From: an uncultured Syntrophomonadaceae bacterium
Lineage (GTDB): Bacteria; Bacillota; Dethiobacteria; DTU022
Length of the DNA: 64,000 bases
Assembly (NCBI GenBank): GCA_964492615.1
Contig: CAZBKZ010000006.1
Coordinates: forward strand, 18,712-82,711
Direction of reading: 5' to 3'
This document shows positions 1 to 64,000 of this stretch, in pieces. A program made the position numbers and the translations under genes. Each line of letters starts with the position of its first letter. Positions within the stretch are counted from its first letter, which is position 1. Below the pieces are notes generated by a model. The model did no database searches, was not told the origin of the DNA, and worked only from the letters and a program-made list of their open reading frames with translations.

Positions 1-154
1 TAATGCAGCGCATGATTAACAAATCATGCGCTCTTATTATTACTCTGGTGTTTATACAGGTAAGTCATCAATTACCTGTCGGGTCTTATAAAAAAACGGG
101 GCTTACTTTAATAAGTAAGCCCCGTTTTTACATTTATAGTTTACATGTTCTTCT

Positions 155-1132
155 TTATTTTTTTTCAGCCATTGGAACGGGAACAGCTTTAGCCTTACCG
201 AACTGTGGCCTCGAGGTAACCCTTTCGATCATGGGCACAAAGGCATTCATTATAAGTATAGCAAAAGCAACCCCTTCGGTAATCATAAATCCTACCCTAA
301 AAATAACTATCAGGGCTCCTATGGCTATACCGTATATAATTTTACCTTTATCAGTCATGGGGCTGGTTACCCAGTCGGTTGCCATGAAAAAAGCACCGAT
401 TATAATTCCACCGGTGACAAGGTGGTATATTGGGTTTTCGCCCGTAATCAGAGTTAATATTATCATGGTAGCCAGAATAGAAACAGGAATCCTCCACCCA
501 ATATGCCTTTTATAAAAGAGATATCCAGCTCCCAGTAGAAGCGCAAAGGGTGATACCTCAGCTAAGGCTCCGGCAGGAAAAGCAAAAAACAACTCACTTA
601 CTGACGGCATTTGAAGTCCTGCCCGCAGCATGGCCAGTGGAGTAGCCTGTGTAATGGTATCCAGCGGTCCAAGGTGTATGGTCAGCGGCTGGAACCACTG
701 GTTCACATAAGCATAAACAGGGGCCAGCATAATCAGGGCTATACGCCCGAAAAGAGCCGGGTTAAAGCGGTTCCATCCCAACCCACCGGCCAGTTCCTTG
801 GCAATTCCCACAGCAATGAAGGTTGCCAAAGCCGCTTTATACCAGGGTGTTGTGGCCTGGAATAAAAGGGCAACAAACAAACCGGTCAAAAGAGCACTCC
901 AATCGTTGATCCTTGGCTTTTTATGCATCAGCTTTTTAAACAGTATTTCCGTCAATACTGCAGTCACAAGACATATCGCAATGGTCAACGCTGCATAATA
1001 ACGGAAAAAATATATGGATACCAGCGTGACGGGCATCAGGGCGATAAATACGTCTCGCATGGCGTTTGATACAGTATCATGACTCTTTAAGTGAGGTGGC
1101 GATGACACTACAAACTTCCGGGTATCGTTCAC
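155..1132 (-). CDS. rnfD: Rnf electron-transport complex subunit D (RnfD/NqrB family polytopic membrane protein)
   Basis: 325-aa ORF, polytopic, with RnfD/NqrB-like sequence throughout. It lies immediately downstream of rnfC, matching the usual rnfCDGEAB order. Confidence 0.8.
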   Translation of the reverse strand: MNDTRKFVVSSPPHLKSHDTVSNAMRDVFIALMPVTLVSIYFFRYYAALTIAICLVTAVLTEILFKKLMHKKPRINDWSALLTGLFVALLFQATTPWYKAALATFIAVGIAKELAGGLGWNRFNPALFGRIALIMLAPVYAYVNQWFQPLTIHLGPLDTITQATPLAMLRAGLQMPSVSELFFAFPAGALAEVSPFALLLGAGYLFYKRHIGWRIPVSILATMIILTLITGENPIYHLVTGGIIIGAFFMATDWVTSPMTDKGKIIYGIAIGALIVIFRVGFMITEGVAFAILIMNAFVPMIERVTSRPQFGKAKAVPVPMAEKK

Positions 1133-1163
1133 AACCTATAACCTCCTTTTCTCCAATTATTGT

Positions 1164-2474
1164 TTATTTCGCACTCATCAGGTCACGTATCAATGGTTTG
1201 GTACGCTGCACCAGAAGAGTGATAGGTCGTTTGGAAGGACATACGTAGGAACAGATACCGCACTCGATGCAATCGAGAGTGTTCCACTCCATGGCTTCCC
1301 TGATCATTCCCGCTTCACAGTAAATGCTGATTTGGTTCGGATATAGTAAAACCGGGCAATGTTCGACGCACTTGCAGCAGCGAACACAATCGGCATATTC
1401 CATTTCGGCAATAGCCATATCCGGAGGCAGCACAATAATACCTGTAGTTCCTTTCATCACTGGAACATCAAGGGTTTGCTGGGCTTTACCTGTCATCGGT
1501 CCGCCAACAATAACCTTGGCCGGTTCTTCAATAATTCCGCCGCATTCATCGATTAAAACCGATAAAGGCGTTCCTATTTTCACCATGAGGTTTTGCGGAT
1601 CTTTCAGGTTCTGACCGGTTACGGCAACCACTCTTTCAATCAGCGGTTTGTTAAACCGGACAGCTTCATAAATAGCTACTGCAGTGCCAACATTCTGAAT
1701 CATTGTGCCTACATCCATTGGAAGCCCCCCGGAAGGAACCTCCCTGTCGAGAGCTGCTTTAACCAGGTGTTTTTCCGAACCCTGGGGATACTTGGTTGGC
1801 ATCCGCAGCAATACTATTCGCGGATCGTCATTCTTCTCGCGAATAGCCTCTATCGCATCGTCTTTATTCCCTTCGATACAGATATAGGCATTGTCAACAT
1901 CCAGCACCTTCATAATCAGCTTGGTTCCCTGGAGTAGTTCTTCAGGTTTTTCAAGCATCAAGCGATGGTCACAAGTCAGGTAAGGTTCACACTCGCAACC
2001 ATTAAGCAGTAACGCATCAACCTTTTTATCGGGAGGTGGGCTTAATTTAACCGAGGTCGGAAAAGTCGCTCCTCCCATACCAACGATACCGGCTTCCTTA
2101 ATGGCGTTGATAATATCTTCTTTACTTGCCTTTTCCACGTCATTGTCGGCAAATTGAATTTCCTCCTGGTCCCTGTCAACAGCAATAACAATGCAATCAA
2201 CCGGCTGTCCAGGAATTCGCGGTTCTATTGCTGTCACCGTTCCAGACAGACTAGCGTGAACGGGGGCGCTGACAAATTTATCTGTCGCCCCGATTTTCTG
2301 GCCTGCTTTAACCTTGTCGCCAACTTTAACCAGGGGTTCATTGGGTGCGCCAAGGTGCTGTGAAAGCGGTATTACAATCTCCTCCGGTAGAGGAGCTGCC
2401 TTAATCGGCTTATGCTCACTAAAACTCTTATAGTGAGGAACATTTAACCCACCAAAAAACTGTTTAACTTCCAC
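1164..2474 (-). CDS. rnfC: Rnf complex subunit C (NADH-binding, two 4Fe-4S clusters)
   Basis: 436 aa; GMGGATFPT signature and two ferredoxin-type motifs, CVRCCKCVEHCP and CIECGICSYVCP. An 18-nt gap separates it from the upstream fdhB stop. Confidence 0.8.
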   Translation of the reverse strand: MEVKQFFGGLNVPHYKSFSEHKPIKAAPLPEEIVIPLSQHLGAPNEPLVKVGDKVKAGQKIGATDKFVSAPVHASLSGTVTAIEPRIPGQPVDCIVIAVDRDQEEIQFADNDVEKASKEDIINAIKEAGIVGMGGATFPTSVKLSPPPDKKVDALLLNGCECEPYLTCDHRLMLEKPEELLQGTKLIMKVLDVDNAYICIEGNKDDAIEAIREKNDDPRIVLLRMPTKYPQGSEKHLVKAALDREVPSGGLPMDVGTMIQNVGTAVAIYEAVRFNKPLIERVVAVTGQNLKDPQNLMVKIGTPLSVLIDECGGIIEEPAKVIVGGPMTGKAQQTLDVPVMKGTTGIIVLPPDMAIAEMEYADCVRCCKCVEHCPVLLYPNQISIYCEAGMIREAMEWNTLDCIECGICSYVCPSKRPITLLVQRTKPLIRDLMSAK

Positions 2475-2492
2475 TTGACTTCACCTCCCGGT

Positions 2493-3278
2493 TTATTTGG
2501 CTTTAGCCTTATTCTCTTCTACACGCTTACTGTGCGAGCGGTTCGACCATAGGCCAATAGCAACAGCTATAACAACAAATACGCGTAGTGGAGCATATAT
2601 TGTATTCCATACTCGGGTCTGAATCGGCACCTGCGGATCGGCAGGAAAACCGTACTTCTCAGGTTTATCGGCCAACACATACAGCATTCCGGTGCCTCCT
2701 ACTTCATCCAAACCATATATAGTTGCATTTTGTTTGCCTGCAGCTTTCAACTCAGCAACCCTGGCCCTGGCAGTCCGTATTAACTCCCTGCTGTCACCAA
2801 AGGTTATGGAACCAGTCGGGCAGGCATTGGCACAGGCTGGTTTCAGGCCGCTTTCGAGACGATCAAGGCAAAAAGTGCACTTCCGCGCTTTGTTGGCCAG
2901 GCGATCAAAACCGATAACATGAAATGGACAGGCAGCCACACAATAGTTACAGCCAATACACTTTATTTCATCTACCACAACGGTATCATACTCGGTTCGG
3001 TAAATTGCACCGGCCGGACAGGCCATCATACAGGCAGCGTCATGACAGTGCATACAACCCTGCTTGACCATCAACCAGTCAACCCCGCCGCTTTCATTTT
3101 CATGTTCCCGGAACTTGATTCGCATCCAGGTAGTTGAAGAAAAACCAGGCGGGTTTTCATAGGTACCGGTAAATGTAGTCTGCTCAGCAGGGTTCTGATT
3201 CCACTGTTTACAGGCAACCTGGCATCCGCGGCAACCAATACACTTGGAAGCATCTATCAAACAAATTGGTTTAGCCAT
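2493..3278 (-). CDS. fdhB: Formate dehydrogenase iron-sulfur (beta) subunit with a C-terminal membrane anchor
   Basis: Four CxxCxxCxxxCP ferredoxin motifs (FdnH/HybA-like) and a C-terminal TM helix VFVVIAVAIGLW. Directly follows fdhA with no gap. Confidence 0.75.
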   Translation of the reverse strand: MAKPICLIDASKCIGCRGCQVACKQWNQNPAEQTTFTGTYENPPGFSSTTWMRIKFREHENESGGVDWLMVKQGCMHCHDAACMMACPAGAIYRTEYDTVVVDEIKCIGCNYCVAACPFHVIGFDRLANKARKCTFCLDRLESGLKPACANACPTGSITFGDSRELIRTARARVAELKAAGKQNATIYGLDEVGGTGMLYVLADKPEKYGFPADPQVPIQTRVWNTIYAPLRVFVVIAVAIGLWSNRSHSKRVEENKAKAK

Positions 3279-6200
3279 TTATTCTGCCCTCCTTACATTG
3301 CACAGAAATGCTTTATATTCAGGTATTGTAGTGTTTGCATCACCAACAGAAGGACTGAGGTCGTTAGTAACCGCTCCGGTACTCATACCCTTGAAGCCCC
3401 AGTGCCAAGGCAGTCCGACAACATGCTTCTCTTCACCATTAATGATCATTGGTTTAAAGCGCTTAGTGATACAAGCTTTAACCGTGATACCTTTTTGATT
3501 TCCGTCTTTAAAAAGACGCTTGCTTTCAACAACGACGTTCTCGCCATTTTTTATACCGAGTTCAGCTGCCAGTTCTTCACTGATCTCAATAAATAATTCT
3601 GGCATAAGTTCGTTCAGCCAGGGCAGGTTTCGGGTAACTATACCCGACTGGTAATGTTCAACTATCCGGTATGTGGTGATGATATAAGGATACCTCTCCC
3701 GTTCTTCATCAGTTTCTACCGTGTGGTCGGCATAAAATCTCTGGCTGACCGGATTGTAAGTAGCCTGCGGGTGTAACAGGTTAGGCACAAGGCTTTCAGC
3801 CGGCTCATAATGAACCGGGAACGGACCATCCTTCAAAGCGCTATGCGAATATAGCCTGCCCACACCTTCAGGTAGCATTATAAAGGGATTTTCAGTAATC
3901 TGTTCAAACGACCAGGAACCGGGAATATCAGGTATATCGTTACCTATCCACCTTTGGTCTTCTTCGCTCCACCAGACCACAGGGGCTTCAGGGTTCCAGG
4001 GTTTACCTTCGAGATCGCAGGAAGCGCGATTATAAACAATACGGCGGTTAAGCGGCCAGGCAAACGACCAGCCCAGGTTGGAACCGATTCCTTCCTTTTC
4101 CTTAACCCTGTTCTTGGTAGCAGGAGCTCCTTCATTGTTATAGTAACCGCTATAGAGCCAGTTACCGCAGGCAGTTGAGCCATCGTCGGCTAAACCGACA
4201 AAGTTAGTTACCAGGGAACCATCAGAGCTCTTATAACCATTCAGTTCCTTGCATACTTTTACAATATCGATTTCACCATCAGGGCTATCGTAATCCCAGT
4301 TCATGCTGGTTATCTGTTCGGGAACTACTCCACCCTCTTCTTCATACAATCCACGCAGGTTTTTAAACAGCTCGTTGACTATCCACAAATCCTGCTTTGA
4401 TTCGCCGGGCGGATCCTGGGCTTTCCAGTTCCACTGGATCCAGCGGCCGCTGTTCGCCTTGCTGCCTTCTTTTTCATAACCAATTGCAGCCGGCAGGATA
4501 AACACTTCGGTATCAATCTCTGCCGGATTCATATCAGGGCCATCCCAGAAAGATGCAGTTTCATTTTCAAATACATCCACTGAGACAAGCCACTTCAGAT
4601 TCTTCTGGTAGCTGCGTTTTGCTGCAGCAGACGGTCCGGAAACAGCCGGGTTATCGGCCCAGCAGATCATTCCCTCTACCTTGCCTTCACCCATATCCCT
4701 GTACTGGGCAATATGTGAGTGGTCTAATCCATCCAGCTTAGGCATCCACTGGTAGCCGAACTCATTGGCAGCCGTAGCATTATTACCGTAAAACGCTTTC
4801 AAAAGGCTGACAAAATACTTTGGTTTATGAACCCACCAGCCTGTTGCAGGAGTTTCCTTCTCCAGGTAATCAGCCAGGGTCGGGTGTGCACCCTGCTGTG
4901 GTGTGGACATATACCCGGGAACTATGTGATAAAGAATGGCCATATCGGTAGAACCCTGCACGTTAGACTGTCCGCGCTGGGCATTAACCCCACCGCCGGC
5001 AATCCCCATATTCCCCAACAGAAGCTGGACAACAGCTACTGCACGTACGTTTTGTGCTCCGTGAGAAAACTGGGTAATACCCATGGCATATAAAATATTA
5101 CCGGCTTTACCGGGCTCACCTGTTGAGCTGAACAACTCGTAAGATTCACGTAATGCATCAGGATCCGCCCCGGTGATTTTGCTGATATTGTCTATTGTAT
5201 AACGACTGTAGTGATTCTTGATCATCTGCAAAACACAGTTGGGGCTTTCGAAGGTAGTATCTTTAAGAACATTCCCTTCCGCATCTCTCTGATACTGCCA
5301 TTCCTCGGTATTATACTTGATAGCACTGCGTACAGGGTCATCCTCAGCGCCTGTAAACAGCCCGTTCACTTCATCAAAATCATAACCTTCATTGACCAGG
5401 TATGATGCATTGGTATAGTTTTCAACGTATTCCTTGTGGTACTTTTCATTCTCAAGGATATAGTTAATAAGACCGCCAAGATATGCAATGTTAGTCCCCG
5501 GTCGAATACTTACATATACATCTGCCACTGCGGCTGTCCTTGAGATACGCGGATCAACTGCAATGAGCTTTGCTGCCTTGGTTTGACGGGCCTTTTCAAT
5601 CCATTTCATCGAAATGGGGTGGTTCTCAGCAGTGTTACCACCTATGTTCATAAACACATCACTGTGCTGGTAATCATTCCAATGATTAGTCATGCAACCT
5701 CTTCCGAACGTGGCGCCTAGACCGGCGACCGTTACGGAGTGTCAGAGGCGGGCACAGTGATCAACATTAATCACTCCCATCGCCCTGACCATTTTGTGAT
5801 ATAAATAGTTTTCTTCGTTACTGCAGAAAGCACTGCCGAGCCATGAAATAGCTTCGGTCCTGTTAACAGTAACTCTCTGCCCCCTTACATCGGCCGTTTC
5901 CTGGTAATTTCTATCACGCGTATCTTTTATACGCCTGGCAATAGTATCCAAGATCCAATCCCAGTCTTTCTCTTCGTAACTGCTGGCCCCGGGTGCACGA
6001 TAAAGTGGCCTGGTTAAACGCTTGGGGTTGGGTACAGGCTTGCCTTTTTCCTCAAAGATGTAAGACAAATTAAAATGTGAACTACCCTTGCTGCAAAGGG
6101 TTCCTTCGTTAATAGGGTGACCTGGATCCCCTTCGGCATTTACAATTATGCCTTCTCTTACATTGCAAATAATACCGCAACCTACTCCGCAAAAAGTACA

Positions 6201-6356
6201 TGTTGTTGGAAACTCCTGGGTATACTTAATGCGCAGGGGTTCCGCGGTAGACGCATAAGCCTTATTCAGGCCAACACCGGCCAGTGTTGCCGTTGCGGCA
6301 GTCGCACCGGTAAGCTTCAAAAAGCTGCGTCGCGTCAACTGCATCAGTAAATCCAC
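3279..6356 (-). CDS. fdhA: Formate dehydrogenase alpha subunit, molybdopterin, Tat-exported, selenocysteine-containing (in-frame UGA at 5742-5744)
   Basis: Tat signal RRSFLK at the N-terminus, CTFCGVGCG Fe-S motif, and ...VDHCARL-TGA-HSVTVAGLGATFGRGCMTNHW... which aligns with E. coli FdnG ARV-U-HGPTVASLAPTFGRGAMTNHW. The track ORFs 5742..6356 and 3279..5693 are in the same frame, separated only by the TGA. Confidence 0.8.
5707..5733 (-). promoter_or_regulatory. Candidate bacterial SECIS hairpin downstream of the fdhA UGA
   Basis: mRNA reads UGA CACUCCGU AACGGUCGCC-GGUCUA-GGCGCCACGUU. This is a ~10-bp stem with a bulged U and a GGUCU apical loop starting 9 nt after the UGA; E. coli fdhF has a GGUC loop and a bulged U. 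Confidence 0.5.
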
Positions 6357-6359
6357 CTC

Positions 6360-7271
6360 CTAGTCTTGTCTGTAAGATAATTCCTCATCATTGACCCACT
6401 TCAAACCTGAACCTGGTGAAAAACCTTCCTTCCCAGCAAGCAGGTCATAACCCAGGGAAGCAAGGTTGTGAACGGGCAGGACTAAATCCCCATCCACATG
6501 GAAAGTTCTTGCATCATAGACCTTGTAATAACGGCAGCAAACCCGACAGTAATTAACCCGGCAGGTATCATTACCCTCCACTGTAAAGAAACCGAGATCT
6601 TCTCTCTTTTCATTACTGCAAAAAGGACATTTTACCCTGGGATGTACCCAGCGGGTTCCACATAACCAGCATTCTAAATGCTTAGCCCCGTTATCTGGAT
6701 GAAGCAAACCGTAATGCGGCTTTTTACCGCAAACAGGACAGTCCCCCCCTTCGTAGAGGTCGGTTCGCAGATCCTCTTTAATCAGTTTAAGCTGCCGCTT
6801 ATATAGAGAATACTTAGTTGTAGTAAATATTAAAGTGGCTAGATCTTCCGCAATTATGTTTTCTTCGATGATGTGTTTATGCAGGTCAGCTATCTCCTCA
6901 AGGGAAACCATCTTGCTATCTTCGGAGATATATTTTTCAAACATTTTTATAGCATTGGATATATTTTTTTTCAAGGCTAGATTGGTTTTTACAATTGTTG
7001 TACAAATCTCTTTAAAGACTGAACAGAAAGGTTCTCTGTCAACCGGTGGTCTGAGAACAAGACTAATATCCTTTTTCATTATATCAGTTGAATTGGCAGG
7101 CAAGAGGCTGCCTTTCTCAATCGGGGGAGCATGATCCGGGTGAACTTTAAAATAAGTATTTATCGAATCAAAAACAGACCTGATAAAACCGGATCCCGCT
7201 TTAAAATTATCGTATATTTTTATGCAACGCTCGATTTCCTGTTCGTAACCGGCCAACCATAAGTCGTTCAA
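6360..7271 (-). CDS. fdhE: FdhE-like formate dehydrogenase accessory protein (TTG start)
   Basis: ~300 aa with CPVCG..CWLCG..CPFC..CRVCCRYY cysteine pairs typical of FdhE. Its stop lies 3 nt before the fdhA start. Confidence 0.6.
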   Translation of the reverse strand: MNDLWLAGYEQEIERCIKIYDNFKAGSGFIRSVFDSINTYFKVHPDHAPPIEKGSLLPANSTDIMKKDISLVLRPPVDREPFCSVFKEICTTIVKTNLALKKNISNAIKMFEKYISEDSKMVSLEEIADLHKHIIEENIIAEDLATLIFTTTKYSLYKRQLKLIKEDLRTDLYEGGDCPVCGKKPHYGLLHPDNGAKHLECWLCGTRWVHPRVKCPFCSNEKREDLGFFTVEGNDTCRVNYCRVCCRYYKVYDARTFHVDGDLVLPVHNLASLGYDLLAGKEGFSPGSGLKWVNDEELSYRQD

Positions 7272-7648
7272 ACATTAACACCCCTAATTCTGATATTTAG
7301 CTTTAATTGATATATATTCTATAGGGTTTATGTTTTATATTGAATCCTGTGAATTTTATAACATTTGCTGTTTAAATGAAAAATCCCTTTTAAAAGGGCA
7401 TTTTAAATAATGAACCAGCTATTGCACACAAGAATATTATACTCGCGACTTTAAATAAAAGCTTAACCTCTTTAACAATTAGGATAATTATACCTATAAG
7501 TTATTTTTATGTCAATATGAACGGCTTTTTTTTAACTTCAATATTTCATATTGATTTTTCCCCAGCTTAAACGATTGAAGGCTATATTTGTCCGTTTCAT
7601 TGAAACTTTTCATAAACTCAATTATTAAGTGCTTCTAATCGAATATAA

Positions 7649-7682
7649 AAAAAGCCGGTCCCAGGGACCGGCCTCTTTTCAT
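7649..7682 (-). terminator. Rho-independent terminator after the rhodanese gene (bidirectional hairpin)
   Basis: On the minus strand, GCCGGTCCC-UGG-GACCGGC is followed by TTTTTTTATATT. Confidence 0.5.
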
Positions 7683-7695
7683 TTGGAAAGTGCTT

Positions 7696-8664
7696 TTACT
7701 CGCTTACGACAGGCAGATCTTCCGCCAGCCAGCCAAGGTTCATACCACTGGCCAGTGACTTAGCATCAAACCCAAGCATTCTTAGCACACCCACGGTCTG
7801 ACCGGCAGTCTGCCCCGTATAGCAGGTAACCACGATCGGACGGTTAGTGGGAAGATCGCCAAGGATTTCGCCAACAGCAGCCCAAGGGCTGTGAACAGAA
7901 CCTTCAATATGCCCTGCAGCATAGTCATCAGCACTGCGGATATCAAGAACGTAGAAAGAGTTTGGATTTCCTTCCAATGCTTCTTGCAGCTCAGCCGGCT
8001 GGATAATATTGTTGCCGATAGTAGCTACGTCGGCAAACATATCCTGGGCCAGGGCCCAGAGGATTTCTTCTTCCTCGTTAGCCGGAGATGTCCCGGCAGA
8101 AAGATCTGCTGCCGCATTCATTCCTTCGCCTGTAACTTCATATTCGCTTTCACCAGTCCAACCGCGGGTCATACCGAGGCGTAAAGACTGAACATTATCA
8201 AACCCAGCCATTCTCAGCCAACCAACAGCCTGACCGGCAGTCTGACCGGTATAGCAGGTTACCACAACCGGCCTGTTAGTCGGTATGCGATCCATGATCT
8301 CTCCAACACTGGCCCATTCGCTGTGATAAGCTCCTTCAATATGCCCGGCTTCAAAATCTTCGGCACGGCGGATATCAAGGATAAAGACCGAATCAGGGTT
8401 GTCATCGACCATAGCCTTAACATCATCAGCATGAATTATATTTGTCGACTGGGCAGTTTTTTCGAAATAACTTACCGCCAGATTCTCGACAAGCGCGTCA
8501 ACATCAATTTCTTCTTCTACTATCTCGTCAACAACTTCCCCGACTGCTTCTTCTACTTCTTCCACCACTTCTTCAACCGCAGTGTCAGATCCACAACCGG
8601 TGAAACCAAAGAAGAGCATTCCAATCATTACAACAATAAACAATAAACTCAGGTACTTTTTCAT
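7696..8664 (-). CDS. Lipoprotein with an acidic E/V-rich tract and two tandem rhodanese (sulfurtransferase) domains
   Basis: Signal peptide with lipobox FTGC and an EEVVEEVEEAVGEVVDEIVEEE tract. The two duplicated domains each carry the catalytic loop CYTGQTAGQ. Confidence 0.75.
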   Translation of the reverse strand: MKKYLSLLFIVVMIGMLFFGFTGCGSDTAVEEVVEEVEEAVGEVVDEIVEEEIDVDALVENLAVSYFEKTAQSTNIIHADDVKAMVDDNPDSVFILDIRRAEDFEAGHIEGAYHSEWASVGEIMDRIPTNRPVVVTCYTGQTAGQAVGWLRMAGFDNVQSLRLGMTRGWTGESEYEVTGEGMNAAADLSAGTSPANEEEEILWALAQDMFADVATIGNNIIQPAELQEALEGNPNSFYVLDIRSADDYAAGHIEGSVHSPWAAVGEILGDLPTNRPIVVTCYTGQTAGQTVGVLRMLGFDAKSLASGMNLGWLAEDLPVVSE

Positions 8665-8750
8665 TAAACCAGTGATCCTCCTAAAAATTAATTATCCTAC
8701 CTTTATTAAAAACACAGCATATACCTGTGTAAAATCACTTAAATAACATT

Positions 8751-10040
8751 TTACGGGATATTCCTTACTACCATGTTGTAATTAGCCTGGCTTGTGCCCT
8801 CCTCCAGGTCACTTTCCCTGAGGAAGATAAATTCATTGCCGTGGCAGGAATCACAACTTTCATTCTGGACTGTCGAGCGCTGAACATTATGGGTTGGTGA
8901 ATACTTCCAACTGGCGATATTATCGTAATTAGGCACATCCAGTCCTATACCCTCGAGCATCTGTCTGGAACTGGGCACATGTCTCACCGTAATATACTTG
9001 TAAGGATGCCTGCCCTCCGGCTCCGGGTTTAAAGCAACTTTAAACATAACCCTTGACTGCCCCAGCGGTGCTATTAAAGAACCATCTGTATCCTGCTGAA
9101 TGTGACAATCAAAACAGTTATTATTCGATGTGCTGTGGCAAACCTGGCAGTTCATCAGATCTTCTGAATGAACCTTATGAGCTTCTATATCGCTATCTTC
9201 ATATACATTGCCGTGACAATCCATGCAGCTCGGCAGATCGACATCCCATTTGCGAACTTCCTCGCGTCCTGTTCCATGGAAGTTATTCACATCATGACAG
9301 TCCATGCAATCCATACCCGCTTCGTAATGAACATCACGGGCATAACCGATTGTCCCCATGTATTCTCCTGCCGTCCGGGCCCCATGACAGCCAAAGCAGG
9401 TATCCTCCATTGGCGGCTTTTCGGCAAACATATGCTCCGAGTGTAAACCACCTGTATAAACATAAGGCCTGCTCACATGACACGAACCGCAACTTGAATG
9501 ACATTTATAACAGGTTGAATCAAATGCTTCCTGTAATATATTCCCTTCTTCTGTAGTTGCTCCCGGATGGCCAAATTCCTCAAGACCAACTCTCATACCG
9601 AGTACAGTATAGTGTATGGCAGTATCAAATGTTTCTCCCACTTCAGTATGACATAATACACAAAGCGATCCTGCATCAGCCTGGGAAGGATAAACCTCCA
9701 TCCCTTCATGCGCTTCATCTTTGCTGCTGACATTTACACCCCCATGGCAGGTAATACAACCAAGCTCGCCATGAACAGTGTCTGTAAAATCAGGGTTAAC
9801 ATAAAACAGATCCTGACCCCCCAACTGGGGTCCGGGCACACCTCAGCCAGGGCCATCTGCGGGCGGTGGCACATCATACATGGCCTCCATCACATCAGCA
9901 TCAAGGTGACAAGCCATGCAGCCGTCACTTGGTGTGGCGCTTAACACAGGTGAGGTATTAACATATAGAGTAGCAACGATTAGAACAACAGCCAGCGATG
10001 CCGCCATGAAAATCAAAGTTTCTTTTCTACGTTTTGCCAA
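8751..10040 (-). CDS. Membrane-anchored multiheme cytochrome c (11 CxxCH) interrupted by an in-frame TGA at 9843-9845
   Basis: The 65-aa N-terminal ORF (TTG start, TM anchor, CMACH) and the 362-aa ORF (GTG, ten CxxCH, no signal peptide) are in the same frame and separated only by TGA plus one codon. Confidence 0.55.
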
Positions 10041-10224
10041 GCTATCACCCCTTCTTTAGATATCCGTATCTCTTGAGAAAAAAATCTCAAGCACCACCAA
10101 AAAAAATTGGTAAGCTATATATATTCTTTACTTTTTATTATAACATATGTTAAGAGCGTTTATTAAGGAAATTTCGCTATAAAATATTTTATAATACCTA
10201 TAAGTTATAGCTAATACCCATGAT

Positions 10225-12378
10225 TCAATTTTTAAATCTTCGCCATACCGCTATTGCTGTACCGGCTGCCAGCAGAAAGGAACCGACCATAAGCATTGAA
10301 ATCAAGGGCTTAATTTTCACTTCGATGATAAATGATTCACCTGAGCCGTCGCTAACACTTTCTATAGTCAGCCTGACCAAACCATTGTCAGCGTCTATAT
10401 CCTCCAGGGTAATAGTACCCAGCCCCGCAGTTTCAACGGGTATACTGTGCTTTCCCGCCTCATCATAGCGCATTAACGGCATGTATTCAGTAATCTGATT
10501 GTTTTGATGTATTTCAATTAATGCCCCAACTTCAATCACACCGGTCTGTGAGTGGGGTTCAAACTGGAAACCGTTAAATATTATTTTATAATCATTGTAC
10601 TCCACTCCCTGACCGGCAGCGAGCGTTAAGTCCTCTCTCTTTACATCTGACTGCACTTCCAAAGGGCTTATGTATAAATCCCTTGTAATATTGCGATGAA
10701 TAGCCGGCGAACGCATCAATCGCCCACCTGCCAGATAAAGATTTGGCCGGGCGGTAAAAGTTTTTTCTCCGCTTGAAACAATTATTTCCGGATAGTTGTT
10801 ATCTCCCTCAGTTACTATACCCTTGTAATTAAATTGGTAACCGAACGCTTCAACATTTTCACCCCTGGGCAGAATAAGCATCTGCGACTGTGTGTATCCG
10901 GTTGAGCCCAGCACCCCGGCAAAAAGTATCGCTAAACCGATATGGGCAATATAACCTCCTGAATATAACAACCCTTTACGAATTATTTTTCGCAGTGTCA
11001 TGAAGTTTACAACAAGAGCTGAAACAAGGGCAGCTACCATCAGCAGCCCTAAAAAAGTTTGTATACCTAAAAAGTATCCTGCTGCCAGGGCAGGTACCAT
11101 AATATAGAAAAGAAATTGGAGTTGTTTAAAAACCTGCTGGGGCTGTTCATTTTTCCAGGTTAATAGCGGGCAGAGGGTTAAAACCAGGAAAATCACAAAA
11201 ACCAGAGGCGCATTAGTTTGCAGGTAGAAGTTTTCATCCACACTTGCCGGGCTTCCAAATATCCCTGTCAGTAAAGGCGAAAGGGTTCCCAGCATAACCA
11301 ACGCCCCGGACAGCGATAAAACAATCAGGGTTATTGTAAAACTTCCTTGTCGCGAAAGCAGGGCAGCATTCTCCTTGTCTCGTGGAAGTTCTTTATAACG
11401 TCCAATTAAAACTAAGAGGCCGCCGAGGAAAAAGATCAGGAAAAATGAAAGGATAAAATATGACAATGTGGTTTCAGCAAATGCATGAACGGAGAACTCA
11501 GCCATTACTCCGCTTCTGGTCAGATAAGTAGCAAAAATAATCAGTGCGTAAGTTATAATAGCCAGCAACAGGTTACTTTTTACATATAATTTGTTCTGTT
11601 TCTGTGCTATAAGCCCGTGCACCAGGGCTGTACAGGTTAACCAGGGGACCAGGGAGGCATTTTCAACCGGATCCCAGCCCCAGTAACCGCCCCAGCCTAA
11701 TACCCTGTATGCCCAGGCCCCGCCGATAAGTATACCTGTTCCCAGAAAAAACCAGCCCGCAGCTGCCCAGGGAAGAGCCCGCAGCAGACCTTTCTGAAAA
11801 TCTTTTTTCCACAATGAAGCAACAGCATAGGCAAAAGGAAAAATAAGCAGGGCATAACCGACAAAAACTACAGGTGGGTGTATAACCATCCATGGATCCA
11901 TTAAAAGCGGATTTAACCCCATACCATCGGGCGGCACCATTCCCAGGTGATAAAAGGGGTTCTCAAGAAACAGGAAGAAAAGCAGAAAAAGCTGGCCCAG
12001 CATTACAACCGGGACGATAACCGGTAAAAGCTCTTTCTCGCGCTTAATTAACAGGTAACCGGCAATAGCTGTAATCAGCGCCCACAAAATAAAAGTCCCC
12101 TCCTGGCCGGCCCAGAAAGCTGATATAAGGTATTTAAAAGGCAGGTCTATACTGGTATGAGCATAAACATAGTAGTATTCAAATTTATGACTAATCAGGG
12201 CATAAAATAGATATATTGAGGTGATCAGCAAACCTGCCGTATGGATATGATAAAAATATAACGCCCATTTATTTTTTGTCAACTGTTTTGCAGAAACAGC
12301 ACAAGCCTCTCTTAAATATAGTATGGCAGTAATTAAAGCGGCCAAAAAAGCTACTATTATTCCTATATTGCCAATCAT
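10225..12378 (-). CDS. ccmF: Cytochrome c-type biogenesis protein CcmF (heme lyase)
   Basis: 717 aa, polytopic, with the WWD motif WGGYWGWDPVENASL. Confidence 0.8.
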   Translation of the reverse strand: MIGNIGIIVAFLAALITAILYLREACAVSAKQLTKNKWALYFYHIHTAGLLITSIYLFYALISHKFEYYYVYAHTSIDLPFKYLISAFWAGQEGTFILWALITAIAGYLLIKREKELLPVIVPVVMLGQLFLLFFLFLENPFYHLGMVPPDGMGLNPLLMDPWMVIHPPVVFVGYALLIFPFAYAVASLWKKDFQKGLLRALPWAAAGWFFLGTGILIGGAWAYRVLGWGGYWGWDPVENASLVPWLTCTALVHGLIAQKQNKLYVKSNLLLAIITYALIIFATYLTRSGVMAEFSVHAFAETTLSYFILSFFLIFFLGGLLVLIGRYKELPRDKENAALLSRQGSFTITLIVLSLSGALVMLGTLSPLLTGIFGSPASVDENFYLQTNAPLVFVIFLVLTLCPLLTWKNEQPQQVFKQLQFLFYIMVPALAAGYFLGIQTFLGLLMVAALVSALVVNFMTLRKIIRKGLLYSGGYIAHIGLAILFAGVLGSTGYTQSQMLILPRGENVEAFGYQFNYKGIVTEGDNNYPEIIVSSGEKTFTARPNLYLAGGRLMRSPAIHRNITRDLYISPLEVQSDVKREDLTLAAGQGVEYNDYKIIFNGFQFEPHSQTGVIEVGALIEIHQNNQITEYMPLMRYDEAGKHSIPVETAGLGTITLEDIDADNGLVRLTIESVSDGSGESFIIEVKIKPLISMLMVGSFLLAAGTAIAVWRRFKN

Positions 12379-12764
12379 TGATTATTATCACCATCCTGCT
12401 CGTACTTGGAGGGACATTTAACCAGAAGTTTCTCGGCAGCAAACAGACCATCACGATAATAGCCTACAACTACAATACTGTCAGCATGATCGAGGTTATC
12501 CGGCCTCGGACCTTCGTAGATCACTTTTACAGTTGTTCCTTCATCATCAGTAAGAAGAAACTGCAGCTTTCCGCTCTCACGGTCAAAACCAATTGAAGCG
12601 GGATCTTCAATATAACCCATAACCTGAACCTGTCTGGCAGTTTCGGCAGCTTCAGCAATAGTAACATATGGGTTCAGTGAAGACTGAAAAGAATACAAAG
12701 CCAGAACGGCAAAAACCACTATAACGGCTATTCCGATAATCCATTTTAATTTTTTATTTTTCAT
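12375..12764 (-). CDS. ccmE: Heme chaperone CcmE, CxxxY variant
   Basis: N-terminal TM, OB-fold region, and C-terminal LLVKCPSKYEQ where CxxxY replaces HxxxY. Real start is ATG at 12764 (MKNKKLKW), overlapping the ccmD stop. Confidence 0.75.
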   Translation of the reverse strand: MKNKKLKWIIGIAVIVVFAVLALYSFQSSLNPYVTIAEAAETARQVQVMGYIEDPASIGFDRESGKLQFLLTDDEGTTVKVIYEGPRPDNLDHADSIVVVGYYRDGLFAAEKLLVKCPSKYEQDGDNNQ

Positions 12765-12870
12765 GACGTCTCTCCAGCTTTTTAAGTCGCATATCAAGTC
12801 TGGCCAGGTATGAAAATATTCCAAACCAGGCAACCAGGCTCACTATAAGCACTATGTAAATATTATCCAT
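12754..12870 (-). CDS. ccmD: Heme exporter protein D (CcmD), 38 aa, absent from the ORF track
   Basis: MDNIYIVLIVSLVAWFGIFSYLARLDMRLKKLERRHEK is a single TM helix with a basic tail. It sits between ccmC and ccmE with ATGA-type coupling to ccmE. Confidence 0.55.
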   Translation of the reverse strand: MDNIYIVLIVSLVAWFGIFSYLARLDMRLKKLERRHEK

Positions 12871-12876
12871 GGCTAT

Positions 12877-13539
12877 TTATTCATTCTCCCTTCTATTGTT
12901 CTGCTCCAGGTTAATCAGGCGTGAAGAAAGATTAAAAATCCAGGCGTAAATCCCGGTAAACCCAACCAGGGAAGCGAGAAATACTCTAAACATAACTGCA
13001 TTCATCTGAAAACCTGATTCAGTGCTGATAATCGGGTCTGGATGAAGTGTAGCATACACCCTGGGTATTACAAAAACCAGAAAAGGCACTGAAATAAAAG
13101 CAAATATACTGAATACCGAGGAAAGCCTTGCCCTTCTCCCCTCTTCATCTACCGAAGAACGTAAGACAAAATAGGCACTGTAGATTAAAAGCAGGATAAA
13201 AATAGAAGTCTGGCGTGGGTCCCAGTTCCAGAAAACACCCCAGGTAAAACGGGCAAATACAGCACCGGTTATAGTAGCCAGTAGAGTAAAGATAAAACCG
13301 ATTTCCGCATTAACCGCTGCCAGAGAATCATCTTTAATCAGCCCTCTCCTGAGGAAGCGAACACTGTAAACCATTGAAATAAGGTAAGCTAAAACGCCAA
13401 CCCAGGCCAGGGGCACGTGAAAATAAATTATCCGCGAAAGATCACCCAGACCCATTGCCGGCGGCGCATATAATAAAGCAGCAACTATAACCAGCGCTAT
13501 CCAGATACCCAATGCACTTTTTAATATTGTTTTCAACAT
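12877..13539 (-). CDS. ccmC: Heme exporter protein C (CcmC)
   Basis: WWD motif FTWGVFWNWDPRQTS; polytopic. Confidence 0.8.
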   Translation of the reverse strand: MLKTILKSALGIWIALVIVAALLYAPPAMGLGDLSRIIYFHVPLAWVGVLAYLISMVYSVRFLRRGLIKDDSLAAVNAEIGFIFTLLATITGAVFARFTWGVFWNWDPRQTSIFILLLIYSAYFVLRSSVDEEGRRARLSSVFSIFAFISVPFLVFVIPRVYATLHPDPIISTESGFQMNAVMFRVFLASLVGFTGIYAWIFNLSSRLINLEQNNRRENE

Positions 13540-13608
13540 GGCAAACCTCTTTCAGGTAATAAATTGACAACTTCACAATATCTAATTTGTCATAATAAGC
13601 AAACTTCG

Positions 13609-14295
13609 TCAATCTTCCATGACATACGGTATTAATAAAAGTGAAGCAGTTACTACTATTACCAGGTATGAAAGAAGAAAAAGGAAATCAGTTTTAAGCT
13701 CCTCACCACTTCCACCGCCAAGAGCAATACCGGTACCGCGAATAACTGTCAGTAAAACCGGTAATAACACGGGAAAAGCAAGAACCGGAAGTAACGAACC
13801 CCGTGAACCAGCCCTGGCTACGACTGCAGCCAGTAATGTAGTTGCGCCCGAAAGTGAAAGAAGACCGGTGATACAGATTAATATAAGCAATGCAATATTG
13901 CTTCCTGATGGAGGATTCATCATTACATAATAGAGCGGAAGCATAACCACGATCAGGACAAGGAGCAAAAGGGTGTTGAATACCAGTTTTCCCGAATAAA
14001 TAGTTTCTGCAGTTGCCGACATTTTTAAAGCCAATATTGTCCCGCTGTCTTCCTCCTTGGTGAAACTCCTGTTTAAGGCTGACATGGCTGAGAAAAAGAC
14101 AATAATCCAGATTAAAGCGGAATGTAACATAACATCAAGAGCATATATTCCAATTGTAAAACTCACCGTAACCAGTGTCGTCAGAGAAAACAGGATCATA
14201 GCCGTCAGGGCGTGGCGGGTTCTGAACTCATCGATAAGATCTTTAGTTACTATTGCACTTACTGCATTTATCCAGGAAAAGGATGTTTTCACCAT
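13609..14295 (-). CDS. ccmB: Heme exporter permease CcmB
   Basis: Six-TM ABC permease. Probable start is MVKTSFSW; it overlaps the 3' end of ccmA. Confidence 0.7.
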   Translation of the reverse strand: MVKTSFSWINAVSAIVTKDLIDEFRTRHALTAMILFSLTTLVTVSFTIGIYALDVMLHSALIWIIVFFSAMSALNRSFTKEEDSGTILALKMSATAETIYSGKLVFNTLLLLVLIVVMLPLYYVMMNPPSGSNIALLILICITGLLSLSGATTLLAAVVARAGSRGSLLPVLAFPVLLPVLLTVIRGTGIALGGGSGEELKTDFLFLLSYLVIVVTASLLLIPYVMED

Positions 14296-14881
14296 ACTGT
14301 CGTACCTCCTCCTGATCATTGGTTGCTATTATAACCATGCTTTTAGATTTATATTCACTGATGATACTATTAACCACTATCTTTCCTTCATCATCCAGAT
14401 TAGTGTTCGGTTCATCCAGCAACAGCAGGGCTGGTTCATGAAATATAGCATAAGCAAGTTTCAAACGCTGTTTCATGCCAGTGGAAAAAACAGCTAGTGG
14501 ATAATCTATGCTTCCGGCAAGACCAACTTTTACAAGAATTTCACATAGTTCTTTCTCTGTCGGAAATGAACCACCCAACTTAGCAAAAAACAACATATTT
14601 TCCCGGGCAGTTAAATGCCTGTATAAGGCCAGGTCAGGGGTTACCAATCCGGTAACCTTTCTGATTTCGGAAACTGATAGTTCATCATTGTTAAAAGTTA
14701 TTTTAATAGACCCGGCTGAAGGTTTCTCCAGGCCGCAGATTAACCGCAGCAGGGTTGATTTGCCCGATCCGTTTGGTCCGGTAACCAGATTACATTTGCC
14801 CGGTTCCGGCTGCCAGGATATGCTGCTGAATACTTTTTTACTGTTATATATTTTAGCAAGTTTGTTAATTGTTATCTTCAT
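14243..14881 (-). CDS. ccmA: Heme exporter ATP-binding protein CcmA
   Basis: Walker A GPNGSGKST, ABC signature and Walker B LLLLDEP. Likely start is MKITINKL, preceded by GAAAGGG. Confidence 0.75.
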   Translation of the reverse strand: MKITINKLAKIYNSKKVFSSISWQPEPGKCNLVTGPNGSGKSTLLRLICGLEKPSAGSIKITFNNDELSVSEIRKVTGLVTPDLALYRHLTARENMLFFAKLGGSFPTEKELCEILVKVGLAGSIDYPLAVFSTGMKQRLKLAYAIFHEPALLLLDEPNTNLDDEGKIVVNSIISEYKSKSMVIIATNDQEEVRQYGENILFLDKCSKCNSN

Positions 14882-15084
14882 AAATGGCCCTTTCACATTA
14901 TAGTACATCTTAATCGACCCCTTAAAAAGCGTCAAGGACTGTCTTACCTGCTCCAACCGTGTATTGATGCCTGCTCGCAGGGCTGATAGTATTATGCTAT
15001 ACTGAATCTTAAGAATCGTAACTTTTTTGCCATACTGAAAACTGATAGACATTTGCATTTATTATAGAATATAAGGGGTAAAAT

Positions 15085-16005
15085 ATGGAAATTAGTCACC
15101 TATCGACATTTTGCAGGGTAGTTGAAGCAGGAAGCATCTCCAAGGCAGCGAAAGAATTATTTGTCAGCCAGCCTGCTATCAGCCAAAAAATACAGGAATT
15201 AGAGCAACACTACCAGGTCCAACTGCTTGACAGAACAAATAAAGGCGTGAGCCCAACAAAAACAGGTCTTTATGTATATGCAGAAGCGCAAAAAATCATT
15301 GCCCTTCTTTCAAACATTGAAAGAGAGATCGAGCTTACCCGCAACCCGGTGGAAGACCTGACTATTGGAGCGTCAAGCACGGTCGGTAATGTCGCCCTGC
15401 CCTGCACTCTCCTAATCTTCCGCGAACGTCATCCAGGTTTTAATATTACGGTGGATCTAGGCAATACAGAGAAAACGATCAATAAATTGCTCAGCAGACG
15501 CATTGAAATAGCCCTGGTGGAAGGACCGCTCAGCAACGAATGGCGAAAACAGTTTGATGCAGAAGATATCTGTATTAAACATATAGCCCAAACCAGATTA
15601 ATCCTGGTAGCGGCAAATGAGGGTTCATATCAAAAACATGAGAGCATGACTTTAAAAGAGTTAAGTGAAGCCCCGCTGATCATGAGGGAAAAAGGCTCGG
15701 GCATAAGAAACACAATTGAAAATACTATCGCTGAAAAAGGTTTTTCACTCAGCGATTTTAACATTATTTATGAAATGGGCACCAGCAGTTCGATCATTTC
15801 TGCGGTCACTTCCGACATGGGACTGACCGTGTTACCGATTATGTCTCTCAGGAAAGAACTTCACCACAAAATCCTCAAGATGATTCCTTTGAATAATATT
15901 GAATTTTTGCTCGACTTTAACCTGCTCTATAGAAATGATTCAAAAAAAATGTCACATAAAAATTTCATTGAGCTGATCAGCTCCAAAGAACGCGGCTTTT
16001 GCTAA
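15085..16005 (+). CDS. LysR-family transcriptional regulator
   Basis: HTH ISKAAKELFVSQPAISQKIQELE plus a LysR substrate-binding domain. Divergent from ccmA. Confidence 0.8.
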   Translation: MEISHLSTFCRVVEAGSISKAAKELFVSQPAISQKIQELEQHYQVQLLDRTNKGVSPTKTGLYVYAEAQKIIALLSNIEREIELTRNPVEDLTIGASSTVGNVALPCTLLIFRERHPGFNITVDLGNTEKTINKLLSRRIEIALVEGPLSNEWRKQFDAEDICIKHIAQTRLILVAANEGSYQKHESMTLKELSEAPLIMREKGSGIRNTIENTIAEKGFSLSDFNIIYEMGTSSSIISAVTSDMGLTVLPIMSLRKELHHKILKMIPLNNIEFLLDFNLLYRNDSKKMSHKNFIELISSKERGFC

Positions 16006-16042
16006 ACAGCCGTTATGCCTATTATTTTAATTACTACCCGCG

Positions 16043-17236
16043 TTAAATCAAATATCGCATATAGAGTTTTCCGCCCAGCAAAGAACCGATGATAATAAAC
16101 AGGCCAAAAACCCAACCGTGCAGAGAAAAAGAACTGATTCCGCTCCAGAAAGCTCCAAAATTACAGCCGGCAGCCATATTGGCGCTGAACCCGAGTAAAA
16201 ACCCTCCACTCAAGGCATAAATATAGCTTGGCGGTTTTCTGGGAAACCGCACCCTGAATTCTCCATTGAGCAAACTGGAAGACGCTGAACCGATAATAAT
16301 GGACACGGCGAAATAAAGAACCGGGTTTGTCCAGGCATCAGGATCACCTCTCTGTTGAATCCATTCCATAAAACCGGGCCAAAAAACAAACAGGGAGCTC
16401 GCCTGGTTAAGCACCCATCCCGACAAACCGGATACCCCATAGATTATACTCGCTGTTCTTCCCCAGGCGGGTAGCATTACAAGATGAAGCAGAGCTAAAA
16501 GAAAGGCCCCGTAATAATAATTAATTGGACGACCAACAAAAAGGCTTTTAACAACCCCGGGAACATTCCCTGCAATATTCACCCTGCCACTGCCGGGCCT
16601 AATCACCTTTCCCCGGGGTAGCCCTTCATAGCGGACAACCAGGTAATAGAGTAAAGCAAGAATAACAATGTAAACTATAATCGTCCAATGCCAGCCCAGG
16701 TAGTCGGGAATAAATATTATTCTACCGTAATTAAGGCCAGATGCATCCGGGTGACCGAAATCGAGGGATGGCAGGTAAGAACCGACCATAATACCGACAA
16801 ATACCACCCATTGACCGGCATAACCTTCTCCCATTCGCATCAGGCATCCGGATACACAACTGCCGGCCAGGATCAATCCAAAACCAAACAACAGACCACC
16901 AATGAAAGTGTTTAAGCCAACAGGCTGCAGGGCGCCTGAATCAATAAGATCTATGATTCCTGATATGTGCAGAATAAAAAATCCGATGCTGTTTACCAAC
17001 AGCAAAATAATCAGAGCCCGGGTCATACTGCCATTGCGTATCATAAAGATATCCCGGAAACCTGAAGCAAAACAGAACCTTGACCTCTGCAGGAAAAACC
17101 CAATTAAAAAACCAAATATCAACCCGAAAAATATATAAATGCTATAACCCCACAGATAAAATGCCTTTATCATAAAGACAACCACCAAGAGCAAAGCAAA
17201 GGTAAACTGTTTATTCCATTTGGCTGAAACATTCAT
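16043..17236 (-). CDS. YeeE/YedE-family membrane protein (putative thiosulfate / sulfur-selenium transporter)
   Basis: Polytopic, with two-fold internal repeats carrying conserved Cys in Gly-rich segments (RFCFASGF, AGSCVSGC, AAGCNFGAF). Confidence 0.65.
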   Translation of the reverse strand: MNVSAKWNKQFTFALLLVVVFMIKAFYLWGYSIYIFFGLIFGFLIGFFLQRSRFCFASGFRDIFMIRNGSMTRALIILLLVNSIGFFILHISGIIDLIDSGALQPVGLNTFIGGLLFGFGLILAGSCVSGCLMRMGEGYAGQWVVFVGIMVGSYLPSLDFGHPDASGLNYGRIIFIPDYLGWHWTIIVYIVILALLYYLVVRYEGLPRGKVIRPGSGRVNIAGNVPGVVKSLFVGRPINYYYGAFLLALLHLVMLPAWGRTASIIYGVSGLSGWVLNQASSLFVFWPGFMEWIQQRGDPDAWTNPVLYFAVSIIIGSASSSLLNGEFRVRFPRKPPSYIYALSGGFLLGFSANMAAGCNFGAFWSGISSFSLHGWVFGLFIIIGSLLGGKLYMRYLI

Positions 17237-17264
17237 ATTTAATATTACCTAATGAAGCTTTTTA

Positions 17265-17492
17265 TCATGTATTTTTAGTTATGATGATCTGCCAGATGCC
17301 TTCTGAGATCATAGTCACCTCGGTTGGGTAACCATACTTGTTGGCAACATGTTCAACTACATTTGAAGTAGAACAGCTGTGATCTGTCTCAAGAATAATA
17401 CGGTCATCCTTTTTAACTTCTTTGATTTTTCTTTCCAGCATAATTATCGGAACCGGACATATTTCACCTAGCGAATCGATAAGATAATCCAT
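17265..17492 (-). CDS. TusA-like sulfurtransferase (YeeD/YedF-like)
   Basis: 75 aa with CPxP motif GEICPVPI. Immediately upstream of the YeeE/YedE gene. Confidence 0.75.
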   Translation of the reverse strand: MDYLIDSLGEICPVPIIMLERKIKEVKKDDRIILETDHSCSTSNVVEHVANKYGYPTEVTMISEGIWQIIITKNT

Positions 17493-17639
17493 GATAAACC
17501 CCCGTCATTTCAAATAAATATATTAAGGCTGAATATTATTTTAATTAGTCATAAGATGACGATCATAGCTTTACAGGGAACCAGTTATCTGCTATTGCCC
17601 AAATCAATAATTATGGCTATAATTATAACATTAAATCAT

Positions 17640-17715
17640 GCGCCTGTAGCTCAGGGGATAGAGCAACGGATTCCTAATCCGTGTGCCGCAGGTTCGATTC
17701 CTGCCAGGCGCACCA
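17640..17715 (+). tRNA. tRNA-Arg (anticodon CCT)
   Basis: GCGCCTGTAGCTCAGGGGATAGAGCAACGGATTCCTAATCCGT...GGTTCGATTCCTGCCAGGCGCACCA. Cloverleaf with anticodon loop TTCCTAA. Confidence 0.85.
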
Positions 17716-17723
17716 ACCCAGCA

Positions 17724-17770
17724 GAAGGGTTTTGGGGTCATGTATCTGACCAAAACCCTTCGTTATATTA
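17724..17770 (+). terminator. Terminator hairpin after tRNA-Arg
   Basis: A 12-bp perfect stem GAAGGGTTTTGG / CCAAAACCCTTC is followed by GTTATATTAT. Confidence 0.5.
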
Positions 17771-17839
17771 TAAAACAAATTATGAACCGGGAAACCAGAG
17801 CTTTCATATAACAGGCATTTACGAAAGGGCACACAAGTT

Positions 17840-19000
17840 ATGACAAAAAACATTTCAATCAAAGCAGTGATTCTGGCAATCCCCTTCCTTCAGATGAGCG
17901 CAACAGCTATTTCTCCGGCGCTTGCCGATATAATGGCGGATTTTCCCCATATCAGCGCCAATACTATAACCTGGATGGTAACCCTCCCTTCCTTTACAAG
18001 TGTTATTTCGGCTTTAGTTTTAAGCCGTTTGGTGACTTTTATGACCAAAAGAACCTTACTAATGATCGCTCTTGGATCATTTTTAATCGGGGGAGTTGTT
18101 CCATATTTTATCGATAATATTTACCTGATTCTGGCCTTAAGAGCTGTCTTCGGCACAAGCATCGGTTTCCTGATGTCCCTTTCCCCCGACCTGGTTGCCG
18201 CTTTTTTTGATGGGGAAGAAAGGGCTTCCATGATGGGCAATCAGAGCGCTGCCGTTAACCTGGGCGGGCTGTTTTTTATGTTTTTTGGAGGCATTCTGGC
18301 TGCAATACACTGGAATGCTACATTTTTGGTTTATCTGATCGGATTACCAATCGCCTTCTGGATATTTTTCAAGCTGCCGGAACCGAAACGAATTAAACGC
18401 GAGCACAAAGGGAAAAATAGTCTTCCGGTAAAAGTTTACATCCTACTCGGGGGAGTAATGCTTTTCAATACACTTTTTTTCTCGCTGATGACAAATGCAT
18501 CCTTTATGATCAGCGCTGAAAATCTGGGTGATACTACCCAGGCCGGTGAAGTACTAACTTTTTTCACTGTAGGGAGTTTCTTGGCCGGTTTAATTTTCGG
18601 AAAAACTTATGGAGCATTCAGCAATTATACTACTGCTTTCGGCTGGCTTTGCGCAGGAACAGGGATGTTGACTGTTGGTTTAAGTCATAACCTTACCCTG
18701 ATTGTAATCGGTTCTTTACTCACCGGGGCAGGGATGGCAACAACCATGCCCAGCTACCTGATCAAACTATCACACAGCGCACCCCCAAAAGCCGTTTCCA
18801 TCGCCTTTGCTTATACTGCAGTTGCCGCAGGGGTTGGTCAGTTCATATCACCATACTTTTTAGGCATCTTTAACTTGATTTTCAGTCGTGAAATAGGCAG
18901 GTTTCCAATACTGGTCAGCTCTATTTTATTGTTGTTAATGGCGGCTGCTATCTTTGTCAGCACCAGGATCTCAAAAAAAGAAATGGTTGAGCTCAGTTAG
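17840..19000 (+). CDS. MFS transporter
   Basis: 386 aa, 12 predicted TM segments, MFS-like loops. Confidence 0.7.
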   Translation: MTKNISIKAVILAIPFLQMSATAISPALADIMADFPHISANTITWMVTLPSFTSVISALVLSRLVTFMTKRTLLMIALGSFLIGGVVPYFIDNIYLILALRAVFGTSIGFLMSLSPDLVAAFFDGEERASMMGNQSAAVNLGGLFFMFFGGILAAIHWNATFLVYLIGLPIAFWIFFKLPEPKRIKREHKGKNSLPVKVYILLGGVMLFNTLFFSLMTNASFMISAENLGDTTQAGEVLTFFTVGSFLAGLIFGKTYGAFSNYTTAFGWLCAGTGMLTVGLSHNLTLIVIGSLLTGAGMATTMPSYLIKLSHSAPPKAVSIAFAYTAVAAGVGQFISPYFLGIFNLIFSREIGRFPILVSSILLLLMAAAIFVSTRISKKEMVELS

Positions 19001-19133
19001 CAGGTGCAAAAAACCAACCTATCTGCAGTGTTAATAATTATTTATTTAACCTACTTTACACCCATGCCGGGTGCACAATATTAAAGACGGCCCCTTTTGA
19101 AGGGACCGCCTCTTGTTACAGCTTACAGTTGCA

Positions 19134-19439
19134 CTACTCCCACCATTTTTTGCTGTTATCCAGTTTCGAAAATTTAAGATCACTGAAGCTATCAGAATCA
19201 CGGTTCCAGAAATCAACCCACCATTTACCCTCATTTACGACAGTAGTTGTCGCCCAGGATGGGAAATTTGCTTTCAGACGGGCGAACTTTTCTGCCCTTT
19301 CCTGCTCATCAACTTTAAAACCGGTAAAAGCCAGAACAGCGCTGCTTAACATAAAATTAATAATGAAGGCTACGATGATTACCCTGAGCACAAAATATAA
19401 GCTCCTATGTTTGCGAAACATCCTGTAACCTCCCTTCAA
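19134..19439 (-). CDS. Hypothetical N-terminally anchored small protein
   Basis: 101-aa ORF with an N-terminal TM segment and W-rich C-terminus. No recognisable family. Confidence 0.3.
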   Translation of the reverse strand: MKGGYRMFRKHRSLYFVLRVIIVAFIINFMLSSAVLAFTGFKVDEQERAEKFARLKANFPSWATTTVVNEGKWWVDFWNRDSDSFSDLKFSKLDNSKKWWE

Positions 19440-19552
19440 TGTGTTTCTGTTTTATTTCGCCACAACCGGGTCAATACCTGCAAACCTTAATTAATATGTT
19501 GCTCTTTTACCCCCTGTGTTTTTGGGTTATTATTAACGGAGGAGATGATTAA

Positions 19553-20098
19553 ATGCGGGTAATATCCGGTAGTGCCAGGGGAACAAGATTAAAACCTCCG
19601 AAGGGAACTGTTGTGCGGCCAACAAGCGACAGGGTAAAAGAATCCCTATTTAATATCCTGGGTAACAGGGTCCCCGGTTCAACCTTTATAGATCTCTTTG
19701 CCGGCAGCGGGGCAATCGGTATCGAAGCGCTGAGTCGAGGTTCTGATCACTGCATTTTTATAGACAATCGGAGAGAAAACATATTGCTGATCCAGGACAA
19801 CCTGAAAAAAACCAGGCTTGTCGAGCGTGCAAGATTGATTAAAGGTAACGCTGATGCAATAATCAGCCGTTTGAACCGCGAAAATATTAAGGCGGATCTA
19901 ATATTTCTTGATCCGCCCTACCACTCTTCTGACACTGTATCACTCTTACAGTTGATCCGGGCCAGTTCTCTTTTCCACAATAACAGCCTGATCATAGTTG
20001 AACACTCAAAAAACGACCTGATGTGGACAGAAGATTTCACTCCGGTAAAGCAAAATATCTATGGTCAGACCTGTCTCACTTTCATTGCCAAACAATAA
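19553..20098 (+). CDS. rsmD: 16S rRNA (guanine966-N2)-methyltransferase RsmD
   Basis: RVISGSARGTRLKPP, DLFAGSGAIGIEALSRG and DPPY motifs. Confidence 0.8.
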   Translation: MRVISGSARGTRLKPPKGTVVRPTSDRVKESLFNILGNRVPGSTFIDLFAGSGAIGIEALSRGSDHCIFIDNRRENILLIQDNLKKTRLVERARLIKGNADAIISRLNRENIKADLIFLDPPYHSSDTVSLLQLIRASSLFHNNSLIIVEHSKNDLMWTEDFTPVKQNIYGQTCLTFIAKQ

Positions 20099-20126
20099 AA
20101 CTATTAAGGTTAACTACTAACCGGAA

Positions 20127-21245
20127 CTATAGCTCGTCCAAAACCTCACCAAGAGCTTTCAGTAAACGTTCATTTTGTTTTTCGGTCCCGTAAGTGACCC
20201 TGATATAAGTGGGGAAGCCAAATATATCACCTGTTCGTACGATAACTCCCTTTTTCATAAGTGCCGTAAATGCTTTTCTCGAATCAACACCGAGATCAAC
20301 AAAACAGAAATTGGCCTGATCGGGGATTGCTTTGATATTAAGTTTTGAAAAACCTTCGGCCAGCTGTCCGCGAGCCTTCGCTACCATCTTTCTGCTCTTT
20401 TCAATATGATCCTCATCCTGCAGCGCTGCCATGGCAGCTGCCTGGGCCATGGCATTCACATTAAAGGGCTCTCTCACCCTGTTCATTTCCGCAATAATTT
20501 CCTTTGCAGCAATACCATAACCTATACGCAGCCCGGCAAGTCCGTATATTTTAGAGAAAGTACGCATTGCAACCACTGGCAGACCACGCTTTATATATTC
20601 CAAGCCACTGGAGCAATCCATATCATCAGCATATTCCAGGTAAGCCTGATCCAGAACAAGAAAAACCCCGTCCGGCAGTTTTTCAACCAGGTAGTCCAAT
20701 TCTTTTTTTCCGATTATAGTTCCGGTTGGGTTGTTGGGGCTGCAAACAAATATAATTTTTGTTTTATTGTTAATGCGACTTAAGAGCATGTCGGGATCAT
20801 AAGCAAACATTTCTCCCTGCAGGGGAACATTTACCGGTTCTGCTCCCATAATACGGGTGGCAAAATCATATTCCGAAAAACTGGGTTGAACCATTATTGT
20901 TTCATCTCCGGCTTTAACATAGGCAAGAGTCATAAAAGAAAGCAGCTCATCCGAACCGTTGCCGAAAATTAGCTGATCCGGCTGTATGTCAAGTTTTTTT
21001 GAAAGGGCTTCTCTTAGATAGTAAGCGTTTCCATCAGGATATATATGCATCTTGTTGATATAGTTTTTCATTGCTTCCACGGCAAGGGGTGAAGGGCCAA
21101 GAGGGTTTTCATTTGAAGCCAGCTTGATTACATCAGTCAGCCCCATCTCCCTCTCCACTTCCTCTACCGGTTTTCCAGGAACATAAGGTTTAATTTTTTC
21201 CAGGTACGAATGCATATCCGGTTTTTTCACAGGTATACCCTCCAA
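20127..21245 (-). CDS. hisC: Histidinol-phosphate aminotransferase
   Basis: Class-II aminotransferase; ASNENPLGPSP N-terminal region and PLP-lysine context FSKIYGLAGLRIGYG. Confidence 0.8.
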   Translation of the reverse strand: MEGIPVKKPDMHSYLEKIKPYVPGKPVEEVEREMGLTDVIKLASNENPLGPSPLAVEAMKNYINKMHIYPDGNAYYLREALSKKLDIQPDQLIFGNGSDELLSFMTLAYVKAGDETIMVQPSFSEYDFATRIMGAEPVNVPLQGEMFAYDPDMLLSRINNKTKIIFVCSPNNPTGTIIGKKELDYLVEKLPDGVFLVLDQAYLEYADDMDCSSGLEYIKRGLPVVAMRTFSKIYGLAGLRIGYGIAAKEIIAEMNRVREPFNVNAMAQAAAMAALQDEDHIEKSRKMVAKARGQLAEGFSKLNIKAIPDQANFCFVDLGVDSRKAFTALMKKGVIVRTGDIFGFPTYIRVTYGTEKQNERLLKALGEVLDEL

Positions 21246-21379
21246 TTTATTATTTTATATATTGCATTATACACCAGGATCACCCTTTACAGCTTACATT
21301 CAAGTAACATTCCAGCAATTAACTGATTCTTACCTTACACCGTTTTATAAATATTTTTAAAAATAATTTAATATACCTC

Positions 21380-21408
21380 TTGCTTTATCCTTTTAATTCT
21401 GTTATATT
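21380..21408 (+). promoter_or_regulatory. Sigma-A-type promoter for the T-box leader
   Basis: TTGCTT, 17-nt spacer, TATATT. Confidence 0.4.
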
Positions 21409-21439
21409 TTATTAATAAAATTATAAATAAAAGCTTTGA

Positions 21440-21675
21440 AGGGGATAAATACTCCGGTAAACCGGTTTAGAGAGGGTTTAAATGCTGAAAGAACCCCCGG
21501 TAACCTGAGGAATAAGCCACCCCGGAGCTGTTGTGCCGAAGCATTAAGTTTAAGCACAACCGGTTGCAATACCGTTAAAGAAAACGAGAGGCTCGATTTT
21601 TGGGCAACTGGAGTGGTACCGCGGGAAACAAACCCGTCTCTTTATAGAGGCGGGTTTTTTATTTTAACAGTAAGG
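21440..21675 (+). ncRNA. T-box riboswitch leader (stem I, T-box sequence, terminator)
   Basis: AGAGAG K-turn-like element in stem I, T-box sequence AACTGGAGTGGTACCGCGGG at 21606-21625, and terminator CCCGTCTCT-TTATAG-AGAGGCGGG followed by TTTTTTATTTT. Confidence 0.7.
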
Positions 21676-21694
21676 CCCAGGGAGGTTTTAAACC

Positions 21695-22936
21695 ATGACA
21701 ATTGAATGGCAACAATCTTATGCAGAGCGAACCAGGCACATGCAAGGTTCACAAATCAGACAATACTTCGCCTTAACCGAAAGACCGGAAGTCATTTCTT
21801 TCGCCGGAGGATTCCCGGGAAACGAATTTTTCCCGAGTGATGATATTGCCTCCGCCCTGGCCAGGCTTGTTAAAAAAGAAAGTAAACTGGCCCTGCAGTA
21901 CACCTCAACTGAAGGTCATTTTGACCTTCGTAATTACCTGGCCGGCAAAATGAACAGTAACGGCGCTTCAATAAATGCCGATCACATAATAATTACTGAC
22001 GGTTCTCAACAGGGTATTGATCTTCTCAGCAGGGTCCTGATCAATTCAGGTGAAGCAGTATTGGTGGAAGAACCAGCTTATATTGGCGGAATGGGTGCTA
22101 TTAAATCATATGGCGGGGTTCCGGTTGGTATACCAATGGATAAGAAGGGCCCTCTTCCCGGCAAAATGGAAGAAATAATAATTGACCAGATCAAGAAAGG
22201 TAACAGGCCAAAAGTTTTTTACACCGTTCCCAATTTCCAGAACCCAACCGGCATAACCACAAGTGCTGAGCGCCGCAGGGCAATACTTGACCTTGCTTAC
22301 CGCTATAATATCATCATTATTGAAGATGACCCCTACGGCGAATTATGTTATGAAGGCTCTGTTCCCGAAAGCTACATGTCAATAGATAAAAATGAACATG
22401 TTATTTATCTCGGATCCTATTCCAAAATTCTCATCCCGGGAATTCGCATAGGCTGGATGGCCGGCCCCCGGCCGCTGATTGAAAAAGTTTCTTTGGCGAA
22501 GCAAACAACCAACCTCTGCTCCAGCTCACTGGGGCAGCAGCTGGCTTTCCGACTTTCAGAAGAAGGGTATGTCGACCGGCATATCAATAAACTGATCGGC
22601 CTTTATCGCAACAAGAGAGATATCATGTTGAAAGCAATGAAGCAGCACTTTCCATCGGATGTAGCGTTTACCAAACCTGAAGGCGGCTTTTTCGTCTGGG
22701 TTAAATTCCCCGATTACTATCCTTCCAGTAAAGAAATACTTGATTACGCTCTGCAGCATAATGTTGCTTACGTCCATGGGGAAGGCTTTTTCAGTAACAG
22801 CGATGGCGGCAGTCACGGCGCCAGGTTTTCTTTCAGTCAGCCAACATCCGAACAGATCAGCAGGGGCATTGCTACTTTGGGCAAAATACTGCACGCCCTG
22901 AGGCCAGATCAAAGATTAAAAGCTGTCGGTCAATAA
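21695..22936 (+). CDS. PLP-dependent aminotransferase (class I/II fold, LysN/MocR-C-like catalytic domain, no HTH)
   Basis: 413 aa; QIRQYFAL...ISFAGGFP N-terminal region and YSKILIPGIRIGW PLP-lysine context. Confidence 0.7.
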   Translation: MTIEWQQSYAERTRHMQGSQIRQYFALTERPEVISFAGGFPGNEFFPSDDIASALARLVKKESKLALQYTSTEGHFDLRNYLAGKMNSNGASINADHIIITDGSQQGIDLLSRVLINSGEAVLVEEPAYIGGMGAIKSYGGVPVGIPMDKKGPLPGKMEEIIIDQIKKGNRPKVFYTVPNFQNPTGITTSAERRRAILDLAYRYNIIIIEDDPYGELCYEGSVPESYMSIDKNEHVIYLGSYSKILIPGIRIGWMAGPRPLIEKVSLAKQTTNLCSSSLGQQLAFRLSEEGYVDRHINKLIGLYRNKRDIMLKAMKQHFPSDVAFTKPEGGFFVWVKFPDYYPSSKEILDYALQHNVAYVHGEGFFSNSDGGSHGARFSFSQPTSEQISRGIATLGKILHALRPDQRLKAVGQ

Positions 22937-23005
22937 ATAAACATTATTACAATATTTTTCGATGCTGTCTATTTGCTAAATACTACTGGCGAAAGGGAAA
23001 GCAGT

Positions 23006-23647
23006 ATGAATGAAATAGTAATTGTTGATAGCGAGTGCGCAAACCTGAATAGCATTTGCAAAGCAGTTAAAGCAGCAGGTCTATCCGCAGTGATTACCGA
23101 TAAACCCGATATAATAACCGGGGCAAAAGCGGTAATCTTCCCCGGCGTTGGTTCTTATAAACATGCCATGCAGGTTTTAGAGCAAAAAAAACTGGTATCG
23201 CCATTACTGGCATCGATTAATAAAGGTACGCCATTTCTCGGCATCTGCCTCGGCATGCAGCTACTCTTTACCTGCAGTGAAGAAACCCATGTACAGGATT
23301 CCACTAATAAGATTCAAGGGTTAAATGCCATTAAAGGCCTCGTTGGTCGCTTTAGCGGAGACCTTCCTGTTCCTCATGTCGGCTGGAATAAAGTTAGGCC
23401 TGTTGCAGGCCATCCACTTTTCTACGGTTTGGGCAATAACAGTTATTTTTATTTCACCCATTCTTACTATGTAATACCTGAAAATAATGAAAACATACTG
23501 GCTGAAACCAGCTACGGCATTAATTTTACCTCGGCAGTAATCAGAAACAACCTGCTCGGAGTACAGTTTCACCCGGAGAAAAGCGGCCCGGCAGGCTTGC
23601 GCCTCCTCTCTAATTTTGGTAAGATTATAGCCGGTAAAGAGCAATAG
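23006..23647 (+). CDS. hisH: Imidazole glycerol phosphate synthase, glutamine amidotransferase subunit
   Basis: GICLGMQLL catalytic Cys and HVGWNKV motif. The ATG at 23006 is preceded by AAAGGGAAAG. Confidence 0.85.
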   Translation: MNEIVIVDSECANLNSICKAVKAAGLSAVITDKPDIITGAKAVIFPGVGSYKHAMQVLEQKKLVSPLLASINKGTPFLGICLGMQLLFTCSEETHVQDSTNKIQGLNAIKGLVGRFSGDLPVPHVGWNKVRPVAGHPLFYGLGNNSYFYFTHSYYVIPENNENILAETSYGINFTSAVIRNNLLGVQFHPEKSGPAGLRLLSNFGKIIAGKEQ

Positions 23648-23670
23648 TTAAAGCGAAACAGGTGAAATAA

Positions 23671-24489
23671 ATGCTGGCAAAAAGAATTATTCCTTGTCTG
23701 GATGTGCGGGACGGCCGTGTGGTTAAAGGTACCCGCTTTATTAATTTAAGGGATGCCGGCGACCCTGTTGAGCGAGCTCGCTATTATGATCAGGAAGGCG
23801 CAGACGAAATTATATTTCTTGACATAACTGCATCGGTCGAAAAACGCCGCGCCATAGTCGATGTTGTCAGTAAAACTGCCGAAGTTGTTTTCATCCCCCT
23901 GACTGTGGGAGGCGGAATTGATAACGTTCAGTTTATGCATGAGCTGCTACAAGGCGGAGCCGACAAAGTATCGCTTAATACCGCAGCTTTGAATAATCCC
24001 AATTTGATCAGTCAGGGTGCAGAGAGATTCGGTAGTCAGTGTATTGTTGCCGCAATTGATGCCCGGCGAAGGGATGATGTACAAGCTGGGAAAACTTCCT
24101 GGGAAGTTTTCAGTCACGGTGGCCGTCAACCAACCGGACGCGAGGTAATAAGCTGGGCAAAAGAAGCAGAAGATCTTGGGGCGGGAGAAATATTACTAAC
24201 CTCAATGGATGCTGACGGAACCCTGAAAGGTTATGATAACGAACTGCTGGCGGCAGTGACAAACGCTGTTAATATTCCCGTTATTGCCTCCGGGGGCGCC
24301 GGCAAACTTGAGCATCTTTACGATGCTCTAACCATAGGGCAGGCTCATGCCGTTTTAGCCGCATCTATCCTGCATTTTGGTACTTTCAGCATAGCTGATA
24401 TTAAAAAATACCTGTCCTTAAAAGGACTTCCGGTAAGACCTGTTACCGGTAACAAAGATTACGATTTGCGAGAGGAGTTTTTGGGATGA
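23671..24489 (+). CDS. hisF: Imidazole glycerol phosphate synthase cyclase subunit
   Basis: [21 protein letters not shown]-terminus characteristic of HisF. Confidence 0.85.
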
Positions 24490-25370
24490 AAGAACAGGGA
24501 ACATTTAGGGTAAAAAAAGGTATGGCCCAGATGCAAAAAGGCGGGGTTATCATGGATGTTACCACCGTTGAACAGGCCCGTATTGCAGAGAAAGCCGGCG
24601 CGGTTGCCGTTATGGCCCTCGAGCGTGTCCCGGCCGATATCAGAGCCGCAGGAGGAGTGGCCAGGATGGCTGACCCCGAGATGGTAACTAAAATCATGGA
24701 CGCAGTTACCATCCCCGTGATGGCCAAGGTTAGAATCGGTCATTTCGCCGAAGCACAGATTCTGGAAGAACTCGGTGTGGATTATATTGATGAAAGTGAA
24801 GTGCTCACCCCAGCTGATGAGCAATATCATATAAACAAGCACCTGTTTAAAGTTCCATTTGTCTGTGGTGCCAGAAACCTGGGTGAAGCTTTAAGGCGAA
24901 TTTCAGAAGGGGCAGCCATGATTCGTACCAAGGGAGAACCTGGAACAGGTAACGTTGTTGAGGCTGTCCGTCACATGCGTAAGGTGATGGATGAAATACG
25001 CCAGGTCCTCGGCAAAGTAGATGATGAACTGGTTGTAATGGCTAAGGAAATGGGCGTTTCTATTGAAATGTTAAAGGAAGTCAGGGAAGCAGGACGTCTC
25101 CCGGTTGTAAACTTCGCCGCAGGAGGCATCGCCTCCCCGGCAGACGCTTCACTGATGATGCAACTTGGTTCAGATGGTATTTTTGTAGGTTCGGGAATAT
25201 TCAAATCGGAAAAACCCCAATTGGTTGCCGAGGCGATTGTTCAGGCTACCTTGCATTATGATGATCCGGCTTTACTGGCTAAAATCTCCAGGGGTTTGGG
25301 TGAAGCTATGCCCGGTTTGGAAATGTCTACCCTTACCGAAGCAGACCGTATGCAAGAACGGGGTATTTAG
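24486..25370 (+). CDS. pdxS: Pyridoxal 5'-phosphate synthase lyase subunit
   Basis: [35 protein letters not shown] is highly conserved PdxS sequence. Confidence 0.85.
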
Positions 25371-25373
25371 TAG

Positions 25374-25952
25374 ATGAAGATTGGTGTTCTATCAGTACAG
25401 GGCGCAGTCTCTGAACACATATCCCTGCTAGAAAAGTGCGGTGTGGAAGCATTAAATGTAAAAAGCATTGACATGCTTAACGAGGTTTGCGGCCTAATTA
25501 TTCCCGGCGGAGAAAGCACTACCATTGGGAAGTTAATTGAATTATTCGGTCTGGCAAAATCAATAAAAGAGCGTGCTGCATCAGGCAACCTTGCCGTTTT
25601 TGGTACCTGCGCCGGCATGGTCTTAATGGCTTATGAGATTTCTGACGGTCTTGAAAACCAACCGCGCCTCGGGTTAATGAATATCCGGGTTAAGCGCAAT
25701 GCCTTCGGCCGACAGAGAGAAAGTTTTGAAGCAGAAATTGACTTTAACTCATTTACAGAACCACTGACCGGAGTTTTTATAAGAGCTCCTTTAATTGAAA
25801 GTGCAGGAGATAATGTCGAGATACTGGCTAAACTGCCCGAAGGCATTATAGCTGCCCGGCAGGGAAATCTTCTGACAACCTCCTTTCATCCGGAACTGAC
25901 TGACGACAGCAGGGTTCACCAATATTTTGCAGAGATGTGTAAAGGGATTTAA
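25374..25952 (+). CDS. pdxT: Pyridoxal 5'-phosphate synthase glutaminase subunit
   Basis: Class-I GATase with GTCAGMVLM catalytic Cys; adjacent to pdxS. Confidence 0.85.
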   Translation: MKIGVLSVQGAVSEHISLLEKCGVEALNVKSIDMLNEVCGLIIPGGESTTIGKLIELFGLAKSIKERAASGNLAVFGTCAGMVLMAYEISDGLENQPRLGLMNIRVKRNAFGRQRESFEAEIDFNSFTEPLTGVFIRAPLIESAGDNVEILAKLPEGIIAARQGNLLTTSFHPELTDDSRVHQYFAEMCKGI

Positions 25953-26002
25953 TTTTATATGCCCGAGCCCGGTGGGCTGGGAAGATATAAAAACATTTCC
26001 CC

Positions 26003-26045
26003 CAAAACCCCTCTCCTCCCAGGCGAGAGGGGTTTTGGTTTTATG
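26003..26045. terminator. Bidirectional rho-independent terminator between pdxT and guaA
   Basis: AAAACCCCTCTC-ctcccaggc-GAGAGGGGTTTT (12-bp stem) followed by GGTTTTATGTTT. Confidence 0.6.
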
Positions 26046-26158
26046 TTTCCACCATTCCGAAGTTTACTTCTGCAGCACTATTTCTCCTTCCGGGGGAGAA
26101 AGTTTTATTTATTCAGCTCTACCCTTCTATTCAAGACGACAGCAGGCTCACTGCCCGG

Positions 26159-27763
26159 CTACTCCCACTCTATTGTGCCTGGCGGTTTGGAGGTAATATC
26201 ATAAACCACACGTGCTGCTTCTGCTATCTCACCAGTGATTCTGGCCGAAGCTTTCTCAAGAAGGTCGTGCGGCAGGCGTGCCCAATCGGCAGTCATGGCA
26301 TCTTCCGACAGCACAGCTCTCAGAGCTATGACCGGACCGTAATGACGATCATCCCCTTTAACCCCGACCACATTAACTCCTGTTAATACAGCAAAATACT
26401 GCCACAGATCATCTTTCAAGCCGGCTTTATCAATCTCTTCCCGAAATATCGCATCCGCTTTCTGAAGCAGTAGCAGTTTGTTTTCTGTAATTTCACCAAT
26501 AATCCTGACAGCCAAACCGGGGCCCGGGAATGGTTGTCTTTTTAATATCGAGTCAGGCAGTCCCAATTCAGACCCTACCAGGCGAACTTCATCTTTAAAA
26601 AGTTCACGCAGCGGTTCAATTAAATCAAAACCAAGTTCATCCGGCAAACCACCAACGTTGTGATGTGACTTTATAACAGCTGATCCGTTAACCGTACCAC
26701 TTTCGATTACATCCGGATAAATAGTACCCTGGGCCAGGAAAGTAATATCTCCCATGGAAAGGGCTTTTTCTTTAAAAACATTAATAAACTCAGCACCGAT
26801 GATCATTCTTTTTACTTCAGGGTCCATGATGCCGGTTAATTTATCCAAAAATTGTTTTCGGGCGTCAATATGTATAAAACGTCCTTTCAACCTTTCCTGG
26901 AATAATTTTACAACCTGCTTTGCCTCATCCAATCGCAATAATCCATGATCCACAAAAATATAGACAGCCCTGTCCGCTACAGCTTTATCCAACAAAAAGG
27001 CCACGACCGAGGAATCCACACCACCGCTTAAAGCACATACCACCTTATCCTTTTCACCAAGGGTATTCCTGATCATACTTACAGCATCATTAATAAAACT
27101 GCCCGGGCTCCAGGTTTTTTCACACCGGCAGACATTGAACAGGAATGCCTTTAGAACGCTGTTTCCTCCGGGAGTGTGAAAAACTTCAGGATGAAACTGA
27201 ACACCGTATATCTTTTTTTCGTGACTGCCGATAGCCGCCAGGGTATTATTTTCTGTGCGGGCTAATACCGAGAAACCGGGTGGTGTATTCAATACCTCGT
27301 CCTGGTGACTCATCCAGCCACAGTTGTTCTCTTTATCATTGAACAATTCGTCGGAGAAAAGAGGGTTCTTCTCAACTATACTGAATGATGTTCGGCCAAA
27401 CTCGGAACGGTTACCTTTTGCCACTTTCCCGCCTAGTTCCAGGGCCAGCAGTTGCATTCCGTAACAGATACCGAGAATTGGCACTTTACCTTCGTAAACA
27501 GCAAGATCACAGCGGGGAGCATCATTTCCATGCACAGAAGCAGGGCTTCCGGAAAGAATAATGCCGGCAGGATTAAGAGCGGCAATATCATTCCAGGCCG
27601 TATTATAAGGAACAAGTTCGCAATATACGCCTGCCTCCCTGATTCTTCTGGCGATTAACATACTGTATTGACCGCCAAAATCAAGGATTACAACCTTTTC
27701 ACGCAAGCTGCCGGAATCGTCAGCCAAAAAATGCTTCATCAATTTAATAAATTCTCCTTTCAA
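26159..27763 (-). CDS. guaA: GMP synthase (glutamine-hydrolysing)
   Basis: GATase GICYGMQ, PP-loop SGGVDSSV and C-terminal ...IEWE. Confidence 0.85.
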   Translation of the reverse strand: MKGEFIKLMKHFLADDSGSLREKVVILDFGGQYSMLIARRIREAGVYCELVPYNTAWNDIAALNPAGIILSGSPASVHGNDAPRCDLAVYEGKVPILGICYGMQLLALELGGKVAKGNRSEFGRTSFSIVEKNPLFSDELFNDKENNCGWMSHQDEVLNTPPGFSVLARTENNTLAAIGSHEKKIYGVQFHPEVFHTPGGNSVLKAFLFNVCRCEKTWSPGSFINDAVSMIRNTLGEKDKVVCALSGGVDSSVVAFLLDKAVADRAVYIFVDHGLLRLDEAKQVVKLFQERLKGRFIHIDARKQFLDKLTGIMDPEVKRMIIGAEFINVFKEKALSMGDITFLAQGTIYPDVIESGTVNGSAVIKSHHNVGGLPDELGFDLIEPLRELFKDEVRLVGSELGLPDSILKRQPFPGPGLAVRIIGEITENKLLLLQKADAIFREEIDKAGLKDDLWQYFAVLTGVNVVGVKGDDRHYGPVIALRAVLSEDAMTADWARLPHDLLEKASARITGEIAEAARVVYDITSKPPGTIEWE

Positions 27764-27820
27764 ACTGCCAGATTCCCGGTCTTGAGCAATCAGGAACTTA
27801 ACTGGTGAAACTTATTCTAT

Positions 27821-27852
27821 AAAAAGCAAAACCCCGTTTAAACCCGGGGCCT
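27821..27852 (-). terminator. Terminator at the end of the kinase island
   Basis: On the minus strand, GGCCCCGGG-TTTAAA-CGGGG is followed by TTTTGCTTTTT. Confidence 0.5.
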
Positions 27853-27936
27853 GCTGCCAAATCACATTATCTGCTTCACAAAACTTCAGCTTAATTCAGG
27901 CTTAAACCGGACTTCTTGATTCTTCTTCATCTGTTA

Positions 27937-30045
27937 CTAAAAACCGCTTTCCAACAAGTTACGTCCACTGCCATCCAGGCGAACCTTATAGATGTTATCC
28001 TGTTCGGCCTGATCCATGTAAAGTATCCAGTCACCGATTACGTTTATGTAGCGAACCGCTTCGGATACCAGTTTAACTCTTCCTGTACCGTCTGTTTTTA
28101 CTTTATTCAGCGAGAATTCGTCCTCTTCGTCGGCATAGTAGATCCAACCATCAGCAACATTGATAAACCAGGCTGGCTGTTCAATTACTTTTTCATTTTC
28201 AGAGCCATCAGTCTTCATTCTATAAATACTTGATCCGTCATCCTCATTAATATAATAAACCCAGCCATCAGCCACATTTATACTGGATGAAGCGTTATCA
28301 TTAATTTTTTCTTTCTGGCCGGCATCAGAACTAACCCGGTAAATTTTATTTCCATCATCACGGTTAGCATAGTAGATCCAGTCTTCTTCTATATATAGAG
28401 ACCATGCGGTATCTTCACTAAGCCTTGTCTTCCCCTCTCCGCTGCTGCTGATTCTGTAAAGACGATAATCATCGCTTTCATCAAGATAATAGAGCCAACC
28501 GTCTGCCAGCGTTGTGAACCAGGCTCCGTTGTCTGTAAGTGACTCCCTGTTTCCGCCATTCCGGTCAACTCTGTATATTCTATTATTATCATCACGGTTG
28601 CTGTAATAAATATAATCTCCGGATACATTAATAAACCAGGCAGAATCCACACTGATTGCCCTTGTTTCACCCGAACCGGAAGTTCCCACCTGCAGACTTC
28701 CCCCCTGGTTACTGCGGAAGAAAATTTGATCGCCCTGGAGAGCAGCCAGACCACCATTACTAATATTCCCTCCGCTGTTCCCAAAATAATTGGCTTCTGT
28801 TTGTACACTACCCTCGTTAACAGCAGCATCAATTTCGTTTTCTACTTCCGGCCCTGCTCCAACGGATTGATCTGTAGTAACATCCGCATCACTTCCACCT
28901 AAAACTCCACTGGCCCAAAGTCCATACCCCCCGGCGCCAATTACCAGGGCGGCAACCACACCGATAATCAGGCTCAAAGGGATTGCTTTCTTTTCAGTTT
29001 CAGTTTTTACAGCAGCACCAGCTGCCTGATTTATAGCAGCAGGAGTCGGGGCAGTTACACCACCCGTGCATTTACCCATCAACACATCCTGAAAGTCCTG
29101 GATACTTTGAAAACGGTCTTCAGCACGGACAGCAAGAGCTTTTAATAAAGCTTTTTCTTCGTCATCGTTAAGCGCAGCACCCAGTTTCGATGGCGGTTCC
29201 AAGGGATCTTCGACAAGCCGTTCCAGCGCCTCGGGCGGTTGTTTACCGGTTACCAGGTGGTAATAAGTAGCTGCGATAGCGTAAATGTCGGTCCAAGGCC
29301 CCTGCACTCCCTTACTTCGATATTGTTCTTCAGGGGCATAACCGGGTTTGAGAATTATCGACAAGCTTCGCCCTTTTTCACCAATTGCCTGGCGGGCAGC
29401 GCCAAAATCGATCAAGATCACCTGACCTTTTTTGTTGATAAAAATATTATCCGGGCTTATATCGCGGTGTAGGATATTTACCGAATGGACCTCCTTCAGG
29501 GCATCCATAACAGGCATTAAAATGCCCCGGGCCTGGTCAACCGGCAACACTCCACCGGCATTCGCCAAATGCTCTTTAACAGTAATTCCTTCTACATAGC
29601 TCATTACAAAATAAGCAGTTCCGTTAGCTTTGAAGAAATCGCGAACTGAAACGATATTGGGATGCCCTTCAAACTGGGCCAGGGTCCGTGCTTCCTGGAG
29701 GAACTTATCCAGGCCGTATTCATACTGGCTACCCATACTTCCACTGTATGCCGACACCTGGCTATGCCCGGCAGCCCTTGAGGCAAGATCCTGGGGAAAG
29801 TATTCCTTAATCGCCAGTTTAACATTCAGATTGAGATCCCAGGCCAGATAAGTTATGCCAAAACCGCCCTGCCCGAGCACCCGACCAACAAGGTACTTAT
29901 TCTCAAGAACTGTGCGCGGTGGCAAGTATAAAGGTGATTCAGGCGCTGTTCCTTCAACAAAGCCGCAGTTTGAACATTTAGCTTCATCACCCGGTTTTTC
30001 TGTCATACAACCCATGCATAATCTATCAATATCCAAAGGAATCAC
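27937..30045 (-). CDS. Ser/Thr protein kinase: N-terminal zinc ribbon, kinase domain, TM, and extracellular DUF5050-like beta-propeller repeats
   Basis: CMGCMTEKPGDEAKCSNCGF zinc ribbon; GQGGFGITY, LAIKE, HRDISPDNIF, DFGAAR and APEE kinase motifs; a TM helix; and six ~40-aa WIYY..N..DG..IYR...DGS repeats. Confidence 0.8.
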   Translation of the reverse strand: MIPLDIDRLCMGCMTEKPGDEAKCSNCGFVEGTAPESPLYLPPRTVLENKYLVGRVLGQGGFGITYLAWDLNLNVKLAIKEYFPQDLASRAAGHSQVSAYSGSMGSQYEYGLDKFLQEARTLAQFEGHPNIVSVRDFFKANGTAYFVMSYVEGITVKEHLANAGGVLPVDQARGILMPVMDALKEVHSVNILHRDISPDNIFINKKGQVILIDFGAARQAIGEKGRSLSIILKPGYAPEEQYRSKGVQGPWTDIYAIAATYYHLVTGKQPPEALERLVEDPLEPPSKLGAALNDDEEKALLKALAVRAEDRFQSIQDFQDVLMGKCTGGVTAPTPAAINQAAGAAVKTETEKKAIPLSLIIGVVAALVIGAGGYGLWASGVLGGSDADVTTDQSVGAGPEVENEIDAAVNEGSVQTEANYFGNSGGNISNGGLAALQGDQIFFRSNQGGSLQVGTSGSGETRAISVDSAWFINVSGDYIYYSNRDDNNRIYRVDRNGGNRESLTDNGAWFTTLADGWLYYLDESDDYRLYRISSSGEGKTRLSEDTAWSLYIEEDWIYYANRDDGNKIYRVSSDAGQKEKINDNASSSINVADGWVYYINEDDGSSIYRMKTDGSENEKVIEQPAWFINVADGWIYYADEEDEFSLNKVKTDGTGRVKLVSEAVRYINVIGDWILYMDQAEQDNIYKVRLDGSGRNLLESGF

Positions 30046-30092
30046 TCCATTCGCTTCTACCGGCTAAAATAGATATATGTTGTAATAATATA

Positions 30093-30821
30093 CTAAGAAA
30101 CAATTAATGCAAGTGCAGAATAATTATCGTGACCTTCCTCTGCTTTACTGATAACCTTTCCTTCCATAATCTCAAGCCACTTTTGAGTCGTTCTGCTTTG
30201 AGCCAGGCTATCTTCCATCTCTGATTCTATAACATATTCCCAAAACCCGTCACTGCATAAAAGAAAACGGTCCCCCTCCTCTAACCGCACCGGCTTATCT
30301 GAATAGCGAATTTTGTTGAAATTACTGCTGTCAAAAGAGGCTGTCAACCTGTTACGATCTTCATGAAAGCGAATCTCATCTGCTGTTATACTACCGCTGT
30401 CGGCCAGATGCTGCGGGACACTGTGATCCCTGGTCTGAAAAGCAAGCCTGCCCGACCTAAACAGGTATAGCCTGGAGTCACCAACATGAGCCCAACAGGC
30501 CTTGTCCTCGCCGGTTAACAAGACGACCAGGGTTGTTTTTAAAGACGACTCCTTTCTTTCTGCACTTCTTAGTTGTTCAAGGGCCAAGGCGGCATTTCGC
30601 ATATATTCCTGTAACTTTTCAGTTGAAAAACCGGGGGACGCATTGAACGAAGATATTATACTTTTAGCTACAGCTTTTGAAGCAATATCACCACCGCGAT
30701 GACCACCCAGCCCATCAGCCATGATATAGCAACCGAACTCGTCAAGAATGTTGTAGTCGGTATAATCTTCATTAACCTTACGTCCACCGGGGTTAGAAAG
30801 CATGGAAACATCAATTTTCAT
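30093..30821 (-). CDS. PP2C-family Ser/Thr phosphatase
   Basis: ADGLGGHRGGDIASK and DGFWE metal-binding motifs. Confidence 0.8.
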   Translation of the reverse strand: MKIDVSMLSNPGGRKVNEDYTDYNILDEFGCYIMADGLGGHRGGDIASKAVAKSIISSFNASPGFSTEKLQEYMRNAALALEQLRSAERKESSLKTTLVVLLTGEDKACWAHVGDSRLYLFRSGRLAFQTRDHSVPQHLADSGSITADEIRFHEDRNRLTASFDSSNFNKIRYSDKPVRLEEGDRFLLCSDGFWEYVIESEMEDSLAQSRTTQKWLEIMEGKVISKAEEGHDNYSALALIVS

Positions 30822-30892
30822 GTTGCTTTTCCCTTTTGAGAAATCTCAGTTTAGTTATATTTACTGTAAACAAAAACTCATGTTACTATTCA

Positions 30893-31720
30893 TTAAGCTG
30901 TCCTGCGCTGCTTTATAAACAATACGAGCAGCACAACAATAATGAGAACAATGACACCCAACCCCAGGAAAATATAGTTATCATAATCAGTTGGGCTATC
31001 AACTGGTTGTTCTTCTGCCGCAACTTCATCAACCTCAGGCTGTTCAACCTCTTCAGTCATACCTTCATCATCATTGGCAGCAGAGATCAGCTGGTCAACA
31101 CTTTCATCTGCCTCGCTCTCTTCAACAGTAACATTACTGAAAGTAAAAATCTGATCATTATCTTCAGCTCTGGCTATAATCCGTGCTTCTCCACTCCTGT
31201 AAGCTGTAGCAAGGCCATTTTGATCAACTGTTATTACCCCATTATCACTGGACTGCCAAATTAAATCTGAGACAGTAGCATACTGAGGTTCGACCGTTGC
31301 CTCATACTGCACCTCTTCACCAGGGGCCAGGACAACTTCAAGAGGTTCCAGGAATATCTTGCTGATCGGCACAACAACTTCAACCCTGCAATAATTCTGG
31401 AACTGACCATCTTCAGTAGTTGCATAAATATTAGTTGTACCCGGACTCAAAGCCTCTATTACAACTGTCGACCCACTTCTTTCAATTATTTGGACCTTAT
31501 TTTTATCACCTGAATACCAGCTAACTTTTTTATTGCTTGCACTTGCAGGTATTACCCATGCAGATAATTCTTCAGTCGTAAAAATTTTCATGACTAGTTC
31601 TGTGGTTTCCATATATATGCCTGTAACTGGAACCTCATCTTCAGCATAAGCAACCGTGCCTATGACAATAATAACTATAATTATAAAAAACGATATTTTT
31701 ATTAGTCTTCCAGCATACAT
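30893..31720 (-). CDS. Bitopic membrane protein with two Ig-like (Big_2-type) domains and an acidic tract
   Basis: TM helices at both the N- and C-terminus. Two ~80-aa domains, VSWYSGDKNKVQII...TNIYATT and LIWQSSDNGVITVD...ARIIARA. Confidence 0.5.
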   Translation of the reverse strand: MYAGRLIKISFFIIIVIIVIGTVAYAEDEVPVTGIYMETTELVMKIFTTEELSAWVIPASASNKKVSWYSGDKNKVQIIERSGSTVVIEALSPGTTNIYATTEDGQFQNYCRVEVVVPISKIFLEPLEVVLAPGEEVQYEATVEPQYATVSDLIWQSSDNGVITVDQNGLATAYRSGEARIIARAEDNDQIFTFSNVTVEESEADESVDQLISAANDDEGMTEEVEQPEVDEVAAEEQPVDSPTDYDNYIFLGLGVIVLIIVVLLVLFIKQRRTA

Positions 31721-31737
31721 TTTCCACGCCTCATTTC

Positions 31738-33660
31738 TTACCGACCTATAAAGTTGTTATTCTCCCAAATCCCAATTCTTTTTGTCCCATCCGGGTAAGT
31801 CATTACTCCCTCACCATGCATCTGCCCATCCAGCCACTGTCCATCATATTTACGTTCTCCACGCTGCACAAGCCCGGCTGAGGTCTGCTCGACTTCATAA
31901 ATCAAGCTTCCTTCACCGTGAGGCAAACCGTTTTTTAACTGTCCGGTATAAGTTCCTCCCAGGTAAGCAATAGTACCGGTTTCAATCAATTCATCATTTA
32001 AGGACCCGGCAGAAGCTGAATGATTATCTTCTTCCCTAACTGCTTCCCCATGGCTACCAATTGATATAAGGGCAACCGGTTCTTTCTGGCCTTGGTTGTT
32101 AATCAGCATTACAGCAATAACCACAATAACCAACATTGCTGAAGCAATAGCCAGCAAAAGCTTATTACCACGCCGGCTTGTTTTAGATAATACTCCAACG
32201 TTACTGCTGACCGCACCGGCAGCACTATCTTCAGTTGAAAACAACATATTACCATTTTTTGCATAAAATTTGGTTCCATCAAAAAATATTTCAGTATGAC
32301 TGAATTTTAAATGAGAATTAGCAAGCAATCTCATATCACTCTCAACCCTGGTATCGTTCATAAAAGTACCGTGGGTACTGTTTAAATCAGCAACATACCA
32401 CTCACCTGAATAGTAATAAATGCGGGCATGATAACGGGATACGGTACTGTCGTTTAAAACAAGTACATTACCGGGATCCCTTCCAACTGTTATTTCATTG
32501 CCCGTATGGCTGACAGGACGCGGAATAAGCGATTCGACGTGGTACAAATTGTTCGGCTCGCAGTTTTCATGACTAAACCCGTTTTCTAATCCAGTGCTGC
32601 CAACAGTTTGCTGCGAATCTTCTGCAACTGTTCGGTCCTGGTATAAATCTCCCTGGCCGGTCGTTATGCGACCACCCTGCTCATTAAGAGCATCCCACAA
32701 TGCCTTTTGAAAGTCAGCTACAGCCTTGAAACGATTTTCTGCTTTTACAGCAAGGGCAGTCATTAAGGTCTCCTCTGCAGCGGGGCTGTATGAAAATCCT
32801 AAAGCAGTAGGCCTGACCAAGGGATCATCGCTTAAACGATCAAGTGAATCAGGGATCATTCTACCGGTAGTTATCCTGTAAAATGTAGCTGCAGCAGCAT
32901 AAATATCTGTCCAGGGGCCCTGCTTGCCCCTGCTCCGATACTGTTCTTCAGGAGCATAGCCAGGTTTTAATATGATTGACATGTTTTTTGCTTTTTCGCC
33001 CATTGCGTGGCGCGCAGCACCAAAGTCAAGCAGTATTACCCTGCCTTCAGTGGTAATGAATATATTATCCGGACTTACATCCCTGTGCAGTAAACCTTCT
33101 TCATGTATGGCATTCAGAGCATCAAGCACAGGCATCATCACTTGAACTGCTTCTTCGAATGAAAGCTGCTCCCCCCTCTGGGCGAGATAATCGTAAAGAT
33201 TAATACCTTCAAGGTAAGGCATAACCAGGTAGGCAGTATTATTGCTTTTAAAAAAATCCCTAACTGTAACTATATTGGGATGCCCCTCAAAGAGGGCAAG
33301 GGTTTTAGCTTCAGCAAGAAATTTTTCTAACCCATAATTATACTGTTCAGCCATCTCATAGGAATATAAAAATACCTCGCTGTTTTCAGCCATTCTACAG
33401 GCAAGCTCCCTGGGGAAAAACTCCTTCACAGCCAGCATACGATCCAAATAAATATCCCAGGCCAGGTAAGTAATTCCAAAACCGCCCTGGCCGAGAACTC
33501 TGCCCAGTAAATATTTTTCATTAATTACTGACCGAGGCGGTAGATGCATAGCTGATTCAGGCCGGGCACCCTCAACCCAACCACACAGAGGACATTCTGT
33601 TTTATTTCCCTTAATACCCATACAGCCCATACACAGATGATTCAAGTCCATCTTTAACAC
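31738..33660 (-). CDS. Ser/Thr protein kinase: N-terminal zinc ribbon, kinase domain, TM, FHA domain and C-terminal MORN repeats
   Basis: CMGCMGIKGNKTECPLCGW zinc ribbon, HRDVSPDNIF and DFGAAR kinase motifs, FHA ITVGRDPGNVLVLNDSTVSRYHARI...STHGTFMN, and MORN YDGQWLDGQMHGEGVMTYPDGT. Confidence 0.8.
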   Translation of the reverse strand: MLKMDLNHLCMGCMGIKGNKTECPLCGWVEGARPESAMHLPPRSVINEKYLLGRVLGQGGFGITYLAWDIYLDRMLAVKEFFPRELACRMAENSEVFLYSYEMAEQYNYGLEKFLAEAKTLALFEGHPNIVTVRDFFKSNNTAYLVMPYLEGINLYDYLAQRGEQLSFEEAVQVMMPVLDALNAIHEEGLLHRDVSPDNIFITTEGRVILLDFGAARHAMGEKAKNMSIILKPGYAPEEQYRSRGKQGPWTDIYAAAATFYRITTGRMIPDSLDRLSDDPLVRPTALGFSYSPAAEETLMTALAVKAENRFKAVADFQKALWDALNEQGGRITTGQGDLYQDRTVAEDSQQTVGSTGLENGFSHENCEPNNLYHVESLIPRPVSHTGNEITVGRDPGNVLVLNDSTVSRYHARIYYYSGEWYVADLNSTHGTFMNDTRVESDMRLLANSHLKFSHTEIFFDGTKFYAKNGNMLFSTEDSAAGAVSSNVGVLSKTSRRGNKLLLAIASAMLVIVVIAVMLINNQGQKEPVALISIGSHGEAVREEDNHSASAGSLNDELIETGTIAYLGGTYTGQLKNGLPHGEGSLIYEVEQTSAGLVQRGERKYDGQWLDGQMHGEGVMTYPDGTKRIGIWENNNFIGR

Positions 33661-33686
33661 CCTTTGGTTACTTTAGGGTTACAATA

Positions 33687-34238
33687 CTACTCTTTTTCTT
33701 CGTCCTTTTTCCATTCGAATTGTTCACCACAAAATGGTATAAACACAAGTTGTGACTGTCCGATTTCAATTACATCATAGGGTGAAAGAGTCACCGGAGT
33801 GATAACCTCTTCATCATTTAAATATACAAGCCCCCTGCCTTCCCCTGGATAAAGGCGGTAGGTTTTATTCTTGGGACTGAAACTAACAATGGCGTGATTA
33901 TCCCTTGATATGGAATCATCACCAGGAATACTGACATCCATTTTGTCTGATCTGCCAATAAAGTTTTTTTCTGCAGTAATGCGGTAATCTTTTCCTTTTT
34001 CAGGGCCTTGAACGGCTACCAGCCAGCCAACTACCGGATCAATACCAAGCTTCTTTTTAAAAACCCCAACCGTTTTACCATCATTGGAAGCACCGGGTTC
34101 CCCGCTGCCAGGTCTTTTAGCCATTGTTTTTTTAATCGATATATCCAGGTTTTGGACTCCACAAAAGGGGCAACTGCTGTGTTTGCTTGAATCATAATAG
34201 TGTCCCTTTTCGCATCTTGTTAAAGAATCCATCTCCAC
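33687..34238 (-). CDS. Zinc-ribbon plus FHA-domain protein
   Basis: RCEKGHYYDSSKHSSCPFCG zinc ribbon and FHA FIGRSD...SRDNHAIV...NDEEV. Confidence 0.7.
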   Translation of the reverse strand: MEMDSLTRCEKGHYYDSSKHSSCPFCGVQNLDISIKKTMAKRPGSGEPGASNDGKTVGVFKKKLGIDPVVGWLVAVQGPEKGKDYRITAEKNFIGRSDKMDVSIPGDDSISRDNHAIVSFSPKNKTYRLYPGEGRGLVYLNDEEVITPVTLSPYDVIEIGQSQLVFIPFCGEQFEWKKDEEKE

Positions 34239-34365
34239 ACTCCCTCACGTCTTGATCTTATTCGTATCCGTTTTGCCATCCCGGTGACAAAAGTCACCGG
34301 GATGATTTACCAAAACACATAAAAACCTTCTAACTGATTTTTTACAGCTTAAATAGCTTTGGCGT

Positions 34366-35880
34366 TTATTCTAAGGTAAGCTCAAATAGCTCTTTTGAAT
34401 CGGAAATATAGAAACGATCACCCGTATTCAAATAGTGGGTCTTACCTGTCTCCAGTCTTTGATTGGAAGGCAGAAAGGTGCCATTTGAAGATGAATCTTC
34501 AAGGCTGAACCTTTGAGCATTTTCATCATAAGAAATAGTAACATGTTTCCTGCTAACTTCTTCAAAAGACTGTGGATAAACAAGTTGAGCAAGCTTGGGG
34601 TCACGTCCTATAATCAGTTGCCCCTGGATTAGTTCAATTTTCTGCCCGGCAAAGTGACCTGAAATACCCTTCACACTGGCCCTGGGCCCAACTGGCTTCG
34701 CTTTTGTTACCGGGGCGGCTGCAGTTTTTACGCTGGCCTGGGTTACCGGAGAAGTTGATGCCCGTTGGGTAGGGGGAGCCTGCATGGGAGGTGACCCAAC
34801 TGAAGCCCTGGCAGGTGCCGGCTTATTGCCCCTGCTTAAAAGTATTATTAACACTATAACAATAATTAAAGCTGCTGCACCTATGGCAACATACATGATC
34901 GGAAAACCGCTTTCTTCAACCGGCGGGGTGGTTGTTTCTACTACCGGTTCGGGCTGTGGCTCGGGCTCAGTAATCGGTTCGGGTTCAGGTACCGGAGGTT
35001 CTTCAGCTGTTTGATCTACTACAGGGGCACCCGCTCCTGCTTCGATATAGGGGATTCCTCTTGAACGTAGAAAATCTGTCAAGACGTCTATCTGCACGGC
35101 GTAGTTAATTTCTGAAGGAATCACCGCATCGCCGGTTATTCTCACTATGCCACCCGAGGCTATACCGATAACAACTCCATCCCTGTTAACCAATGGTCCA
35201 CCAGAATTTCCACCACTGATCGCTGTATCAGTTTGAAAAACCGGGACTCCTTCCGAAGAAGTTATTCTGCTGACAATCCCTTTCGTAATAGTTGAATCCG
35301 AGTAATGCGCCGTATTCAAATCTGACAACACTTCAGCAATCCCGGGGTAACCAATAGCATAAACCTCTTCACCGCGCTGTACCATTCCGGTATGACCGAA
35401 CTCAAGCACTTCATAACCAAACAAGCGGTGCCTGGGGTCTATTTCAAGGACTGATATATCGGAGGTCATCAACGAATCGTATACCGCAATCGGAACATAG
35501 TCATCCCTGGCCCTGACAAGATACAGGCCTATTTCTTCAACATTTCTTACCCGGAAAGGGTTCGGCCAGTCAAGGGCGCGATTCCGGTTTATAACATGAA
35601 AATTTGTTACAACATATCGGAATTCCGCTGTATCATCAACACCAACTAAAAAACCGCTGCCCATGTGAACATAAAGATCGCTTTCATCGAAATCACCTGT
35701 GATGGGGTCCCTTAAGGCATCCCTCCAGGCCTCGGTATTCGGCAATTTCCAGGCTATCATCACTACACTCTTGGACGCTCTGTCTACTGCTTCCTGGGCA
35801 AAGGCGGGGCTGCAAACACTAATAATCATTAAGATTGCAATTGCTAAAAGTATTAACGAACGCGTTAAGGTTATTCTCAT
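34366..35880 (-). CDS. Trypsin-like serine protease fused through a TM helix and Pro-rich linker to a C-terminal FHA domain
   Basis: Signal peptide; S1 triad context TNFHVI...GNSGGPLV; TM helix IMYVAIGAAALIIVIVLIILL; PEPEP linker; and FHA LIIGRDPKLAQLVYP..VSRKHVTISYD...SNGTFL. Confidence 0.7.
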   Translation of the reverse strand: MRITLTRSLILLAIAILMIISVCSPAFAQEAVDRASKSVVMIAWKLPNTEAWRDALRDPITGDFDESDLYVHMGSGFLVGVDDTAEFRYVVTNFHVINRNRALDWPNPFRVRNVEEIGLYLVRARDDYVPIAVYDSLMTSDISVLEIDPRHRLFGYEVLEFGHTGMVQRGEEVYAIGYPGIAEVLSDLNTAHYSDSTITKGIVSRITSSEGVPVFQTDTAISGGNSGGPLVNRDGVVIGIASGGIVRITGDAVIPSEINYAVQIDVLTDFLRSRGIPYIEAGAGAPVVDQTAEEPPVPEPEPITEPEPQPEPVVETTTPPVEESGFPIMYVAIGAAALIIVIVLIILLSRGNKPAPARASVGSPPMQAPPTQRASTSPVTQASVKTAAAPVTKAKPVGPRASVKGISGHFAGQKIELIQGQLIIGRDPKLAQLVYPQSFEEVSRKHVTISYDENAQRFSLEDSSSNGTFLPSNQRLETGKTHYLNTGDRFYISDSKELFELTLE

Positions 35881-36039
35881 GAAACCATCCCTCCACTTTT
35901 TTATTAAACCGGATTGGTTTGCCGATAGAGCTGACCGAACAGTATAGCAAAAACTACTTTTAAATAGTACCCCCCCAGTATCAATATAATTAATCCGGCT
36001 ACAGGAATAAAAGCAAATGCACCGCCCCTTTTAATGTGA

Positions 36040-36987
36040 TCATCCCGACAATATTGACAGCACCACTACTGTCACGTTATCCTGATGTGGATTATTTTTA
36101 GTTAAAACCTCTTTAACCATCTCTTCAGCTACGTTATTAAAACTATTGCGAAGAACAGTAATAATTTCATTTTCAGTCAGTGTATTAGTCAGTCCATCAC
36201 TGCAGAGTAATATTTTGTCACCGTTCAGCAAATCAAGAGGCTCTTCCTCCTGACATATTTCTTTTAAATCGGCCAGACCCAAATAACTGGTCAGATAATC
36301 CCTCTCGGGATGCTCAAGCGCTTCCTGCGCTGTCAACCTGCCATTGGTAACATCATCTTCGAGATAATTGGCATATATATGATCCCTGGTTAACTGCTTT
36401 AAACTGTTATTCCGATAGAGATATATTCTGCTGTCGCCAGCGGATATCCAATGTAGGTGATTGCCGATAATAACTGCTGCAACTATAGTGGTGCCGAGAT
36501 CGTGTTCTTCAAATTGGCCATACGCCAAATCAAATACAGCAGTATTGGCTATTAGCATAGCACGCTTCATGGTCTGGGCTATTGTTTCTGAGACTTTTCT
36601 ATTTTCATATGTTTTCATAAATGCAGCCGAGGCAACAGTGCTAGCTTCCTCTCCGAGTTCAAGCCCACCCATACCGTCGGCAACGAGAGCGAGAATGCCG
36701 TTGTCCTCTACAAACTTGTCATTGCTGAAATCAGATATAGCAAAAGCATCTTCCTGGTTTTCCCTGGCGCCAACATGTTGAAAGTTAGATGGGATCACCT
36801 GGAGCGCACGACTAACCCGGGCTGCTACTGTTTTTTTCCTTTTTGTCGGTTTTGTTTCTTCTGATTGGGCGATATAAGTATCTTGCTTCTTTTTCTTCCC
36901 AAAAAACATATTTACTATCGCCACCTGACCATATGGTTTCCTCTTGTGCCTGATTCTTATATTAGCTTCTCTTCGCCCTGCATGCAT
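36040..36987 (-). CDS. PP2C-family Ser/Thr phosphatase (second copy)
   Basis: ALVADGMGGLELGEEAS and CSDGLTN motifs. The basic N-terminal extension may be over-called; an alternative start is MFFGKKKK near 36909. Confidence 0.75.
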   Translation of the reverse strand: MHAGRREANIRIRHKRKPYGQVAIVNMFFGKKKKQDTYIAQSEETKPTKRKKTVAARVSRALQVIPSNFQHVGARENQEDAFAISDFSNDKFVEDNGILALVADGMGGLELGEEASTVASAAFMKTYENRKVSETIAQTMKRAMLIANTAVFDLAYGQFEEHDLGTTIVAAVIIGNHLHWISAGDSRIYLYRNNSLKQLTRDHIYANYLEDDVTNGRLTAQEALEHPERDYLTSYLGLADLKEICQEEEPLDLLNGDKILLCSDGLTNTLTENEIITVLRNSFNNVAEEMVKEVLTKNNPHQDNVTVVVLSILSG

Positions 36988-37096
36988 CTGGCAATTGTTT
37001 TTATTATTTCTACATCATTTTATTAATTCCTTTTATTTACTCTTAAGAGGCAGAAAATATCGACTGGCTTATCATAACTTTTTTTGGGCCAAACTA

Positions 37097-37125
37097 TTGA
37101 CACTAACTGTAAAAACGTATATACT
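37097..37125 (+). promoter_or_regulatory. Consensus sigma-A promoter for glnA
   Basis: TTGACA at 37097-37102, exact 17-nt spacer, TATACT at 37120-37125. Confidence 0.55.
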
Positions 37126-37131
37126 TTTTTT

Positions 37132-37190
37132 GGGCAAAGGCGCCCGTCATTCAGTCATATGACTGCAGGCGGGCGTTTTTATTTTTATTT
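37132..37190 (+). promoter_or_regulatory. glnA leader attenuator: terminator hairpin with a competing upstream hexaloop hairpin (candidate ANTAR target)
   Basis: GGGC-AAAGGC-GCCC is a hexaloop hairpin with A at position 1 and G at position 4, overlapping the 5' arm of the CGCCCG...CGGGCG terminator stem. An inner palindrome CAGTCATATGACTG lies between them and TTTTTATTTTT follows. Confidence 0.5.
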
Positions 37191-37212
37191 AATACAAAAG
37201 GAGCTGTTGTTA

Positions 37213-38541
37213 ATGGGTAAAACAAAAGATGACGTTCTCGCCATGGCAAAAGAATCAGGAGTGAAGTTTATCCGCCTGCAGTTTACCGATCTTTCAGGGC
37301 AATTAAAGAATGTGGCGATAACCTCGGACCAACTGCCAAAAGCACTCGATAACGAGCTGATGTTTGACGGATCGTCAATTGAAGGGTTTGTAAGAATTGA
37401 AGAGTCAGACATGTATCTCAGGCCGGACTTTGATACCTTTACTGTCTTCCCCTGGAGCCCCAGTGAAAATGGTGTAGCCAGGCTAATGTGCGATGTTTAT
37501 ACGCCCGAGGGCGAGCCATTTGCCGGCTGCCCCCGCAGCCAGCTTAAAAAAATGATCGCTTTAGCCGCTGAAAAAGGCTATACGATGAACTGCGGTCCTG
37601 AAGCAGAGTTTTTTATGTTCCATACCGATGAAAGCGGCGCACCCACCTTGGAAACACACGATAAGGGAGGATATTTTGACCTTGCCCCGACCGACCGTGG
37701 CGAAAGCGCCCGCCGCGATATGGTCCTGGGCCTGGAGCAGATGGGACTGGAAATTGAAGCATCTCATCATGAAGTGGCCCCCGGACAGCATGAAATAGAT
37801 TTTAAATACGGCGATGCCCTGCATACAGCAGATGATCTTTCCACATTCCGCTTTGTAATCCGCACAATCGCCCAGAGACACGGTCTCTATGCTACATTTA
37901 TGCCGAAGCCGATCGCCATGATTAACGGTTCCGGTATGCACACCCATCTCTCACTTTTTAAAGATGGCAAGAACATTTTCAACGATCCCGGAGCTCCGGA
38001 CGAAATCAGCCAGGAAATGCTCTGGTTTATCGGCGGCCTGCTTAAACATGCCAAAGGTTTTACTGCCGTTACAAACCCGCTTGTTAACTCATATAAACGC
38101 CTGGTGCCCGGTTATGAAGCACCAGTTTATATCGCCTGGTCATACCGTAACCGCAGCCCGCTAATCAGGATACCTGCCCGCAGGGGCATCGGTACCAGGT
38201 GTGAGTTACGCAGCCCCGATCCTTCCTGCAACCCATACCTTTCTTTCGCCGTTATGCTCCGTGCCGGCCTTGACGGTATTGAAAACAAAATTGATCCGCC
38301 TGATCCGGTTAACCTGAATATCTATACCATGAGCGATGAAGAAAAAGAACAGCACAACATTGAAAGCTTACCGGGTACCCTATATGATGCAATAATAGAA
38401 CTCGATAAAGACAAGGTTATACAGGAAGCTCTTGGAAAACATATTTACGATCGCTTCCGCGAAGGCAGAATGAAGGAATGGCTTGATTACCGGATCCAGG
38501 TGCACGATTGGGAAGTTAAACAATATCTGGCAAGGTTCTAG
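37213..38541 (+). CDS. glnA: Glutamine synthetase type I
   Basis: MGKTKDDVLAMAKESGVKFIRLQFTDLSG. The true ATG at 37213 is preceded by AAAGGAG. The track ORF is extended upstream across the promoter and leader. Confidence 0.85.
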   Translation: MGKTKDDVLAMAKESGVKFIRLQFTDLSGQLKNVAITSDQLPKALDNELMFDGSSIEGFVRIEESDMYLRPDFDTFTVFPWSPSENGVARLMCDVYTPEGEPFAGCPRSQLKKMIALAAEKGYTMNCGPEAEFFMFHTDESGAPTLETHDKGGYFDLAPTDRGESARRDMVLGLEQMGLEIEASHHEVAPGQHEIDFKYGDALHTADDLSTFRFVIRTIAQRHGLYATFMPKPIAMINGSGMHTHLSLFKDGKNIFNDPGAPDEISQEMLWFIGGLLKHAKGFTAVTNPLVNSYKRLVPGYEAPVYIAWSYRNRSPLIRIPARRGIGTRCELRSPDPSCNPYLSFAVMLRAGLDGIENKIDPPDPVNLNIYTMSDEEKEQHNIESLPGTLYDAIIELDKDKVIQEALGKHIYDRFREGRMKEWLDYRIQVHDWEVKQYLARF

Positions 38542-38564
38542 CCAAATTCTTTAAAAGTAAAATG

Positions 38565-38602
38565 TCCGGGCAGCCCCTGCCGCTTAACAGGGGCTGCCCG
38601 GA
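38565..38602. repeat. 15-bp perfect inverted repeat (stable hairpin) between glnA and the ANTAR gene
   Basis: TCCGGGCAGCCCCTG-ccgcttaa-CAGGGGCTGCCCGGA, with no U-tract on the plus strand. Confidence 0.5.
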
Positions 38603-38667
38603 TCACTTATCCTGATTAAAAACTGGAAGAAAAATTCCGCTCCAACATCGTCTATACTTGCCATTGT

Positions 38668-39300
38668 TTGAAAATAACCATAGTATATAAAAAGAATCAA
38701 CGCTGCAAGGAGAACCGTATGCTAAATAATAACTGTGATTACTGCATCGGCACTAACAACGCGGCATTTAAACAGTTCATCTCAACCGTTCTTAATCAGG
38801 CCGGCTACTACTCGGCTGGTAACGCAAAAAACATACCCTCATTGCTACGCCTGTTACGTTCAGTACAGCCCTGGCTTGTCGTGGTTGACACTGAGCTGCC
38901 GCCAGGAAATATCAGCGAACTTGCCGACATCATTGAAAACGACGCCCTCGCTGCAGCTATCTATATTAACACCGGAACTACAAAAATCGATGGTTATGTT
39001 TCCCTTGATTACCCTGTAAAACAGCAGGTTCTAATTGCTGTTGCTAATGCTGTATGCAGCGAATATGCCCGCAAAAAAAGGATGCATTCAAAGATTGCAT
39101 CCCTTCAGCAAAAAATTGATGAACAGAAAATTATCGACAGGGCTAAACGCCTGTTGATCAAAAAATATTCACTTAGTGAAGAAGAGGCTTTTCGCCTTAT
39201 TCAGAAAAACAGTATGGACTGCCGCATCTCCATGGCCGAAACAGCCACCAGGGTAATCAGCAACCCCGGGACTTTTGCCTCTTTATTGCCGCCCCGATAA
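38668..39300 (+). CDS. ANTAR-domain RNA-binding antitermination regulator (NitR/GlnR-of-Clostridium type) with an N-terminal receiver-like domain
   Basis: C-terminal ANTAR consensus [43 protein letters not shown]. Confidence 0.7.
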
Positions 39301-40870
39301 AATCCCTGAAAAGCGGGTGAGCCCGGGTCGGGCGCGATTTAAACTCGGGATGAAACTGGACCGCCAGAAACCAGGGATGATCTTTCAGTTCAATCATTTC
39401 AACCAGATCATCCTGACGGTTATAACCGCTGAATATCATTCCGGCCTCTTCCAATAATTTGATATAACTGTTATTAAATTCGTACCTGTGGCGATGCCTT
39501 TCTGAAATTTCTTCCTGTTTATAAGCTTTTTCCGCCAGGGTACCCTTTTTTATCGTACAGGGATATGCGCCAAGCCGCAGCGTTCCTCCAATACGGGTAT
39601 TATCTTTTTGCCCGGGCAGGTAATCGATTACCGGGTCAGGTGTATCTGAATCGAATTCAGTGCTATTCGCTTCACTAATACCGGCAACATTACGGGCAAA
39701 CTCAATTACAGCGCACTGCATACCGAGACAGAGGCCGAGAAAAGGTATTTGGTTATCGCGGGCCGTACGTACAGCTTCAATTTTACCTTCAATTCCTCTC
39801 TCGCCAAACCCTCCCGGCACCAGAATTCCATCAACTTCGTTCAGTATATTACCGGCTTTCCCCTGCTCAATATCCTCGGCCTGAACCAGCACAGTATTAA
39901 CTTTTACATTGTGTTCCATTCCGGCATGATCCAGGGCGGCATTAATACTGATGTAGGCATCGGGAAGGGCTATATACTTGCCGACTAGAGCAACAGATAC
40001 TTCTGCCTGCAAACTCTTGGCCTGCTCAACCATATTCCCCCATTGAGACATATCTCCGGGCCCGCACGCGAGGTTAAGCTTATTTACAACCATCTGGTCA
40101 AGATTCTGTTCCCTGAGCAGCTGGGGTACTTCATAAATTATGTCAGTGTCAATATTTTCAACAACCTCTTCCGGCTGAACGTTGCAGAAAAGAGCTATTT
40201 TTCTTTTCAGATCATCACCAAGATGCTGTTCAGTCCGGCAAACTATCAAATCAGGCTGTATACCGATTGAGCGCAATTCCTTTACACTATGCTGTGTCGG
40301 CTTGGTTTTTAGCTCACCAGACATGCGTAAAAAGGGAACCAGCGTCACATGAATGAACAATACATTTTCCCAGCCAATCTCATACCGTAGCTGGCGAATG
40401 GCCTCCAAGAAAGGCAGGCTTTCAATATCGCCCACAGTTCCGCCAATTTCGGTAATAACCAGGTCAAGATCACTTTGCTGCTCGGCCTTGGTAACACATT
40501 TTTTAATTTGATCAGTAATATGGGGAATTACCTGGACTGTATTGCCATTATATAAACCATCCCGCTCACCTTCAATTACTGACCAGTAGATCTTTCCGGC
40601 AGTAACATTATTGTTGCGAGTTAAATGTTCATCAATAAAACGTTCATAGTGCCCCAGATCAAGATCCGTTTCCGCCCCATCTTCAGTGACAAAAACCTCT
40701 CCGTGCTGGTAAGGGCTCATAGTTCCGGGATCGTAATTGATGTAGGGATCAAACTTTTGGATGGTTAGTTTAAGACCTCTGTTTTTCAACAAGCAGCCGA
40801 GAGATGCCGCTGTGATACCTTTACCCAGAGATGACACAACTCCGCCGGTAATAAAAATGTACTTTGCCAT
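39257..40870 (-). CDS. pyrG: CTP synthase
   Basis: [26 protein letters not shown]-terminus and GATase GLCLGMQ. Confidence 0.85.
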
Positions 40871-40933
40871 AAGCGCCCCCTTGCTGCTAATTGTAAAATT
40901 TACCTGTCAGCAACTGCTGCAGTTGGAACTGCT

Positions 40934-41116
40934 TCACCCACCACAGCCCGAGGAGGCAGTTCCGCCGCCGGTGGAACTCTTTCCGGTTCGGAAAGATGAT
41001 ATAACCCTGGGTGATTCTTTTCCGCAGGCTGGGCACCTGACTTTGTCAACAGAACCGCTGCAAAGCTCTTCAAACTTTTTGTTGCAATCGGAGCAAAAAA
41101 ATTCGTAAAGTGGCAA
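40934..41116 (-). CDS. FmdB-family zinc-ribbon protein (TTG start)
   Basis: (M)PLYEFFCSDCNKKFE...VRCPACG double CxxC. GGAGGAGGTG lies 5 nt upstream of the TTG. Confidence 0.55.
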   Translation of the reverse strand: MPLYEFFCSDCNKKFEELCSGSVDKVRCPACGKESPRVISSFRTGKSSTGGGTASSGCGG

Positions 41117-41160
41117 AACTGCACCTCCTCCCATTTATTGTACAGCCGCCAGGCGGCTAA

Positions 41161-41253
41161 CTAGGTCCGGCCCTTCAACCTCTTTCTTTTCTTGGCCCGT
41201 CTTCTCTTCTTACGCTGTCTTTTAAGCTGCTTACGTGTTTTTTCTTTAGCCAT
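41161..41253 (-). CDS. Candidate 30-aa ultra-basic small protein
   Basis: MAKEKTRKQLKRQRKKRRRAKKRKRLKGRT, with an AAGGAGGG Shine-Dalgarno upstream. Confidence 0.3.
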   Translation of the reverse strand: MAKEKTRKQLKRQRKKRRRAKKRKRLKGRT

Positions 41254-41524
41254 AGTCTGAACCTTACCCTCCTTTACGTAACATCAAAACAAAAAAAACC
41301 TACCTGTTATTATATCATTGCTTACCAAGTGAAAAAAGGGTAATTTTCACTATAGATAACTATGGTAGATAAATATGAAGTTAAAAACAAAATTATTTTA
41401 TTTAAAATGAATGAAAAAAGCAAGAGACATAGAATATAGATTATTAAACGAAAGAAACTGGCCTTCCGGAAAATGAACCGGGCCGCTAAATTACACAATA
41501 TAAATATCCAGGAGGAACTACCCT

Positions 41525-44500
41525 ATGAATTTAAGTCAAAATGCCCTTATTACCTACGAAAAACGTTACCTGATCAAGGATGAAAAAGGCAATCCCGTGG
41601 AAACGCCGGAAGACCTGCTGCGCCGGGTATCCGCCAACATTGCTTCAATAGATAAAAACTACGGCAGTGACGAGCAGGCTGTAAAGGACCGGGAAGATAG
41701 CTTTTATAATATGTTAGCTCAAGCATTTTTCATGCCTAATTCCCCGACTCTGATGAATGCCGGACGTGAACTTCAGCAGTTGAGTGCCTGCTTTGTCCTG
41801 CCACTTGAAGACAGCATGGAAGGAATATTTACTGCTCTGAAGAATATGGCTTTGGTCCAGAAAACCGGTGGTGGTACAGGCTTTGCATTTGATCGTCTCC
41901 GTCCCAGTAATGACCTGGTTAAATCAACAAACGGCGTGGCCAGCGGCCCCCTCTCTTTTTTAAAAATATTTGATGCAGCTACAGAAGCAGTTAAGCAGGG
42001 TGGAACAAGACGGGGAGCAAATATGGGCTCCTTGAGATATAATCACCCCAATATTATCGATTTTATTGTCTGTAAAGAAAATGAAGATGAGATCACCAAC
42101 TTTAACCTTTCTGTCACTGTCTCCGATGAATTCATGCGCAAAGCAATTGGCGAAGATCCCGAATATATGTATAGCCTGATTAACCCACGGACAAATCAGG
42201 AATACTGCGACCCTGAAACGGGAGAACCGATCAGGCTTGATGCCAGGGAGGTTTTCGATCTAATCGTCCAGAAAGCATGGGCTAAAGGCGATCCGGGTAT
42301 CATCTTCATTGACCAGATGAATCGTTACAACCCCACTCCGCAGGTTGGGCATTATGAAACTACCAATCCTTGCGTATCGGGAGACACCTTTGTCACTACT
42401 TCTGAAGGGCCAAGACAGGTAAAAGAGCTGATTGGCAGGAAAGCCAACCTGATCATAAATGGCAAGGAGTATGCAACTACAGAAGAAGGCTTTTTCTCAA
42501 CCGGCATTAAACCGCTTTTTTCAATTGTCACTAAAGAGGGTTATCGTCTAACAGCTACCGCCGACCATCCTGTGCTCAGGGTTAAAAGGAAAACCAGGTA
42601 CAAACTGGAAAGTGAATGGGCTAATACATCCAACCTTAAGCCAGGCGACGAAATCATTTTAAATGATCATCGTGAATTTAAAGGTTGGCCGGGTCTTTAT
42701 GGAGAAAAGGAAGGCTATTTAATGGGCCTGTTAATCGGCGATGGCACCTTAAAGCAAGACAAAGCCCTGCTTTCCGCCTGGCCCGATCAGTCCGAAGATG
42801 GCATTGTATGCGCTGCTGAAGAGGCAGCCTTCAGCTTGCCCCACCGCAGTGATTTTGAAGGCTTTTGGAAGGTATCCGGGCGAAACGAATATAGAATGAG
42901 CCTTGCTGCAATCAAGGAAATTGCTTTGGCTTTAGGCATGACCCCCGGAAACAAAGCCATTACTCCTTACCTGGAAACACATACTTCGTCAAATTTTTAC
43001 AAGGGCATGCTTAAAGGTTTCTTTGATGCAGACGGATCACTGCAGGGCAACCAGCATAAAGGCATCTCAATTCGCCTGGCTCAGAGTAACCTGGAAAGAC
43101 TTGAAGCTGTGCAAAGAATGCTGGCCCGTTTCGGGATCGTCTCCAGAATATACAAGAACAGGCGTAATAAACAGCTAACCAAATTGCCTGACAATAACCA
43201 GGGCAGCGCCTTTTATGAAACTAAGCCGCAGCATGAGCTTATAATAACCAGGGATAATTTGGCAGTTTATGCCGAAAAGATCGGTTTCAGCGACAGATCG
43301 AAAGCTGATAAATTGAAAAACGCCCTTGCTACATACTGCCGCAGTCTTAACCGGGAACGCTTTTTAGCCACCATTGATTCGGTAAATTCTGCAGGACAGG
43401 AGACTGTATATGATGTTCAGGTTCCCGGTATTAATGCCTTCGATGCTAACGGATTAGTGGTGCATAACTGCGGAGAACAGCCCCTTTTACCTTACGAAGC
43501 CTGCTGCCTGGGATCTATTAACCTGGGCAAAATGGTTACTGCCGACGGTAAAATCGACTGGGACAACATGAAAAAAACCATCAGGACAGCTGTCCGTTTC
43601 CTGGATAATGTGATAGACGCCAGTAATTACGTAATTCCTGAAATAGCCAAGATGCACAGGGAAGGCAACCGCAAAATCGGTCTTGGCATTATGGGCTGGC
43701 ACGACATGCTGGTCAGGCTGGGTATTCGCTATGACAGCGAAAAAGCAATTAAAACAGCTGAAGAAGTTATGAAATTTATTAATCAAGAAGCAAAGGAAGA
43801 ATCCGTTCTTCTTGCCGGAGAAAGAGGCACTTTCCCCAATTTTGAGAAAAGCATTTACGACAACGGCAAAAAAGAAGACCGGGTTCGTAATGCCACCCGC
43901 ACCACCATAGCTCCTACCGGAACAATATCAATCCTGGCCGGGGCCAGCAGCGGTATCGAACCATATTTCAGCATCGCCTTTACCAGAAAAAATATTCTAG
44001 GCGGTCTGGAACTACCCGAAGTTAATCCTGTATTTCTTGAAATTGCCCGTGAAGAAGGTTTTTACAGCGAAGAGCTGATTCTTGAAATCGCCCGTAGTGG
44101 TAAAATACCGGCTAATGCGGAAATCCCACAAAAATATAAGGATTTATTTAAAACAGCAATGGAAATTGATTTCAAATGGCACGTTCGACACCAGGCTGCC
44201 TTCCAGAAATATACCGATAATGCCGTCAGCAAAACAATAAACCTTGAACAGGATGCAACTGCCGATGACGTTAAGAATGCCTATATCCTGGCCTGGCAAT
44301 CCGGGTGTAAAGGCATTACCATATACCGTGACAGCTCACGCACCAAACAGGTTTTAAATGTGGGTGATGGAGAAAAAGACGATACAATTAAACCAACCAA
44401 ACGGCCTAAAACTCTAAGTGGCCATACCACAAGTATCCGCACAGCCCTGGGCAACCTCTTTGTTACTGTAAATACATCGGATGGAAAACCGTTTGAAATC

Positions 44501-44842
44501 TTTGCCCAGATTGGTAAAGCCGGGAGCGATGTTGTTGCCTTTACTGAAGCTATTGCGCGTTTAATTTCTCTCGCCCTGCGCTGCGGAGTAAGCGTAGATG
44601 AAATAGTCACCCAGCTAGAGGGCATCGGTGGTGCGCGCTCAGTGGGGTTTGGGCCAAACAGGATTATGAGTGTACCCGATGCTATCGGGCAGACTCTCCG
44701 CAAGCTGGCCGCTGCCGATACCGATGCAGAACAGGTCAATGGCAATCACCAGTTGGAAATTTGCCCCGATTGCGGCACCTGCGCCCTGATCAGGGCTGAG
44801 GGATGTTTAAAATGTGAAGCCTGTGGGTTTAGCGAATGCTAA
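41525..44842 (+). CDS. nrdJ: Class II (adenosylcobalamin-dependent) ribonucleotide reductase NrdJ, intein-containing
   Basis: Class II RNR motifs, including active-site NPCGE split by the intein, and a C-terminal Cys-rich zinc finger. Confidence 0.85.
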   Translation: MNLSQNALITYEKRYLIKDEKGNPVETPEDLLRRVSANIASIDKNYGSDEQAVKDREDSFYNMLAQAFFMPNSPTLMNAGRELQQLSACFVLPLEDSMEGIFTALKNMALVQKTGGGTGFAFDRLRPSNDLVKSTNGVASGPLSFLKIFDAATEAVKQGGTRRGANMGSLRYNHPNIIDFIVCKENEDEITNFNLSVTVSDEFMRKAIGEDPEYMYSLINPRTNQEYCDPETGEPIRLDAREVFDLIVQKAWAKGDPGIIFIDQMNRYNPTPQVGHYETTNPCVSGDTFVTTSEGPRQVKELIGRKANLIINGKEYATTEEGFFSTGIKPLFSIVTKEGYRLTATADHPVLRVKRKTRYKLESEWANTSNLKPGDEIILNDHREFKGWPGLYGEKEGYLMGLLIGDGTLKQDKALLSAWPDQSEDGIVCAAEEAAFSLPHRSDFEGFWKVSGRNEYRMSLAAIKEIALALGMTPGNKAITPYLETHTSSNFYKGMLKGFFDADGSLQGNQHKGISIRLAQSNLERLEAVQRMLARFGIVSRIYKNRRNKQLTKLPDNNQGSAFYETKPQHELIITRDNLAVYAEKIGFSDRSKADKLKNALATYCRSLNRERFLATIDSVNSAGQETVYDVQVPGINAFDANGLVVHNCGEQPLLPYEACCLGSINLGKMVTADGKIDWDNMKKTIRTAVRFLDNVIDASNYVIPEIAKMHREGNRKIGLGIMGWHDMLVRLGIRYDSEKAIKTAEEVMKFINQEAKEESVLLAGERGTFPNFEKSIYDNGKKEDRVRNATRTTIAPTGTISILAGASSGIEPYFSIAFTRKNILGGLELPEVNPVFLEIAREEGFYSEELILEIARSGKIPANAEIPQKYKDLFKTAMEIDFKWHVRHQAAFQKYTDNAVSKTINLEQDATADDVKNAYILAWQSGCKGITIYRDSSRTKQVLNVGDGEKDDTIKPTKRPKTLSGHTTSIRTALGNLFVTVNTSDGKPFEIFAQIGKAGSDVVAFTEAIARLISLALRCGVSVDEIVTQLEGIGGARSVGFGPNRIMSVPDAIGQTLRKLAAADTDAEQVNGNHQLEICPDCGTCALIRAEGCLKCEACGFSEC
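42371..43468 (+). mobile_element. Intein (366 aa) with a LAGLIDADG homing endonuclease, inserted at the NrdJ active-site Cys
   Basis: The N-extein ends ...TTNP and the intein begins CVSGDTFV (block A). Dodecapeptide motifs LMGLLIGDGTL and LKGFFDADGSL are present, and the intein ends VVHN followed by extein CGEQ. Confidence 0.75.
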
Positions 44843-44922
44843 AGTATGCCGATAATAAATATTAACAGTACTTTATATACGTTGCCTTGATAGCAATAGA
44901 CCCGGAAAGGCAGGGGAATGTC

Positions 44923-45369
44923 ATGCTTGTTAAAGATTGTATGACTACAAAGGTAGTATCGGTTAAACCCGATATGAAAATTTCAAATGCTGCAAAAATG
45001 ATGATCGATTATCGTATCAGCGGTTTACCGGTCACGGATGACAATAACCGGGTCATATCAATGATCACTAAATCAGATATTGTTCAATTAACCCTTCCTT
45101 CAGCTCTTAAACGCACAGGAAGCGATAATCCAACATTAATACCGGATGTAAATAAATACCTTGCCCGTCTGAATGAAGTGGCTCTAAAAGAAGTTAGCCT
45201 TTTAATGACCAAGAAACATCTTCATACAGCCAGATCTGACATGACTGTTTCAGAAGCAGCAGTCTTGATGTATGCTAATGATATCAGGAGATTGCCTGTA
45301 GTCGACGATAACGGAGAATTAATTGGTATTATATCTTATTCAGATATTGCTGCCATCATTGCCGAATAA
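44923..45369 (+). CDS. CBS-domain pair protein
   Basis: Two CBS motifs; the ATG at 44923 is preceded by AGGGGAA. Confidence 0.65.
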   Translation: MLVKDCMTTKVVSVKPDMKISNAAKMMIDYRISGLPVTDDNNRVISMITKSDIVQLTLPSALKRTGSDNPTLIPDVNKYLARLNEVALKEVSLLMTKKHLHTARSDMTVSEAAVLMYANDIRRLPVVDDNGELIGIISYSDIAAIIAE

Positions 45370-45443
45370 AGCTAACTGATGTTTGCGCTCAGTTTTAGAA
45401 ACCGGGCAACACAATTGAATCGCACCAGGAGGAGGCTAAAAAA

Positions 45444-45629
45444 ATGCTAATACTAAACCTCTATATCCCCACGGGAATTATAGTGGCCATTGTTGCCATA
45501 TTCCTTTTTAGCTGTGGTTTTATTGCCGGATATTGCTTTGGCAGCCTTGCAGCTTCTGATAATAGAAAAACATCTTCAAGCAAACATAAAGATAGACCCA
45601 GGGGAAAAGTTAGCACAGCTGACGAATAG
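45444..45629 (+). CDS. Hypothetical small membrane protein
   Basis: 61-aa ORF, one TM helix, basic tail. Confidence 0.3.
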   Translation: MLILNLYIPTGIIVAIVAIFLFSCGFIAGYCFGSLAASDNRKTSSSKHKDRPRGKVSTADE

Positions 45630-46008
45630 AACGGTTTGCCTCAGCGCCCTTCTGTCTTCTTTCAACATCAAAGTCAGGGTAGATTACTACCCTGACTTTG
45701 ATGTTATCGGCAATAATAATGCTTTTACTGTAGGGTTTGGTTTATATCGAGTTTGACAGTATCAATCGAAAAATCAAGTTTGATTTAACAAGCTAAAACC
45801 GTTGTTCCAAGACCTAAATTAATTTGAAAAATAGTGAAAGTTGAGATGTGAAAATAATTATTCTGAACCGGCCTTTATACAGGTTATTTTTTGGGTTAAA
45901 TAAATTGCAAAAGTTTCTCAACAAAATCTAAAAAAAAGGAAATTTACAATTAGACGCAGAATTAAGAAAAATCAGGAATGAATATCTATCAGTCGAAGAG
46001 GTGATAAA

Positions 46009-46995
46009 ATGGTTTATAGTAAAAAGATGATAACAGAATTGAAGATAATTATCTTTTGGTTAGTTGTTATTATCACAACTATAGGAATCATTGCCGGTTG
46101 CGGCGAGTCGGAAACTGTTGCCATAACTCAAACTTATCAGGAAAATGAACGGGGCAATAGCGTAGGAAATATCAATAACAAGGGAGTTGCTGCTCGTCAA
46201 GGCGATTGGATCTATTACCAAAACGATGATGATGTTTTTAATATTTATAAGATCAAAGCAGATGGCAGCGGCCATGAAAAAATAAACGATGATTACTCTC
46301 TCTATATTAATGTGGCAGGTGACTGGATTTATTATAAAAACTTACTTGACGGTGGTAGTATTTATAAGATTAAAACGGACGGCAGCGGCCGTGAAAAAAT
46401 AAATGACGAAGATTCTGACTATATCAATGTAGTCGGTGACTGGATCTATTACAGTAACTTCGATGACGGTAATAAGATATACAAGGTCCATACTGATGGC
46501 AGCGGCCGTGAAAAAATAAATGATGACGTCAACATCGATTATCTTAATGTAGTAGATGGCTGGATCTATTACGTAATTCGTAATGACGGTATAAATATTT
46601 ATAAGATTAAAACAGATGGCAGTAGCCGTGAAAAAATAAATGACGAAGATTCTTTACATATTAATGTAGTCGGCGACTGGATTTATTTCGTAAGTATTGA
46701 TTACAAATGGAATATTTATAGAATCAAGACAGATGGCAGCAGCCTTGAAAAAATAAATGATGATAAATCCATTGATATAAACATAGTCGATGACTGGATC
46801 TATTACCGCAACTATAGTGATGCTGATAAATTGTACAAGATCAAGACTGACGGCAGCGGGCGAGAGAAAATAAATGATGACGAATCCGTGGATAACAATG
46901 TAGTAGGTGATTGGATCTATTACAGCAACGGTAATGAAGACTTTAAGTTTTATCGTATAAAAACTGATGGTAGCGGGCGCGAAATAGTGCAATAA
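46009..46995 (+). CDS. Lipoprotein made of seven DUF5050-like beta-propeller-type repeats
   Basis: Lipobox IIAGC, then seven ~39-aa repeats GDWIYY.N..DG..IYKIKTDGSGREKINDD. Paralogous to the ectodomain of kinase 27937..30045. Confidence 0.65.
   Translation: MVYSKKMITELKIIIFWLVVIITTIGIIAGCGESETVAITQTYQENERGNSVGNINNKGVAARQGDWIYYQNDDDVFNIYKIKADGSGHEKINDDYSLYINVAGDWIYYKNLLDGGSIYKIKTDGSGREKINDEDSDYINVVGDWIYYSNFDDGNKIYKVHTDGSGREKINDDVNIDYLNVVDGWIYYVIRNDGINIYKIKTDGSSREKINDEDSLHINVVGDWIYFVSIDYKWNIYRIKTDGSSLEKINDDKSIDINIVDDWIYYRNYSDADKLYKIKTDGSGREKINDDESVDNNVVGDWIYYSNGNEDFKFYRIKTDGSGREIVQ
46200..46990 (+). repeat. In-frame tandem DNA repeats of ~117-120 bp (x7) within the lipoprotein gene
   Basis: The nucleotide unit ...gatggcagcggccgtgaaaaaataaatgacga... 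recurs nearly identically. Confidence 0.6.
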
Positions 46996-47065
46996 TATTT
47001 TTTATAAAGCAGTAAGGTCGGTTACACTATTTGTATTTAGTGCCTTCAAGGGAGGTTCATTAAAA

Positions 47066-47380
47066 GTGCATTTTAAAGATCTGCAAATAGAGGATTTCGC
47101 AGGATTAGACCCTGACCCCCATCTATTTGAAGAGTGGAAAGAAGCAAAAGATTTAGAAAGACGCTATGCAATATTATTCTTCGGCTTAATAATTATTTTT
47201 ATCGCAGCCCTATACTTAATTACCGGTAATTTATTCATTCCTGGGTTCTTATTTTTTTTAGTAGTTCCCTTTTTAATCAGCAGGAAAGCAAATCGGCTTT
47301 CAAAAGAACTGGGAATTGATGCCCGAATGTACGCTGATGCTTGGAAGAAAAGAGCAAGCATCATGAAATCTGGGCGATAA
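47066..47380 (+). CDS. Hypothetical small membrane protein
   Basis: 104-aa ORF with two TM helices. Confidence 0.35.
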   Translation: MHFKDLQIEDFAGLDPDPHLFEEWKEAKDLERRYAILFFGLIIIFIAALYLITGNLFIPGFLFFLVVPFLISRKANRLSKELGIDARMYADAWKKRASIMKSGR

Positions 47381-47484
47381 TAGTTCTGAAGGCAAACCTT
47401 TTATATAATGGCTCTCAGTAATTTTATCAAGATCATTTGTCTATGAAAAGCCACCCTGCAACAAATTCTACAGTCTTCGTAATA

Positions 47485-47536
47485 AACGAAAAAGAGATTG
47501 TTTCATCTGATACTAAATCACGATGACACAATCTCT
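47485..47536 (-). terminator. Terminator of the tRNA operon
   Basis: On the minus strand, AGAGATTGT...(inner stem)...ACAATCTCT is followed by TTTTTCGTTT. Confidence 0.5.
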
Positions 47537-47547
47537 AGAACTGGTAG

Positions 47548-47637
47548 TGGTGCCGGAGACCGGAATCGAACCGGTACGACCATGGTATGGCCGAGGGATT
47601 TTAAGTCCCTTGCGTCTGCCTGTTCCGCCACTCCGGC
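47548..47637 (-). tRNA. tRNA-Leu (anticodon TAA), long variable arm
   Basis: GCCGGAGTGGCGGAACAGGCAGACGCAAGGGACTTAAAATCCCT...GGTTCGATTCCGGTCTCCGGCACCA. Confidence 0.85.
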
Positions 47638-47643
47638 GAAATT

Positions 47644-47717
47644 TGGAGGCGACACCCGGATTCGAACCGGGGATGAAGGATTTGCAGTCCTCTGCCTTAC
47701 CACTTGGCTATGTCGCC
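47644..47717 (-). tRNA. tRNA-Cys (anticodon GCA)
   Basis: GGCGACATAGCCAAGTGGTAAGGCAGAGGACTGCAAATCCTT...GGTTCGAATCCGGGTGTCGCCTCCA. Confidence 0.85.
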
Positions 47718-47725
47718 AAAAAAAA

Positions 47726-47800
47726 TGGAGCGGAAGACGAGATTCGAACTCGCGACCCTCGCCTTGGCAAGGCGATGCTCTACCACTGAGCTACTCCCGC
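47726..47800 (-). tRNA. tRNA-Gly (anticodon GCC)
   Basis: GCGGGAGTAGCTCAGTGGTAGAGCATCGCCTTGCCAAGGCGAGG...GTTCGAATCTCGTCTTCCGCTCCA. Confidence 0.85.
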
Positions 47801-47805
47801 ATACC

Positions 47806-47881
<76 letters not shown>

Positions 47882-47885
47882 ATTA

Positions 47886-47962
47886 TGGCGGAGCTGACGG
47901 GACTCGAACCCGCGGTCTTCGGCTTGACAGGCCGATATGTTAACCATCTACACCACAGCTCC
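47886..47962 (-). tRNA. tRNA-Asp (anticodon GTC)
   Basis: GGAGCTGTGGTGTAGATGGTTAACATATCGGCCTGTCAAGCCGA...GGTTCGAGTCCCGTCAGCTCCGCCA. Confidence 0.85.
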
Positions 47963-47975
47963 ATGTGCATAGATA

Positions 47976-48004
47976 AGTATACAAAAGGCTTACCAAAAAG
48001 TCAA
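47976..48004 (-). promoter_or_regulatory. Sigma-A promoter of the tRNA operon
   Basis: On the minus strand, TTGACT, 17 nt, TATACT, then 13 nt to the tRNA-Asp 5' end. Confidence 0.55.
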
Positions 48005-48029
48005 CACAATTGGGGCTAAGTGATAAAAT

Positions 48030-48725
48030 TTATTCGATCTGCAAGCTCTTTGCAGTTTTTTCATCTTTCACTTCCTGCTGAAGCTTTTTCAGACGTTCTT
48101 CTTCCGCCGAACTGTAATAAATAAGGCTCTGCAGTTCTATAGTCAAATCAGCATTGTGAACATGGACTTCCTTTGGCACTTTTAGTTTAACCGGGGCAAA
48201 ATTTAAGACCGCCCTGATCCCGTGTTCCGCCAGCAAGTCCACTATATCCTGGGCTGCCTCGGCAGGAACTGTAATAATTGCTACTTTAATATCATTTTCT
48301 TTTATATATTCCGGCGCCGATTCAACAGGGTAAATATTGATCATGTCAATTTTCTTGCCAATCAGGCGGGGGTCGTGATCAAAAACAGCGACTACATCAA
48401 CATAGGGATTTTTCACAGAGTTATACCTGGTCAGGGCAGTACCCAGATTACCGGCCCCGATAACAATGGTCTTAATCTTCTTGTCAAGACCGATGATTTT
48501 AACTATCTTTTCCCGAAGATAGGCAGTATTATAACCGGCCCCACGAGTGCCAAAAGCCCCGAAATATGCTAAATCCTTACGAATCTGCTCGGCTGTAAAA
48601 CCCGACTGGCTGCTTAAATCCTTAGAAGATATCATGTCTATTTTTCGTTCAATCAAACGGTCAAGAATGCGAAGATAAATCGGTAGCCTCTTTATAACTG
48701 ATTTTGAAATAGTTCGATCAGGCAT
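48030..48725 (-). CDS. rex: Redox-sensing transcriptional repressor Rex
   Basis: Winged-helix N-terminus KRLPIYLRIL and Rossmann motif IGAGNLG. Confidence 0.8.
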   Translation of the reverse strand: MPDRTISKSVIKRLPIYLRILDRLIERKIDMISSKDLSSQSGFTAEQIRKDLAYFGAFGTRGAGYNTAYLREKIVKIIGLDKKIKTIVIGAGNLGTALTRYNSVKNPYVDVVAVFDHDPRLIGKKIDMINIYPVESAPEYIKENDIKVAIITVPAEAAQDIVDLLAEHGIRAVLNFAPVKLKVPKEVHVHNADLTIELQSLIYYSSAEEERLKKLQQEVKDEKTAKSLQIE

Positions 48726-48793
48726 TATTTTTCCTCCAACATCTTTTAAAATACCATAAGCCAGCAGGCACGTTATACCCTGGTTTCAGCTTT

Positions 48794-49816
48794 CTAACCG
48801 CGTCTACTCATTAACTCGCGAGTTATTTCTTCAAGGACTGACCTTTTTTCGCTGCTTACCTGCATTAACCTACCCAGGTCCCGGATAGCCATATCCGCAT
48901 AATACCCGGCTTTACTGCGTGTATATTCTATTCCACTGCTTTGACAGACTACCGAAGCTGCGTTACAAATTGTTTCTTCACTACTGCATTCATGCTTCAT
49001 AAAATATTCCAGGATTAATTTCTTCTTACCTTCGCTCTCGGCAATCGCCCTGATCAGGGGCAGGGTTAAAACCTTATTCTTCAGGTCACCATAAAGTGGT
49101 TTTCCTGTTAAGCGATCACTACCTGTATAATCGAGAAGATCATCTACCAGTTGAAAAGCTATACCCAGGTTAAAACCAAAGCTGGCCCATATCTTTTGTT
49201 GATCGTGATCATCGCCGCCTAACAAGCTTCCGGCTTCACAACACCCGGCAAAAAATGAAGCGCTCTTTTTGCCGATCCAGCTAAAATAGCGCGCTTCAAG
49301 ATTCTCTGAACTTATATCGCAAAAAGCCTGCTCTACTTCCCCTTCGGCCAGTTTCTGCGTCATACCGACAACTATATCCATCAGCTGCCAGTTTTTAATG
49401 TCAACTAGTATCTTAAAAACCTGGCTTAGAATAAAATCTCCGCTTAATACGGCAATTTTATTATTCCAATGTAGATGTACCGTTTCTTTGCCACGGCGTA
49501 TCGCTGCCCGATCAATTACATCATCGTGTAAAAGTGATGCAGTATGCAACAGCTCCAGGGCTGAAGCTACCCCAACCAAAGGAGCTAATTCCAAACCATT
49601 ACGCTGGGCTGCAACAAGGAACAACGCGGGACGAATCCTTTTGCCCCTGCCGTTGATAATATACTCACCAACCATTTTTATTTCCGGACCTGATGATTCC
49701 ACAACAAGCTTGAGTTGATCTTCCACCAGGGCCAAATCATTTTCAATTAAGTGCCATTTCTTTGTCAGTTTATTTGCCCCTGTTCCGTTATTGTAGTTAT
49801 CACCTTTGTTCGACAT
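48794..49816 (-). CDS. Polyprenyl diphosphate synthase (HepT/IspB-type)
   Basis: LLHDDVIDRA and FQLVDDLLDYTG aspartate-rich motifs. Confidence 0.8.
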   Translation of the reverse strand: MSNKGDNYNNGTGANKLTKKWHLIENDLALVEDQLKLVVESSGPEIKMVGEYIINGRGKRIRPALFLVAAQRNGLELAPLVGVASALELLHTASLLHDDVIDRAAIRRGKETVHLHWNNKIAVLSGDFILSQVFKILVDIKNWQLMDIVVGMTQKLAEGEVEQAFCDISSENLEARYFSWIGKKSASFFAGCCEAGSLLGGDDHDQQKIWASFGFNLGIAFQLVDDLLDYTGSDRLTGKPLYGDLKNKVLTLPLIRAIAESEGKKKLILEYFMKHECSSEETICNAASVVCQSSGIEYTRSKAGYYADMAIRDLGRLMQVSSEKRSVLEEITRELMSRRG

Positions 49817-49834
49817 TGTACAATAGAAATCCTT

Positions 49835-50422
49835 TCAGAGCCGGATACCCTTTTTATTCCCCTCTTTCTGCACAATTAAAAGCTCGGGCGGCCTATTACT
49901 GCGATTAATCAGCTTGAAACAGGCAGCACTGTATTCAGCCGACGGCAGGCCTTCACAAGCAGCAAGCAAACCATCTCTTTCAATAACACCTTGGTCATGC
50001 CCCGGGTACATGGTAACTGTTAACAACCCGCCGGGTTTGATTAACCCCAGCGCCTGTTTGAAACTGGCCAGGGTTGTATTTAGTCTTGTTGCAATGCTGT
50101 GATCCCCTCCGGGCAGGTAGCCAAGATTATATATAATTGCCGCTGCCGGCTCTTGAAGATAACTATTCATAAATTCGTGCCCATCTTTGATTAAAGTCAC
50201 TTGATCAGTCATATCATTCTCTTTCAATCTTGCCGCTGTAGCAGCCAGCGCTTTCTCTTGTATATCAAAAGAATAAACCTGCCCTGATCGACCTACTTTT
50301 TCAGCCAGGTAAAGCGTGTCATAACCATTTCCCGCTGTTGCATCAACAACACAATCACCTTCACCGATAACTTGGTCCAGGTAAAAATGGGCCATTTTAG
50401 CAACCTGGCATAGTTTTAACAT
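49835..50422 (-). CDS. Class I SAM-dependent methyltransferase (YtqB/MnmM-like)
   Basis: VVDATAGNGYDTLYLA SAM-binding motif. Confidence 0.55.
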   Translation of the reverse strand: MLKLCQVAKMAHFYLDQVIGEGDCVVDATAGNGYDTLYLAEKVGRSGQVYSFDIQEKALAATAARLKENDMTDQVTLIKDGHEFMNSYLQEPAAAIIYNLGYLPGGDHSIATRLNTTLASFKQALGLIKPGGLLTVTMYPGHDQGVIERDGLLAACEGLPSAEYSAACFKLINRSNRPPELLIVQKEGNKKGIRL

Positions 50423-50436
50423 AGCAGGTAATCCTC

Positions 50437-50727
50437 CTAGTATCTTTCAAGGCGTGATGATATGATATCAACTTCATTATTCTGTTCCACGTAGCTGAAA
50501 ATATTTTCCAGCACCTTGTCCGCGCCTGCCCCATTGTGACATACAACTGCAAGCCCAAGTTCAGAACGCTGCCACAAATCCTGGCTGCCTACCTCTGTAA
50601 CTGACACATTAAACCTGTTACGCAGCCTCTGGATAAGGCTTTTCATAACCTGCCGCTTTGATTTCAAAGAAGTTGCGCCGGGAATGTGCAGCTCAAGCAG
50701 GCATATCGCCACACGCATAAAATTCAC
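50437..50727 (-). CDS. DUF503-family protein
   Basis: 96 aa; ICLLELHIPGATSLKSKRQV is typical of DUF503. Confidence 0.55.
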   Translation of the reverse strand: MNFMRVAICLLELHIPGATSLKSKRQVMKSLIQRLRNRFNVSVTEVGSQDLWQRSELGLAVVCHNGAGADKVLENIFSYVEQNNEVDIISSRLERY

Positions 50728-50813
50728 CTACCAGCATCTATAATAATAGCATTGAACAAAGGGCACAGTTTACTGTGCCCTCTTTTTGCATTATCTATAA
50801 AGGTTACTATTGA

Positions 50814-51182
50814 TCAAGTAAGATATTTTTTTAATAAATCCCATAGTTCCTGCGGTTTAAAAGGTTTGGTCATATAGTTGTCTGCACCAAGGTCAACTGC
50901 TCTCTGCCGATCTTCTTCTTCTGCTTTTGCTGTCAAAACAATAATTGGTATGCCCTTAGTTGCCTCATCACTTTTCAACACTTTCAGGACTTCAAAACCG
51001 TCTATTTTAGGCAGCAGCAGGTCCAGCAAAATTAAATCGGGATGCTGCCTGCTCACGGCATCAAGGGCTTCCTGGCCATCTTCAACAATTTCCACTTCAT
51101 AGCCTACTGCATCCAGGCAGGTACGAACCCCCAGGATAACGTTTTTTTCATCTTCAACCAGCAGAATTCGTTTGTTCATCAA
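50814..51182 (-). CDS. Single-domain response regulator (receiver only)
   Basis: ILLVEDE...D...LLDLLLP...LTAK receiver motifs. Confidence 0.8.
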   Translation of the reverse strand: MMNKRILLVEDEKNVILGVRTCLDAVGYEVEIVEDGQEALDAVSRQHPDLILLDLLLPKIDGFEVLKVLKSDEATKGIPIIVLTAKAEEEDRQRAVDLGADNYMTKPFKPQELWDLLKKYLT

Positions 51183-52294
51183 TCAACCTCCTTATCCTGA
51201 TCAGAACCCGGTAAAGTAACTGCTTGCTTATCCTGATATACAGGAAAGGTGAAAGTAAATGTAGTCCCTTTACCGACATCACTATCCACCCAAATCTCTC
51301 CTCCGTGAGCCATCACAATATCTTTGGCTATAGCTAAGCCCAGGCCCACACCTCCAACTCCCGTTCGCCCGGGGCCACTGACCTGGACATACTTGCGAAA
51401 TATTTTTTCCTGATGCTCTTTTGGAATACCGCACCCGGTATCCTCAACTGAAAAGAAGAGTCTTTTCCCACGCTGCCTTACCCTTACAGTAATAGTACCC
51501 CCCGGGTCAGTGTAACGCATGGCGTTACCAACCAGGTTAGTCAACACCCAAACTGATTTATTGAAATCGGCAGCAACAGGAGGAACTTCCGGAGGCAAAT
51601 TGGTAATCAATTCAATACCCTGGCGTTCAGCCTGCAGCTTAAGTGGTCGGACTGCCTCCTGTACCAAATCTGTAACGTTTATCGGCTCAGCCTCAACATA
51701 AATTGTGCCCGATTCAATCCTGGACAGTTCCATCAAGTTATCAATCAGGCGGTTTAATCTTTCACAGTCTGAGCCAATAGCTTCCAAAACTTCCTTTCCG
51801 CGGGGCGTTAGATCGCCAAGCATACCTTCTTTTAACATTTCCACACCAACTATTATTGTGGTCAAAGGTGTTCTGAATTCATGCGATACAATCGAAACAA
51901 AATCAGTTTTTATTTTTTCCATTTCATGAAAACGGGTAACATCAGTCATCTGAACCAGGGCACCCCACAGCTCATCCTGGTGGAAAACAGGGTTTATAGC
52001 AATTTTAAAGAAAAATCGCTCATCAAGACGTTTAACCTTGATAGAGGCTTCTTCGTAAGAACATTTCAGGGGGGTTTTCTTTTCAAAAACATCATTAATC
52101 AATCCATCAATTTTTTTAATCGAGGTCAAATCGGCGATAGGTTTACCTCCGGCCTGTTTAAAACCGGCATTAAAAAAATCCTCCGCTTTTTTATTAAGCC
52201 AGACAACATTTTTATTCAGATCAACAATAAAAACCGGATCGGCCAGGTTGTCAGCAATAGTATCCAAATTAACAGGAGCCGGTAGATTACTCAA
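51179..52294 (-). CDS. PAS-domain sensor histidine kinase
   Basis: H-box SHEFRTPL and HATPase G-boxes. Overlaps the regulator gene by 4 nt. Confidence 0.8.
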   Translation of the reverse strand: MSNLPAPVNLDTIADNLADPVFIVDLNKNVVWLNKKAEDFFNAGFKQAGGKPIADLTSIKKIDGLINDVFEKKTPLKCSYEEASIKVKRLDERFFFKIAINPVFHQDELWGALVQMTDVTRFHEMEKIKTDFVSIVSHEFRTPLTTIIVGVEMLKEGMLGDLTPRGKEVLEAIGSDCERLNRLIDNLMELSRIESGTIYVEAEPINVTDLVQEAVRPLKLQAERQGIELITNLPPEVPPVAADFNKSVWVLTNLVGNAMRYTDPGGTITVRVRQRGKRLFFSVEDTGCGIPKEHQEKIFRKYVQVSGPGRTGVGGVGLGLAIAKDIVMAHGGEIWVDSDVGKGTTFTFTFPVYQDKQAVTLPGSDQDKEVD

Positions 52295-52518
52295 ATTTAC
52301 ACCTGCCTTTCTATCAAAACCTTCAGAATAGTATCATTGATATATTATTTTTCGCCTATTCATTATAACATTATCACCCTTTATTGAAAAGCATCAGCTC
52401 CTGAATCTTCCTACCCTGCATATATTATTAAGATCATGGCCTATTTTTATCTGCTTTTGCAAGTTATATGCTATTATTAATAGACTACCCGAAACCTGAT
52501 GAGGATTGGAGGATAACT

Positions 52519-52998
52519 ATGCAAGAGATAATTGCAATTATTGTTGCTTCAATAATATTCCTGGTAGGTCTTCTCGGCACTCTGCTACCCGTGTTACCTG
52601 GGGCGCCCCTGATCTGGACCGGTATGCTCATTTACGGTTTTATTGCCGGGTTTGAGAATCTCGGCCCCACATTTCTGATTATCCAGGCCCTGCTTGCAGT
52701 TGCGGTCATGGCTGTCGACTATCTTTTTGCCGCCCTCGGGAGCCGCTATTTCGGAGGGTCAAAAGCTGCCCTCTGGGGTGCTGCGGCCGGTCTCTTCGTC
52801 GGCCTTTTCTTCTTTCCATTCGGTTTGTTGCTTGGACCTTTCGTCGGCGCAACCCTGGCCGATTTGCTTTTCAGACGCAATACCGACCAGGCTGTTAAAT
52901 CGGGGATTGGAGCTTCGATTGGCTTTTTAAGCGCTCTACCGATCAAGCTTGTCATTGAAATGATCATGATTATCTGGTTTATAGTTCGAATTATTTGA
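52519..52998 (+). CDS. DUF456-family membrane protein
   Basis: GLLGTLLPVLPGAPLIW motif. Start at MQEIIAII. Confidence 0.55.
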   Translation: MQEIIAIIVASIIFLVGLLGTLLPVLPGAPLIWTGMLIYGFIAGFENLGPTFLIIQALLAVAVMAVDYLFAALGSRYFGGSKAALWGAAAGLFVGLFFFPFGLLLGPFVGATLADLLFRRNTDQAVKSGIGASIGFLSALPIKLVIEMIMIIWFIVRII

Positions 52999-53124
52999 TA
53001 TAGTCTATAATTTGTATATAATTTTACCACAAGGCAGGATATTGCAAAAAGAGGGGAGAATAGTATGAAAAGCAATTATATTATAAAAAGCTGATAAAGC
53101 ATAAAAGGAGGTTCAACTGTTTAG

Positions 53125-54804
53125 ATGGAAAAAGTATGGCTTAAGAATTACGAACCGGGAGTTCCCCACAGTGTTGATTACCCCCCCATTTCGCTTTACC
53201 AGGCTTTTCTGGACGCAGCAGAAAAATATAGCAACAGACCCGCTGTACACTTCATGGGTCGTGAGCTGGCCTATTCTGAGATTAAAGAAAAAGCAGAAAG
53301 CCTGGCAGCAGCCTTAACTGATTTAGGTGTTAAAAAAGGTGACCGGGTAGCCATTCACCTGCCAAACTGCACCCAGTTTCCAATTGCCTATTTTGCTGCG
53401 CTCTCCCTTGGTGCCATTGTAGTGCCCTGTAACCCGCTATATGTCGCCAGGGAAATGGAATACCAGCTTAAGGATTCCGGCGCAGAAACAATCATCACCT
53501 TGACCAGGTTCTATAAAATGATCAAGCAGATACAACCAAAAACAAATCTTAAAAATATTGTAGTTTCCAACATCAAAGACTACTTTCCCGGCAAACTGCG
53601 CTTCCTTTACACGGTTGTTAAAGAGAAAAAAGAAGGAGATCGCGTTGACCTGGTTGCTGGAGACCACTCATTTACAGGATTGATAGAACAATACGCCGGC
53701 AAAAAACCGCCTGATGTTGATGTTAAACCGGAAGACAGGTCTCTTTTCCTCTACACAGGCGGGACCACGGGAGTTTCCAAGGGAGCCGTTTTACTGCACA
53801 GCAACCTCATAGCGAATATGCTGCAGGTAAAATCCTGGTGCACTGATTATACTGACGGCAAAGAAACTATCCTTGGTGTTTTACCTTTCTTCCACAGCTA
53901 TGGGCTTACTACAATTCTAAACCTCGGGCTTTTAAACGGCGGCAAACTAGTACTGCTGCCCCGTTTTGAACTGGAAACGGTTTTAAAAACCATTGACAAG
54001 CAGAAACCTACCCTTTTCCCCGGCGTTCCAACTATTTATGTGGCGATCAACAACGCTGCAAACCTTGAAAAATACGATATTAAATCAATCAGGGTTTGCA
54101 TCAGCGGGGCTGCTCCCCTTCCGGTAGAAGTTCAACAACAGTTTGAAAAAAACACCGGGGGCAAACTGGTCGAAGGTTATGGTTTATCCGAAACCTCACC
54201 TGTAACCCATGCCAACCCAATTTACGGCAATCGCAAACCCGGTAGTATCGGACTGCCCATGCCTGATACGGAGTATAAAATTGTTGATGTAGAAACCGGA
54301 GAAACCGAACTGCCAATCGGTGAGGTGGGAGAACTTTGTATTAAGGGACCCCAGGTTATGGAAGGCTATCTGAACATGCCCGATGAAACCGCCAACAGTA
54401 TCAGGGATGGCTGGTTCTATACCGGTGACATAGCGAGAGCAGATGAAGACGGGTATACATATATCGTCGACCGCAAGAAGGATATGGTCATTGCCGGCGG
54501 TTTCAATATCTATCCGCGTGACATTGAAGAAGTCCTCTATACCCACCCGAAGATCATGGAGGCTGCAGTTGCCGGAATCAACGACCCTTATCGCGGCGAA
54601 ACCCTCAAGGCTTATGTAGTCCTTAAAGAGGGCGAAACCATGACCGAAGAAGAAGTGGTTGAACACTGTAAGGCTAACCTGGCCGCTTACAAGGTGCCAA
54701 AACTGGTCGAGTTCAAGAAAGAGCTGCCGAAAACCATGGTCGGTAAAGTACTGCGGCGCATGTTGCGCGAAGAAGAAGAAAAGAAAGGGCCTGCTGAAGG
54801 TTAA
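53125..54804 (+). CDS. fadD: Long-chain fatty-acid--CoA ligase (AMP-binding)
   Basis: AMP-binding signature LYTGGTTGVSKG and C-terminal conserved Lys. Confidence 0.8.
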   Translation: MEKVWLKNYEPGVPHSVDYPPISLYQAFLDAAEKYSNRPAVHFMGRELAYSEIKEKAESLAAALTDLGVKKGDRVAIHLPNCTQFPIAYFAALSLGAIVVPCNPLYVAREMEYQLKDSGAETIITLTRFYKMIKQIQPKTNLKNIVVSNIKDYFPGKLRFLYTVVKEKKEGDRVDLVAGDHSFTGLIEQYAGKKPPDVDVKPEDRSLFLYTGGTTGVSKGAVLLHSNLIANMLQVKSWCTDYTDGKETILGVLPFFHSYGLTTILNLGLLNGGKLVLLPRFELETVLKTIDKQKPTLFPGVPTIYVAINNAANLEKYDIKSIRVCISGAAPLPVEVQQQFEKNTGGKLVEGYGLSETSPVTHANPIYGNRKPGSIGLPMPDTEYKIVDVETGETELPIGEVGELCIKGPQVMEGYLNMPDETANSIRDGWFYTGDIARADEDGYTYIVDRKKDMVIAGGFNIYPRDIEEVLYTHPKIMEAAVAGINDPYRGETLKAYVVLKEGETMTEEEVVEHCKANLAAYKVPKLVEFKKELPKTMVGKVLRRMLREEEEKKGPAEG

Positions 54805-54901
54805 ACCTTAATCCGCTCAGTATAAATCGAAAATGTTAAGAAGCGGGTTCATCTGAACCCGCTTCTTATTTGGCAATTTTCGGTATTAAATATTTTTATG
54901 T

Positions 54902-56284
54902 TCAATTCTGTTGTTTTAAAGCAGCATGAGCAAGTTCGAGCTGCTTTTTAACCGCCGTAGGGGCAGTGCCGCCGCGACACTTACGGGCTCCTGCCACCAG
55001 GGCCGGATCAAGAAGATCATCAATCTGGTGGGCCAGAGAATGATGAAACCTGCCCCGGGTTTCAGAATCAATTTCCCTTAGCCTGATTCCCTGCTCCCGG
55101 CAGAATGAAATCATCCGACCGATCAGATGGTGGCCCTCCCTGAATGAAACACCATTGCGAACAAGGTAATCGGCCAGATCCGTTGCACACAGGTAATCAT
55201 CATCAACAGCTTCTTTCAAGCGATCACGGTTCACCGACATAGTCTCCAGCATTTCTGCAAAAAGGGGCAATATGGCCTTTACTGTATCGATAGTGTCAAA
55301 AAACCCTTCCTTATCTTCCTGCATATCCTTGTTATAGGCCAGCGGCAGTCCTTTCATTACCGTAAGCATGGCCATCAGGTTACCATATATTCTGCCGCTC
55401 TTGGCACGCACAAGTTCAGCCACATCCGGATTTTTCTTCTGCGGCATCATGCTGCTGCCAGTAGTATATGCATCATCAAGTTCTATAAAACTGAATTCGG
55501 CGGTTGACCAGTAAATAAGTTCTTCACTCAAACGGCTTAAATGCATGATCAAAATAGAGGCAAATGAGAGAAACTCCAGGATAAAATCACGATCGCTTAC
55601 AGCATCCATACTGTTCTCATATATAGCATTAAAGCCAAGCGCATTGGCTACCTGCTCGCGGTCAAGAGGAAAGCCGCTGCCGGCAAGTGCACCGGCGCCC
55701 AGGGGCATCAAATCAGCCCGGATCAAAACCCCTTTAAGGCGTTCGCGGTCACGCTGCAGCATCCAAAAATAAGCAAGCAAGTGATGAGCAAAAAGTACCG
55801 GCTGGGCGCGCTGCATGTGGGTATAGCCTGGTATGAGCAGATCGTCATAACGTTCAGCCAGCTTTAACAGGGTGCCCTGCAGTTTTTCAAGCATCTGCAT
55901 CATCAACCAACCTTCATCAAGCATATATAGATGCATATCCAGAGCAACCTGGTCGTTTCGGCTTCTGCCGGTGTGCAGTTTGCCGCCAACAGGGCCAACT
56001 TTTTCGATCAAAGATTTTTCGATGTTCATATGAATATCTTCAAAAGCGAGATCATATGTAAAAGAACCATTAATAATCTCCGCCTCGATCTCTTTCAGCC
56101 CCTGCACTATTAACTTTGTCTCATCTACAGTAAGCACGGACTGGCCGGCCAGCATCTCTGCATGGGCAATACTGCCCCTGATGTCATGAAGAGCCAGGCG
56201 CCGATCAAAAGTTAAAGATGCGCTGAATTCAAGAACCGATTCCGCGGTATCTTTTGTAAAACGACCCTGCCAAGGTTTCTTCAG
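54902..56284 (-). CDS. argH: Argininosuccinate lyase, probable CTG start overlapping the argG stop
   Basis: The frame is open upstream of the track's ATG back to AGGAGGTGAC-TAA. It encodes (M)[44 protein letters not shown], the conserved ArgH N-terminus. CTG lies 10 nt after AGGAGG. Confidence 0.75.
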
Positions 56285-57516
56285 TTTTTAGTCACCTCCT
56301 GTTTAGAATTCTTATTTTTAAAATCCATCATGCCTTTAATCATTAAAGGCAGCCCATAAAGATTGATAAACCCCTGGGCATCCTTTTGTTCGAAAAGATC
56401 ATCCTCTTCAAATGTTACCATACCATGATGATAAAGAGTATGCTCAGACTCCCTGCCGGCAATATTAATATTGCCCTTGTATAGTTTTAAGGTGATTGTC
56501 CCGGAAACCGGTTCCTGTGTTTTCTCAATAAATGCCTGCAGCGCCTCGCGCAGGGGGCTGAACCAGAGTCCGTAATAGATCATTTCGGCATACTTTAGGG
56601 CCAGGGTTTCCTTATAATGCAGAGTTTCCCGATCCAAAGTATAATGCTCAAGCTCCCGATGGGCATGCGTCAGAACGGTTCCGCCGGGGGTTTCATAAAT
56701 ACCGCGGGATTTCATGCCGAGCAAACGGTTTTCAACCATATCAACCCGGCCTACACCGTTACGTCCGGCTATTTCATTAAGTTTTTCCAGCATTGCAACA
56801 GGTTCCATGGCATTACCATTAACCATTACCGGAATACCTTTGCTAAATGTTATGGAAACTGTTTCGGGATCATCGGGCGCCTCAAGAGGATCAACCGTTA
56901 ACCTAAACATATCACTGTCCGGTTCCTGGTTCGGGTCCTCCAATATGCCGCCCTCAAAGCTGATATGCCATATGTTGCGGTCTATACTGTACGGTTTTTC
57001 CGCAGTTACAGGAATCGGTATATCATGACTGCATGCATAATTGATACAGTCTGTCCGTGAATGCAGGTTCCATTCCCGCCAGGGAGCTACAATTTTAAGG
57101 TAAGGGTTAAGGGCTTTTATGGCAAACTCAAACCTGACCTGGTCATTACCTTTACCCGTAGCGCCATGGGCAATTGCAGTCGCCCCAACCTTCTCGGCTA
57201 TCTCTACCAGCCTTTTACCGATTACCGGACGGGCAATGGCTGTTCCCAGCAGGTACTTACCCTCATAAACTGCTCCGGACTGGATCATGGGGAAAATATA
57301 ATCCCTGACCAGTTCATCCCTGATATCCTCGATAAACACATCAGATGCCCCTGTTTTGAGAGCTTTTTCCTTCAATCCTTCCAGCTCGCCATTACCCTGA
57401 CCCACATCTGCTGTCATGGCAACAACATCGTAATCATATGTTTCCTGCAGCCATTTAACAATGACCGATGTGTCCAACCCTCCTGAATATGCCAGTACAA
57501 CTTTTTCTTTTCCCAT
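56281..57516 (-). CDS. argG: Argininosuccinate synthase
   Basis: [11 protein letters not shown]-loop. Confidence 0.85.
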
Positions 57517-57528
57517 GTTTTCTCCTCC

Positions 57529-58725
57529 TTACAATATGATTTCCTGAAATACCTTATAGATAATTGACAGTCCTTCATCAATTTCACTTTCGCTTATTAT
57601 TAACGGCGGCAGCAAACGCAAAGTGTTGTCGCCGATGGCATTGATTAACAGCCCTTCCTCCAAACATTGCTCATAAATCTTCTTAGCGGCAGGTTGATTG
57701 ATTTCCAGGGCACACATCAACCCGAGACCCCGGTATTCCCCCTGAACGGCAGGAAACCGGGATATAAGGTCTTTCAACCCGTTTTCGAGCAGCTGCCCCT
57801 TTTTCTTCACCCCGGTCAGAAAACCTTCAGCTGTAATAATTTCCAATACTGCCCGGGCTGCTTCGCAAACAACTGCATTGCCGCCAAATGTTGAGGCGTG
57901 GTCACCCGGTTGAAAAATATCTTTATACTCTTCACTGGCAACCAGGGCACCGATAGGCAGCCCGCCGCCCAGACCCTTGGCCAAAGTAATAAGGTCGGGT
58001 TTAATCCCGTAGTTTTCAAATGCCCACAAGCTGCCTGTTCTACCCATCCCACACTGAATCTCATCAAATATCAGCAGGATTCCTTCACGATCACAGAGTT
58101 CGCGCAGACCCTTTAAAAAAGCGCTATCAGCAACGAATACTCCACCTTCACCCTGGATCGGTTCAAGCATAATGGCTGCCGTTTCCTGGTCAACCAGCGC
58201 ATCAAATGAATCTATATCGTTAAAAATGCCGTAAGAAAAACCATCCAGCAGGGGAGTAAATGCCTTCCTGTATTTCAGCTGCCCCGTGGCGCTTAAAGTC
58301 GCCATGGTCCGGCCATGGAATGAACGCTCAGCTGCAACAATTTTGTAACGTCCGGGTTTGTTTTTGCGGGCCAGCTTAATCGCAGCCTCATTTGCCTCGG
58401 CCCCGCTGTTCGCAAAAAATACTTTACCTCCCGGCAAGGTTCTATCGACCAGTTCTGCAGCCAAAAGTGCCTGGGGGGCTGTATAGTAGAGGTTTGATGT
58501 ATGGCTCAATATCCCGGCTTGCTTGCAAATCACCTCCACTACTCCCGGGTGGCAGTGCCCCACTACATTAACAGCCAGGCCGCCCAGAAAATCGAGGTAT
58601 TTTTTACCCTCTTCATCCCATAAGTATGCCCCTTCTCCCCTGGCCAGATTTGGAGTGATACCGGGCTGCCGGCTATAAGTGTTAATAATGTATTTGCTTT
58701 CAAGATCTTCAATTCTGCCCATCAC
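57529..58725 (-). CDS. argD: Acetylornithine aminotransferase
   Basis: Class-III aminotransferase, ~400 aa; position in the operon. Confidence 0.85.
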   Translation of the reverse strand: MMGRIEDLESKYIINTYSRQPGITPNLARGEGAYLWDEEGKKYLDFLGGLAVNVVGHCHPGVVEVICKQAGILSHTSNLYYTAPQALLAAELVDRTLPGGKVFFANSGAEANEAAIKLARKNKPGRYKIVAAERSFHGRTMATLSATGQLKYRKAFTPLLDGFSYGIFNDIDSFDALVDQETAAIMLEPIQGEGGVFVADSAFLKGLRELCDREGILLIFDEIQCGMGRTGSLWAFENYGIKPDLITLAKGLGGGLPIGALVASEEYKDIFQPGDHASTFGGNAVVCEAARAVLEIITAEGFLTGVKKKGQLLENGLKDLISRFPAVQGEYRGLGLMCALEINQPAAKKIYEQCLEEGLLINAIGDNTLRLLPPLIISESEIDEGLSIIYKVFQEIIL

Positions 58726-58745
58726 AATCTCCCTTCTTACAGTTT

Positions 58746-59645
58746 TTATCTGGTTACCATCGTACCAACCCCGGCATCGGTAAATATCTCCAGGATCAAT
58801 GAATGGGGCACCCTGCCGTCAATAATGTGTGTTCGGCGCACCCCGCCGTCAAGAGCCATCAGGCAGGACTCGACCTTGGGAATCATGCCTCCGCTGATTT
58901 CACCATTCATAATCATCGCTCTAATCTCGCGGCGTTTGATTGCAGAGATAAATTCAACTGAACCTTCTTCTTCCCGGTAAATGCCGTCCACATCAGTCAA
59001 CACAATCATTTTTTCCGCTTTTAGTGAAACTGCCAGCTCACCAGCCACATAGTCGGCATTAATGTTCAGGCTTTCACCGTTTAAACCAGCGCCTATCGAG
59101 GAAATTACCGGTATATAACCGCTTTCGCTAAGGTTAAATATTGGATCGGGATCAATCTGAATGATTTCACCGACCCGCCCCAGATCGACCTTTTCATTAC
59201 CCGTTTCACCATTCACCTTAACCTTGTCTTTACGCCGGGCCTGCAGAAATCCGGCATCACGGCCGCTGAGACCAATTGCCTTTGCTCCCTGGCGATTAAA
59301 GAGACTGACAATGTGCTGGTTAACTTTACCCATTAAAACCATCTCTACTATTTCCATGGTCTCGTCATCGGTTACCCGGAGCCCATTAACAAAGCGAGGC
59401 TCTTTCCCCAGTTTAGCCATTACCTGGTTTACTTCTTTCCCTCCACCGTGAACCAAAACAGGCTTAATACCGATATATTTCATTAAAACAAGGTCAAGAA
59501 TAACAGTATCCATCAGGTCAGGGCTGACCATTGCCTGCCCCCCGTATTTAACAACAAAATATTTTCCCGCATAAGCACGCATATAAGGCAGCGCCTCTAC
59601 CAGAACTTCAGCCTTCGGTATACTTTTCAGGGCTTCCTGGTTCAT
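58746..59645 (-). CDS. argB: Acetylglutamate kinase
   Basis: VVKYGG...VHGGG amino-acid-kinase motifs. Confidence 0.85.
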   Translation of the reverse strand: MNQEALKSIPKAEVLVEALPYMRAYAGKYFVVKYGGQAMVSPDLMDTVILDLVLMKYIGIKPVLVHGGGKEVNQVMAKLGKEPRFVNGLRVTDDETMEIVEMVLMGKVNQHIVSLFNRQGAKAIGLSGRDAGFLQARRKDKVKVNGETGNEKVDLGRVGEIIQIDPDPIFNLSESGYIPVISSIGAGLNGESLNINADYVAGELAVSLKAEKMIVLTDVDGIYREEEGSVEFISAIKRREIRAMIMNGEISGGMIPKVESCLMALDGGVRRTHIIDGRVPHSLILEIFTDAGVGTMVTR

Positions 59646-59662
59646 TACTGTAACCTCTTTTC

Positions 59663-60883
59663 CTAACTACGGTAATTACTGTTGATGCTGATATATTCAT
59701 GGCTTAAATCTGTGCCCCAGGCTTTAACCTCGGCCGGACCAATTTTCAGGTCTATTACTACCGATATATCTCTCATCTCCAGTACTTTTTTCATTTTATC
59801 TTCGTCAAACGGAACAGCCCCGCCATTCTGGGCTACCTGGTAGGGACCAATATAAATATCAACTGTATTAGGATCAAACGGAACTCCGGCATAACCGAGA
59901 GCAGCGATTATCCTGCCCCAGTTTGCATCTTCACCGTAAAATGCCGTTTTTACCAGGGGGGAATTAAGCACTGAGCGGGCCATTACCCGGGCCCCGGCCT
60001 GGTCGGCCGCTCCCCTTATTTTCAGGGTAATCAGCTTGGTCAGCCCTTCACCATCTTCGACTATCTGCATGGCCAGTTCGCGGCAGACCATGCCCAGCAT
60101 TTTGCGGAATGGTTCGTAAAAAACACTCTCCTCACAAACTTCCACGCCTTCAGCCGCCCCGTTAGCAATAACCATAGCTGTATCATTGGTTGAAGTGTCT
60201 CCATCTACGGTTATTACATTAAACGATTGATCGGCAGCCTCGCTAAATAGTTTTTGCAGCAGTTCACGCTCAATCCTGACATCGGTTACAAGAAATCCGA
60301 GCATAGTAGCCATATTGGGGCAAATCATTCCCGAGCCCTTGGCCATGCCCCCGATAGTAAATTCGCCTTCCGGCAGTGTGCAGCGGTATGCGGAAAGCTT
60401 AATTTTGGTATCGGTAGTCAGTATTGCTTCCGCTGCATCCCGGTCAGCTGCCGGCCCTTCATTTAAAACATGGACTATTGCCGCCAGACCCTTGTTGATT
60501 ATATTCATCGGCATCGGTTCACCTATAACTCCTGTTGAACAAACCATAACCTGGCCGTCCTCCACGCCCAAGGCGCCTCCGGTATTAGCCGCCATAACGT
60601 GGGCATCACGCATACCCTTATCACCCGTGCAGGCATTGGCATTGCCGCTGTTGATAACTATCGCCCTAATAGGGTTCTCCAGGTGATTCCGGCATAAATT
60701 CACCGGAGCAGCCTTAACCTGGTTACTGGTGAAAACTGCCGCTGCAACTGCATCATATTCGCTGTAAATAAGGGCAAGATCTTTTTTATCGCGCTTGATA
60801 CCGCAGGCGATCCCGGCCGCTTTATAACCACGGGCAGCAGTCACACCCCTGTTATCAAGTTTTGTCAGATTAACCTCTTTCAC
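59663..60883 (-). CDS. argJ: Bifunctional ornithine acetyltransferase / N-acetylglutamate synthase
   Basis: ATMLGF autoprocessing site. Confidence 0.85.
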   Translation of the reverse strand: MKEVNLTKLDNRGVTAARGYKAAGIACGIKRDKKDLALIYSEYDAVAAAVFTSNQVKAAPVNLCRNHLENPIRAIVINSGNANACTGDKGMRDAHVMAANTGGALGVEDGQVMVCSTGVIGEPMPMNIINKGLAAIVHVLNEGPAADRDAAEAILTTDTKIKLSAYRCTLPEGEFTIGGMAKGSGMICPNMATMLGFLVTDVRIERELLQKLFSEAADQSFNVITVDGDTSTNDTAMVIANGAAEGVEVCEESVFYEPFRKMLGMVCRELAMQIVEDGEGLTKLITLKIRGAADQAGARVMARSVLNSPLVKTAFYGEDANWGRIIAALGYAGVPFDPNTVDIYIGPYQVAQNGGAVPFDEDKMKKVLEMRDISVVIDLKIGPAEVKAWGTDLSHEYISINSNYRS

Positions 60884-60922
60884 GAAAACACCTCCGGCAT
60901 AAATAAAATAAATATAAAACAG

Positions 60923-61957
60923 TTAAAGGGCCAGCTGGCCCAGCCCTGCCTCCTGGGGCAGACCAAGCATGACATTCATGTTCTGCACAGCCTGTCCGGA
61001 CGCTCCCTTAACCAGGTTATCAATAGCTGAAATTAGAATAACCCGATTTGTGCGTTCATCGTATTTCAGAGCAAGATCACAAAAATTAGTTCCCCGCACC
61101 ATGCGGGTTTCAGGCAGCATAACGCCGCTTAAAACGCGAACAAACGGACAATTTTTATAAAAATCTTCATAAAGCTCAAGTAGAACTTTTTCATTTATAT
61201 CCCCGCCCGGTTCGCAATAAATTGTACTAAGGATTCCCCGGACCATCGGTACCAGGTGCGGCGTAAAAGTAACCTTCAAATTTTCACCGGCTATACGGCC
61301 CAGTTCCTGTTCAATTTCTGCTGTGTGCTGGTGGCTGGCTACCCGGTAAGCCTTGAAGTTTTCCGTGCAATCAGGAAAATGAAAAGCCTGCTTCGGACTT
61401 CTTCCAGCCCCGGATACTCCCGACTTCGAATCTATAATGATTGAACCGGTCTTGATTGCTTTTTCCCTGAGCAGGGGAGCCAGGGCAAGCAAAATACTGG
61501 TCGGGTAACATCCCGGGTTGGCAATAAAAGAGGAACCGCTGATTTCAGCGCTGTAAAGCTCAGGCAGGCCGTAAACAGCCCTGCCTAAAAGATTGACAGC
61601 AGGGTGAACGAGATTATACCAGGTTAGGTAAAGCGCTTTGTCAAGGAGCCTGAAATCGGCGCTCAAGTCGATTATTTTATATCCGGAGTCGAGAAGCTCT
61701 GAAACAACCGGGGCTGATTTTCCATGGGGCAGTGCACAGAAGACTATATCAATATCTTCAGGAATCTGGTCTGCCTTCATCTGCTGCAGTTTCAGGTCAA
61801 CCTGTCCGTAAAACTGGGGGTGCACCTCGCTATAACTCTTACCGGCACTACTGCCCGAGCTTAAAAATACAGGGTCCGCGCCAGGATGACCGTTTAGTAA
61901 ACGAACAAGCTCAACACCTGTATAACCGGTTGCCCCTAAAACTGCTGCCTTAATCAT
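60923..61957 (-). CDS. argC: N-acetyl-gamma-glutamyl-phosphate reductase
   Basis: MIKAAVLGATGYTGVEL N-terminus. The ATG at 61957 is preceded by GGAGGG. The upstream track extension covers the T-box leader. Confidence 0.8.
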   Translation of the reverse strand: MIKAAVLGATGYTGVELVRLLNGHPGADPVFLSSGSSAGKSYSEVHPQFYGQVDLKLQQMKADQIPEDIDIVFCALPHGKSAPVVSELLDSGYKIIDLSADFRLLDKALYLTWYNLVHPAVNLLGRAVYGLPELYSAEISGSSFIANPGCYPTSILLALAPLLREKAIKTGSIIIDSKSGVSGAGRSPKQAFHFPDCTENFKAYRVASHQHTAEIEQELGRIAGENLKVTFTPHLVPMVRGILSTIYCEPGGDINEKVLLELYEDFYKNCPFVRVLSGVMLPETRMVRGTNFCDLALKYDERTNRVILISAIDNLVKGASGQAVQNMNVMLGLPQEAGLGQLAL

Positions 61958-61969
61958 CAGTAATTCCCT

Positions 61970-62250
61970 CCAAAATAAATTAAGCCCTTCGTCCTTTAAA
62001 GGACGAAGGGCTCGCGGTACCACCTTTATTGATCGGCAAACATGTGCCGACCCTCTTAAACCGTTTTCACAGAAAACGGCCTTGATAACGGTATAAAACC
62101 GGGCCAGCCTACACACCGGTGTTGCACCGGCTTCAACCGCCACCTCCGGGGTGCGCTTCACCGCCTGCTTCAGGTCCGGACTTTCACCAACTCCGGCTCG
62201 CTGCCACCACCACAGAACGGATACTCTCCCCATCACGGGTTTTACAATAT
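61970..62250 (-). ncRNA. T-box riboswitch leader of the arg operon (terminator palindrome 61984-62011)
   Basis: On the minus strand: GGGGAGAGTAT stem-I K-turn region, T-box AATAAAGGTGGTACCGCG, and terminator GCCCTTCGTCC-TTTAAA-GGACGAAGGGC followed by TTAATTTATTTT. Confidence 0.65.
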
Positions 62251-62258
62251 TGTTTAAA

Positions 62259-62286
62259 ATTTTAACACACGCTGACGATATGTCAA
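62259..62286 (-). promoter_or_regulatory. Sigma-A promoter of the arg T-box leader, with an A-rich UP-like element
   Basis: On the minus strand, TTGACA, 16 nt, TAAAAT, with AAAAAATAAAAAAATAAAA upstream. Confidence 0.5.
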
Positions 62287-62307
62287 TAGGTTTTTTATTT
62301 TTTTATT

Positions 62308-63870
62308 TTATAACGGGATATTCCCGTGTTTACGCATCAGACGCTGTTCCTGCTTGTTGGCAGCCATATCAAGGCCCCTGATAATAAAGTCTCGCGTATC
62401 GCGAGGATCAATAACCTCATCAATCCAGCCCCTGGCCGCGGCAATATACGGGTTAGCATACTTTTCCCGGTAATTCTCTACCAGTTCTGTACGTTTTGCA
62501 TTTTTATCCCCGGCTTCCTCAATATCACGCCTGTTAACAATATTAACCGCGCCTTCGGGGCCCATTACCGCAATTTCCGCTGTCGGCCAGGCAAGACAGA
62601 AATCTGCACCGAGCGAGCGTGAATCCATGGCTATGTAGGCGCCTCCATAAGCTTTGCGCAGGATAACCGATACCTGGGGTACAGTAGCCTCAGAATAGGC
62701 ATAAAGCAGTTTAGCCCCATGACGAATAATACCACCCCATTCCTGTTCAACCCCGGGCAGGTAGCCGGGAACATCAACAAAAGTAACCAGGGGCAGGTTA
62801 AAACTGTCGCAGAAACGGACAAAACGGGCAATTTTATCAGAAGAATTTATATCCAGGCAGCCTGCTTTAACCTGGGGCTGGTTGGCTATTACACCTACCG
62901 CTTTTCCATTCATACGGGCAAAACCAATAACAGCATTTTGCGCATACCCGGCATGCACTTCAAAAAGTTCGCTGCCGTCAACCACCCTTTTGATTACTTC
63001 CCGCACATCGTATGACTTGTTCGGGTTGGCTGGAATCAAGGTGATTAAATCATCCTGGTTCAGTTCGGGTTCGCGCGGTTCGGCTGCCGGCGGATCGTCA
63101 ATATTATTGGAGGGCAGGAAGCTGAGAAGTTTGCGGATCTGGCCGAAACAATCCTGCTCATTCTCGGCAAAAAAGTGGGCTACTCCGCTGGTATTGTTGT
63201 GAGCTGCCGCTCCACCCAGTTCTTCGGCTGAAACAGTCTCTCCTGTTACCGCTTTAATTACCTGCGGGCCGGTAATAAACATATTACCGATACCGCTGAC
63301 CATGAAAACAAAATCGGTAATAGCCGGTGAATAAACCGCCCCCCCGGCGCAGGGACCCATGATCACAGAAAGCTGGGGAATAACACCCGAGCATAAAGTA
63401 TTACGGAAAAATATATCGCCATAACCATCCAGGGCATATACCCCTTCCTGGATGCGGGCGCCGCCTGAATCATTAAGCCCGATTACCGGGGCACCGTTCT
63501 GTGCTGCCAGATCCAGTACACGGCATATTTTTGCAGCATGCGCTTCGCCAAGCGACCCGCCGGCCACTGTAAAGTCCTGGGCAAAAACAAAAATTTTCCG
63601 GCCTTCTACAGTGCCATATCCTGTCACCACACCTTCACCGGGGTTGGGATAGTCAAGACTGCTGGCATCTTCAAGGCCTTTCTGGGTAAATGTTCCCACC
63701 TCTACAAAGCTGCCCTTGTCCAGAAGGCATTCCAGCCTTTCCCTTGCTGTCATCTTACCTTTCTCGTATTGATCGGCTATGCGCTTTTCACCACCTCCGG
63801 CAAGAGTTCGGCGCCTTCTTTCTTCAAGGTGCTTCATCTTTTCTTCCATATCGTTCACCACTTTCTGCAA
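62308..63870 (-). CDS. Methylmalonyl-CoA carboxyltransferase (acyl-CoA carboxylase CT subunit, MmdA/PccB-like)
   Basis: 520 aa with carboxyltransferase N- and C-domains (ERLECLLDKGSFVEVG). Confidence 0.8.
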   Translation of the reverse strand: MQKVVNDMEEKMKHLEERRRRTLAGGGEKRIADQYEKGKMTARERLECLLDKGSFVEVGTFTQKGLEDASSLDYPNPGEGVVTGYGTVEGRKIFVFAQDFTVAGGSLGEAHAAKICRVLDLAAQNGAPVIGLNDSGGARIQEGVYALDGYGDIFFRNTLCSGVIPQLSVIMGPCAGGAVYSPAITDFVFMVSGIGNMFITGPQVIKAVTGETVSAEELGGAAAHNNTSGVAHFFAENEQDCFGQIRKLLSFLPSNNIDDPPAAEPREPELNQDDLITLIPANPNKSYDVREVIKRVVDGSELFEVHAGYAQNAVIGFARMNGKAVGVIANQPQVKAGCLDINSSDKIARFVRFCDSFNLPLVTFVDVPGYLPGVEQEWGGIIRHGAKLLYAYSEATVPQVSVILRKAYGGAYIAMDSRSLGADFCLAWPTAEIAVMGPEGAVNIVNRRDIEEAGDKNAKRTELVENYREKYANPYIAAARGWIDEVIDPRDTRDFIIRGLDMAANKQEQRLMRKHGNIPL

Positions 63871-63900
63871 TTATTAACTAAAGATACAACATATTGTTCT

Positions 63901-64000
63901 ATAATACTATTCGCGTTCGCAAAGCTCAACCAGGACTCCGCCGGTTGATTTGGGATGGAGAAAGGCAATTCTTGCTCCCCCGGCCCCGTAGCGTGGTTTT
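63901..64000 (-). CDS. Methylmalonyl-CoA epimerase, C-terminal fragment (gene continues beyond the window)
   Basis: The minus-strand frame ends ...[30 protein letters not shown]. Confidence 0.5.

What the first reader, a model, noticed from the sequence alone, without database searches (positions are those of the whole stretch)
8751..10040. In-frame UGA joins a signal-anchored monoheme N-terminus to a signal-less decaheme body, suggesting a selenocysteine-containing or recoded multiheme cytochrome c
The sequence shows a 65-aa ORF (TTG start, TM anchor, one CMACH) and a 362-aa ORF (ten CxxCH) in the same frame, with only TGA at 9843-9845 plus one Gly codon between them. The 362-aa part has no signal peptide, so it could not be exported for heme attachment on its own. 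About 12 nt downstream of the UGA the mRNA forms GACCCC-AGUUGG-GGGGUC with GU in the apical loop, which has bSECIS-like spacing. The same replicon decodes UGA as Sec in fdhA. The UGA sits in a Pro/Gly linker (PPPADGPG-U-GVPGPQLGG), which is atypical for a catalytic Sec. Alternatives are programmed read-through, a sequencing error, or a recent pseudogene.
Basis: partly seen in the sequence, partly recalled or inferred. Interest (0 to 1): 0.75.

Follow-up and report, generated by a model that had tools for sequence, protein, structure and literature searches.

The report
Selenocysteine-containing eleven-heme cytochrome c family
The apparent stop codon splitting this cytochrome gene almost certainly encodes selenocysteine, which reveals a widespread bacterial family of 11-heme selenoproteins, paired with a sulfur-carrier protein, that databases annotate as truncated, signal-less fragments.

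Summary
On the minus strand, 10040..8751 is one reading frame interrupted only by TGA at 9845..9843.

Four lines of evidence say the TGA is selenocysteine (Sec):
- The same in-frame TGA (never TAA or TAG) sits at the same aligned site, motif G-x-G-U-G/A, in all 78 related genome loci where the site could be located. These span at least six phyla and include cultured Dethiobacter alkaliphilus.
- Several clades carry Cys at that site (GGCG, GEGCGG).
- A hairpin 16-17 nt downstream has an invariant wobble G in its loop and strong compensatory changes. It is absent from the one Cys-type and the one Trp-type locus examined.
- The same window decodes UGA as Sec in fdhA.

The protein is not a relative of the recently published MccSep/ExtKL. 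Its core is a distant homologue of octaheme tetrathionate reductase (OTR), but it has 11 hemes and lacks both OTR's Lys ligand and its Cys/Sec64. Its Sec lies on an added N-terminal segment.

A rhodanese gene is adjacent or fused in about 61 of 78 Sec-type loci.

The most likely function is an extracytoplasmic reductase of sulfane sulfur (polysulfide, or persulfide derived from thiosulfate). This is inferred, not shown.

I found no description of this family as a selenoprotein.

The parts
8751..10040 (-). Single gene for a 429-residue pre-protein: an 11-heme cytochrome c with Sec at residue 66. The stop is TAA at 8753..8751.
   Evidence: Searches show one frame and 11 CxxCH. Searches show the same architecture in 78 related loci.
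9846..10040 (-). N-terminal segment: TTG start, export signal or membrane anchor, and the first heme motif CMACH (9920..9906).
   Evidence: C41, C44 and H45 are invariant in 80/80 relatives. Homologues have lipoboxes, e.g. D. alkaliphilus LAVGC.
9843..9845 (-). UGA codon read as selenocysteine (residue 66), in the motif G-P-G-U-G.
   Evidence: TGA at the aligned site at all 80 sites examined: 78 genome loci, one metagenome contig and the window. One further locus has TGT. More Cys homologues appear.
9815..9832 (-). SECIS-like hairpin GACCCC-AGUUGG-GGGGUC, with its apical loop 16 nt after the UGA.
   Evidence: Searches show covariation, an invariant loop G at a wobble position, and 59/79 Sec sites fitting the bSECIS model against 14/395 control windows.
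10045..10056 (-). Shine-Dalgarno-like AGAAGGGGTGA, ending 4 nt before the TTG start.
   Evidence: Read directly.
10137..10166 (-). Promoter-like site TTAATA-18-TATAAT with an extended -10 TG, about 97 nt upstream of the start. This is a consensus match only.
   Evidence: 10 of 12 positions. The total number of promoter-like sites in the region is not above the shuffle expectation.
7696..8664 (-). Partner gene: a lipoprotein with two rhodanese domains (lipobox FTGC; active-site loops CYTGQTA twice).
   Evidence: PF00581, E = 1e-27. Adjacent or fused in about 61 of 78 related Sec-type loci.
10225..15058 (-). ccmABCEF cytochrome c maturation genes (System I), directly upstream on the same strand. 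This is the heme-attachment machinery.
   Evidence: CcmF, CcmE, CcmC, CcmB, ABC ATPase.
5742..5744 (-). Context: the canonical Sec codon of formate dehydrogenase FdhA (HCARL-U-HSV), showing that this replicon decodes UGA as Sec.

Best explanation
The region 10040..8751 (minus strand) is one gene. Its product is exported by its N-terminal signal or anchor, receives 11 c-type hemes from the Ccm system encoded just upstream, and carries selenocysteine at residue 66. The UGA is recoded through a SECIS hairpin whose apical loop lies 16 nt downstream. The protein belongs to a large family that is not annotated as a selenoprotein: about 205 clusters at 50% identity with E <= 1e-30, and at least 597 places across the species genomes. 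The family's core is a distant homologue of octaheme tetrathionate reductase (OTR). An N-terminal extension adds two hemes, and the Sec loop sits between them.

Inferred mechanism: the neighbouring extracytoplasmic rhodanese lipoprotein picks up sulfane sulfur from polysulfide, S0 or thiosulfate as a persulfide. The selenolate of Sec66 attacks this sulfur, or the polysulfide directly. Electrons arriving through the heme chain then reduce the Se-S adduct to sulfide at the catalytic heme, probably heme 4, which is the counterpart of OTR's active-site heme 2.

Shown here: one ORF, the conserved TGA, Sec/Cys pairs, SECIS covariation, Sec decoding in the host, OTR homology, and the rhodanese linkage. 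Inferred only: the substrate, the role of Sec as nucleophile, and its position at heme 4. My confidence is about 0.93 that UGA is Sec, about 0.85 that this is an OTR-like enzyme family, and about 0.45 that it reduces sulfane sulfur.
For: (1) Nearly all of the 94 homologues found in the protein database begin just after the UGA site and cover about 82% of the read-through query. The one apparent 'Trp' version, P0019, is really TGA in its DNA.
(2) Among the best 80 species-genome loci, 78 have an in-frame TGA at the aligned site, in the pattern CxxCH-(20-40 aa)-G-x-G-U-G/A. One locus is cut off before the site and one has TGG. The phyla include Bacillota, Spirochaetota, Desulfobacterota, Nitrospirota, Chloroflexota and Actinomycetota. 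With one metagenome contig and the window that makes 80 sites; the stop is always TGA and is always followed by G.
(3) Cys homologues exist: P0067 and P0099-P0104 (GGCG; TGT in the DNA of P0067) and divergent clades with GEGCGG, GGGCGG, DGCGG or GECCGG.
(4) SECIS: in an ungapped 76-sequence alignment, all 8 stem pairs show changes on both sides. There are 117 compensatory cells against 42 +/- 6 in shuffles. The covariation score is 0.475 against 0.154 (0 of 500 shuffles reach it), and slid controls stay at or below 0.237. The loop G is the third base of a CAG, CCG, GAG or CGG codon at 80/80 sites. 59 of 79 sites meet the bSECIS model, against 14 of 395 control windows (the model is described in PMC13188914). 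The Cys-type locus L002 and the Trp-type locus L076 lack the hairpin.
(5) fdhA in the same window carries the canonical Sec codon.
(6) Cultured D. alkaliphilus AHT1 has the same split. Its downstream part matches DealDRAFT_1917, which is listed as a 10-heme protein with no signal peptide and is upregulated on thiosulfate relative to ferrihydrite (PMC10376724).
(8) Rhodanese is adjacent on the same strand in about 61 of 78 Sec-type loci. All 10 sampled neighbours are PF00581. N- and C-terminal fusions occur.
(9) Precedent: MccSep, a multiheme Sec enzyme in the ext gene cluster that also encodes the rhodanese-like lipoprotein ExtH, is a polysulfide reductase (PMC13510729).
Against: There is no direct evidence for selenium in the protein. 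No tRNA-Sec gene was found in the window, and I did not look for selA, selB or selD. The window's hairpin alone is not better than shuffles, and 20 of 79 sites fail a strict perfect-stem SECIS test.

The function is argued by analogy and gene neighbourhood only. The thiosulfate upregulation comes from one proteomic comparison in one organism, and I matched P0008 to DealDRAFT_1917 by its description, not by an accession number.

Some branches have Trp, His, Val or nothing at the site, so the residue is not needed for folding, and those members may be plain electron carriers. No quinol dehydrogenase or other donor is conserved next to the gene, so the source of electrons is unknown.
Confidence: 0.8

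Rival explanations
1. The UGA is a true stop. The locus is either two genes (a 65-aa monoheme peptide and a separate decaheme protein) or a recently broken pseudogene or sequencing error.
For: Gene callers and RefSeq annotate it this way, e.g. D. alkaliphilus WP_008516925.1, 354 aa. In the window a GTG follows two codons after the stop.
Against: The same TGA recurs at the same aligned codon in 78 species-genome loci from at least six phyla, and it is never TAA or TAG. Only 10 of 80 sites have an ATG nearby. The downstream part lacks any export signal, yet it needs extracytoplasmic heme attachment at 10 sites. Cys-type relatives are single ORFs.
Confidence: 0.02
2. The UGA is recoded, but not to Sec. 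It would be read by near-cognate or suppressor tRNA as Trp or Cys (programmed read-through), with the hairpin acting only as a read-through stimulator.
For: Real TGG (Trp) occupies the site in a Chloroflexia locus (L076). Other full-length relatives also show W there, although their DNA was not checked. A hairpin downstream of a stop can stimulate read-through in general (own knowledge).
Against: Cys, not Trp, is the recurrent replacement, and it keeps the motif G-x-G-C-G-G. The Trp forms lose the flanking Gly. The hairpin matches the bSECIS model in spacing (16-17 nt) and in having a G at the loop start. The host demonstrably uses Sec in fdhA. In the Cys clade, co-substitutions shift the charge in the direction that would suit a thiol replacing a selenol.
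Confidence: 0.04
3. It is a genuine selenoprotein, but Sec does not catalyse sulfur chemistry. The protein would be an electron conduit or a terminal reductase for something else (Fe(III) or electrodes, tetrathionate, nitrite or hydroxylamine, selenite, tellurite, arsenic), with Sec tuning a heme or binding a metal or metalloid.
For: The closest solved relative, OTR, is reported to reduce tetrathionate, nitrite and thiosulfate (as cited in PMC13510729). MccSep also reduces selenite. The profile also resembles the surface cytochrome OcwA (6i5b, E = 8e-7). Variants without Sec or Cys keep all 11 hemes. In the window the gene sits beside an exported FdhAB and a YeeE-type transporter.
Against: The nearly universal adjacency or fusion with rhodanese points to sulfane sulfur (or selenium) transfer. 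In D. alkaliphilus the protein went up on thiosulfate and not on ferrihydrite. Many host lineages are known sulfur reducers or disproportionators, such as Dethiobacter, Desulfobulbaceae and Ca. Sulfobium (the physiology is my own knowledge).
Confidence: 0.3

Closest known systems
Octaheme tetrathionate reductase (OTR, Shewanella oneidensis, PDB 1SP3; NCBIfam TIGR04315), including its Sec-containing members
   Different: Ours has 11 hemes rather than 8. There was no TIGR04315 hit even at E <= 0.01. OTR's motif G-K56-K-N-S-x-N-N-F-C64, holding the Lys heme ligand and the Cys/Sec, is absent, and there is no Cys, Sec or conserved Lys between our hemes 3 and 4. Our Sec lies on an N-terminal extension between two added hemes, so it is not homologous to the OTR Sec site. 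Rhodanese is a near-constant partner in our family.
MccSep / ExtKL (GSU2937-2936), the multiheme selenoenzyme polysulfide reductase of Geobacter sulfurreducens (Mihara et al., Sci Adv 2026, PMC13510729; NF040886; PDB 9WT8)
   Same: Both are c-type multiheme cytochromes with one Sec encoded by a UGA that splits the annotated gene, followed by a SECIS-like hairpin. Both are extracytoplasmic and have Cys-type relatives. MccSep's ext gene cluster encodes the rhodanese-like lipoprotein ExtH. Both occur in sulfur-reducing or sulfur-disproportionating lineages.
   Different: The two are not related in sequence: no NF040886 hit, and the family profile against the MccSep chains gives only E = 0.023. 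MccSep has 5 hemes against 11. Its Sec325 lies in a D-G-U-P loop of a C-terminal Ig-like domain, whereas ours is Sec66 in an N-terminal G-x-G-U-G. MccSep pairs Sec with a heme-ligating Cys239, and our protein has no Cys outside CxxCH. The taxonomic range also differs: MccSep is mainly in Desulfobacterota and Nitrospirota, while ours also occurs in Bacillota, Spirochaetota, Chloroflexota and Actinomycetota.
His/Cys-ligated heme enzymes of sulfur metabolism (TsdA, SoxAX)
   Same: There may be a functional analogy: a chalcogen side chain at a c-type heme forms a covalent adduct with a sulfur substrate. This comparison is drawn for MccSep in PMC13510729.
   Different: No sequence or fold relationship was detected here. 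Whether Sec66 ligates a heme is untested.

Membership tests
Bacterial selenoprotein (UGA recoded to Sec via bSECIS) | In-frame UGA conserved at the same codon in orthologues | tested here: met
   TGA at the aligned site in 78 of the 78 species-genome loci where the site could be located, plus one metagenome contig and the window. It is never TAA or TAG.
Bacterial selenoprotein (UGA recoded to Sec via bSECIS) | Cys-containing homologues with Cys aligned to the UGA | tested here: met
   P0067 (TGT in its DNA) and P0099-P0104, plus divergent GEGCGG, GGGCGG, DGCGG and GECCGG forms.
Bacterial selenoprotein (UGA recoded to Sec via bSECIS) | Stem-loop 16-37 nt after the UGA with G in the first two loop positions and MFE <= -7.5 kcal/mol | tested here: met
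   The window has spacing 16, loop AGUUGG, a 6-bp stem and -10.5 kcal/mol. 59/79 family sites pass against 14/395 control windows. The covariation score is 0.475 against 0.154.
Bacterial selenoprotein (UGA recoded to Sec via bSECIS) | Sec-decoding machinery (selA, selB, selC, selD) in the same genome | tested here: inconclusive
   fdhA in the window has the canonical Sec codon, which implies the machinery is present. However, no tRNA-Sec lies in the 64 kb, and I did not look for sel genes.
Bacterial selenoprotein (UGA recoded to Sec via bSECIS) | Selenium physically present in the polypeptide | not testable with these tools
   Needs 75Se labelling, ICP-MS or peptide mass spectrometry.
MccSep / ExtKL (NF040886) | Five conserved CxxCH motifs | tested here: not met
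   There are 11 CxxCH motifs, all invariant in the family.
MccSep / ExtKL (NF040886) | Sec in a D-G-U-P loop of a C-terminal Ig-like domain, next to a His/Cys-ligated heme (Cys239) | tested here: not met
   Sec is residue 66 in G-P-G-U-G. There is no Cys outside CxxCH.
MccSep / ExtKL (NF040886) | Sequence similarity to the family model or the solved chains | tested here: not met
   No NF040886 hit at E <= 0.01. The profile against 9wt8/9wt9 gives E = 0.023, 16.9 bits.
MccSep / ExtKL (NF040886) | Polysulfide reductase activity dependent on Sec | not testable with these tools
   This is an enzymology question.
OTR family octaheme cytochrome c (TIGR04315) | Shared fold and heme-core homology | tested here: met
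OTR family octaheme cytochrome c (TIGR04315) | Score above the curated cut-off of TIGR04315, and eight hemes | tested here: not met
   TIGR04315 is not among the hits at E <= 0.01. The protein has 11 hemes.
OTR family octaheme cytochrome c (TIGR04315) | Lys56 distal ligand and Cys/Sec64 (G-K-K-N-S-x-N-N-F-C/U) before the heme 2 motif | tested here: not met
   The segment between our hemes 3 and 4 has no Cys, no Sec and no conserved Lys. The OTR-family Sec at the C64 position was verified in L086. That Lys56 is the heme ligand is my own knowledge (Mowat et al. 2004).
Exported c-type cytochrome matured by Ccm | N-terminal export signal, CxxCH motifs, and maturation genes present | tested here: met
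   The signal or anchor was judged by inspection, and homologues have lipoboxes. ccmABCEF lies directly upstream. ResB/CcsA genes sit next to the gene in 19-22 other loci (named from sequence resemblance, not scanned).

The most novel reading that the evidence does not exclude
Sec66 may be the distal axial ligand of the catalytic heme (heme 4, the counterpart of OTR's Lys-ligated heme 2). That would be a natural His/selenolate-ligated c-type heme. The Sec loop, supplied by an N-terminal extension, would replace both OTR's Lys56 ligand and its Cys/Sec64, and would swing off the iron to attack rhodanese-bound sulfane sulfur, much as the heme-ligating Cys of TsdA does. Three observations are compatible with this: the OTR ligand motif is absent, the protein has no spare Cys, and there are only 9-10 conserved non-motif His for 11 hemes. 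None of these shows it.
Probability: 0.2. Interest if true: 0.85.

Novelty: new variant of a known kind. Interest (0 to 1): 0.7.

Why it matters
Multiheme cytochrome selenoenzymes have only just been characterised experimentally (MccSep, August 2026). This finding adds a second, unrelated and taxonomically much broader family with the same three ingredients: a heme chain, one Sec, and a rhodanese partner. That suggests convergent use of selenium for extracytoplasmic sulfur (or chalcogen) reduction in Gram-positive bacteria, spirochaetes, Chloroflexota and Desulfobacterota.

It also has practical consequences:
- It corrects a systematic annotation error. Nearly all database entries examined, including the RefSeq entry for Dethiobacter alkaliphilus, describe a signal-less or 'cytosolic' decaheme fragment, and some are named 'sulfurtransferase'.
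- It offers a candidate for the unidentified sulfur or thiosulfate reductase of organisms such as Dethiobacter.
- A culturable organism is available in which the prediction can be tested.
- Comparison with OTR, where Sec sits at a different position in a homologous core, gives a natural experiment on how a catalytic selenol can be relocated around a heme active site.

Tried and rejected
- An Rfam scan of the UGA region returned only chance matches.
- Single-sequence folding of the window's hairpin was not significant (z = -0.42).
I therefore modelled a natural Cys-type relative, P0067. No coordinates are returned, so Sec/Cys-to-heme distances could not be measured.
- The exact 362-aa product is not on record in the contig index, so the host was not identified beyond 85% identity to an uncultured Syntrophomonadaceae MAG (L004).
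- I considered whether Arg191 (in CHVSRP) covaries with Sec. It is not conserved at 90% or more among the Sec types, so I dropped the idea.
- I tried to find the OTR-family Sec site from C-terminally short homologues. P0370 turned out to be a frameshift in a long-read assembly, not a Sec site. The real site was then found from N-terminally short homologues (P0442/L086).
- A literature search for OTR Cys64 found nothing in the library.
- tblastn with the window's rhodanese missed the divergent rhodaneses. Clustering plus Pfam was needed.
Full report
**1. The observation.**
On the minus strand, a TTG at 10040 is preceded by AGAAGGGGTGA. It opens 65 codons encoding a basic N-terminus, one hydrophobic helix and CMACH. 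TGA follows at 9845..9843, then GGT, then a 362-codon ORF with ten CxxCH, ending at TAA 8753..8751. Everything is in one frame. The read-through product has 429 residues, 11 CxxCH motifs and Sec at residue 66. All 22 Cys residues lie in CxxCH motifs. The downstream part begins VPGPQLGG and has no export signal. By itself it folds no better than shuffled sequence (z = -0.42).

**2. The split is conserved across the family.**
A search with the read-through protein returned 94 homologues. Nearly all are 320-370 aa and begin just after the UGA position, covering about 82% of the query. Two were full length:
- P0019 shows 'W' at the site, but its DNA has TGA, so the gene caller must have used a code that reads TGA as Trp.
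- P0067 has TGT, i.e. Cys.

A scan of one genome per species found at least 597 places that encode a relative. I walked upstream in frame in the best 80. Of these, 78 have an in-frame TGA at the same aligned position, in the pattern CxxCH-(20-40 aa)-G-x-G-U-G/A. One locus is cut off before the site and one (L076) has TGG. The loci come from:
- Bacillota (Syntrophomonadaceae-like MAGs, Tissierellia, Gudongella, Anoxynatronum buryatiense)
- Spirochaetota (Sphaerochaeta)
- Desulfobacterota (Desulfobulbaceae and others)
- Nitrospirota (Ca. Sulfobium)
- Chloroflexota (Anaerolineae, Dehalococcoidia)
- Actinomycetota

Adding metagenome contig L001 and the window gives 80 TGA sites. The stop is always TGA and is always followed by G. 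Only 10 of the 80 have an ATG within 12 codons after it. Cultured Dethiobacter alkaliphilus AHT1 has the same arrangement: a 75-codon ORF with a lipoprotein signal and CITCH, then GGGGG-TGA-GVAGPQL.

**3. Sec/Cys pairs and other variants.**
A Cys clade (P0067, P0099-P0104) reads GGCGAPPP or SSSCGG at the site. Among 50%-identity cluster representatives there are 205 with E <= 1e-30 and 687 with E <= 1e-10. Many divergent full-length members carry Cys in the same motif: GEGCGG (P0257), GGGCGG (P0268, P0302), DGCGG (P0236) and GECCGG (P0243, P0244). Others have His (P0240, GEGHSD), Trp or nothing recognisable. Trp is a real TGG in L076.

All 11 heme motifs are kept in the Cys, Trp and Val full-length forms that I aligned. 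The residue is therefore not structural, and the non-chalcogen forms probably have another role.

Five residues are invariant in all 80 Sec-type sequences: R222, E226, G229, H354 and Q387. In the Cys clade they become K, L/P/A, A, K/R and R/K. My inference is that removing a negative charge and adding positive ones would lower a thiol's pKa and so compensate for the loss of the selenol. Because this is a single clade, shared ancestry could also explain it.

**4. SECIS.**
The 45 nt starting at the UGA align without gaps in 76 distinct sequences. For a helix pairing columns 13-20 with 24-31:
- all 8 pairs show changes on both sides
- 117 cells are compensatory, against 42 +/- 6 in shuffles
- the covariation score is 0.475 against 0.154 +/- 0.018 (0 of 500 shuffles reach it)
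- controls with the 3' partner slid by 1-3 columns reach at most 0.237

Column 21, in the apical loop, is an invariant G. It is the third base of a CAG, CCG, GAG or CGG codon at all 80 sites, so this is an RNA-level constraint acting on a wobble position. Some lineages swap the encoded peptide V-A-P-L-E-P for V-E-P-L-A-P, which exchanges the two arms of the stem while keeping the pairing.

I also applied a strict perfect-stem version of the published bacterial SECIS model: apical loop of 3-9 nt, G in the first two loop positions, 16-37 nt spacing and MFE <= -7.5 kcal/mol (PMC13188914). 59 of 79 Sec sites pass, against 14 of 395 in-frame control windows from the same genes, and 55 of the 59 have a spacing of 16 or 17 nt. 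The window's own element passes, with spacing 16, a 6-bp stem and -10.5 kcal/mol. The Cys-type locus L002 and the Trp-type locus L076 have no such hairpin. Rfam holds no matching family.

**5. What kind of protein it is.**
Pfam sees only generic multiheme domains. No NCBIfam model reaches its cut-off, and three families are absent even at E <= 0.01: ExtKL (NF040886), the GSU2204 family (NF041027) and the OTR family (TIGR04315). These three are the CxxCH-containing selenoprotein families listed in a 2026 review of the prokaryotic selenoproteome (PMC13188914).

A local hhalign of the full-length family profile against OTR residues 4-236 gave 97.7% probability and E = 7e-12. In that alignment our heme 3 matches OTR heme 1, our heme 4 (CYKCH) matches OTR heme 2, and hemes 5-9 match OTR hemes 3-7. 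OTR heme 2 is the catalytic heme ligated by Lys56 (own knowledge, Mowat et al. 2004). Hemes 1 and 2, and the Sec loop between them, therefore form an N-terminal addition to an OTR-like core.

**6. Comparison with the OTR-family Sec site.**
An OTR-family gene (L086) reads ...ERGKVNALNNF-TGA-VSIEANWPRCTSCH. The UGA sits exactly where OTR has Cys64 (GKKNSINNFC64VAISSNEPRC74TSCH). Our family has no Cys, no Sec and no conserved Lys between hemes 3 and 4. The two families thus share a core but place their selenol on non-homologous segments. There are only 9-10 conserved non-motif His for 11 hemes, so at least one heme has a non-His distal ligand or an open distal site.

**7. Gene neighbourhood.**
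I clustered all ORFs from the loci. The only widely conserved neighbour is a rhodanese protein with one, two or four domains. It lies directly downstream or upstream on the same strand in about 61 of the 78 Sec-type loci, and most of the exceptions are short contigs. All 10 sampled neighbours are PF00581. Fusions occur at the N-terminus (L045, L058, L080) and at the C-terminus (P0006, P0018, P0093, P0201).

In the window the partner (8664..7696) is a lipoprotein with two rhodanese domains, each with an active-site Cys. Cytochrome c maturation genes are the next most common neighbours: ccmABCEF in the window, and two ORF clusters that I read as ResB- and CcsA-like (not scanned against Pfam) in 19-22 other loci. 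No electron donor is conserved next to the gene.

**8. Literature.**
MccSep/ExtKL of Geobacter sulfurreducens is a five-heme cytochrome with Sec325 on a C-terminal Ig-like domain, next to a His/Cys239-ligated heme. It is a polysulfide (and selenite) reductase required for S0 respiration (PMC13510729). Its gene lies in the ext cluster, which also encodes the rhodanese-like lipoprotein ExtH. That paper describes a family with five hemes, mainly in Desulfobacterota and Nitrospirota, and does not mention our lineages.

In D. alkaliphilus, DealDRAFT_1917 is listed as a 10-heme protein with no signal peptide and no transmembrane helix, sitting next to rhodanese DealDRAFT_1918. It was called a possible sulfur-reduction determinant and was significantly upregulated on thiosulfate relative to ferrihydrite. 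Selenocysteine is not mentioned (PMC10376724). P0008 matches that description, though I did not confirm the identity by accession number. Five searches combining selenocysteine or selenoprotein with multiheme, octaheme, cytochrome c, rhodanese, SECIS or UGA, and rhodanese and multiheme with Dethiobacter, turned up no paper that describes this family as a selenoprotein.

**9. Interpretation.**
That the UGA encodes Sec rests on four independent lines of evidence, and I put it at about 0.93.

The mechanism is an inference. The extracytoplasmic rhodanese captures sulfane sulfur from polysulfide, S0 or thiosulfate as a persulfide. The selenolate of Sec66 attacks it. The heme chain then reduces the Se-S adduct to sulfide at the OTR-type catalytic heme. 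This is supported by:
- the rhodanese linkage and fusions
- the MccSep precedent
- the OTR ancestry
- the thiosulfate response in Dethiobacter
- the sulfur-cycling lifestyle of many hosts

I put sulfane sulfur as the physiological substrate at about 0.45. Tetrathionate, selenite or tellurite, and a pure electron-transfer role all remain open.

The most novel reading still allowed by the evidence is that Sec itself ligates the catalytic heme.

**10. Verdict.**
The thing is not categorically new, since multiheme cytochrome selenoproteins exist. It is a distinct family, widespread and mis-annotated in nearly every database entry examined, with its own architecture, and I found no prior description of it.

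Noticed in passing
window 3279..6356 (-), Sec codon at 5742..5744: The formate dehydrogenase alpha subunit is split by the canonical Sec codon (HCARL-U-HSV). It has a TAT signal and is followed by a 4Fe-4S subunit (2493..3278) and preceded by fdhE (6360..7271). It is exported and lies just downstream of the cytochrome-rhodanese pair, so it could be an electron donor.
   Followed up: partly
window 15085..17236: A YeeE/YedE-family 'sulphur transport' protein (PF04143, 16043..17236, minus strand) and a divergent LysR regulator (15085..16005) flank the ccm genes. YeeE-type proteins are linked to thiosulfate and selenium uptake, which fits a sulfur or selenium theme for the locus.
   Followed up: no
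window 10225..15058 versus loci L013-L028 and others: The window has System I (ccmABCEF) maturation genes beside the cytochrome. In 19-22 other loci the genes beside it look like System II (ResB-like and CcsA-like, judged from sequence, not scanned). The cytochrome travels with whichever heme-attachment system the host uses.
   Followed up: partly
L045, L058, L080 (N-terminal); P0006, P0018, P0093, P0201 (C-terminal): Rhodanese and the Sec-cytochrome are fused into one polypeptide, in both orders. This is Rosetta-stone evidence that the two proteins work together.
   Followed up: partly
L001 (P0019) position 402..404; the JGI names: Two annotation traps. One database protein shows Trp at the Sec site because the contig was translated with a code that reads TGA as Trp. 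Many family members are named 'thiosulfate/3-mercaptopyruvate sulfurtransferase' although they are cytochromes, probably a name carried over from the fusion proteins.
   Followed up: yes
L076 position 3947..3949; P0214, P0240, P0137: Some branches have a real TGG (Trp), a His (GEGHSD) or a Val at the Sec position. L076 has no SECIS-like hairpin, and the Trp and Val forms I aligned keep all 11 heme motifs. These may be electron-transfer-only derivatives.
   Followed up: partly
L086 position 1498..1500: An OTR-family octaheme cytochrome gene has an in-frame TGA exactly at the position of OTR Cys64 (…NALNNF-U-VSIEANWPRCTSCH), and a TusA gene lies 200 nt downstream. This locates the Sec site of the 'GenBank-annotated' OTR-family selenoproteins in the active-site motif.
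   Followed up: partly
alignment A2 columns 13-31 (e.g. L046 versus L059): The peptide after the Sec alternates between V-A-P-L-E-P and V-E-P-L-A-P. This swaps the two arms of the SECIS stem while keeping the base pairing, so protein sequence is being shaped by an RNA structure.
   Followed up: yes
residues 222, 226, 229, 354, 387 of the read-through protein: R222, E226, G229, H354 and Q387 are invariant in 80/80 Sec-type sequences. In the Cys clade they change to K, L/P/A, A, K/R and R/K. They are candidate active-site neighbours of the Sec/Cys.
   Followed up: partly
window 8712..8730 (-) and 10074..10093 (-): A terminator-like hairpin with a T-run lies between the cytochrome stop and the rhodanese start. 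A 7-bp inverted repeat (CTTGAGA...TCTCAAG) lies in the cytochrome's 5' leader. Possible regulation of the ratio of the two proteins was not examined.
   Followed up: no
L085 2001..3447: An OTR homologue on a 377-kb contig is split by a frameshift, not by a Sec codon. This is probably an assembly error, and it shows that short family members are not all selenoproteins.
   Followed up: yes

Follow-up and report, generated by a model that had tools for sequence, protein, structure and literature searches.

The locus studied here raises the question of what is controlled by a set of Ser/Thr kinases, PP2C phosphatases, and FHA proteins encoded side by side with a protease. In the 64-kb stretch of DNA that we analyzed (hereafter, the window), seven co-directional open reading frames (ORFs) on the minus strand fill positions 27937–36987. 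An earlier note on this DNA had read them as a co-directional Ser/Thr phospho-signaling module without cell-wall or T6SS linkage, a reading that our analysis supported. We propose, with about an even chance of being right, that they form an operon that is self-contained and inherited vertically and that encodes a transmembrane module of threonine phosphorylation controlling an external protease, in which kinases would act on linkers, FHA domains would assemble a membrane complex, and phosphatases would reset it. No description of the module was found in the searchable literature, and this kinase–phosphatase–FHA–protease module is apparently as yet undescribed. What is new here is the assignment of both its kinases to the PpkA subfamily, which also occurs in Deinococcus and cyanobacteria, within vWA-FHA-PP2C-kinase cassettes.

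Gene organization and transcription signals

The seven consecutive minus-strand genes described earlier were recovered as ORFs with exactly the same boundaries, and the short gaps between them measured 17–159 nt. The features, all on the minus strand, are as follows.

37017..37046, minus: candidate promoter-like site, TTAAGA-18-TAAAAT (consensus scan only, which is not proof of function)
36987..36040, minus: PP2C-a phosphatase (longest ORF, 315 aa; gene-caller start at 36909 giving 289 aa, MFFGKKKK...)
35880..34366, minus: Trypsin_2 + TM + FHA protease fusion (504 aa)
34277..34304, minus: stable intergenic hairpin CATCCCGGTGAC-TTTT-GTCACCGGGATG without a U-tract, in the 127-nt protease/ZnR-FHA gap
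34238..33687, minus: zinc ribbon + FHA adaptor, ZnR-FHA (183 aa; gene callers, start 34232 and 181 aa)
33660..31738, minus: kinase K2, zinc ribbon + Pkinase + FHA + TM + MORN (640 aa)
31720..30893, minus: TM + 2x Big_2 + TM membrane protein (275 aa)
30821..30093, minus: PP2C-b phosphatase (242 aa)
30045..27937, minus: kinase K1, zinc ribbon + Pkinase + TM + DUF5050 beta-propeller (702 aa; gene callers, 699 aa)
27829..27852, minus: intrinsic-terminator-like hairpin + T-run (consensus scan)

On reading the sequence, the candidate promoter upstream of the PP2C-a gene falls in the divergent region common to the module and glnA, and the terminator-like hairpin lies 85 nt past the last gene's stop codon, before guaA. 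The latter (27852..27829) is the sole canonical terminator-like site outside the coding sequence. The claim of a terminator only at the 3' end holds for canonical sites, with one proviso, the very stable hairpin at 34277–34304 inside the operon, which has a stem of 12–13 bp. The gap containing it folds at -40.2 kcal/mol (z = -4.4 versus shuffles), and the stem is retained in a relative of 89% identity (locus L005) through two compensatory swaps, while the flanks have diverged. This strong internal hairpin and possible internal promoters count against assuming one transcript. Co-transcription is supported by the module genes of relatives, which often overlap or nearly abut.

Every domain attributed to the products in the earlier note passed the Pfam gathering scores, and the catalytic and phosphothreonine (pThr)-binding residues are intact throughout the module. 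According to the predicted TM topology, the kinase and FHA domains would face the cytoplasm, and the protease, Ig, MORN, and propeller domains would lie outside, in agreement with the suggestion that the protease is extracytoplasmic. The earlier note had seen no cell-wall or T6SS genes nearby; across the whole 64-kb window, no rodA/pbpA or T6SS genes occur, nor do T7SS genes.

Conservation of the module

Gene order, on the conservation of which the earlier reading hinged, was strongly conserved. The order PP2C-a, protease-FHA, PP2C-b, ZnR-FHA, and kinase(s) was found in approximately 25 species-level genomes; because both the gene set and its order recur in this way, the clustering is far beyond chance. 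The carriers include soda-lake 'Syntrophomonadaceae' (Dethiobacteria-like) MAGs, Ca. Contubernalis, Tindallia, and Anoxynatronum, and Bacillaceae have a minimal five-gene form with a kinase bearing external PASTA domains. Five genomes keep the pyrG-ANTAR-glnA/module/guaA context, with protease orthologs approximately 35–89% identical to that of the window. Since this glnA/guaA context is identical in the five genomes, the module is not a mobile island; the base composition of its region is also ordinary. The word 'island' used earlier is therefore not to be taken in the sense of horizontal acquisition.

Only the core families were common among the 30 loci compared, and no conserved transcription factor or other output gene was found among them. 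The conserved core comprises the two phosphatases PP2C-a and PP2C-b, the S1 protease (external, with an FHA tail in the cytoplasm), ZnR-FHA, and zinc-ribbon receptor kinases of the PpkA subfamily, of which there are one or two. FHA-tagged membrane proteins are recurrent members of the module (the protease, Big_2-FHA, FHA-DUF4013, and an ABC exporter). Locus L016 carries an FHA-FHA-ABC exporter with the Rv1747 architecture in place of the second kinase, and locus L041 is intermediate in that it has vWA-FHA as well as protease-FHA. One distant locus adjoins a TPR-CHAT protein, and one partial copy of the module is flanked by transposases.

Receptor kinases

K1 and K2 are paralogs, as had been proposed, and share 59% identity over 322 aa. 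K1 consists of a C4 zinc ribbon, a PpkA-type Hanks kinase domain with Lys80/HRD/DFG/APE intact, a TM segment (354–372), and an external DUF5050/LRP1-like beta-propeller that matches PDB 3s25 (Pfam Pkinase; DUF5050 at 1e-63). K2 consists of a C4 zinc ribbon, a PpkA-type Hanks kinase domain with Lys78/HRD/DFG/APE intact, an FHA domain, a TM segment (502–520), and external MORN repeats (Pfam Pkinase, FHA, and MORN). Thr motifs in the K2 linker were not conserved. The best solved relative of K2 is PpkA (5hnv; 39% identical), with 180 bits versus 89 for StkP and PknB; K1 scored 192 bits against 5hnv versus 89 for PknB, and is 45% identical to a kinase within a Caballeronia T6SS cluster (tssJ-tssK-dotU-tssM-tagF). 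At 39–45% identity, K1 and K2 belong to the PpkA subfamily, whose C-terminal domains are extremely diverse and include TIR_2, LRR_5, and Sel1.

PpkA-type kinases would also suit a module that acts in trans on a membrane machine encoded elsewhere in the genome (for instance, a Tad pilus or a variant of type VII secretion), with T6SS-like threonine phosphorylation and the protease as an accessory. Membrane kinases are often part of recently defined Bacillota T7SS subtypes, together with FHA proteins, PPM phosphatases, and even a component with a DUF5050 propeller (PMC11217815). We nevertheless regard this explanation as quite unlikely: genes for an EssC/TsxC ATPase, WXG100, Tad, or T6SS are absent from the 64-kb window, no secretion or pilus family is common to the 30 loci, and what invariably accompanies the kinases and phosphatases is the protease-FHA gene itself.

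Control of cell division or peptidoglycan synthesis, in which proteins of division or elongation would be brought in by the FHA proteins and a wall hydrolase would be processed by the protease, as RipA is by MarP, is an unlikely alternative. The combination of two kinases, separate FHA proteins, and PP2C (two here) resembles the actinobacterial operon, a PASTA kinase is found in the Bacillaceae version, and there are weak FhaB/FipA and MarP-family matches; however, rodA, pbpA, ftsW, and other division genes are unlinked at every locus compared, the NCBIfam PknB, FhaB, and MarP scores are far under the cut-off, and the kinases are much nearer PpkA than PknB or StkP. This alternative overlaps the envelope-surveillance part of our proposed module, the main difference being the target.

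A conflict or anti-phage system, in which kinases with hypervariable sensors would respond to invasion or to a damaged envelope by setting off a protease effector, seems very unlikely to us. The C-terminal diversity of the subfamily, matches of the kinase domains to the PADLOC kinase models PD-T4-6 and mad6, and the above-mentioned TPR-CHAT neighbor and transposases would fit it. However, the PADLOC matches represent generic kinase-domain similarity without a system-level match, the locus has an ordinary composition and is syntenic amid housekeeping genes in five genomes, an external protease domain is odd for an abortive-infection effector, and two dedicated phosphatases point to reversible signaling.

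Phosphatases

The PP2C pair comprises two distinct orthogroups, each with a fixed position across loci, and the two proteins are just 29% identical. PP2C-a (P1 type) has a basic N-terminal extension, in which Thr motifs were not conserved, followed by a PP2C domain with DGMGG, GDSR, SDG, and DN motifs; it exceeds the Pfam PP2C_2 and PP2C cut-offs and scores 168 bits against NCBIfam Stp1/IreP, under the cut-off of 230. Its orthologs, approximately 38–79% identical between loci, are encoded upstream of the protease gene at every locus. PP2C-b (P2 type; Pfam PP2C_2) has DGLGG, GDSR, SDG, and DN motifs, and its orthologs (43–73% identical) are encoded directly after the protease gene at all other loci; in the window and in L005, its gene has been relocated.

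FHA adaptor, protease, and Big_2 protein

ZnR-FHA has a C-x3-H...C-x2-C knuckle at the N-terminus, a linker with invariant T38 (KKTMAK) and T56 (GKTVG), an FHA domain matched by Pfam, and a conserved PFCGxxFxW motif at the C-terminus; its 755 homologs are 53–59% identical even in Bacillaceae. In the AF2 model, the FHA domain is confident and the linker, with pLDDT below 50, is not docked onto it. The top Foldseek matches were the FHA domains of GarA/OdhI, DgcB, and Rv1747, which act when they bind a pThr located in a disordered segment of their own or of a partner. The GarA/OdhI layout, with a disordered Thr-bearing N-terminal segment preceding FHA, these fold matches, and the glutamine-using enzymes flanking the module in five genomes could be taken to mean that phosphorylated ZnR-FHA regulates adjacent enzymes of glutamine/nitrogen metabolism (glnA, guaA, pyrG, and pdxST). 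We find such a metabolic switch highly improbable, as the glutamine neighborhood is limited to one lineage (the flanks in Contubernalis, Anoxynatronum, Priestia, and B. taeanensis are unrelated), ZnR-FHA has no NCBIfam OdhI equivalog match, and the membrane protease, Big_2 protein, and ectodomains would be left unexplained.

The protease fusion begins with a signal peptide/TM segment (9–27), followed by an external trypsin/HtrA-like S1 domain with the conserved catalytic triad His95, Asp141, and Ser226, a Pro/Glu-rich stalk, and a second TM segment (331–349). Its cytoplasmic part is a Pro/Thr-rich linker, in which T380 (PVTQA) is conserved and T392 (PVTKAKP) invariant, and an FHA domain at the C-terminus, with GR, SRxH, and N. 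Pfam gave 1e-23 for Trypsin_2 and 4e-11 for FHA, HtrA1/2/3, DegQ, and DegS are the solved proteins most closely related to it, and 195 homologs share the architecture; a PDZ domain is absent from the window protease.

The Big_2 protein is bitopic, with two external Ig-like domains (Pfam Big_2 in two stretches), an acidic stalk, a C-terminal TM segment (250–268), and a 7-residue cytoplasmic tail. At their C-terminus, at least 12 orthologs have an FHA domain whose subtype (GISGxFAGQ...) matches that of the protease tail; this domain is present in most orthologs and lost in the window and in L005. The window carries a derived form of the module, in which PP2C-b moved and the Big_2 FHA domain was lost.

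Possible mechanism

As judged by sequence, the two single-pass kinases are catalytically intact and differ in the domain exposed outside the cell, which is a beta-propeller in K1 and MORN repeats in K2. In our model, an envelope or extracellular cue would activate K1/K2, which would phosphorylate threonines in the disordered cytoplasmic linkers, namely T38/T56 of ZnR-FHA and T380/T392 of the protease tail. The three FHA domains may then bind these pThr sites and cross-link kinases, adaptor, and protease in a membrane complex, which in relatives the Big_2 protein may also join. Such a complex would determine how the HtrA-like protease outside the cell oligomerizes, where it sits, or how active it is, and the two PP2C phosphatases, probably ancient and non-redundant, would reset different phosphosites. 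The module probably couples cell-envelope sensing to extracellular proteolysis, although the reverse direction, in which the protease makes the signal for the kinases, could also apply. The physiological field is likely cell-envelope surveillance and remodeling, for which the PASTA ectodomains of the Bacillaceae kinases and the Rv1747-type exporter variant count.

Comparison with known systems

The window protease resembles HtrA, DegS, and MarP in its extracytoplasmic trypsin fold and His-Asp-Ser triad, with HtrA1/2/3, DegQ, and DegS as nearest relatives, but it lacks PDZ, has a C-terminal TM anchor followed by a cytoplasmic FHA domain, and scores far under the NCBIfam HtrA, DegP, DegS, and MarP cut-offs. 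ZnR-FHA shares a disordered invariant-Thr segment and an FHA domain with the GarA/OdhI and DgcB switches, whose folds are nearest, and differs from them in its zinc ribbon and PFCGxxFxW, in having no equivalog match, and in the absence of a link to 2-oxoglutarate or c-di-GMP enzymes. Rv1747 is an FHA-FHA-ABC exporter controlled by PknF, and is likewise a membrane effector with cytoplasmic FHA domains and a Thr-rich linker under a neighboring kinase (L016 has this exact architecture); the FHA-tagged effector of the window is, however, a protease rather than a transporter.

The actinobacterial fhaA-fhaB-pstP-rodA-pbpA-pknA-pknB operon similarly combines two Hanks kinases, a PP2C phosphatase, and separate FHA proteins, whereas the window lacks rodA/pbpA, its kinases are not PknA/PknB orthologs and lack PASTA domains, its phosphatases are soluble rather than membrane-anchored, and its FhaB/FipA scores are far under the cut-off.

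For the vWA-STPK-FHA-PP2C cassette of D. radiodurans, a study reports that FHA and PP2C exert push-pull control of kinases (bioRxiv 10.64898/2026.01.23.701218). A zinc-ribbon kinase of the same subfamily (approximately 41% identical) is encoded directly after the D. radiodurans DRA0331-0334 operon, and a Gloeothece verrucosa plasmid locus encodes FHA and PP2C proteins along with an STK-FHA that aligns colinearly with K2 (31% over 404 aa), as well as a second zinc-ribbon kinase; its small FHA protein has no detectable similarity to ZnR-FHA. Unlike the window, these cassettes include a vWA protein, hold a single PP2C (fused to a KI-FHA domain in Deinococcus), and lack protease-FHA and the Big_2 protein. 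L041 bridges the two types.

The T6SS pathway of PpkA, PppA, and Fha1/TagH follows the same logic as the module: a receptor kinase with one membrane pass is opposed by a PP2C phosphatase, and pThr is read at the membrane by an FHA protein. The earlier note had set T6SS aside, correctly as to linked genes, but for the kinases themselves no known relative is closer than PpkA: the window kinases, 39% identical to 5hnv, score approximately twice as high against it as against PknB/StkP, and a 45%-identical kinase sits in a tssJ-tssK-dotU-tssM-tagF cluster. To our knowledge, T6SS is not known in Bacillota, the hosts of the module. The window differs in lacking T6SS genes, in the number of kinases (two), phosphatases (two), and FHA proteins (three), in FHA domains under the TagH model cut-off, and in propeller and MORN ectodomains instead of the vWA domain that P. 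aeruginosa PpkA has. The constant partner of the module is an external protease, and its logic may be that of the PpkA/PppA/Fha pathway with a membrane-tethered protease replacing the secretion machine.

Gene content and transcription layout of the module

Seven consecutive minus-strand ORFs had been placed at 27937-36987 by the earlier note; we found that the coordinates match exactly and that the domains claimed in every ORF all exceed the Pfam gathering score. The Pfam assignments are given below in order of transcription. The remaining gene, directly upstream of that for the zinc ribbon (ZnR)-FHA protein, encodes protease-FHA, a trypsin-like external protease with a transmembrane (TM) segment and a cytoplasmic FHA tail.

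36987/36909..36040, minus strand: PP2C-a, a phosphatase, first in transcription order
34238..33687, minus strand: ZnR-FHA, a 183-aa zinc-ribbon and FHA protein
33660..31738, minus strand: K2, with a zinc ribbon, Hanks kinase domain, FHA domain, TM segment and MORN repeats
31720..30893, minus strand: a bitopic protein with two Big_2 Ig-like domains
30821..30093, minus strand: PP2C-b, the second phosphatase
30045..27937, minus strand: K1, with a zinc ribbon, Hanks kinase domain, TM segment and DUF5050 beta-propeller

Hydropathy predicts a cytoplasmic location for the kinase, FHA and PP2C domains and an external one for the protease, Ig, MORN and propeller domains. The active sites, read from the sequence, are intact: both kinases retain the VAIK Lys, HRD, DFG and APE (PGYAPEE) signatures, and both phosphatases retain DG(L/M)GG, GDSR, SDG and a C-terminal DN. 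The phosphothreonine (pThr) pockets are likewise intact, with GR, SRxH and N present in all three FHA domains. K1 and K2 share 59% identity across zinc ribbon plus kinase domain; PP2C-a and PP2C-b share only 29%.

The short intergenic gaps and the single 3'-terminal terminator that had been reported were also borne out: the gaps measure 17-159 nt, and the sole noncoding hairpin with a T-run lies after the last gene (27852..27829). A promoter-like site (37017-37046) is located upstream of the first gene. A hairpin (34277-34304, minus strand) with a perfect 12-13 bp stem and a TTTT loop, lacking a U-tract, lies in the intergenic gap that separates the protease-FHA gene from the ZnR-FHA gene. This gap folds far more stably than shuffled sequences (z = -4.4), and the stem is kept, with two compensatory swaps, in the closest relative locus (L005), where the flanks have diverged. 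The hairpin may act as an attenuator or influence mRNA stability. On the short gaps, the lone 3' terminator and the 5' promoter-like site, a single transcript of the seven genes is likely, though with the internal hairpin it is not proven.

Genomic surroundings

The remainder of the window consists of housekeeping and energy metabolism genes, including those for Rnf, a molybdopterin oxidoreductase, cytochrome c maturation, a multihaem cytochrome, sulfur transfer, PdxST, an intein-containing ribonucleotide reductase, arginine biosynthesis and methylmalonyl-CoA mutase. The gene order at the module is guaA, module, glnA, ANTAR regulator and pyrG. The nearest genome, an uncultured 'Syntrophomonadaceae' MAG, encodes a protease with 89% identity, and identical contigs were found in several metagenomes. 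As the earlier note had maintained, neither T6SS genes (TssA-M, Hcp and VgrG, by Pfam annotation of nearly the whole window) nor mycobacterial-type cell-wall genes (rodA and pbpA) were found in the window, and T7SS and Tad genes were not found there either. No Rfam family matched across 25500-41600, even at E = 0.1.

Several other features of the window were recorded. The large subunit of ribonucleotide reductase (41525-44842, plus strand; 1105 aa) carries an intein with a LAGLIDADG homing endonuclease (Pfam Intein_splicing and LAGLIDADG_3). A System I cytochrome c maturation set (CcmA/B/C/E/F-like; ~8750-15060, minus strand) lies by the multihaem cytochrome gene and neighbors genes for rhodanese, TusA/sulfur transport, molybdopterin oxidoreductase and Rnf; this equipment is unusual for a Bacillota genome and is compatible with a sulfur- or metal-respiring lifestyle. 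Glutamine-dependent enzymes surround the module at 23671-40870 (hisF-like, pdxS/pdxT, guaA, glnA with the ANTAR regulator, and pyrG). A terminator-like GC-rich hairpin of 17 bp follows glnA (38565-38602), and the longest ANTAR ORF (38668-39300, plus strand) overlaps the 3' end of the convergent pyrG (39257-40870, minus strand) by 44 nt (39257-39300).

Conservation of the module in other genomes

The protease-TM-FHA architecture was found in 195 homologues. When a database of one genome per species was scanned with a 10-sequence protease-FHA alignment, 35 loci were obtained, and their ORFs were labelled by the window's own domains. The gene order proved to be kept in about 24 loci (L005-L028) and in Ca. 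Contubernalis alkaliaceticus: PP2C-a, protease-FHA, PP2C-b and ZnR-FHA, followed by kinase-FHA(-MORN), Big_2(-FHA) and kinase(-MORN or -DUF5050), with genes that frequently overlap or nearly abut. The carriers include many MAGs with names suggesting soda-lake sediments, Tindallia and two Anoxynatronum species. A minimal five-gene form, consisting of PP2C-a, protease-FHA, PP2C-b, a kinase (zinc ribbon, TM and external PASTA domains) and ZnR-FHA, is present in Robertmurraya andreesenii, Bacillus taeanensis and Priestia abyssalis. A looser PP2C/protease-FHA/PP2C triad with nearby FHA proteins and kinases occurs in other loci: one, from an unclassified bacterium, has a vWA-FHA protein (L041), another, from a metagenome contig, has three kinases, and a planctomycete-like contig (L043:6381-16877) has the order FHA, MotA/ExbB, FHA, PP2C, protease-FHA, PP2C, a 764-aa kinase and a TPR-CHAT (caspase-like) protein.

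The two phosphatases fall into cleanly separate orthogroups. That of PP2C-a lies upstream of the protease gene in every locus, and that of PP2C-b immediately downstream of it, except in the window and its closest relative, where PP2C-b has been relocated behind the Big_2 gene. An FHA domain of the protease-tail subtype forms the C terminus of at least 12 Big_2 orthologues and has been lost in the window. Clustering of the ORFs of 30 loci showed that the core families alone are common to them; no transcription factor or other output gene accompanies the module, and these loci share no T6SS core gene family. We regard it as almost certain that the seven genes constitute one conserved functional module.

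The module lies between glnA and guaA in five genomes, the arrangement pyrG-ANTAR-glnA, module, guaA being shared by the window, L005, L013, L020 and L025. This synteny indicates long vertical inheritance rather than mobility, and, together with the unremarkable base composition over the module, led us to reject an origin by horizontal transfer. It also bears on whether the module could be a conflict system: PADLOC gave generic kinase, PP2C and trypsin domain matches only, with no system-specific match and none at all for ZnR-FHA, Big_2 or PP2C-a, and the locus is syntenic among housekeeping genes, both of which argue against that reading.

Variants were observed in individual loci. A protein of FHA-FHA-ABC_tran-ABC2_membrane architecture occupies the position of the second kinase in a 'Syntrophomonadaceae' MAG (L016:11882-14353). 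Both module kinases of L010 (13867-15936) and L027 (14740-16704) carry a cytoplasmic GYF_2 domain between the kinase domain and the TM segment, and these loci have no kinase-FHA fusion; GYF_2, a proline-rich-peptide binder, could provide alternative docking on the Pro-rich protease tail. A partial module (PP2C-b, ZnR-FHA, kinase-FHA and kinase) without protease and PP2C-a in L047 (9229-14110) is flanked on both sides, within ~7 kb, by IS21, IS91 and DDE transposase genes and so may be a remnant. An extra stand-alone DUF5050 propeller protein, absent from the window, is encoded just beyond guaA in L005 (19808-20860, minus strand). A link to TagH was considered for L031-L039, where Klebsiella, gammaproteobacterial and myxobacterial MAGs matched in the FHA domain only, and was dropped because the Klebsiella locus (L034) holds a generic FHA protein alone among metabolic genes.

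ZnR-FHA adaptor, protease and candidate phosphorylation sites

ZnR-FHA has 755 homologues, and the window protein is 53-59% identical to those of Bacillaceae. Such identity between bacterial classes points to strong constraint; ZnR-FHA is the most constrained component of the module. Its C-x3-H...C-x2-C knuckle is invariant, the C-terminal PFCGxxFxW is conserved, and the linker contains two invariant threonines, T38 (KKTMAK) and T56 (GKTVG). In the AF2 model, the FHA domain is confident and the linker has pLDDT < 50; docking of the linker onto the FHA domain was not seen in this model. The top-ranked Foldseek matches were the FHA domains of GarA/OdhI, DgcB and Rv1747, in which the FHA domain reads pThr within a disordered segment.

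The protease matches Trypsin_2 (1e-23, Pfam), and its triad, His95, Asp141 and Ser226, is at least 90% conserved. Just ahead of the FHA domain, its cytoplasmic linker carries T380 (PVTQA), which is conserved, and T392 (PVTKAKP), which is invariant. A 'basic-T-V/M-A/G' motif was considered as a link among PP2C-a, K2, ZnR-FHA and the protease tail and was rejected because the threonines are conserved in ZnR-FHA and the protease tail only: some PP2C-a orthologues have Ser at the candidate site, and the linkers of K2 lack conservation.

Kinases and the PpkA lineage

Among all solved structures searched, 5hnv (the PpkA kinase domain), which we take to be the T6SS kinase from a Serratia strain, and related entries were by far the top match of K1 and K2, with bit scores of 192 and 180 against 5hnv, compared with ~89 for PknB and StkP. 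The identity to 5hnv is 39%, and the alignment shows a common long insert that separates the catalytic Lys from helix C as well as the common motifs LKPG(Y/F)AP(E/I)EQY and GPWTDIYA. A tblastn search against annotated plasmids confirmed this independently: a Caballeronia grimmiae kinase that is 45% identical was found directly after tssJ-tssK-dotU-tssM-tagF; Azospirillum was also among the best plasmid matches, in unannotated records. Both kinases thus belong, by sequence relationship, to the PpkA lineage.

Relatives occur in other contexts. In a D. radiodurans locus (NZ_OV024759.1, 236147-245123), a zinc-ribbon kinase (987 aa, 41% identical to K1), fused to right-handed beta-helix repeats and annotated as a beta-helix protein only, is encoded directly after a VWA-kinase-FHA-PP2C operon that matches DRA0331-0334, which has been studied (bioRxiv 10.64898/2026.01.23.701218). 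The order in Gloeothece verrucosa is vWA, FHA, PP2C, STK-FHA and zinc-ribbon kinase, and the STK-FHA protein is colinear with K2 (31% over 404 aa). The kinase subfamily comprises 22,059 cluster representatives (E <= 1e-30) with varied C-terminal domains (MORN, DUF5050, DUF6273, Big_2, LRR_5, choline-binding, Sel1, SBP and TIR_2), and therefore behaves as receptor kinases with interchangeable sensors.

Proposed mechanism and its significance

The analysis shows which parts are present and how they are predicted to lie across the membrane, that active sites and pThr pockets are intact, and that both the threonines and the gene linkage are conserved. On this basis we propose the following model. 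An envelope or extracellular cue would act on the kinase ectodomains, and the kinases would phosphorylate the linker threonines. FHA-pThr contacts would then bring the kinases, the adaptor and the protease together in a complex at the membrane, joined in relatives by Big_2-FHA. This complex may control the external HtrA-like protease, with the two phosphatases presumably resetting distinct sites. The chance that this model is correct as a whole seems to us about even. A role at the envelope is suggested because the Bacillaceae form carries external PASTA domains, the L016 variant puts an FHA-FHA-ABC exporter of Rv1747 architecture in place of the second kinase, and there is an analogy to the T6SS pathway, where membrane assembly is triggered through the PpkA kinase, PppA and an FHA protein. 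Signalling could conceivably also run the other way, with the protease generating the ligand of the kinases.

A bolder and rather doubtful proposal is that the five-gene core (PP2C, external S1 protease with cytoplasmic FHA tail, PP2C, ZnR-FHA and PpkA-type receptor kinase) is an unrecognised, widespread inside-out signalling device, in which cytoplasmic Thr phosphorylation, read by the FHA tail of the protease itself, would gate proteolysis on the outer face; the module would also be a sister, in Gram-positive bacteria, of the T6SS threonine phosphorylation pathway (TPP). If so, the PpkA/PP2C/FHA cassette would be an ancient, portable 'assemble on phosphothreonine' controller, plugged lineage by lineage into a secretion machine, vWA protein, ABC exporter or protease.

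Both the domains that make up the module and its general kinase/PP2C/FHA logic are already well known. Nothing on the protease-FHA fusion, the ZnR-FHA family or the operon turned up in full-text literature searches; Kaur et al. 2020 (PMC7159879) contains unrelated kinase-PP2C-vWA contexts only. Hanks kinase/PP2C/FHA cassettes usually have diffuse outputs, whereas the constant partner here is one unusual protein, in which an external protease is coupled to a cytoplasmic reader of pThr, with two dedicated phosphatases flanking it. This offers the concrete hypothesis that bacteria might control extracellular proteolysis from the cell interior, which is genetically testable because cultured Bacillaceae carry the minimal five-gene version. 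The PpkA kinase lineage, involved in T6SS regulation, is also extended to Gram-positive bacteria without T6SS, which bears on the origin of the T6SS phosphorylation switch. We consider the fixed pairing of protease, pThr reader and two phosphatases, the PpkA ancestry without T6SS and the conservation of the adaptor to be noteworthy rather than startling.

Comparison with known systems

The module resembles the T6SS TPP in that K1 and K2 are PpkA-type Hanks kinases with one predicted TM segment. The TPP has the PP2C antagonist PppA, and the window encodes two PP2C proteins (Pfam). The module differs from the TPP in that it has no linked T6SS core genes and that its best FHA match to the Fha1/TagH model TIGR03354 scores 34.3 bits (cut-off 120). 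The vWA-STPK-FHA-PP2C cassette of Deinococcus and cyanobacteria likewise clusters a PpkA-subfamily zinc-ribbon kinase, an STK-FHA or FHA protein and a PP2C; however, none of the seven window proteins matches VWA (Pfam), VWA-FHA is found only in the distant L041, and homology between the small FHA protein of the Gloeothece cassette and ZnR-FHA was not detectable.

The T7SSc-j variants of Bacillota are defined by clusters that encode an EssC/TsxC FtsK-like ATPase together with a WXG100 protein (PMC11217815), both of which are absent from the window and from the families common to the 30 loci. Regulation in trans of an unlinked machine is plausible, as the kinases are PpkA-type and the new T7SS subtypes contain kinase/PPM/FHA/DUF5050 components (PMC11217815), but EssC, WXG100 and pilus genes are linked to the module in no locus compared.

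A division controller similar to PknAB/FhaAB, as encoded by the actinobacterial fhaAB-pstP-rodA-pbpA-pknAB operon, was also considered. The window operon lacks rodA and pbpA, its kinases lack PASTA domains, and every equivalog score is far under the cut-off (PknB model NF033483, 146-148 bits, cut-off 450; FhaB/FipA model NF049868, 23-61 bits, cut-off 125), which speaks against this role. The window protease shares the trypsin fold and His-Asp-Ser triad with HtrA/DegP/DegS (S1C), but has no PDZ match (Pfam) and scores 65.6 bits with TIGR02037 (cut-off 416).

ZnR-FHA is similar to GarA/OdhI in having Thr motifs in a predicted-disordered N-terminal linker along with an FHA domain whose fold is nearest to theirs, and differs in having no match to the OdhI equivalog NF041660. 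A GarA-like nitrogen switch is disfavored because the glutamine-enzyme neighborhood is limited to one lineage. Finally, the FHA-FHA-ABC exporter of L016 has the same architecture as Rv1747 of M. tuberculosis.

Follow-up and report, generated by a model that had tools for sequence, protein, structure and literature searches.

The window, a 64,000-nucleotide stretch of contig CAZBKZ010000006.1 from an uncultured Syntrophomonadaceae bacterium, contains on its minus strand a gene (34366..35880) for a protein rated here as a membrane-anchored HtrA-like protease in which an FHA domain takes the place of PDZ. The sequence supports a single-pass type I membrane protein with the protease predicted outside the cytoplasmic membrane and the FHA domain in the cytoplasm, and the gene setting supports well the assignment of the protein as a dedicated component of a phosphosignalling operon of Hanks kinases, PP2C phosphatases and FHA proteins. 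An overall model in which docking of the FHA domain within that operon's signalling would set the state of the protease has, in our judgement, an even chance of being correct.

The open reading frame encodes 504 amino acids from an ATG start, with GGAGG located 9 nt upstream. The parts of the protein are as follows.

34366..35880, minus strand: protease-FHA protein, comprising signal peptide, HtrA-like protease, spacer, transmembrane (TM) helix, linker and FHA domain
35797..35880, minus strand: signal peptide, residues 1-28 (hydropathy; predicted signal peptidase I site between AFA and QE)
35041..35772, minus strand: chymotrypsin-fold (HtrA-like, S1C-like) protease domain, residues 37-280 (Pfam Trypsin_2, PDB sequence matches, AlphaFold2, Foldseek)
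35596-35598, 35458-35460 and 35203-35205, minus strand: catalytic codons of H95, D141 and S226, respectively
34906..35031, minus strand: Pro/Glu-rich acidic spacer, residues 284-325 (PEPEPITEPEPQPEP...), predicted on the outer side (sequence; low pLDDT without secondary structure)
34837..34905, minus strand: TM helix, residues 326-348 (Kyte-Doolittle hydropathy to 3.2; AlphaFold2 helix 328-349)
34681..34836, minus strand: basic disordered juxtamembrane linker, residues 349-400, predicted cytoplasmic (eight K+R, no D+E; pLDDT <50)
34369..34680, minus strand: FHA domain, residues 401-504, predicted cytoplasmic (Pfam FHA; AlphaFold2 all-beta)

The N-terminal domain was matched by Pfam Trypsin_2 over residues 74-240 (E 1.1e-23, 85 bits against a cut-off of 27.6) and the C-terminal region by Pfam FHA (PF00498) over residues 423-492 (E 3.9e-11, 43.6 bits against a gathering threshold of 20.7). 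The AlphaFold2 model of the protein (mean pLDDT 82) revealed a folded protease with pLDDT >90, disorder over residues 351-396 and a confident beta-sandwich over 401-504, all-beta with pLDDT 89-97 over residues 401-500. These results bear out the trypsin-like protease and C-terminal FHA domain that an earlier note on this DNA had read in the one ORF, separated by a TM helix, and every motif quoted there was found: TNFHVI (H95), GNSGGPLV (S226), GRD (425-427), SRKH (443-446) and NGTF (466-469). The PEPEP-rich linker that it had drawn between the TM helix and the FHA domain was misplaced, as the Pro/Glu stretch (about residues 284-325) instead precedes the helix, on the outside.

PDB sequence matches to the protease domain were HtrA3, HtrA1 and DegQ, and residues H95, D141 (the third of the triad) and S226 aligned with the catalytic residues of HtrA3 and HtrA1. 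Foldseek returned MucD, HtrA1, DegQ and DegS (E 1e-13 to 1e-12). Pfam detected no PDZ domain in the 504 residues, the protease being followed by the spacer, TM helix, linker and FHA domain. The triad is kept in about 110 of 120 homologues (about 92%), while approximately seven (about 6%; P0042, 49, 53, 59, 61, 65 and 70) are pseudoproteases that have lost catalytic residues. Some family members are without all three, yet their FHA domain is intact, and the pseudoproteases hold the same operon slot with the FHA domain kept, indicating that proteolysis is not essential for every member. The FHA domain is a predicted phosphothreonine (pThr) reader with canonical binding residues, namely G425-R426 in the beta3-4 loop, S443-R-K-H446 in beta4-5 and N466-G467(-T468) in beta6-7. 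Conservation of these positions among the 120 homologues was 119 for G, 117 for R, 117 for S, 119 for H, 91 for N and 119 for the second G. The FHA domain alone gave only weak matches to PDB sequences (Mek1 and CHFR, E 0.003-0.01), indicating no close solved relative.

Hydropathy analysis revealed two hydrophobic segments in the protein, residues 1-29 and 326-348. The N-terminal segment, with two Arg in the n-region and a hydrophobic core of 15 residues, is consistent with a signal peptide that is probably cleaved, and a hydrophobic stretch at this position was found in 111 of 118 homologues. A lipoprotein N-terminus was considered and rejected on inspection by eye, since ISVC has Val at -1 and there is no lipobox. 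The second segment is present in essentially all homologues. In this protein EESG precedes the helix and SRGNKPAPAR follows it; across the family the mean K+R is 3.5 after the helix versus 0.59 before, a positive-inside pattern seen in 112 of 118 homologues, and the mean D+E in the 15 residues preceding the helix is 2.3. Furthermore, the homologue P0156 is a natural fusion ordered PP2C-TM-protease-TM-FHA. The PP2C domain lies ahead of the first hydrophobic segment and is necessarily cytoplasmic, which puts the protease on the outer side of the membrane and the FHA domain on the inner side. The protease-out, FHA-in arrangement claimed in the earlier note is thus supported by the charge bias, the conserved signal peptide and the fusion. 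That both domains lie on one side, or that the hydrophobic segments do not span the membrane, is extremely improbable: the AlphaFold2 model, in which the N-terminal segment is a single long helix, would allow it, but two strong hydrophobic segments, the consistency of the bias in the 112 homologues and a fusion that fits only the out/in arrangement oppose it. FHA function requires ATP-dependent phosphorylation, for which the domain must be cytoplasmic, a further argument against that topology.

The architecture is far beyond a chance occurrence. Public data (ncbi, jgi, ena) contain an identical protein (P0001), which is encoded on 24 metagenome contigs, and of the 120 best homologues 119 contain both domains. 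At 50% identity, each of the best 150 cluster representatives matched from end to end, and the search for the same architecture in other genomes showed it to be recurrent, with the layout common to all 137 representatives examined; named carriers include Bacillota and one Acidobacteria metagenome-assembled genome. Among the carriers in culture are Bacillus taeanensis, B. fengqiuensis, Clostridium fungisolvens and Tindallia magadiensis. In tblastn matches at loci other than the near-identical L005, identity was 46-65% in the FHA half versus 31-57% in the protease half, and the FHA half was the more conserved in all loci but one. The protease-TM-FHA architecture is common and already annotated at the domain level in public databases. 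However, a full-text literature search found no paper on such a protein and no curated family model describes the fusion, in agreement with the view in the earlier note that this is not a characterised family. The sole published trypsin-FHA bacterial polypeptide found was NP_811686.1 of Bacteroides thetaiotaomicron, in which the order is reversed with FHA first (FHA-FHA-Trypsin); it is a single listing in a 2008 survey, without analysis of topology, context or function (PMC2605481).

The gene lies in a seven-gene operon encoding two Hanks kinases, two PP2C phosphatases and three FHA-bearing proteins (protease-FHA, Zn-ribbon-FHA and an FHA-containing kinase). The other members and the end of the unit are as follows.

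36040..36987, minus strand: PP2C_a phosphatase, upstream of the protease-FHA gene (Pfam; NCBIfam Stp1-like match below cut-off)
33687..34238, minus strand: small cytoplasmic Zn-ribbon and FHA protein (Pfam FHA; Cys/His motif C9, H13, C23, C26)
31738..33660, minus strand: receptor Hanks kinase with Zn-ribbon, kinase, FHA, TM helix (498-523) and extracellular MORN repeats
30893..31720, minus strand: surface protein with two Big_2 domains, acidic spacer and C-terminal TM helix
30093..30821, minus strand: PP2C_b, the second phosphatase (Pfam)
27937..30045, minus strand: second receptor Hanks kinase with Zn-ribbon, kinase, TM helix (352-378) and extracellular DUF5050 beta-propeller (DUF5050 E 1e-63)
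27829..27852, minus strand: terminator-like hairpin and T-run closing the unit (eight pairs, five G-C; consensus match only)

Other gene callers start PP2C_a at Met27, giving 289 residues. The operon lies on the chromosome, flanked by glnA and guaA, with the same G+C as its surroundings and housekeeping genes as neighbours. No NCBIfam model reached its cut-off for any of the seven proteins, which are therefore without a curated name.

Of 17 Syntrophomonadaceae loci, 15 have a PP2C gene directly upstream of the gene for the protease-FHA protein, the two exceptions being a locus truncated by a contig end and one with a tandem PP2C pair. Tindallia, Bacillus and an Acidobacteria-like contig show the same order. 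PP2C_b directly follows the protease-FHA gene in relatives. A neighbourhood of PP2C, small FHA protein and kinase was found in every carrier examined, comprising the 17 Syntrophomonadaceae loci, Tindallia, Bacillus taeanensis (where the partner is a PASTA kinase), a further metagenome lineage and the Acidobacteria-like contig. The small Zn-ribbon-FHA protein is co-conserved (57-94% identity), and vWA-FHA variants sit in the same kind of neighbourhood. The Big_2 surface protein encoded here is without the FHA tail seen in orthologues, that of Tindallia being Big_2-TM-FHA. In P0156 the PP2C and protease genes are even fused. This recurrent setting supports well the link to kinase signalling. Thus, in the proposal of kinase-controlled regulated proteolysis made in the earlier note, the kinase link is substantiated by the operon, whereas regulated proteolysis is a reading that goes further than the gene order, the pseudoproteases having kept their FHA domain.

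The linker between the TM helix and the FHA domain is rich in Ala, Pro and Thr and contains the motifs PPT371QRA, PVT380QAS and PVT392KAK, whose Thr residues are candidate phospho-acceptors or FHA ligands. Among 66 close relatives, 63 have the motif [VPAIL]T[QRKM][APT][KRGS] in this linker, at a mean of 1.65 copies versus 0.08 in composition-matched shuffles (20-fold), with none elsewhere in the proteins. T392 is invariant in the alignment of the closer homologue set (A2, as distinct from the diverse set A1). The form VT[QK]A[KS] conserved in close relatives is a likely phospho-acceptor. A motif search found no copy in the other six operon proteins, and its presence in only four of 120 distant representatives indicates a clade-specific rather than a family-wide feature. 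Neither operon kinase has a Thr in its activation loop (DFGAARHAMGEKAKNMSIILKPGYAPEE and DFGAARQAIGEKGRSLSIILKPGYAPEE), so both lack the site at which FHA domains usually dock on kinases.

Features of the protein recur separately in characterised systems. It shares the chymotrypsin fold and the His-Asp-Ser triad with HtrA, DegP, DegQ and DegS (MEROPS S1C), which gave the best sequence and fold matches, and resembles DegS in the predicted tethering of an extracytoplasmic protease to the cytoplasmic membrane. The HtrA-type family has a signalling role, DegS being a membrane-anchored stress sensor. Unlike members of that family, the protein here has no PDZ domain, its anchor is C-terminal rather than N-terminal to the protease and a cytoplasmic FHA domain is added; NCBIfam HtrA-type models scored below cut-off (TIGR02037, 65.6 versus 416; TIGR02038 for DegS, 37.1 versus 423; NF047968, 33 versus 470). 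MarP (Rv3671c) of M. tuberculosis, a membrane-anchored periplasmic S1 protease with a specific signalling or cell-wall role, is likewise PDZ-less, trypsin-like and tethered at the outer face of the membrane, but it is without FHA and its N-terminal TM helices number four, where the present protein has one N-terminal hydrophobic segment (model NF033740, 30.7 bits versus a cut-off of 250). The small membrane-anchored protein FhaB/FipA (Rv0019c, M. tuberculosis) has a TM helix, linker and FHA domain and is encoded beside PP2C and Hanks kinase genes in the pknA/pknB-pstP cluster, as here, but is without an extracellular enzyme; its model NF049868 matched weakly over residues 373-478 (26.3 bits versus a cut-off of 125).

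A Thr- or TQ-rich disordered segment beside the FHA domain, as found here, is also present in the M. tuberculosis ABC exporter Rv1747, which carries FHA domains, and in Chk2/Rad53. Kinase phosphorylation of the segment in these proteins drives FHA-mediated self-association or oligomerisation that controls activity. Their outputs are a transporter and a kinase, whereas here the controlled module would lie across the membrane and linker phosphorylation is putative. The PpkA-PppA-Fha1 proteins of Pseudomonas type VI secretion are also a co-encoded Hanks kinase, PP2C and FHA protein, in which FHA binding to pThr switches a membrane machine. A weak match to a TagH-type FHA model (NCBIfam) was obtained; however, no secretion-system genes are present here and the FHA domain forms one polypeptide with the effector enzyme.

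In the pathway proposed here, the operon receptor kinases would phosphorylate Thr residues, most plausibly T371, T380 and T392 of the protease linker and alternatively, or in addition, sites in the kinases' own juxtamembrane regions. The FHA domain would bind the pThr sites in trans, docking or oligomerising the protein beside the kinases, and this may determine how the extracellular protease domain is assembled or positioned. Proteases of the HtrA type act as oligomers and are normally gated by PDZ. The protease could then cut extracytoplasmic targets, for which the co-encoded Big_2 protein, the kinase ectodomains and wall or secreted proteins are candidates, and the two PP2C phosphatases would reset the system. 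The Thr motif of the linker and the stronger conservation of the FHA half speak for this pathway; the pseudoproteases, the restriction of the motif to one clade and the activation loops without Thr speak against it. In its specific inside-out form, in which Hanks-kinase phosphorylation of Thr, read by the FHA domain, would oligomerise the PDZ-less protease and switch on surface or wall cleavage, the pathway is less likely than not.

Rather doubtful is the opposite direction of signalling, in which the HtrA-like ectodomain would act mainly as a sensing co-receptor for unfolded or wall-derived peptides, which it may also cut. Oligomerisation on ligand binding would gather the FHA domains into a scaffold or activator for the kinases and small FHA proteins, with phosphorylation rather than proteolysis as the output. 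Consistent with this direction, the pseudoproteases retain the fold, TM helix, FHA domain and operon position, the FHA half is the better conserved, and the ectodomains of the partner kinases vary (MORN, DUF5050, PASTA, LRR) around a constant protease-FHA protein, as for a shared accessory sensor. DegS, an HtrA protease that senses peptides, provides a precedent. However, the intact triad in most members, this one included, argues that catalysis is selected for; Pfam and AlphaFold2 revealed no PDZ or other known ligand-sensing module; and the kinases have sensor domains of their own.

A housekeeping role in quality control, with a constitutively active HtrA-like protease whose FHA domain merely positions it beside kinase complexes, such as those where the wall is growing, and does not switch its activity, is unlikely. 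The closeness of the protease domain to the quality-control proteases HtrA, DegQ and MucD accords with it, as do the PASTA partner kinase of B. taeanensis, a type tied to cell-wall growth, and the chromosomal position between glnA and guaA. A bulk function is nevertheless hard to reconcile with the pseudoprotease variants, with the tight and exclusive flanking of the gene by PP2C genes on both sides in carriers only distantly related, and with the conserved Thr motif adjoining the FHA domain.

A role in phage defence or another conflict, with a protease effector set off by a kinase/phosphatase switch, is very unlikely and was rejected: PADLOC matched the kinases to PD-T4-6 and mad6 and the protease to RT-Protease and LmuA, but these matches are limited to the kinase or trypsin domain as such, the effector domain points out of the cell and not into the cytoplasm, the G+C equals that of the flanks, the neighbours are housekeeping genes, and no full-length copy was found on mobile DNA among 72,556 plasmids and 50,697 phages. 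Conflict systems do use FHA, trypsin and S/T kinase domains as effectors (PMC7159879, PMC8195603), and the Aravind-lab papers name FHA and trypsin only singly, each as an effector domain of its own.

FHA proteins in Hanks-kinase operons are mostly adaptors without an attached enzyme. Bacterial Hanks-type kinases are abundant, but apart from the phosphorylation of proteins in the cytoplasm only a few of their direct outputs are, to our knowledge, established. The family described here, present in hundreds of lineages, unites in one polypeptide a pThr reader and an enzyme acting outside the cell. If the coupling is true, phosphorylation inside the cell would lead directly to a remodelled cell surface, or the path would run the other way. 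The pseudoproteases and the Big_2-TM-FHA paralogues suggest a general design of ectodomain, TM helix and FHA domain in these operons. Inside-out control, if true, would be a previously undescribed class of output of bacterial Ser/Thr kinase signalling in Bacillota and Acidobacteria, functionally recalling the phospho-regulated ectodomain sheddases of animals.

The protease-FHA gene at 34366..35880 (-) starts with ATG, carries GGAGG nine bases upstream and encodes 504 residues, confirming the reading frame proposed in the earlier note, and all of the motifs quoted there are present in the product. Within the chymotrypsin fold, the protease domain falls into the HtrA-like part. Sequence matches of the protease part in the PDB were the protease domains of HtrA3, HtrA1, DegQ, MucD and DegS, with H95, D141 and S226 aligning onto the catalytic residues, and Foldseek against the PDB returned HtrA-family protease domains only (E 1e-13 to 1e-12). 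Both Pfam matches were well above the gathering score and both folds were confident in an AlphaFold2 model built on 35 homologues (mean pLDDT 82), results that bear out the two modules claimed previously.

Features of the protease-FHA protein (residues)
about 37-280, protease domain, confident in the AlphaFold2 model
74-240, Trypsin_2, Pfam, E 1.1e-23
328-349, transmembrane helix, AlphaFold2 model
351-396, disordered stretch, AlphaFold2 model
401-504, all-beta domain, confident in the AlphaFold2 model
423-492, FHA, Pfam, E 3.9e-11

The PEPEP-rich stretch described as linking the transmembrane helix to the FHA domain exists (residues 284-325) but precedes the helix and is external; between helix and FHA domain the chain is basic, with much Ala, Pro and Thr and zero acidic residues.

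The topology was judged by three independent lines: hydropathy, charge and a natural fusion. Hydropathy revealed exactly two strongly hydrophobic segments, residues 1-29 with the layout of a signal peptide (RxxxxR, a hydrophobic core and AFA|QE) and residues 326-348 corresponding to the transmembrane helix; the N-terminal segment was found in 111 of 118 homologues. The 15 residues following the helix are basic (SRGNKPAPAR) and those preceding it acidic. The mean K+R content in the 118 homologues was 3.5 after the helix versus 0.59 before, and 112 obey the positive-inside rule. The metagenomic protein P0156 (701 residues) is a natural PP2C-TM-protease-TM-FHA fusion, in which the gene of the phosphatase upstream is joined to that of the protease-FHA protein. 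Since the PP2C must be cytoplasmic and precedes the first hydrophobic segment, the fusion fits only a protease outside and an FHA domain inside. With the three lines in agreement, this predicted orientation, also that of the earlier note, is well supported and a wrong topology is less likely.

The protein is not unique: its family is large and widely distributed. An identical public protein (P0001; NCBI, JGI and ENA), named 'S1-C subfamily serine protease' by JGI, was read on 24 metagenome contigs, and the nearest genome is a MAG of an uncultured Syntrophomonadaceae bacterium (89% identity). Both Pfam domains were present in 119 of the 120 best homologues, nearly all with the layout of signal peptide, protease, transmembrane helix and FHA domain. 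The canonical residues for binding pThr are almost invariant among the 120 (G425 in 119, R426 in 117, S443 in 117, H446 in 119, G467 in 119 and T468 in 118). When all 1.84 billion cluster representatives (50% identity) were searched with a profile, 150 matches were listed, all full length (E <= 1e-98), and a further 4,955 reached E <= 1e-30. The helix follows the protease in 137/137 new representatives, 132 of which keep the GxSGG serine motif; the architecture recurs in other genomes. Named carriers include Ca. Contubernalis alkaliaceticus, Tindallia magadiensis, Bacillus taeanensis, B. fengqiuensis, Clostridium fungisolvens and Acidobacteria MAGs. Variants with two FHA domains after the helix include P0130, P0131, P0141 and P0142, among others.

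The FHA domain is recognised as such by sequence tests, whereas the whole protein falls outside the known families compared: it contains no PDZ domain, its scores fall well short of the curated cut-offs for HtrA/DegP/DegS, and it belongs to neither MarP nor FhaB/FipA. The ectodomain resembles MarP and DegS as a membrane-tethered signalling protease, the TM-linker-FHA half is alike in design to FhaB/FipA, and the linker-plus-FHA arrangement is like that of Rv1747 and Chk2. Literature searches found no paper describing a protease-TM-FHA fusion, in agreement with the earlier note; a 2008 survey listed a reverse-order FHA-FHA-Tryp protein of B. thetaiotaomicron as a singleton (PMC2605481). The family is annotated at the domain level and, on the evidence of these searches, functionally uncharacterised.

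The protease-FHA gene comes second in a run of seven genes that share one direction. The run is flanked by housekeeping genes, glnA divergent upstream and guaA downstream.

Genes of the window operon
36040-36987 (-), PP2C
34366..35880 (-), protease-FHA
33687-34238 (-), small Zn-ribbon-FHA protein
31738-33660 (-), kinase-FHA-TM-MORN
30893-31720 (-), Big_2 surface protein
30093-30821 (-), PP2C
27937-30045 (-), kinase-TM-DUF5050
27829-27852, terminator-like hairpin

Both receptor kinases start with a CxxC...CxxC zinc-ribbon-like motif (CMGCM...C..CG), and their ectodomains are MORN repeats (31738-33660) and a DUF5050 beta-propeller (27937-30045). The Zn-ribbon-FHA protein (33687-34238, -) has the domain plan of archaeal ArnA of Sulfolobus, the structure of which (5a8i) gave a weak FHA match (E 0.22); the vWA-FHA protein added in some bacterial versions of the operon recalls ArnB. 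The Big_2 protein of the window (30893-31720, -) stops 6 residues past its C-terminal transmembrane helix; the Tindallia orthologue (L026, 12514-14043) is Big_2-TM-FHA with an FHA domain paralogous to that of the protease, and FHA-like tblastn matches follow the Big_2 match in many Syntrophomonadaceae loci. The comparison points to ectodomain-TM-FHA as a plan used repeatedly in such operons, and to the loss of one FHA tail in the lineage of the window. Beyond the operon, glnA (glutamine synthetase; 37084-38541, +) is followed by an ANTAR-domain regulator gene (38668-39300, +), a 210-residue plus-strand frame in the window list that public gene calls place on the opposite strand and with another start. 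The confirmed frame at 41525-44842 (+) encodes a ribonucleotide reductase large subunit of 1105 residues; on identical public contigs it has Pfam matches to an intein containing a LAGLIDADG homing endonuclease.

Searches by tblastn with the seven operon proteins showed that the 17 Syntrophomonadaceae loci carry a comparable set of genes, most often in the order PP2C, protease-FHA, PP2C, Zn-FHA, kinase, Big_2(-FHA), kinase. The order in the window (30093-36987) and in the 89%-identical locus L005 differs from most relatives (L006-L021), the second PP2C having moved from directly after protease-FHA to after the Big_2 gene. A PP2C/small-FHA core persists in carriers that are more distant, with at least one kinase in all but one: Tindallia with kinase(s), B. 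taeanensis with a PASTA kinase, a further metagenome lineage with three kinases, and an Acidobacteria-like contig with no kinase domain recorded within 8 kb. Two lineages add a vWA-FHA protein. The conserved neighbourhood and the gene fusion therefore strongly support a functional link to Ser/Thr phosphosignalling. A mobile defence role is unlikely: 72,556 plasmids and 50,697 phages yielded no full-length copy, and PADLOC gave generic domain matches only.

Both kinases have all kinase signature motifs and activation loops devoid of Thr. FHA domains recognise pThr alone, so docking must take place at another site, and the likely ligands are the linker or the juxtamembrane regions of the kinases. 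Conservation in the cytoplasmic linker is poor apart from short repeats of the form [VPAIL]-T-[QRKM]-[APT]-[KRGS], in the window protein PVT380QAS and PVT392KAK; PPT371QRA is similar to the motif, not an exact match. The motif was found in 63 of the 66 closest relatives, with a mean of 1.65 copies versus 0.08 when these linkers were shuffled with matched composition, and never outside the linker, and T392 is invariant in the alignment of closer relatives. It is absent from the other six operon proteins and rare in distant representatives (4/120), so it is clade-specific. The linker Thr residues are candidate phospho-acceptors. A Thr/TQ-rich disordered segment beside an FHA domain drives phosphorylation-dependent self-association in Chk2/Rad53 and M. 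tuberculosis Rv1747.

The best-supported reading is that the protein is an enzyme-bearing FHA component of a Hanks kinase/PP2C signalling complex. On the cytoplasmic side, docking or oligomerisation dependent on pThr would govern how the PDZ-less HtrA-like domain outside is assembled or placed. That domain would cut extracytoplasmic targets, and the PP2Cs would return the system to its starting state. The kinase-controlled proteolysis suggested in the earlier note is partly supported: neighbourhood and one fusion back its phosphosignalling link, and the analysis establishes the domains, their key residues, the topology signals, the conserved operon and an architecture shared across the family, while phosphorylation of the linker, binding by the FHA domain, coupling to protease activity and the substrates are inferred. 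The main rival is signalling from outside to inside, in which the ectodomain would sense ligands and the FHA domains scaffold kinases. It is favoured by about 7 of 120 members in which His, Asp and Ser are replaced (for example TTDDIV, SGIVV and GMEGGP; P0042, P0049, P0053, P0059, P0061, P0065 and P0070; loci L016 and L018) and which retain the fold, the transmembrane helix, an intact FHA domain and their place in the operon, hence pseudoproteases. Also in its favour, the FHA half is more conserved than the protease half (46-65% versus 31-57% identity at loci other than the near-identical L005). Less likely readings are a purely localised quality-control protease and a defence system. The operon context of the protease-FHA protein yields a specific, testable prediction.
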